Source: Alloascoidea hylecoeti (Eukaryota). Taken from it: a stretch of DNA of 24,811 nucleotides. The stretch covers positions 62,001-86,811 of the forward strand of contig BCKZ01000022.1 of NCBI GenBank assembly GCA_001600815.1, written 5' to 3'. The notes beneath the pieces are model-generated. The model saw only the letters and a list, made by a program, of their open reading frames with translations, made no database searches and was not told the DNA's origin. Of this stretch, positions 1 to 24,811 are shown piece after piece. A program made the position numbers and the translations under genes. Every line of letters begins with the position of its first letter. Within the stretch, counting starts at the first letter, position 1.

Positions 1-3000
1 TGAATAACTAAGTGTCTATAAATTTACAGACACCGAGATCGCACATGCCGGATTATATACATGCTTCACGGGCTTGGAAAGTCAATATAGCAATTATACC
101 GTCTACGTCTTCATTTGTCATATAAAATTCGAATCTGATCCTCGATTTGATATAATGTAGCTGGTGGGAAAACTGTCGCCAAGCAATCACAGGCAGCTGA
201 TGCAACTAAGTACTGGTATACTAAATATATAAAGCTGGATATGAAAAGTAACATGGGCTTAAAACTAATTATAAATAGGAACCACATAACCGAGAACAAG
301 CGTAGTGGGATGAGAGATTAAGATGAGCAAAAGAGATAGGGTACATTAAAGGAAAGTCTTGGTTTCTCTTCCATTGTTGAATGTACAAATCATGGCACTC
401 CCGATGAAGACCAGTTTATCCGACAATTAATATTCCCCATTAAAACCGTTAATGTTACCGTTGATATATTTTGTCCAGGAAAACGATTACCTGGGCTTTA
501 TTTTAAAAATAAGCTTACCATCCATACTACAAGTATATTAATGATGGTTCTACTAATGGTTTGTGATAGTATTTCAGGTTTTTGCTTCCAGGAGGAATTT
601 TCTATGTTAAATTTTCCAACTTCTGCATGAAACTCTCCTAATAAGGAAATTTAAGGTTTTAAAATTGATAATGATGATTTTGCGGTTTATTAATATTAAA
701 TACACGCACCTTGGGTGAATATTTACTTGAGCTGCTTTTCCCTTCATTCCAGTAACATTTACATTCATTAATTTGATGGCAAATTGTTTAGGAGAAGGCT
801 CTGTTAATTATCTGTTATAATATTTGCAATTTTACTGAATTTTTCCTACTGATATGAATTATACAACGTTAACGAATTATAAGTTATTATTAATTAATTA
901 TATAGTGTTCTATACTAGATCTAGGGTGGACGTCCCTTAGTTAATATTTTTACTGATTCATTTAACGGGTTATTTCGCGTATTGTAATTCTATGGCTAGT
1001 ACCAGTGCCATAAACCAATTAGACTTAGTATCCAATAGCTAACTTTCATTTTTCTATTCATCCTTACAATAGCTGGCTTTAGTGTGATATGCATATCAAA
1101 TATTAAACTTGTTTTTAAAGTACAAACTAAGTTAATATAATGAACTCTTAATTTTACTAAGCAGGAAATCATTTATATATTTTTCATTAAAGATTTTCAG
1201 TTGAAATTGTGATGTGGTTTATTGATATTGCAAAAGAAGTGAAAGCTCAAGAAATGCATATTAATTTAATTTATAGCTGTTTTGTATGTATTGCTATAGC
1301 TATTATATATCATACTCTTTAAATTTTAAAATTAGGAGTGTTACAATTAGGTATTATATGTCAGTATTATGCCGGATGTTATTAGATATGACTTACCCAA
1401 CTCCTTTTCAAAAGGATAGATAGATAGGTTTATATACTAGCTAAATAATATATAAATTGGAAGTTAATAGAATAAACATTAATACTTCTAGTACAGAAAC
1501 TTTAAATATGTAGGACTTGATATATGTCCTATGATATGCGATTTAGCTAATTTTCTGTCATCAATAAAGCTTAATACCAACTTTAACTTTTAACTTTTGA
1601 ATTTTCTTATATTAATATAATTAAAGCACAATTAATATAGGCGAATTTTATTTTGTTTATAGTTATGCTGCTGAAATTTATTTTCAATCACGATTATCAA
1701 GTATTGAAATCATGTCAATTACAATTACAATTGCAATGTGACAATGCCCAAACAATCAAGAGCCTAAGAGATGAACAAACAGTTCAATTGACATATGCAT
1801 CCTTTAAAACCCCGCAGCTCTTTTAAAACAAAACAAAACAATTGAGTAAGTATAAAAGGGCCAAGACAGAAATGCCGAATGAAAATCCAGCAGTTGATGA
1901 TGTCATTGTAAGACGAAAACTTCTTGCAGTAGGGATATGTGATAGACAGCGTTTTAGTTATACCAGTTGCGCCGTTATAAATAAACAAGGTAAACAAGAA
2001 AAGAGTTTTCAACTTTGCAATTGAGCTGATCAAAGCAAATTTAAAAGAACGTATAAAAATATGCCATGAGAATTTGTTAGGATAAGTAGTTTATATAAGC
2101 TTATACAAAGTATCTAGTGAATTCATATTTTATGGTGAAAAACTCTGGAAGGGTCAGTAGCAATGTGACCACCCTTTATTGCAATTGGCATTATTCTATC
2201 TACTCTTGGATTGCAAGGTTTTAATTTTTCTGCTCTTATTATGGTAACTCGTAGTCCGCAGTAAACTTTAAAATATTAGGGTTTACGGCACACTATGTAA
2301 ATACAATAATCAACCATTGTTGAAATATTTTATTGTTAAATAAATTTTTATTTTACCAGTAAAATTTCTTCAGTAAAATCTTCTTAGGATCGTTGAGATT
2401 CGGAAAACATTTTGTTTTTAGTTTTTTGTTCCCATATTAGTAATTATAATCATGTGTAAATGCTACCCAATTACGCAGACGGTACTAGTTTGAATATTAT
2501 AATTATAGGAATTTAAAAGGATCGGTTATGTGTGTAAAATTTATCACGATCATCAATCATCAGCTAACTAATCGTACGGCTCCTAAATTCATGACAAGAA
2601 TATAAGGAGAAGATGAATAAGTAGGAATATTGATCTGAATATTAAATTTAAAGTAACATTAATTACATGTACAAAGGAAGTGGTAATAACATGAATTGAA
2701 TTTTACTACAATTAATATTTCAATAACTTTAAATCTAAATCTAAATGAATTTTAAAGCCCATGGCAAGTAAAATCTAGCATTGATATTGAAAATTTGTAA
2801 TGCCTTTAAAAATCGGTTTGAAGAAGTTGATAAAACATGTACACAGCATTATTTCAGTTCTTAAACTGTCGTGCTTTGTGCCAGATTTTATATAGCCATA
2901 CACACTCTGTGTAATCCAACAGTCGTTTTATATTTGCATAGCTTTAAGTGGTTAATGCTGGTTATCAATGTTAAAACTAGAAAATTATGGTTGCAAACAC

Positions 3001-3468
3001 TTCCAAGACCATTTAAAACAATGAACTGTATAGAATTGAGACATTGTCTCTCAATTTCAAAACAATAAGGTAATGTTGTGTAGCTTGACAGATTGACATT
3101 AAGACTTTCATAAACTGAAAAGTGGCATCACCAACATGATATAATTGATATAATTTGGTGATAGGAAACTCCGATCCTTTAAGGATGTCAACATTTAATT
3201 TCGAATTGTAGTGGTACTAGTGCACCAATTATAATACTTTTAAAAAATATAAGCTTAAGCAATTAGCTTTATCTGATCGATCTGATCTCTGCAGCTGTAC
3301 ATATTTATGCATTGCGGCTGCATTATACTTTTTTCTTTTCTGATAGGTTACCCGGCTTTCCGTATTTTCCGGCTTTATAATGTAAACAATTTCCTGATTT
3401 TTTTTCTATAGGTCGATCTTCAACTTTTTCGTGTTTCCCAGTTTAGATCAACAAAAAGGTTTTTGACA

Positions 3469-6400
3469 ATGTTAAAGTCGACTTTTTCCATAACTGGAAT
3501 GACATGCAGTGCTTGTTCAGGTGCTATAACATCTGCTCTAGAAGGTACAAATGGTGTTTTAGAGGTATCGATAGGCTTAATGACGGAAAGAGGTTTAATA
3601 ATTCATGATGGAAAAATAATAACGGTTGATCAAGTAAAGGAAGCTATCGAAGACTGTGGATTTGACGCTGAGTTGATAGACTCTGAAGTTGCCGAAATTC
3701 ATGATCCAGCGAGTGTTAATGGATCGGAAATGGTGGATGATAATAAATCATATGATCAACAAACTGAAACACAAGAACAGCAACAGACAAAATCAACAAC
3801 TTTGAAAATATTCGGAATGACATGCTCTGCTTGCTCGAATACTGTTGAAAATGCATTAAATTCTTTAGATGGTGTAGAAAGTGCGGTTGTTGGACTTGCA
3901 ATCGAAGAGGCTCTAATTACATATGATTCTTCAAAAATTGGAATTAGGGACATGGTTTCTGCAGTTGAAGATACAGGGTTTGAGGTTGTTTTAAAATCCG
4001 CTACTGATGATAAAGTACAAATTGAAAGTTTAGAAAGAACTAAAGATATCAAATTATGGAAAAGAAGAGTCATTTCTAGTGCAATGTTAAGTATACCGGT
4101 TTTCATAATTGGTCATATTTTACCAATGTGCTCAGTAAATTTTATTGCATGGGAAATATTTCCAAGTATATTCTTTGGTGATCTTTTATCTTTATTTCTT
4201 ACATCAATTGTACAATTTCATGTGGGTGGCCATTTTTATAAAAGTGCTTATAAAGCATTAAAACATGGATCAGCAACAATGGATTTATTAGTATCAATAT
4301 CAACATTATCTGCTTATTCTTTTAGTGTTGTTTCAATAATTTATGGTGCTTTAAAACATTATACAATGCCACCAAGAGTTTTATTTGATACTTCTGCCTT
4401 ACTTATAACTTTTATTACAATTGGAAAATATTTAGAAAATATCGCAAAGGGTCAAGTTTCTTCAGCATTATCAAGATTAATTCAATTAGCTCCATCACAA
4501 TGTACAATATTTACAAATTATAATGAAGATATTCCACAATCAAATAATAATAATACAAAGGTTTTATCTACTGATTTAGCACAAGTAAATGATATTATTT
4601 TATTATTACCTGGTTCAAAAGTACCAGCTGATGGTTATGTAATTTATGGTGAATCATATATTGATGAATCTTTATTAACTGGTGAATCTAAACCTGTTCA
4701 AAAAGTTAAAAAGGATAATGTTTATGGTGGTACAGTTAATGGTTCTGGAGTTTTACATGTTAAATTAACAAAAGTTGGTACAGATACTCAATTGCATAAA
4801 ATTATAAAATTAGTAAATGATGCTCAAACAACAAAAGCACCAATTCAACATTTTGCTGATTATATTGCTTCATTTTTCGTCTATGGTATTATAATTTTAG
4901 GTGTTTTAACATTTTTTGTATGGTCAATTTTATCGTCAGTTTTAAATCCTCCACCACCAATATTTGAAGGAACTGATTCGAATTTTTTTATTTGCCTTCA
5001 ATTAGGAATCAGTGTTGTTGCTGTTGCTTGTCCTTGTGCTCTTGGGCTAGCAACTCCAACTGCTGTAATGGTTGGTACTGGTGTTGGTGCACAACAAGGA
5101 ATTTTAATTAAAGGTGGTGCTGTATTGGAAAAAGCTAATAAAATTACTTGTTTCTTATTTGACAAAACAGGAACTTTAACGAGAGGTGTAATGTCTGTTA
5201 TAAATCAAGAAATTTCAATTAAATCAGGTTTAAATCTTAATGAAAATGATTTATGGGTTTTATTAGGTAGTTTAGAATCACAAAGTGATCACCCAATTGC
5301 AAAAGCAATTATTAAACATTCAAGAGATGAATTAGGTTTGATTAATGATAATGATAATTTCATTTCAACTGTTGAAAATGTTGTTAATATACCTGGTGGT
5401 GGAATATCAGCTGATATTCAATTATCTTCAAATAATCAAACATTTTCTGTTTTAGCTGGTAATTTAGAAGTTATGAAGTCTAATAATGTTTCAATGGGTT
5501 CAGATTATTTATCACTACCTCAATTAACACAAACAAGTTCAAATTCAAATTCAAATCCAAAGTCAAGTGATAATATTGATGCAACAATTATTTACTTGGC
5601 AGTTAATAATCAATATATTGGTAAATTATACCTTGCAGATGAAATTAGAGTCGATTCAAGATCAACTATATTAAATTTAAGACGTTTAGGATACAAAGTG
5701 ATGATGATAACAGGCGATTCAAAACGTGTTGCTTCATCGGTTGCATCTCAAATTGGTATTTCACCCCATATGATTATCTCAAATATAACCCCATCAGGTA
5801 AACAAAAAATTGTTTCTGATTTAGAAGCTGGAATTTGGAGGAATAGTAGAATTAATCCACAAGTTGTTTGTTTTGTTGGAGATGGTATAAATGATTCACC
5901 TGCTTTAGCAACTGCTTCAATAGGTATGGCTGTTGGATCAGGTACTGATATTGCGATGGCTGCAAGCGACATCGTTTTAGCTAAACCTGATTTTGTTTTG
6001 GCTGATATTGTTACTGCTGTTCTATTATCTCAAGCCACATTCAAAAGAATTAAATTAAACTTCTTATGGGCTATTGTTTACAATGTTTGTGTTTTACCTA
6101 TAGCAATGGGTATTTTATTACCATGGGGTATTGTTTTACCACCGTCGGCTGCTGGTGCAGCAATGGCTCTTAGTAGTGTTTCGGTTGTTGCTTCAAGTTT
6201 ATGGTTGAAGAGATGGAAAAAACCAGTCTTGGTTAAAAACACAAATTCAAATAATTCTGAGCAAGAAAATTTAAGTATGAATCCCTGTCATTCAAATTTA
6301 TCATCCTTTTCGTTATTGGATGATTTAGAGACTGGGAAATTGTCTAATGTTTCAACATCATCACCATCATCACCATCATCACCATCATCGTCATCAACCA

Positions 6401-6636
6401 ATCGTACTTATAAAAACTCAGAAGATTACTCAAATATCAAAAATAACGACTTTGATGATTTTGAAATAGATGATGATAATAGTAATGATTCAGATAATCT
6501 TATTTCTGAATTTGGTATTGAAGATCCCCTTAATGGCTCAAAAAGACCAAAGGGTACAGCTAGATCAGGCATACTTGGACTTTGGGATAAGATTAGTAAT
6601 AAGTCCAAAGATCCACATTACTATCAACCAATATAG
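3469..6636 (+). CDS. CCC2: Copper-transporting P1B-type ATPase (Ccc2/ATP7 family), ~1055 aa
   Basis: Two GMTCSAC heavy-metal-binding domains, TGES actuator motif, transmembrane ACPCALGLATP, DKTGTLT phosphorylation site, SDHP, GDGINDSPALA, and the YN and MALSS Cu(I) motifs. The ORF track starts at TTG 3463; the first ATG is at 3469. Confidence 0.95.
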   Translation: MLKSTFSITGMTCSACSGAITSALEGTNGVLEVSIGLMTERGLIIHDGKIITVDQVKEAIEDCGFDAELIDSEVAEIHDPASVNGSEMVDDNKSYDQQTETQEQQQTKSTTLKIFGMTCSACSNTVENALNSLDGVESAVVGLAIEEALITYDSSKIGIRDMVSAVEDTGFEVVLKSATDDKVQIESLERTKDIKLWKRRVISSAMLSIPVFIIGHILPMCSVNFIAWEIFPSIFFGDLLSLFLTSIVQFHVGGHFYKSAYKALKHGSATMDLLVSISTLSAYSFSVVSIIYGALKHYTMPPRVLFDTSALLITFITIGKYLENIAKGQVSSALSRLIQLAPSQCTIFTNYNEDIPQSNNNNTKVLSTDLAQVNDIILLLPGSKVPADGYVIYGESYIDESLLTGESKPVQKVKKDNVYGGTVNGSGVLHVKLTKVGTDTQLHKIIKLVNDAQTTKAPIQHFADYIASFFVYGIIILGVLTFFVWSILSSVLNPPPPIFEGTDSNFFICLQLGISVVAVACPCALGLATPTAVMVGTGVGAQQGILIKGGAVLEKANKITCFLFDKTGTLTRGVMSVINQEISIKSGLNLNENDLWVLLGSLESQSDHPIAKAIIKHSRDELGLINDNDNFISTVENVVNIPGGGISADIQLSSNNQTFSVLAGNLEVMKSNNVSMGSDYLSLPQLTQTSSNSNSNPKSSDNIDATIIYLAVNNQYIGKLYLADEIRVDSRSTILNLRRLGYKVMMITGDSKRVASSVASQIGISPHMIISNITPSGKQKIVSDLEAGIWRNSRINPQVVCFVGDGINDSPALATASIGMAVGSGTDIAMAASDIVLAKPDFVLADIVTAVLLSQATFKRIKLNFLWAIVYNVCVLPIAMGILLPWGIVLPPSAAGAAMALSSVSVVASSLWLKRWKKPVLVKNTNSNNSEQENLSMNPCHSNLSSFSLLDDLETGKLSNVSTSSPSSPSSPSSSSTNRTYKNSEDYSNIKNNDFDDFEIDDDNSNDSDNLISEFGIEDPLNGSKRPKGTARSGILGLWDKISNKSKDPHYYQPI

Positions 6637-6963
6637 TTTTCACATTTTTAAGTAAAACTTTAATTTTCTTGAAGTGTCCCATCATCATCGCTTGAAGAAA
6701 ATTTGGGGAAAATAAACTGATACTTTTAAATTTATGGTGTTTTTGTTAATTACGTTCCGGAAAAAAATTTTGATTTATCTATTTTTTGTTTTATTGCCTT
6801 TTTTAATATTGTATTTTTGTATTGTGTTTGTTTATTATTTATTAATATTTAATGTCTATAAATTTTTCTTTCGAATCCATTTTTATCTATTATACATTTC
6901 TGTTTGTTTGCTTGGCAATATTGACACCATAAATGTTATATAACAGTTTACTATATAATAAGA

Positions 6964-6988
6964 ATATATATATATATATATATATATA
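6964..6988. repeat. (AT)n microsatellite, about 12 units, between the convergent 3' ends of CCC2 and YJU3
   Basis: Directly visible atatatat run. TATATA-type elements also serve as yeast 3'-end efficiency elements. Confidence 0.85.
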
Positions 6989-7027
6989 CGTAATCATTAT
7001 TAAATTCTTATAATAATGTAATTAATT

Positions 7028-7933
7028 TTATTCATGTACAAAAGTTTTTGGGTCTTTTAAGAAAGTTTCCAAATCAGAAAATATTGGAAGTCTATATTCA
7101 TCACTTTCCATGTATAAAGAATGATAAGCTCCATCATATTCAAGCAATTTAACATTTTCAAATCCATGTTTATTAAATGCTCTAGACCCTGATATATCAT
7201 TAATTTGATCAGCATTGCTATGTTGGATTAAAACTGGTACTGTTCGTTCAATGTTCTTAGCATATTCAAAATCTAATGCCTTGTATCCGCGTCTAATCAT
7301 ATGATATAATTGTCTCACAGTTCCAACAAATGGAGATAGTTTATCCTCTTTAATTTCTTTTTGTAAACTCATATCGTGAGTAAGTTTTGAAGCATCAAGA
7401 CCGGTAGAAACTTGATAATTAGGTAAAAGTAAAGACCCAAATGGCATTAACATTCTTGAATAACTATTTAGTGTAGCAGGATTAACTATCAAAACTGGAG
7501 CACATACAACAATTCCAGCCAATTCTTTTTTATGCTTTCCAATAATTGAGTAATTGATTACAATACCACCACCCATAGAATGCCCTAGTAAGAATAATTT
7601 CCCAGTAAAATCTTTTGTTTTCTGAACACGTTCAATGAAGAATTCTAAATCATCAAATACATGGAAATCATCTGTAACAGCGATGTCTTTATCTTTGGAA
7701 GTTTCTCCAAATCCCCGTTGATCAAACACAAATAAATTATAACCTTTTGAACAAAAGTAATTGGCAAAAACTTCATAGTTTGTTATATGTTCTGAAAATC
7801 CATGGACAAATAATAAATTTGCTATTGGTGTAACACCTTCTGGAGGGGACCATGATCGAGTATGAAAAAAAGCTTCGTTATATTCAATGATCTCGTCAGT
7901 GTATCTTATATTAGTATTGCTAGTCGCACCCAT
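7028..7933 (-). CDS. YJU3: Monoglyceride lipase / alpha-beta serine hydrolase, 301 aa
   Basis: LLFVHGFSEH, FDQRGFG, nucleophile elbow GHSMGG, putative catalytic Asp (ADQIND) and His (GAYHSL). Length is typical of Yju3/MGL. Confidence 0.88.
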   Translation of the reverse strand: MGATSNTNIRYTDEIIEYNEAFFHTRSWSPPEGVTPIANLLFVHGFSEHITNYEVFANYFCSKGYNLFVFDQRGFGETSKDKDIAVTDDFHVFDDLEFFIERVQKTKDFTGKLFLLGHSMGGGIVINYSIIGKHKKELAGIVVCAPVLIVNPATLNSYSRMLMPFGSLLLPNYQVSTGLDASKLTHDMSLQKEIKEDKLSPFVGTVRQLYHMIRRGYKALDFEYAKNIERTVPVLIQHSNADQINDISGSRAFNKHGFENVKLLEYDGAYHSLYMESDEYRLPIFSDLETFLKDPKTFVHE

Positions 7934-8357
7934 GGTTATTTATAGTTCGAGAAAACTGAGTTTGAATTTGTACACCAATTAGTTGTAATTGAAAGTAATA
8001 GTAAATATAGTCCGATTGACTTATTATATATAAGTTTTATAATCCATATCAGCAGATTATTATTAATGGTTAACGCCCAATAATTAGTAATATGTATGTA
8101 GCATTATTAGCCACATATTATGCCGATTTTATAAACTCAATTGGTATTAAATTCAATATTAATATTGATTAGACGGAAGCTGAAAGATTTCCGACCTCCA
8201 TGTTGCTGTATATTATAAATTATAATAGATGAGATATTTCTCGTTAATTTCGACAATTAAATTTAAAATCCTTCGTTAATAAAGACAAATCTACCATCTT
8301 GGTAATTTTTTGACGGGTGCTTTCTCTATAAATTCATTCTGTATTTATGATCTTTTC

Positions 8358-8636
8358 TCTCAGTTTGAATACCGTCCAGGTACGGAGAAAGATGGGGTCG
8401 TTGTAGCGATTGAGCGAAGAGATCAAGAAATGATTAAAGCCTTAGCTGCAGCTGTGAAAGAAATAACCTTAAGGTGAAACCTGCAGACGCTTAAAACTTA
8501 AAAAGTGTTGATCAAGAATTCCGAGTCTGTCAGTTCTTAAAATATATATAGCCCATCAGGGGTTGGAATATTTGGTTTAATATTCAATATGGTAAAGCAT
8601 TGGTAATCCTGGACGGCCGAGTTGCATAATAATCCG
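8358..8636 (+). pseudogene. Possible highly decayed Ty3/Gypsy pol fragment (RNase H end / integrase start)
   Basis: One frame reads SQFEYRPGTEKDGVVVAIERRDQ, similar to the Gypsy motif F-x-I-x-YRPGK-x-N-x-x-ADALSRR. After several stops the same frame gives ELHNNP, similar to the first His of the integrase HHCC finger. No LTRs seen. Confidence 0.25.
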
Positions 8637-9343
8637 TCAAAATTAAATAAAGAAACACAACAAAGCAATGTGTTCCACGCTTAATCCGATAATGTTATTA
8701 GCACCTATTATTTTACGTAATAAAACGAGATCTTCTTGTTGAACGTGAACCTTCTTGGCATAAGTTGATCTTACAACATTGATGATTAAACGTATACCTG
8801 GGATCTTGATAATCCTAGCTATGAAATTGAAGTACTTTTTCTATTAATATTTTTGCGTATGTCTAGTCTTTTCTCTCGATTGGAATAAAAATTTTATAGC
8901 TCCATTTTCGACAGCTGTTCTAACAAGAGATATTAGATCAGAAGAACAGAAAATAATATCTGAGTTGGTCACAAGGTATGAAAGATAATTGGCATTATTG
9001 TTATAATTGAAAGAATTACGATTATAGGGAAATACTTTTAATCGTGTATGGAATCCATTGGAGGAGTTCGAGTCATGTTAATTCGTGGTAATTGTAGGTC
9101 CGGCCCTGAAAATATTGTGGCCCGAGAATCTGATTTTTTATAATGTTTAAACAAGTCAAACGACCTGAATCGCTGAAATACTGTAGCAAGGCAAAAAGTC
9201 AAATCTGAAATTTCACGTTAGCCTTCTCTTTGCTTCTCATATGTTCTTCCATATCTGATTTTTACTCCATTTGTGAATTAAATGTAGTTTATTCTATTTC
9301 TCCTTTGACTGTCTCGTATGTTGCCTTTTTGTGGCTTTAACTA

Positions 9344-10610
9344 CAGAGTCCCCGCTGATAATTATTCTCTTTTAAGGCCAAAGCATATAATATGAATATA
9401 ATAAAGTTTATGAGATATAAGCTTAAGTGCCATGGTTTTAGTTGCCATTGTAGCTGTGATTGTTATGGTGATCATGAATCCATGATGCCTTTTAGCATAC
9501 CATAATGGCCGCCTTTGGTCATACAGGATCATCGCATTATTTAGTGTCCCCTTCATTCGCTCAGGAGTCAGGAGACCAATCAGCTTTGATGGAGTAGAAT
9601 TAATGGATTCTGTTAACGATAGATTGGCTTATCACCCATCGTTGCACACGCATAACGTTTAACTGCTGTAGTGCGTCCATTACCGTCCAGTCCATGTGTA
9701 GAATAAGTCCGGGAAGGTGTAGTTTGAAACACCAATTTTAACACTCGAGTTTCATATAACTTTCACATTCTTGGATAACATAGAGGGATGATGTTCTCCA
9801 TATTCGCATAAGGTAGATAATTATACTTTGTTAATGTATTAATACTTTTTTTTTACTGTCTGCTTACCAAGCGATTATGGCTCTCTGTTAGCATTTGATG
9901 CATGGATTTAGTACTTGACTCAACACTTTTGTTCTTCCAGATGAAGAGATGGCTTTGATAATACGATTACTTTAACTTTAATTGTAGAAAGATTCCTGAT
10001 GGGCAAGTCAAACCCGAAACGCTGGACTGAAGCCGGTAAAATAAGGATGGGCTCTCAAAAATGTTCTGAAGAAAAAAAAAAAACCATCCCACCCTATAGT
10101 TTGCATCTTCTTCTTGTGTTAGAATTTTAAAGGTAAACCCCCCTCAAATATCGTGAAACAATCCTCCATGTAGAAGTGCCTTTCCTTGACCAAAATTTTG
10201 GCGAAACACAAGATAACCTTCATGCAAGATAATGCTCGTGATCATAAAGCTGGGGCCATCATGCCGTGGTTTAGCTAGAGGAGGAAATTGAAGAGATGGA
10301 GTGACCTGTAATTTTTTTACATATAGTCCAGATCTCAACCTAATTAAGAAGGTGTGGAAAAGAATCATCAGCAAAAATAAACTAAATCTCAATCATAAGA
10401 CTACGGGAAAGCTGAAGCACAAATAAGAACATGGATCAAATTCAGAAATACACTAGAAGGTCTCTCAACAACATAGACCCAAATCTCTTCTACAAAATTA
10501 TCGAATATGCCAAAGATGGTAAAGTATTGATAAGTGACGATGACCATGTGGCAGATAATATTCATCCTAATATGCTGCTGTCCATGAGATAATTAGAGAG
10601 GGGATAGCTG
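9344..10610 (+). mobile_element. Degenerate full-length Tc1/mariner (IS630-Tc1-mariner, DD34/35E-like) DNA transposon, ~1267 bp
   Basis: Broken transposase motifs: FMQDNARDH (10219-10245), IEEME*P (W replaced by stop at 10302), YSPDLNLIKKVW (10322-10357, cf. SPDLNPIENVW) and KYRETILHVEVPF. Imperfect ~55 bp TIRs: left CAGAGTCCCCGCTGATAATTATTCTC...AGCATATAATATGAATAT, right ATATTCATCCTAATATGCT...GAGATAATTAGAGAGGGGATAGCTG. TA flanks both ends (9342-9343, 10611-10612). Confidence 0.85.
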
Positions 10611-11973
10611 TACCTTTCTTTTTCCATATAAAGTATTTTCCTACGTACTGTGATAACATTTGTGTCATCTGTCACCGACTTGATGTCTAAGAGATGGCCA
10701 TGGTAGTATTTGGGTGTACGAATCTTGAATTACTATTCCTGGCCCAATTGCAACCGGTGTTTAAATTGAATACTATTTAAATATAAGTGAGCGTTTAGCA
10801 GCTGGATCTCATGACCGTAAACACTGTGCCATAGCTATACATGTAGTCGTAATTGAAGATTGTGTATCGTACGGGTCATATAGCCCTATATATAATATAA
10901 GTTATAAATGTTATGCATATCAAGACTAGGTGTAATAGATGCGAAAAATATATTAAGCGGCTGGCTCATGTCTTACAATTGCAAACTGATATACAAACTT
11001 ACTCCATAGATGACTATAGCTACAGAAATATTCGCCTCATGCTGTTATTTGGTGATATACAATTTTCTATATTGCAAGTTATAAAGCTGCTTTATAAGTA
11101 TAGCAAAATATTATAATATGTTCAGTGTGTTGTCCTGGTGTTGTATTTAATAAGCATCTGCACTTCCATCCTTGTCCTGAATAAGAAATAATACCTTCTG
11201 CATGGCTAGAAGTAAAGCTAATATAACTTTAAGTTTGTAATTACTAGATTAAAACCGTAGGTTGGAAAAACAAAGACTTTGTTTTAAAATTTAACCCATC
11301 AATTACTAAAAGTAATTTAAATTAAGTGTGTAGACTGAAATTTATGAAATGTCAAGCTGGAAAAATGGTTGAAAGTTTCAGTTGAAATTGAGTATATAAG
11401 GGCGGAGATGGCATAAGTTGCATACTGCTTGCAGTGTTTGGATTTGAAGTCAAATCGTTAGCAGAACCCGCCCTTTCAGTTGACATTAATTTCTCGTGCT
11501 GAATTTAAAGGATATCGATACTCTAGCTGAAAACTATTATATAAAAGCTATAATCATTTAAATAATTGGAGTTGATAAGTTGTGAATAATTGATATCATG
11601 GTGACCTAAACTAAGATTAGTTTCAATTTAGCATAAAATGGAGGATTGACACAATAAATAAATATAGTTTTATATTGACATGTAGCGAGTATCAAAGACA
11701 GAGAGCTTATTAATTAATCACGTCTATACAAGAAGTGTATGTTGCGAACGAATATATTCAATTGATTTATACATTTGTCAATTTATCATCAGATGTGGGG
11801 ATGTAGATAAACGTATACGCAGCAGAGTGTATGCACTTGTCTTAGATGCAAAGTACAGATAGGGTTAACTTTAGATACGATGCCCTAACTAGGTAATTAT
11901 GCAAATGTATTATTGTCCCAAACAGGCATTCAGCCGCACAACGCACATATCTGCGACACAAACTGGCCTCTCG

Positions 11974-12023
11974 ACCAGCCATCAGCAATTAGACTAAACA
12001 CAGAATGCTGGTACACAACCAGC
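11974..12023. promoter_or_regulatory. Cluster of three Ace2/Swi5-type sites (ACCAGC/GCTGGT) upstream of AMN1
   Basis: ACCAGC at 11974-11979, GCTGGT at 12007-12012 and ACCAGC at 12018-12023, 180-230 bp upstream of the AMN1 ATG. AMN1 is a known Ace2 target in S. cerevisiae. Confidence 0.6.
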
Positions 12024-12202
12024 CATTACTTCTATTTCATTATGAAGTTCCCCCAACCTCCCAATTTTTCCTGTAGTTATAATAAAACGGCCAGAATTTC
12101 CTGTTCAATTTTTTAAAATACTTCGTTCCTTTTTAAGTTCCCTATCTTAGTTAATTATTAATATTTCTTTTTGTGTTTTTTTTTGGCTTTTTCATTTTCA
12201 GC

Positions 12203-14299
12203 ATGCAAAATATAAATACATTTCAGCAACCATTACAGTCGGAATACAAAACTACTGGCTATAATTATACGCATTTAAATAGACACATCTCAGAACCAAT
12301 ACAATTAAGAAGACAAAGGTCAAATAAAAGACAACGACATACCGAAAATACAAACTTAAGCAGCATATACAGAATCCCAAGAAGATCAACATCAGGCTCG
12401 TTGAGATCCTCTGGCTTTAAAAGGAAACAACTATTATCATCATTTTTAAATAAGTCAGATCCCACTATTATTGAATCTTCTACAACATCAAGAAGTTCAT
12501 CATCTTCATTAATATCTACTCCTACCAATCAAATATCTTCCTCCTCAGAAAATATATCCAATGCCCCATTTTATGCTACAGGTAGTAATATAAGCAACAA
12601 TGATTTTAATAGCTCGCAATTAAGCACCCCAAATTCTCCTCATACACCTGAAAGAATATACTTGAATACATGCACTAGCTCATCCTCTACCCTTATAAAT
12701 TCAAGCTTACCATCAACTGAATTTTCAACACCAAAAACATCATCTTTTGATATAGATCAGTTTAATACTCCAATATACCAAGACGAGGATTATTCACCAT
12801 CCCCATCTACTCCTTTAGTTAATTCAGCTTTTCAAAAACTTTCTTTAAGTTCGCGATATTCTTCAACTGACACATCACCCGTACATTATGATTATTTCCC
12901 CATTTGTATTAATCAACCAAAGCGAAATAGATCAGTGTCTCATTCGAATTCAACCCTAAAAATTACTCCCCACCATGCATTGCAAATTCCTGAAATTTTA
13001 ACACTAATATTATCATTTGTTGATCAAAATAATAAAGTCCCTTATGAAAAACCATTAATGCGAAGATCACCATATTCATCATTTGGAAATTATACTTCAA
13101 ATGTTAGTTCTAATAATGAGCCTAGACCTCGAGCAGTTTCAGAACAAGCAAACCCCCAATCACAAGCAGTTAAAATCATAAATGGTAAACGATTTAAAAA
13201 CTGTTTCAATCAATACCATGATAAAAACAGTAAAGGTGGATTATTTGATTGTCTTTTAGTTGATAAATTTTGGAATGCAATTGCTCAAGAAATATTACAT
13301 AAAAAAATCTTCTTTGATGATCATGAATCGTGGTCAAGATTTGTTGAGCTGAAGAAAAAGGATACAACTTCAAATTATTGTGACATTGATAAAGATAACG
13401 ATTTTAATGATTTTTCCTCAATAGAATCAGGAAGCGCTACTTCCATTTCTTCTTGCAATTATCTTAGAACTGATGTTTTAATTCTGCATAAGATGACAAA
13501 AGCAACACAAAGTGATTTAGACTCAGTCTCTAGTTTTATTGGTGGTAACCTAAAAAAAATTGAATTTTATATTTGCCCAAGAATTTTACCCACATATGAT
13601 CTAATTAAAGATGGTCAACTAAGACATTTGTCACTACCTGGCAGTAAAGTTGCTAACGATAGATTTTTAGAAATGATTGCAAGAAGATGTCCATTATTGG
13701 AAACTTTAGATTTAAGAGCTTGTAATGAAGTTACAGATAAAGGTATCTTAGCAATTGCTAATAACTGTCATAATCTAAGGTTATTAAATATTGGAAGAAC
13801 ATCTAATGGTAGAGCAATCACTGATGCTTCAATTATAGAAATTGCTCGAAAGACTCAGATCACTACTGTTGGTATTGCTGGTTGTGCCATAACTGATTTA
13901 TCAATTCTAGAGCTTATGAAATATCATCATTTAACACTTGAAAGACTATCACTAAATGGTTGCACAAGACTTACGAATAAGTCAATACCATATATTATAT
14001 CTGAATATGGATTCAATAATGCAACATCACTTAGTGTTCTTGAACTTCGAGATTGTACTAGGATCACAAACTTGAAACCGATTGTAGAATATAAAAGATA
14101 TCGGGAACAGGTTCTTAGATTACCAATTTTAATTGAAATGTGTGAAATTTTACAGAACAGAATGAGAAGGGAAGAATGGGAACTTGATATGGCAATTTCA
14201 AAACAAATTTTTAAAGATTTAGCTGTATTTGTTAATGAGGACGATACTGATATGCCATTTCAAACACTATTCACTAATCCTAATCATTCAATTAATTAA
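12203..14299 (+). CDS. AMN1: Antagonist of mitotic exit network 1 (atypical F-box / LRR protein), ~698 aa
   Basis: Blocks matching recalled Amn1: HALQIPEIL, GGLFDCLLVDKFW, LILHKM-TQSDL, IEFYICPRI, LDLRACNEVTDKG, NIGR..G..IT, TVGIAGC, LERLSLNGC, PILIEMCE, KDLAVFVNEDD. Long Ser/Thr-rich N-terminus. First ATG is at 12203 (the track used GTG 12173). Confidence 0.93.
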   Translation: MQNINTFQQPLQSEYKTTGYNYTHLNRHISEPIQLRRQRSNKRQRHTENTNLSSIYRIPRRSTSGSLRSSGFKRKQLLSSFLNKSDPTIIESSTTSRSSSSSLISTPTNQISSSSENISNAPFYATGSNISNNDFNSSQLSTPNSPHTPERIYLNTCTSSSSTLINSSLPSTEFSTPKTSSFDIDQFNTPIYQDEDYSPSPSTPLVNSAFQKLSLSSRYSSTDTSPVHYDYFPICINQPKRNRSVSHSNSTLKITPHHALQIPEILTLILSFVDQNNKVPYEKPLMRRSPYSSFGNYTSNVSSNNEPRPRAVSEQANPQSQAVKIINGKRFKNCFNQYHDKNSKGGLFDCLLVDKFWNAIAQEILHKKIFFDDHESWSRFVELKKKDTTSNYCDIDKDNDFNDFSSIESGSATSISSCNYLRTDVLILHKMTKATQSDLDSVSSFIGGNLKKIEFYICPRILPTYDLIKDGQLRHLSLPGSKVANDRFLEMIARRCPLLETLDLRACNEVTDKGILAIANNCHNLRLLNIGRTSNGRAITDASIIEIARKTQITTVGIAGCAITDLSILELMKYHHLTLERLSLNGCTRLTNKSIPYIISEYGFNNATSLSVLELRDCTRITNLKPIVEYKRYREQVLRLPILIEMCEILQNRMRREEWELDMAISKQIFKDLAVFVNEDDTDMPFQTLFTNPNHSIN

Positions 14300-16859
14300 T
14301 ATAATGCCTATATGATTATATAGAACACTTTGCATTTTTGTTTGTTTTTTGTTTTATTTTGATTGTGTATATTACTAATGCATATGAAATAGATGAATTT
14401 TACTTTTCTACCATTTAAATATCAATTGCAACAGTGGCCATCTTGAACTCATATACACTGTACAATATTATAAATTGAGGAATTCGCTATCAATGCTCTT
14501 AAGTACGTATTGTTTCGAAAATACAATAAAATTTAACAACGTTAATTAGGACATATTGAATCACGTTTCATATACATTGGCAGTGATTGACAAAATTATG
14601 GAGTTGTATCGACTTCATTAAGGTACCTATGATGCATTAATGCAACGTCATTTGAAACTGAAGGTTAATATTAATGACACGAACTTGTAAGGATTGAATG
14701 TATGACAATATGAGTTTGAAGGTGCAGCTAGAGAGGTTAACCGGAATTAAATTTTGAAATGCACACTTCCATAGTTTGGGTAGGTACCTCAAAGCTAATT
14801 CTGAACGGCTAGGCCCCTATAATGGCATTCTGTCTATTTTTGTTTAAAAGGAGCATTTTGTTAAAATTCTTCATCTGCTGATTATAATTATAAATGCAAA
14901 ATATTCAGTAAAACGACCAAGTAGTGCAAGAATACAAAATGAAATCATTTCATAGGCTCCATAATTCATCCAAAATACAAAATGCAATAGCCAAGTGTGT
15001 AATATTAATATTGACACATGATAAAGTGGCCGTTCGTGCATTTTGAACGCCGTAAATTTTGTCTTATATGGGGGAAAATAAGAAAGAGCGAATTGTCTAA
15101 TGAAGATAATGTATTTTTATTCGAATGTATTTCGCTATAAACCCAACTAGTTTTACTTTGCATAGAATTCATGAACTGCTGCTGACCTTATCCTAGTATC
15201 AATATTTAGCGTAATTAATGTTATAATTATATTCTGCGTTTTGAAATGAATTGTTATGAGATGAATCCGCCATTTTGGTATTCTCGTTCGGTTAACATGA
15301 TTTATTAAATAGATTCAGATATCGATACTTGTACGCTGGAGTACCATCTATTTGTTCTTTCAACCCAAATAACCTCTGTATGGATTGCATGGTTTCAATT
15401 ACGTTTTAAGCAGTTTTCCATATGTTTGGTTTGTATATTGGGTTAGGAAGATCAAAGAATTCTCAATTTGGACATTTTTCCGGCCAATCAATATACAGTT
15501 CTACTCAGAACTCGCCATAATTGAGGGATATCTTCGTCATTTTCGTTTGGGTCTTTTCGGAAAATTGGATATCGAAAATCGGTTATACCTGGGTGACAAA
15601 CTCTTTGTTTTGCGATTTGGCGTTAATTTATTTAGTCATAGCTTGAAATACATTTGGTCCCCTCTAAATTCGACACATGTCCAAATTTTGTTTCACCATT
15701 TCTTGATATATCTAGTTCGTTATTTCAGCAAGAAATATTTCGTCGCGCAGTGTCAATATATTTCGTTTTCGATTATTACGTTATCTGTAGTAGGAGGAAA
15801 GTTGACCTCTATCAGCACTAGCCTCACGCTCATTACAATATATGGTAGGCTCTTGAAAATGATCTTGATAATTAATATTTGTCGGAGTCATAACTACTAA
15901 TTGTGATCACACACATCAGAAAATAATACACATATTCAGTTGTACCATATATAAGCTAATTATCATACAGTTACAAGAATATGTAATCGTATATTTAATG
16001 TGTCTAACTATAATATCAACACAATTTATTACCAAGAGTTCCGCTCATTAAGAAAACCTCCCCTCATGATCATCGATGACATGATGACATGATCAGCAGC
16101 AGGTATGCTATTTCACCTTCGAATTTTCGTGTATAACAAACAACCCACAAGCCGTTCTTCCGGTTGTCGTTAAATTCTTTTGCAAAATTACAAGATCTCA
16201 AACAATATAGTTATAGAGAATTCGAATGATAATGAGTCTGAGCAGTTATCCCAGTTCCACTCATACATATGGCCATTTTTTCTTAGTTGCCCCTCATCGA
16301 TTAGTGTTAAATATATCATTCTTTTGAGTTCATGATCAATTACATTTTTTTGTCATAAAAGACTAATCAGACTGAATCAGACTAATATTGATGCTGACTT
16401 CTTATAATCAAACTATAACTATGAAGACATGATTTTTTATTTCGAGTCTTTCGACGTACGTGTTAATTACAACCAATCTTCATGTGTTCGAAAGTTCACA
16501 AGATTGCAAGAATAGAAACCATTATATAAGCATTATATAGCTTTAAATGCCTTATTCATATCAAATATATACATATACCGGTACATAGCTATATAGAACT
16601 ATATAAGTTTTAAGTTTTTGCAATGATGTTATATAGTATATATTTTATACCTACAATATCATATTATATAAAGACATATTTAACCATATAGCCCTTTGAA
16701 ATTAATAGCTATAGTTATAAGATCTTATATTTAACTAACTATAATAATGGTCACAGCATATCTAGTCCCGACAATGATAATACTTAACCTTAAGTTTTCA
16801 CATTTTAGATATGTCGATCGCGATATTATTCAAAGGTCATCTTTATGGCATGTTGTATA

Positions 16860-17026
16860 CACTTAATTTCGGCCCACAGTTTGAATTAAATATTCATTTA
16901 GGTGGCCGAATCTCAGTATATTGTATGGTCGAATATTTAGCGAATATCTAATCCACTTAGCCGATAATTATTTACCTTTATATGTGCATTGCCGAATATT
17001 GTTAAAACAGCGGCCGAAGTTAAGTG
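16860..17026. mobile_element. MITE-like non-autonomous element, 167 bp, with TIRs and TA flanks
   Basis: Left TA|CACTTAATTTCGGCC and right GGCCGAAGTTAAGTG|TA match 14/15. Similarity continues imperfectly to ~35 bp, ending in AATATTC. Internal repeats resemble GCCGAAT. No coding capacity. Confidence 0.7.
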
Positions 17027-17950
17027 TATATATACTGCGTATATTATTGGCATCGACTGATCGAGAACAATATTGTTAATTGAATTTAAATAAAAAAACG
17101 AAAACTTTTTTTAAAATTTAAAAGTAAACAATAATAATTTGGTTTACGACTTTTCTTTAAAATGTCATTACAATTGTAATTTAATATTATAAGCTTAGGA
17201 GCATGGTACAACATGTATCTTAAAGATGGATATAAATAATTATAAATACTAACAAGCCAAATTTTAATGAAAAACAATTGGCGTTTTATATAAAAACTGA
17301 TATTAAATTTAAGAGAAAAATCAATGCAGAAATATATTACGAAAAGCAGAAAAACAACTTCAAATGTTAAAGAAACAGACAGAATATATGCAATATCAAT
17401 TTTAACATGAATTGATAAAAAAATATAATAATAAAAGTACTTAATCATGATTTAAGGAGATATAATGACCACGATATGCATATGATAGGACGAATCTCGC
17501 TTCTAATCTTAAAATAAAAGGAGATCTCAAACTATAGGGAGTAATTTAAATAAATGATGAAAAATAATAAGCCACAATTCCAATATTCCAATCGCAACAC
17601 AAAATCAAGCCATAATCAAAGTCATCGTAATTGATGGAAATAATTCTTTTAGCCTTTAATTTCTGTGGGCCGGAGAATGTCAATTATAATTGTAGGTTCT
17701 AGATCTTTCGTCTCATCAACCTTAAAGTCGTTACAACATTGATTAATTGAAATTGAAAGTTAATTTAATCAAAGTCAAAAACCGAAGTCAAATTTCCATT
17801 ACAAACGCGAAACGCCAACATTTAAACAAGAACAAAATTATAAACATAAAAAAGAAGATTGATCGAAAAGAGGGTAGAGGCAATAAATCATAAGCTTTAG
17901 AACTAGTTCATACATGATATTTTTCATCATAAGTAAATTTAAAGCTCTTC

Positions 17951-19768
17951 TTAATAAAGAAGTAGAAGTACAATTGAAATTGCAAGTGCGATGATTGTAT
18001 AACATTCGATATATCCAGTTATTGAAGAATCCATAAAACCCAATCTCATTCCAGGTTTCGATTCCGATTCGGATAAATCATCTTGTTTGATTGCTAATGA
18101 TGAATTATTTTGATCATTTAATTTATAAATAGATTTTTCATTTTCATTTTCATTTTCATCGTCATTTTCATCTTCGCCGGATGTCTCGAATTCGGTTGTT
18201 AGTGTAATTGAATCATTTAAAGTTCTATTTTGTGTTTGTGTTACATCATTTTCATTATTGCTTTCATTTAATGACATTAAAAGTTCTTCTTCTAGGGAAT
18301 GTTCTATTAAATCAAAATTCTCAAATAGTTCTTCATTAGTGAAAGCTACAGGTATTATTGAATCTAAAATTAAGCTGTTAACATCTTCTTCATAACTTAA
18401 TTGGTTTAATTCATCCTGGTCACTTGATACATTGTCCATATTCATATCTTTCTCATCGCCACTAATAAAATTATCATCACAGACAATTAAACTCAATAAA
18501 CTATCATTAGAGTTAGATATTAAGCTAAAAGTTGATGATTTGTGATTCAGATTTGGATTTATATTCGAATCAAAATCGTCAAATCTTGATTTGCTTTGAA
18601 ATGATTGTAAATTTAAATTATTCATAGAATTCTTTTTACCTAATTTTCGTAATAGATTTAAACATTTATCAGATTTTTTACTAAAATTATTGATTTTAGT
18701 TTTGTTATAATTATTATTGAATTTATCAATTTTTGATATATTTTTAACAATTTTAAATTCTTTTGTTATATCTAAAATTTGTTTTGATAATAAATTTAGT
18801 CTTTCTGTATAACTGTTATTTTTTAATGTTATCATATCAATAATTGAATTATCAAAATTGTTTTCATCTGTGATTGATTTGATACTTTTAGATAATCTTT
18901 TTATATGCTTATTATTCTCGGTATCACTTAATGATAGGCTTAATGATGAGTTCTGTAATTCATATTGCATGCGACTTATACTACGGCGAGTATTATTATC
19001 AGGAGTGATAGGGTTAAATGGTGTTAAATTTGAAGGTAAACGCGTAATTTTGTTATTTCCTTTGTTATTATCGAATTCATTTTCAAAGTTTATTAAATTT
19101 AAGTCTATTGTCGAAGAATTTGAAGAAGAAGGCTGTAATGGAGTATCAAATAAACTGGATAATCTGTGAGAAGTGTTGGTGCTGCACGTTAACGGAGTAC
19201 CAGTAGAAGCATCATCTAAAGAAAATATATCCGATGCATAAGAGGAAAACCTTCGTGACTGAGTATCAAAACTTGAATTACTATTTCTACCTGACGTGTC
19301 AGGAGTCCTAATAACTGGTCTAGCTCTTGTATTAATAGATAGGGACCGGGGTCTAGGAGGAGATATTACTTCACGGCGGTTTAAATCTTCAGGTGGTTTA
19401 TCATTAGTACTAGTGAAAGTACTGATAACAGCTCCACTCATCTGTTCGAACAAAAGAATAAACTCTTCTTTCGTCAGCTCAAGATTACTGTGACTGTTAA
19501 TGAAGTTCTTCGCCTGTGACTTTGCTTGTTTATCAAGTAAAGTATTTGCAGAAAGGCCAAGGCGGGACTCTAACATTTCTACAAGAATAATGAAGTCTGT
19601 GCATTTTATCTAGGCAAGAGTTTAGTTTCAATGACACAGGCCAGGCAGAAAGAAAAATATAAAGAAAACAAAGAGCAAACAACATACACTTCCTTTACCA
19701 TTTTTATCAAGATTAGTCCAAGAGTTATCTATGAAATTGGTCGATGCAGTTTCGTTTAAAATGTCCAT
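17951..19768 (-). CDS. Spliced gene (exons 19768-19688 and 19609-17951), ~579 aa; Mps2/Kms-like nuclear-envelope/SPB protein with N-terminal EF-hand-like domain and C-terminal TM anchor
   Basis: The spliced N-terminus MDILNETASTNFIDNSWTNLDKNGKGS|IKCTDFIILVEMLE...AKNFINSHSNLELTKEEFILLFEQMSG forms an EF-hand-like loop across the junction. It resembles recalled Mps2 (AW..ID....FIYGKDL..LI / F......FKIHKEEF...F). A coiled-coil-like middle is followed by a single hydrophobic C-terminal helix (YTIIALAISIVLLLLY*). The gene structure is more certain than the family call. Confidence 0.72.
19610..19687 (-). other. Spliceosomal intron, 78 nt, phase 0
   Basis: GTATGT donor (19687-19682), AACTAAAC branch-like motif (19627-19620) and CCTAG acceptor. 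It contains in-frame stops, and removing it joins an upstream ATG exon in frame with the long ORF. Confidence 0.85.
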
Positions 19769-19891
19769 TTGAAATTTAAATAGCTCGCGGTTGAAAAGAG
19801 TTTTACAATAAGGTTAAGAGATTTTCCACTTACTATTATTGACCGTAAAAGTCACGTACGCGCCTAATTTTTAATATTTCCAGAATTGGCA

Positions 19892-19930
19892 CGAGCCCGA
19901 AACCGAGCCCGAAACCGAAACCGAAACCGG
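19892..19930. repeat. Hexamer tandem array CGAGCC/CGAAAC x6 in the divergent promoter
   Basis: CGAGCC CGAAAC CGAGCC CGAAAC CGAAAC CGAAAC CGG, read directly; a GC-rich island in the 516 bp spacer between the two start codons. Confidence 0.8.
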
Positions 19931-20284
19931 AGACGTGTTTGCATTCGCCCGTACATTCCTCTAAAAATATATTTCATGTCATGTTCACCTTAACTATAAA
20001 ATTATAATAAACGAGGTAAAACCTAATTCCGGATTGAGGATATGTGACGATATTTTGCGATGTGTTAATTGAGACAAAGTGTAACGGTTTCTGTCGAAAC
20101 ACGACCGCACGCATGGGCTTCTAGATCGTCGGGGCCACTATATAATAGTATTATTTCAATTGCTCAACACTTTATAATATAATATTCCCTCTTTTTCCTC
20201 TTTCCTTTTTCTTTAACTCTCCTAATTTTGCTTTGAATTTTTTCTTGTTTCTTGCTTTGTTTTTGCTTTATCCCATTGATAATT

Positions 20285-21961
20285 ATGGCAACTATGTATG
20301 TTGATCCCTTGAGTTTAAGCTTAAGTGTATATTACTTGCGTACACTCTTTTTTTCCTTATGTTACAACTACGCCCGGCCTCGGTACTAAACATTTTTTCC
20401 CCTTAGGAATCATAATAGCACCTCGACGACGAGTCATATCCCCATAAGAAGTTCTCCACTCGCAAAAAACAAGCCAATAACGTCCCCCAGAAAGTCCGGT
20501 AAATCTAAAGGGTCCACTTCTTCAAGGCCATCTCGTACAAGCACTGCATGTCACAGCGCATCTTCTAGTCGACATGGAAGTTCGGTAGCTATTGGACTTA
20601 AATCCCCAATACTGACAAGTACGAAACAACAACGAAGATCTTCACAACTAGATCAGATCGACAATTCAAACTTAACTTTTTTCCCAATTATTCCCTCGTT
20701 TCAAAATTTAGAGTCATTAACTTCTGATGACCATGAGGCTATTGGTAATGATTCTGGACTCGACAAAAAAAATCAAATTAAAGAATCTAATAACTACCCT
20801 CCAACTTCCCCTATTGGGTCATGTTATACATGTTTTAGTAGTTTTAATAATTCCTTTAATTTTGGTCCAAAAACATTAGATGATGACAACAATTCTTCCT
20901 TTGGTAGCTTAAATAATGATGTTTTACATTTAGACAAGATTATAAATGATAATGGTGTTATCATTTCGATTATGTGTGATACAGTTGTGCTCATTGAGGA
21001 TTATATAAGTACTGGCAAAAATGAACCAAAAGTCGAAGAAAATAGCGTATTACAAACTGAAATTCCAAGAATTAACATTAATGACATCAATAACGAAAAT
21101 AATCAAAATATTCATAGTATTGATGATGATGAATCAAGAAATAATTCAATAATTTCAACTAGTACTGCTTCTTCAAGAACTTCTCAGTCTTCGATATCTT
21201 CGAATTCTTCAATTGGTAGTACTTCGTATAATGAGATTGATTCGATTTTAACGATGAATAAATTAAAGCAACATATGAAAATGCCCCAATCACAATTGCA
21301 ACAGAATGCAACATCACAGACTACTATTAATACATTACAATACAGCACATATAAATCGTGTATCATTTGTTCAAGATCATTAATGGAAATAACATGCGAT
21401 GATTATTTCTTAAATGATATATTTTTTCATAAAATAGTTTGTCAAGATTGTATACCAAAATATGATGATTATGTGAAAGTTTTAGAATATTCTGAACTCA
21501 TCGCTTCATATGATGAAAACAATGAAATTAAAAACAAAAAAGTGAAGAAAAGTTTACAGAAAAGCTTAAGAAGATCTAGTGCTATTCCATTAGTTGCTAC
21601 TAATTATAAAGATAAGTCATCACCATCATCGGATACCTCTTCCTGTTCTTCTCGTCGTTCATCTATATCATTATTATCAACTGAAACGATATCGCCGCTT
21701 TATCGTTCTACAAAATCATCATCAAACATAGGACAACTAATTACAAATAGTAATAATATTATTGACAATGATGACACTCAATACACAAGTTTGAATAATA
21801 GACAGTTCCCATTATTCTCAAACGGTTTATTATCGAGGTTAAGAACGCTAGAAGAAAAACCATCATTCAAATCATTACAACAACAATTTGTATCTGATAA
21901 AAAAAAGTTATCATTATTTGAAAATCTTAAAGGGTCATTGAGCGTTAAATTTAAATGGTGA
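20285..21961 (+). CDS. Spliced gene (exons 20285-20295 and 20407-21961), ~521 aa; Ser-rich protein with a C4 zinc-finger-like domain, similar to S. cerevisiae YLR049C
   Basis: The frame of ORF 20972 stays open upstream to the acceptor at 20406; splicing gives MATM|NHNSTSTTSHIPIRSSPL... The blocks YKSCIICSRSLMEI..FHKIVCQDCIPKYDD, FSNGLLSRL and terminal KFKW resemble recalled YLR049C blocks (FKKCVICEKALYEF..FQEIVCENC..YEE, FSMELISRL, RWKW). Confidence 0.75.
20296..20406 (+). other. Spliceosomal intron, 111 nt, phase 2
   Basis: GTATGT donor at 20296, TACTAAAC at 20384-20391, then a pyrimidine tract and TTAG acceptor ending at 20406. Retention hits an in-frame TAA at 20387; removal restores a continuous ORF. 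Confidence 0.85.
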
Positions 21962-22956
21962 TTCTAGGAATTGATAATGGTATGTTCTGAGTTTACTTGT
22001 TCACACATGATCATTGATTGAATTTACTTCGCCAATGTTGTGAATTCAAACTAACAATTAAGATTCAACAATTCAATCCACACAATAAATTCTCACACCA
22101 CCATATCATATGGCTGCCACATGTGTTATATCATAATCATACTTAGCTACTAGCGATTTTAATTTTTTTCGCCTTCAAATTTATATTATGGGTTCCGGAA
22201 ATCATTATCTCCCTTGTTTGGATTTATTTAATTTTTTAAAGTTTAAAATTCGATAGAGTTTTCCTTCTATCCATGGTCACTACACTACTCTAGATCTGGA
22301 GGTGTCTTCCCCCCACCCTCTATATGTATGAGATTTCTATATCCCGGTTATTTCCTTTGATCTTGTCATCTTTTTTTTTCCTTTCTATTATTTGTTCAAT
22401 AAATTAATGAATTTTTTTTTTTTCATTTTCCTTTTTCAAAGTTTTTTTTTTTTGATAAAATACACAAAACATACACATAAAACATTTATTTTCCTTCTTT
22501 TTTTGTTGCCTTTAATTTTCTCTTTCATCTTTTGGTTAAGTGTTTACAAGGTTGAATTTCTTAGTTCCATATATATATTTAAATGTATATACCAATAAGG
22601 GTTTTTTTGTTATTCTACATATTTCATATTTCGTTTTTCATATTTCTTAATTTCATTTCGGTTCTATTTTTTATTTATTTATTTTAATGTGTAACTGATA
22701 TGAAAATGACTAGGTATATTCATGAAAATAAAAGTAGTATATACAATTTGGGTTTTTTTTATAAATAATCTTTCTCTTCTTCTTTACTGTCTTTTGTTCA
22801 CGAAAGTGTTAATAATTGAGGAATTCTTACCATTCATTCATTTATTTTTTAATGTCTTCTTTTTTCTAGTTTTTAAACTGATGGTTACATACTTATATTC
22901 TTTGCTATGTTTTACTGAGGGACAAATGAGGGTATAATTAGTTATGAGGTTATGGT

Positions 22957-22989
22957 GGGTCTGGTTTGGTTTGGTTTGGGTTTGGGTTT
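22957..22989. repeat. (GGTTT/GGGTTT)n short microsatellite
   Basis: gggtctggtttggtttggtttgggtttgggttt read directly. Confidence 0.6.
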
Positions 22990-23802
22990 CCTAATATTAT
23001 TTAAGTTTTAATTAGTTATATTAGATGTCGGATAATCAACTCATGACATTATAATTAGATTTTGTATTTACTTCTAATAGACTTCTATTATATGTATAAG
23101 ATGTTATAAGACTTTAGACTACTGATGTTACAGGTAGCCGCCAGTATATTGATAATCAATATTAATTATGATTGTACATGTAATTCCCCATCCACTATTA
23201 TAATTTAGTATTGTTATAATTATTATATTATTTTTAATTGATTTCAGCTAATTGCTAATTAGTAATTAATAATGATAAGTGGGAAAGACAACATTATATC
23301 CAATATTAATAATTATAATGAAAAAGCTTCACTGTTAAAGTGACTGATACAGTGTTTTTCTGAGTGTTACTATTGGAAAGACATATTATTATAGATCGCA
23401 AATTGTTGGTAAAATTTCAAGCACGATTGTCCTTTTTCCGCTTTGAATTGATGTTGTTCCCTGGCGTGAGCGATGGTTGAATTAAGGCAATTAAGTCTTA
23501 CACGTCGCGTGCTTTATGATATAAATTATCGGTGTCTTTGAAGGGTATACGTAGATCACAGGTTAGCATAGTTGCTGATGGATTTTTTTTTTTTTTTATA
23601 TTTATAAAAGAATCACTGATACATAATTATAAATACAATTCAATTGGCTATACGGGGGCTGATTAAGAAGGACAGATATAAAAGTTAACGCTACTAGTTA
23701 CTAGTAGTTGTAACTTTATTTATTTTATATAAGGAGTGAGTTCCCATAAATTTTCCTTCTAACTTTTTCAGCTTCACGCCAAATATACAGTCTTTGGACG
23801 CG

Positions 23803-24811
23803 ATGTCAATGCTTCGAAGAAAATCCCTGAAGCTGGTGATGTATGCTTCAGCCGCTTTCGTTTTGTGCCTGGTATTCCTCGCAATACCTAGCACAAGTCA
23901 CAAGGTATTTGTTGTAGTTGAAGATACAAAAGTTCTACAAGGTGTCGCCAAATCACAAAATGTCCTGAATATAAATCTTTTTAATAAGAATTCAATCACA
24001 AAAGAAAATTTTTATTTTGATATATTTACGACTTTTTTTAACTTTCGCCCAAAAATAGCACCGTTAAAAGATTATTCACAAAATTACGGACATGCACCAA
24101 CAGAACGGTTAAACCACAACAGTCCAATGACCGAGAAGTTTCTTGAGCGGTTTCTTCAAATAAACCAAACGGAAATTGATTCATTATCACAGTCATTACG
24201 CGATATAAATAACACTATTCCGTCTGCTCCACCACCAAATCTCTATGAAGAAGGTAATGGAATAGTTTATGTAGGAGGTGGGAAATATAGCTGGCTTACT
24301 CTTGTTTCTATTAAAACTTTACGGTCCTATGGTTCTAAATTACCAATAGAAGTCTTAATACCAACACTCGATGAAGAATCAAAAATATTATGTCATGAGA
24401 TCTTTCCTTCTTTAAACGCAACCTGTTTAANTCTTCCTGAAATTATTGGTGCTAAAACTACTACTCTAATAAAACCAGAAGATATGACCTTTCAATATAA
24501 GCCGTTATCAATTCTTTTATCATCATTTGAAAATGTTTTATACTTGGATTCTGATAATATTCCAGTAAGGAATTTAGATTACTTATTTGAAAGTAAGCCA
24601 TTTACTCTTACAAATTTCATTACATGGCCTGATTTTTGGAGAAGAACAATGCATCCATCATTTTTAAAAATGATGAATATTCCTATTTCGAATCAAACTA
24701 CTATTTTGAACCCTTCAACAAAAGAAAGAATAGATTTGAGTCTTATTGATAGAATCCCCAATTTATCAGATCCATCAACTGAATCTGGTCAAATTATGAT
24801 TTCTAAGAAGA
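23803..24811 (+). CDS. Alpha-1,2-mannosyltransferase, GT71 Mnn2/Mnn5 family; 3' end runs off the window
   Basis: Open frame from ATG 23803 to the window end. Type II anchor MSMLRRKSLKLVMYASAAFVLCLVFLAI, then GNGIVYVGGGKYSWL, GSKLPIEVLIP, FQYKPLSILLSSFENVLYLDSDNIP (DxD), WPDFWRRT and DPSTESGQIMISKK. One N base at 24431. Absent from the ORF track because it has no stop inside the window. MNN2 versus MNN5 cannot be resolved. Confidence 0.92.
   Translation, partial: MSMLRRKSLKLVMYASAAFVLCLVFLAIPSTSHKVFVVVEDTKVLQGVAKSQNVLNINLFNKNSITKENFYFDIFTTFFNFRPKIAPLKDYSQNYGHAPTERLNHNSPMTEKFLERFLQINQTEIDSLSQSLRDINNTIPSAPPPNLYEEGNGIVYVGGGKYSWLTLVSIKTLRSYGSKLPIEVLIPTLDEESKILCHEIFPSLNATCLXLPEIIGAKTTTLIKPEDMTFQYKPLSILLSSFENVLYLDSDNIPVRNLDYLFESKPFTLTNFITWPDFWRRTMHPSFLKMMNIPISNQTTILNPSTKERIDLSLIDRIPNLSDPSTESGQIMISKK

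What the first reader, a model, noticed from the sequence alone, without database searches (positions are those of the whole stretch)
19610..20406. Both introns of a divergent gene pair share a GC-rich GCCYGGCCT element just upstream of the branch-like site
Seen: the minus-strand intron has GCCTGGCCT-GTGT (19646-19638 for the 9-mer), 10 nt before AACTAAAC. The plus-strand intron has GCCCGGCCT-CGGT (20372-20380), 3 nt before TACTAAAC. Both motifs are in the sense orientation in otherwise T-rich introns, and both donors read T|GTATGTTG. An 8/9 GC-rich match at equivalent positions in two short introns of unrelated genes is surprising in such AT-rich DNA. Established: yeast intronic enhancers that control weak introns exist (the Mer1/Nam8 system acting through AYACCCUY). 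Inference: this could be an undescribed splicing enhancer or silencer, or a trans-RNA pairing site, that co-regulates a cell-cycle or meiotic gene set at the splicing level. Alternatively it is a DNA-level factor site flanking the shared promoter, or chance (n=2).
Basis: partly seen in the sequence, partly recalled or inferred. Interest (0 to 1): 0.75.

Follow-up and report, generated by a model that had tools for sequence, protein, structure and literature searches.

The report
Three look-alike introns in one neighbourhood
Two neighbouring yeast genes, and probably a third 8 kb away, carry introns that share the same rare start, GC-rich block and weak branch signal, which looks like an intron copied locally long ago and possibly kept as a private splicing control, not the genome-wide regulator first proposed.

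Summary
Observation confirmed to the base. Both introns are needed to build their proteins; intron A sits at the same codon as an intron in a paralog. The 9-mer match alone is modest (17 of 7750 intron pairs; 1-2% of composition-kept shuffles). It is not a genome-wide element: no enrichment behind donors or before branch sites, none in DMC1-like or paralog introns, no complement in U1/U2. (1) The likeness is collinear and runs into the upstream exon (three-block score 41.9; maximum 32.8 of 7750 pairs). (2) The motif-free pattern T|GTATGTTG...ACTAAAC...YAG occurs three times in 24.8 Mb, all in this window; the third, upstream of AMN1, also carries CTGGCCT (about 1e-5 by chance, 1e-4 after allowing for hindsight). 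Best reading: old local copying of gene A's first intron, with the blocks kept as a private weak-branch splicing signature (0.35) or as a neutral fossil (0.27). Splicing, orthologs and function are untested. The scan noted intron copying between neighbouring genes before, in other genomes.

The parts
19688..19768 (-). Gene A exon 1 (27 codons)
   Evidence: aligns across the junction with paralog L181, 36% over 83 aa, E 4e-13
19610..19687 (-). Intron A, 78 nt, phase 0, GTATGTTG...ACTAAAC...CTAG
   Evidence: retention gives stops; paralog has a 68-nt intron at the same codon
17951..19609 (-). Gene A exon 2; 579-aa protein with degenerate EF-hand-like loop across the junction (by inspection) and C-terminal hydrophobic helix 561-579; KASH/Kms-like by lead only
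   Evidence: Atlas KASH5-like cluster 0.80 (below the 0.9 line); no Pfam hit
19695..19710 (-). Exon-flank block of A, 13/16 identical to the flank of B at nearly the same distance from the donor
19656..19675 (-). U-rich tract of A, alike to the tract of B in register with the GC block
19638..19646 (-). GC block GCCTGGCCT
19620..19626 (-). Non-canonical branch-like site ACTAAAC of A
   Evidence: canonical sites here are RCTAAC
19769..20284 (.). Shared divergent promoter/5' UTRs; 12-nt tandem repeat at 19889-19929; TATA-like sites 19995, 20139
20276..20295 (+). Exon-flank block (20276-20291) and exon 1 (20285-20295, ATG GCA ACT AT) of gene B
20296..20406 (+). Intron B, 111 nt, phase 2, GTATGTTG...ACTAAAC...TTAG
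   Evidence: exon-2 residues 80-97 match the distant homolog P0003 (2 of 2000 shuffles) upstream of the first exon-2 Met at 193
20345..20363 (+). U-rich tract of B
20372..20380 (+). GC block GCCCGGCCT
20385..20391 (+). Non-canonical branch-like site ACTAAAC of B
20407..21961 (+). Gene B exon 2; 521-aa Ser-rich protein with a CxxC...CxxC cluster; no named family
   Evidence: Atlas cluster EC1118_1B15_2938p 0.86 (lead only)
11732..11744 (+). Element C donor-like 13-mer GAAGT|GTATGTTG, identical to gene A's junction
   Evidence: 4 matches in the genome, 2 of them A and C
11737..12003 (+). Element C: putative 267-nt 5' UTR intron of AMN1 (splicing not shown; may be promoter DNA)
11963..11969 (+). 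GC block of C, CTGGCCT (7 of 9)
11993..12003 (+). ACTAAAC and CAG of C
12203..14299 (+). AMN1-like LRR gene downstream of element C
   Evidence: hits named 'antagonist of mitotic exit network protein 1', E 5e-74, 36% identity

Best explanation
A small local family of U2-type intron modules. Gene A's old first intron, with the end of its exon, was copied in DNA to the 5' end of the divergent gene B (inverted, 0.6 kb away) and probably to the 5' leader of AMN1 (8 kb away). Spacers have since drifted in sequence and length while four blocks stayed: T|GUAUGUUG, a YGGCCU-centred GC block, the weak branch ACUAAAC and YAG. Proposed working: the off-consensus branch pairs imperfectly with U2 and slows splicing; the GC block just upstream is a site for a protein that tunes branch recognition, so the three genes share a private splicing setting. 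Shown: both coding introns are required, A's position is old, the blocks are collinear, the trio is unique in the genome. Inferred: copying, its direction A to B/C, that C is spliced, weak splicing, and any function of the GC block.
For: Collinear three-block score (exon flank + best interior block + tract) 41.9 against a maximum of 32.8-33.7 in 7750 pairs, 0 of 7750 at three offsets; without motif, donor and branch, the anchored segments still score above 9998 of 10000 shuffles; flank alone 16 of 7750, tract 47 of 4753. Pattern without the GC block: 3 matches in the genome, all here (control 3), 3 of 8 when relaxed (control 23), and 2 of 2 outside matches inspected lack YGGCC. YGGCCT..ACTAAAC..YAG: 6 in the genome, 3 here, the other 3 without a GTAHGT donor within 400 nt. 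Chance expectation for the full third element in this window 7e-6. Tool counts agree with a local rescan of 983 kb. Spacers differ in all three (36/71/219, 11/4/23, 10/15/4 nt). Intron A position and a non-C base after ACTAA are shared with the paralog. Low-copy intron duplication is known in fungi (PMC3609843, passages).
Against: Whole-region alignment is only 3-28 of 7750 pairs and 30-215 of 5000 shuffles; the anchored tests were designed after seeing the match; the downstream exon shows nothing (2171 of 7750); C shares only the core blocks (flank 2185 of 7750) and lies over what looks like AMN1 promoter DNA (three ACCAGC sites, a CC(N)6GG site; consensus names recalled), with no in-frame upstream ATG and two upstream ATGs left in its leader. 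ACTAAAC works without any GC block in three housekeeping introns (GPN GTPase, mitochondrial carrier, cullin), and YGGCCT occurs in canonical-branch introns of VPS13 and a septin-like gene, so neither needs the other. No shared fold. The null set of 125 introns is predicted, short (median 66 nt) and chosen on canonical branches.
Confidence: 0.35

Rival explanations
1. Same local copying, but the GC block is a neutral fossil: only donor, ACTAA and YAG are under selection, and the block is the best-surviving stretch of a decayed duplicate (helped by GC-biased conversion near promoters).
For: All descent evidence above. At about 63% identity over the A/B alignment an 8/9 block is expected somewhere. 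ACTAAAC introns elsewhere need no GC block. No enrichment anywhere else in the genome.
Against: Element C keeps exactly the blocks that A and B share while its spacers are unalignable; neutral decay would keep that same block only by luck (my estimate 1-5%).
Confidence: 0.27
2. Chance: unrelated introns in a GC-richer promoter-proximal zone with relaxed splice signals, picked out by hindsight from a very large scan; C is promoter DNA that happens to match.
For: Motif p only 0.2-2%; a block of equal strength links B to the paralog intron; 81 inverted pairs of 10 nt or more lie in the 1.5 kb around the promoter, the longest of them non-collinear; local GC 0.35-0.47 against 0.27 in introns; earlier notes report GC peaks at promoters in this genome.
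Confidence: 0.15
3. The block is a DNA site for a transcription factor, for example a Skn7 oxidative-stress element, placed symmetrically about the divergent promoter.
For: A and B both match GGCNNGGC on the antisense strand, a Skn7 element as quoted in PMC3705287 (passage); background 0.06 per kb. CCCGGCCTC also lies just upstream of the TATA of the U2 variant.
Against: C does not match it; the sites lie 87-130 nt downstream of the start codons; it does not explain the shared donor, branch and exon flank.
Confidence: 0.12
4. One reading: a trans-acting splicing enhancer/silencer or RNA pairing site shared, without common descent, by a cell-cycle or meiotic gene set.
For: The three genes are plausibly cell-cycle genes (AMN1 named; KASH-like and Ybr138C-like are leads only). 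GTATGTTG..YGGCCT..CTRA gives 11 matches against 2 in the control; 8 lie outside the trio and were not inspected.
Against: No enrichment in four other genome-wide counts; absent from DMC1-like and paralog introns; candidates followed up were coding, intergenic or antisense; no snRNA complement shared by A and B; members are clustered within 8.7 kb, which a diffusible factor does not predict.
Confidence: 0.08

Closest known systems
Low-copy introns (LCI) and segmental same-gene intron duplications of fungi (PMC3609843, passages read)
   Same: A few copies in unrelated genes, ordinary length and folding energy; likeness that runs into the exon as in segmental duplications.
   Different: LCIs are near-identical and found by BlastN; these copies are far diverged (the own-genome DNA search returns only the locus itself), differ threefold in length and keep blocks, not overall identity.
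Mer1/Nam8 meiotic splicing regulon of S. cerevisiae (PMC3082912, passages read)
   Same: Short intronic element between donor and branch in introns with a weak signal; PCH2 has a consensus donor, U-rich tracts and a non-consensus branch, like A and B.
   Different: No AYACCCUY; donors are consensus; the block is branch-proximal, not within 25 nt of the donor; not found in DMC1-like introns.
Mmi1 decay-promoting introns of S. pombe (PMC4695336, passages read)
   Same: Intronic A-rich hexamer near-match overlapping a weak branch; the genome has three YTH-domain genes.
   Different: TNAAAC occurs only in A (TGAAAC); CTAAAC is not TNAAAC.
Skn7 oxidative-stress response element (PMC3705287, one passage read)
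   Same: A and B match GGCNNGGC.
   Different: Known elements are in promoters; C does not match.

Membership tests
U2-type spliceosomal intron (A, B) | GT donor, branch-like site, YAG, removal restores the reading frame | tested here: met
U2-type spliceosomal intron (A, B, C) | Junction seen in RNA | not testable with these tools
   no RNA data covering the locus was obtained
U2-type spliceosomal intron (C) | Interrupts a reading frame or a known transcript | tested here: inconclusive
   no in-frame upstream ATG with any of 8 acceptors; could only be a 5' UTR intron
Low-copy duplicated introns (LCI) | Near-identical sequence found by BlastN | tested here: not met
   single hit, the locus itself; alignment about 63% with gaps
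Low-copy duplicated introns (LCI) | Few copies in unrelated genes, ordinary length and stability | tested here: met
   (z 1.11 and 0.04)
Low-copy duplicated introns (LCI) | Copy absent from orthologs (gain) | not testable with these tools
   no ortholog DNA reached
Introner-like elements | Many copies, long, stable fold | tested here: not met
Mer1/Nam8 regulon | AYACCCUY enhancer within 25 nt of the donor | tested here: not met
   (A and B)
Mer1/Nam8 regulon | Non-consensus 5' splice site | tested here: not met
   GTATGT is the commonest donor, 61 of 127
Mer1/Nam8 regulon | Splicing depends on a meiotic factor | not testable with these tools
   needs experiments
Mmi1 decay-promoting introns | TNAAAC in the intron | tested here: not met
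   1 of 3
Skn7 element | GGCNNGGC-type sequence | tested here: inconclusive
   2 of 3 match; binding untested
snRNA pairing site | Complement in U1 or U2 | tested here: not met
   U4, U5, U6 not examined
KASH protein (gene A) | C-terminal membrane anchor, N-terminal EF-hand-like domain, SUN binding | tested here: inconclusive
   anchor met; Atlas 0.80 lead; no Pfam hit; binding untested

The most novel reading that the evidence does not exclude
A locus-private splicing code: a weak ACUAAAC branch with a GGCCU block was spread by local intron copying to three cell-division genes (AMN1, a KASH-like nuclear-envelope gene and a Ybr138C-like gene) and now co-regulates them through an undescribed RNA-binding factor, so that intron copying built a small splicing regulon.
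Probability: 0.2. Interest if true: 0.8.

Novelty: new variant of a known kind. Interest (0 to 1): 0.45.

Why it matters
Source sequences of gained introns are rarely found (2 of 62 gains in fission yeasts, PMC3629103 passages), so an old locally copied intron with a datable donor gene is a useful case. If the blocks are functional, it would be a branch-proximal intronic element in a budding yeast, unlike the donor-proximal Mer1 enhancer, and would show intron copying as a way to wire neighbouring genes into one splicing control. If not, it is a caution on how far motif matches between neighbouring introns can reflect descent and not regulation.

Tried and rejected
RNA: no RNA holder listed; three metatranscriptome runs laid on 4800-24700 gave only short, low-complexity pieces and no joints; neither says anything on expression. 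Ortholog DNA: two metagenome scans found nothing; protein searches reached only a second strain's near-identical proteins (P0001, P0002) and one distant homolog of B (P0003), without DNA. Further family members: L063 and L184 are coding, L191 intergenic and L192 antisense to a gene, L004 (leader of a CDC42-like gene) has GTATGT 33 nt before GCCTGGCCT but no branch+AG nearby. snRNA pairing: block A forms a strong predicted duplex with the 3' part of U2 (0 and 2 of 300 shuffles) but block B does not (116 and 173 of 300) and it would need the 3' stem-loops opened; rejected. The U2 variant's GUAGUG does not fit ACUAAAC better. Shared RNA fold: none. No Rfam family in the window apart from one weak snoRNA match at E 0.43. 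Transposon ends: no large repeats. Two automatic reconstructions of the DMC1-like gene failed; the 8 introns counted come from a simple pattern, one of them upstream of the matched part, and the gene holds more by eye. Solved-structure search of the paralog's N-terminal part: no hit. Literature searches listed no paper on this element; one search found 0 papers with UACUAAAC, intron and branch point. No supplements were read; those of PMC4479816 and PMC13309789 list branch motifs and may bear on how rare ACTAAAC is.
Full report
Setting. The window is G000:C22:62001-86811 of a 24.8-Mb, AT-rich fungal genome. Its usual introns are short, GTAWGT...RCTAAC...YAG: 476 matches against 171 in the reversed control.

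1. The observation. Every coordinate holds. Intron A (19687..19610, 78 nt) joins a 27-codon exon to a 552-codon exon; intron B (20296..20406, 111 nt) joins ATG GCA ACT AT to a long exon; retention gives stops in both. Intron A is supported by a paralog (L181) that aligns across the junction (36% over 83 aa, E 4e-13) and has a 68-nt intron at the same codon. Intron B is supported because residues 80-97 match the distant homolog P0003 (2 of 2000 shuffles) upstream of the first exon-2 methionine at 193. Splicing itself is inferred, not seen.

The genes. A: 579 aa, hydrophobic helix at 561-579, degenerate EF-hand-like loop made by the junction (inspection), Atlas lead to a KASH5-like cluster at 0.80: KASH/Kms-like as a lead only. 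B: 521 aa, Ser-rich, CxxC...CxxC, Atlas lead 0.86 to a cluster named EC1118_1B15_2938p; that this is the YBR138C family is my recall and was not tested. Ybr138C is a cell-cycle-regulated APC/C-Cdh1 substrate (PMC3458821, passages).

How surprising is the 9-mer? I built 125 predicted introns from 964 kb of loci; the set is short (median 66 nt) and was chosen on canonical branches. The A/B block scores 16.6 bits: reached by 17 of 7750 pairs, 3 of 7750 within 25 nt of the branch, 4 of 378 GC-rich pairs, and 225-391 of 20000 composition-keeping shuffles. A block of 16.1 bits joins intron B to the paralog's intron (18 of 7750). So one block is suggestive only. The shared branch ACTAAAC is atypical: donor...ACTAAAC...AG gives 10 vs 16, 20 vs 60 and 21 vs 66 against controls. 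It is nevertheless used, with no GGCC, in three frame-restoring introns of housekeeping genes (PF03029, PF00153, PF00888). The reversed controls differ in word frequency and are rough yardsticks.

2. Not a genome-wide element. GCCYGGCCT occurs 45 times (control 25). Of the first 30 inspected, 11 lie in ORFs, several are copies of a repeat, and none has both a donor within 160 nt and a branch+AG within 60 nt; 13 further sites outside the pair were not inspected. Motif + ACTAA + AG occurs only in A and B. Relaxed counts show no excess: 130 vs 195, 21 vs 34, 33 vs 31, 44 vs 87. One count does: GTATGTTG..YGGCCT..CTRA 11 vs 2, of which 3 are in this window and 8 were not inspected. The paralog's intron has a weak donor (GTTAGT) and weak branch (ACTAAGC) but no GC block; 0 of 8 pattern-predicted introns at the DMC1-like locus hold GGCC. 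YGGCCT sits in canonical-branch introns of VPS13 and a septin-like gene (septin name by inspection). U1, U2 and a second, diverged U2 copy hold no complement shared by A and B. The introns have no unusual or shared fold.

A and B also share a 13/16 block in the upstream exon at nearly the same distance from the donor and a U-rich tract in register with the GC block. Anchored tests: flank 16 of 7750 pairs and 6 of 10000 shuffles; tract 47 of 4753 and 144 of 10000; downstream exon nothing (2171 of 7750); the three together, without motif, donor and branch, 2 of 10000. Treating all pairs alike, flank + best block + tract sums to 41.9 for A/B against maxima of 32.8-33.7, 0 of 7750 and 0 of 903 long pairs (Gumbel tail 0.001-0.003). 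Free local alignment is less clear: 3-28 of 7750 pairs, 30-215 of 5000 shuffles. The anchored tests were designed after I saw the match, and low-complexity inverted matches are common here (81 pairs in 1.5 kb).

Part two: a third element. The pattern TGTATGTTG N20-300 ACTAAAC N1-16 YAG, which leaves out the GC block, has 3 matches in the whole genome (control 3), all in this window: A, B and C at 11736-12003. C carries CTGGCCT 23 nt before its ACTAAAC and shares the 13-mer GAAGTGTATGTTG with A, which occurs 4 times in the genome. YGGCCT..ACTAAAC..YAG has 6 matches, 3 of them here; the other three lack a donor. Relaxing the donor gives 8 matches, 3 here. Expected by chance: 1.5 per genome and 0.0015 per window for the motif-free pattern, 7e-6 per window with YGGCCT, 2.5 times more in GC-rich tiles; I allow a further factor for hindsight and use about 1e-4. 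A local rescan of 983 kb agreed with the tool's counts. C lies 200 nt upstream of an AMN1 homolog. It can only be a 5' UTR intron; a TATA-like site lies 190 nt upstream of it, but the stretch also holds three ACCAGC sites and a CC(N)6GG site that look like AMN1 promoter elements (consensus recalled). Outside the core blocks C resembles neither A nor B.

3. How it most likely works. Clustering within 8.7 kb, likeness that enters the exon, and the old position of intron A point to DNA-level local copying from A (inferred; about 0.6 in all). Reverse splicing would copy the intron only, and a diffusible factor does not predict clustering. Fixed blocks with spacers of 36/71/219, 11/4/23 and 10/15/4 nt are what selection on the blocks would leave, so I put slightly more weight on a working element (0.35) than on a fossil (0.27): an off-consensus branch that slows U2 engagement, with the GC block just upstream as a protein site that tunes it. 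That non-consensus branches lower splicing is established in S. cerevisiae and Y. lipolytica (PMC3082912, PMC13309789, passages); the rest is inference. Chance 0.15, DNA factor site 0.12 (A and B match the Skn7 element quoted in PMC3705287; C does not), dispersed regulon 0.08.

4. Comparison. It works most like fungal low-copy or segmental intron duplications (PMC3609843) but fails their near-identity test. It is not a Mer1 target (no AYACCCUY, consensus donors), though its layout resembles the Nam8-dependent PCH2 intron. It is not an Mmi1-type decay intron (TNAAAC in 1 of 3; PMC4695336). Papers were seen as search listings and as passages; none was read whole.

5. Novelty and verdict. New variant of a known kind. 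Observation confirmed; interpretation partly supported, with its genome-wide and snRNA parts rejected. Interest 0.45: a real and unexplained local trio, with a one-in-five chance of a new private splicing code, held back by the lack of RNA and ortholog data.

Noticed in passing
L178:1501-1682 (G000:C1:1673373-1673554 +): Second, diverged U2 snRNA copy (64.3 bits, above cut-off): TATA, Sm site and stem IIb kept, stem-loop IIa deleted, GUAGUA changed to GUAGUG. Already noted by the scan (e1-7784043). CCCGGCCTC lies just upstream of its TATA.
   Followed up: partly
L181 (G000:C3:26906-30076 -): Paralog of gene A, 565 aa, coiled-coil-like middle, membrane helix at 477-495 and a luminal-type tail; its intron has a GTTAGT donor and ACTAAGC branch and shares a 12-nt block with intron B.
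   Followed up: partly
L183 (G000:C4:749150-750750 +): DMC1-like gene cut by about ten short AT-rich introns with many weak signals (GTATAT, GTAACA, GTAAGA donors; ATTAAT branches; AAG acceptors).
   Followed up: partly
L004:985-1542 (-): Probable long 5' UTR intron (or two) of a CDC42-like gene with GCCTGGCCT 33 nt behind a GTATGT donor and a U-rich tract; canonical branch far downstream.
   Followed up: partly
window 19889-19929: Three and a half copies of a 12-nt GC-rich unit in the middle of the divergent promoter.
   Followed up: no
G000 C41:34791, C1:1520985, C17:456252: Three YTH-domain genes; one might be Mmi1-like in a genome reported to hold Mei2. Sequences not examined.
   Followed up: no
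G000 C3:1120505, C3:1338251, C3:1422339, C3:1458255, C5:1156057, C9:939429, C9:946119, C14:444884, C38:90289: A dispersed repeat whose copies begin TGTATGTTG and share a stretch about 25 nt further on; element C does not show that stretch.
   Followed up: no
window 7934-12202: 4.3 kb without an ATG-started ORF of 80 codons between the lipase-like gene and AMN1; holds an isolated intron-like stretch at 8857-8936.
   Followed up: no
window 21980-22062 (+): Canonical intron-like stretch (GTATGT...ACTAAC...AAG) just behind gene B's stop codon, possibly a 3' UTR intron.
   Followed up: no
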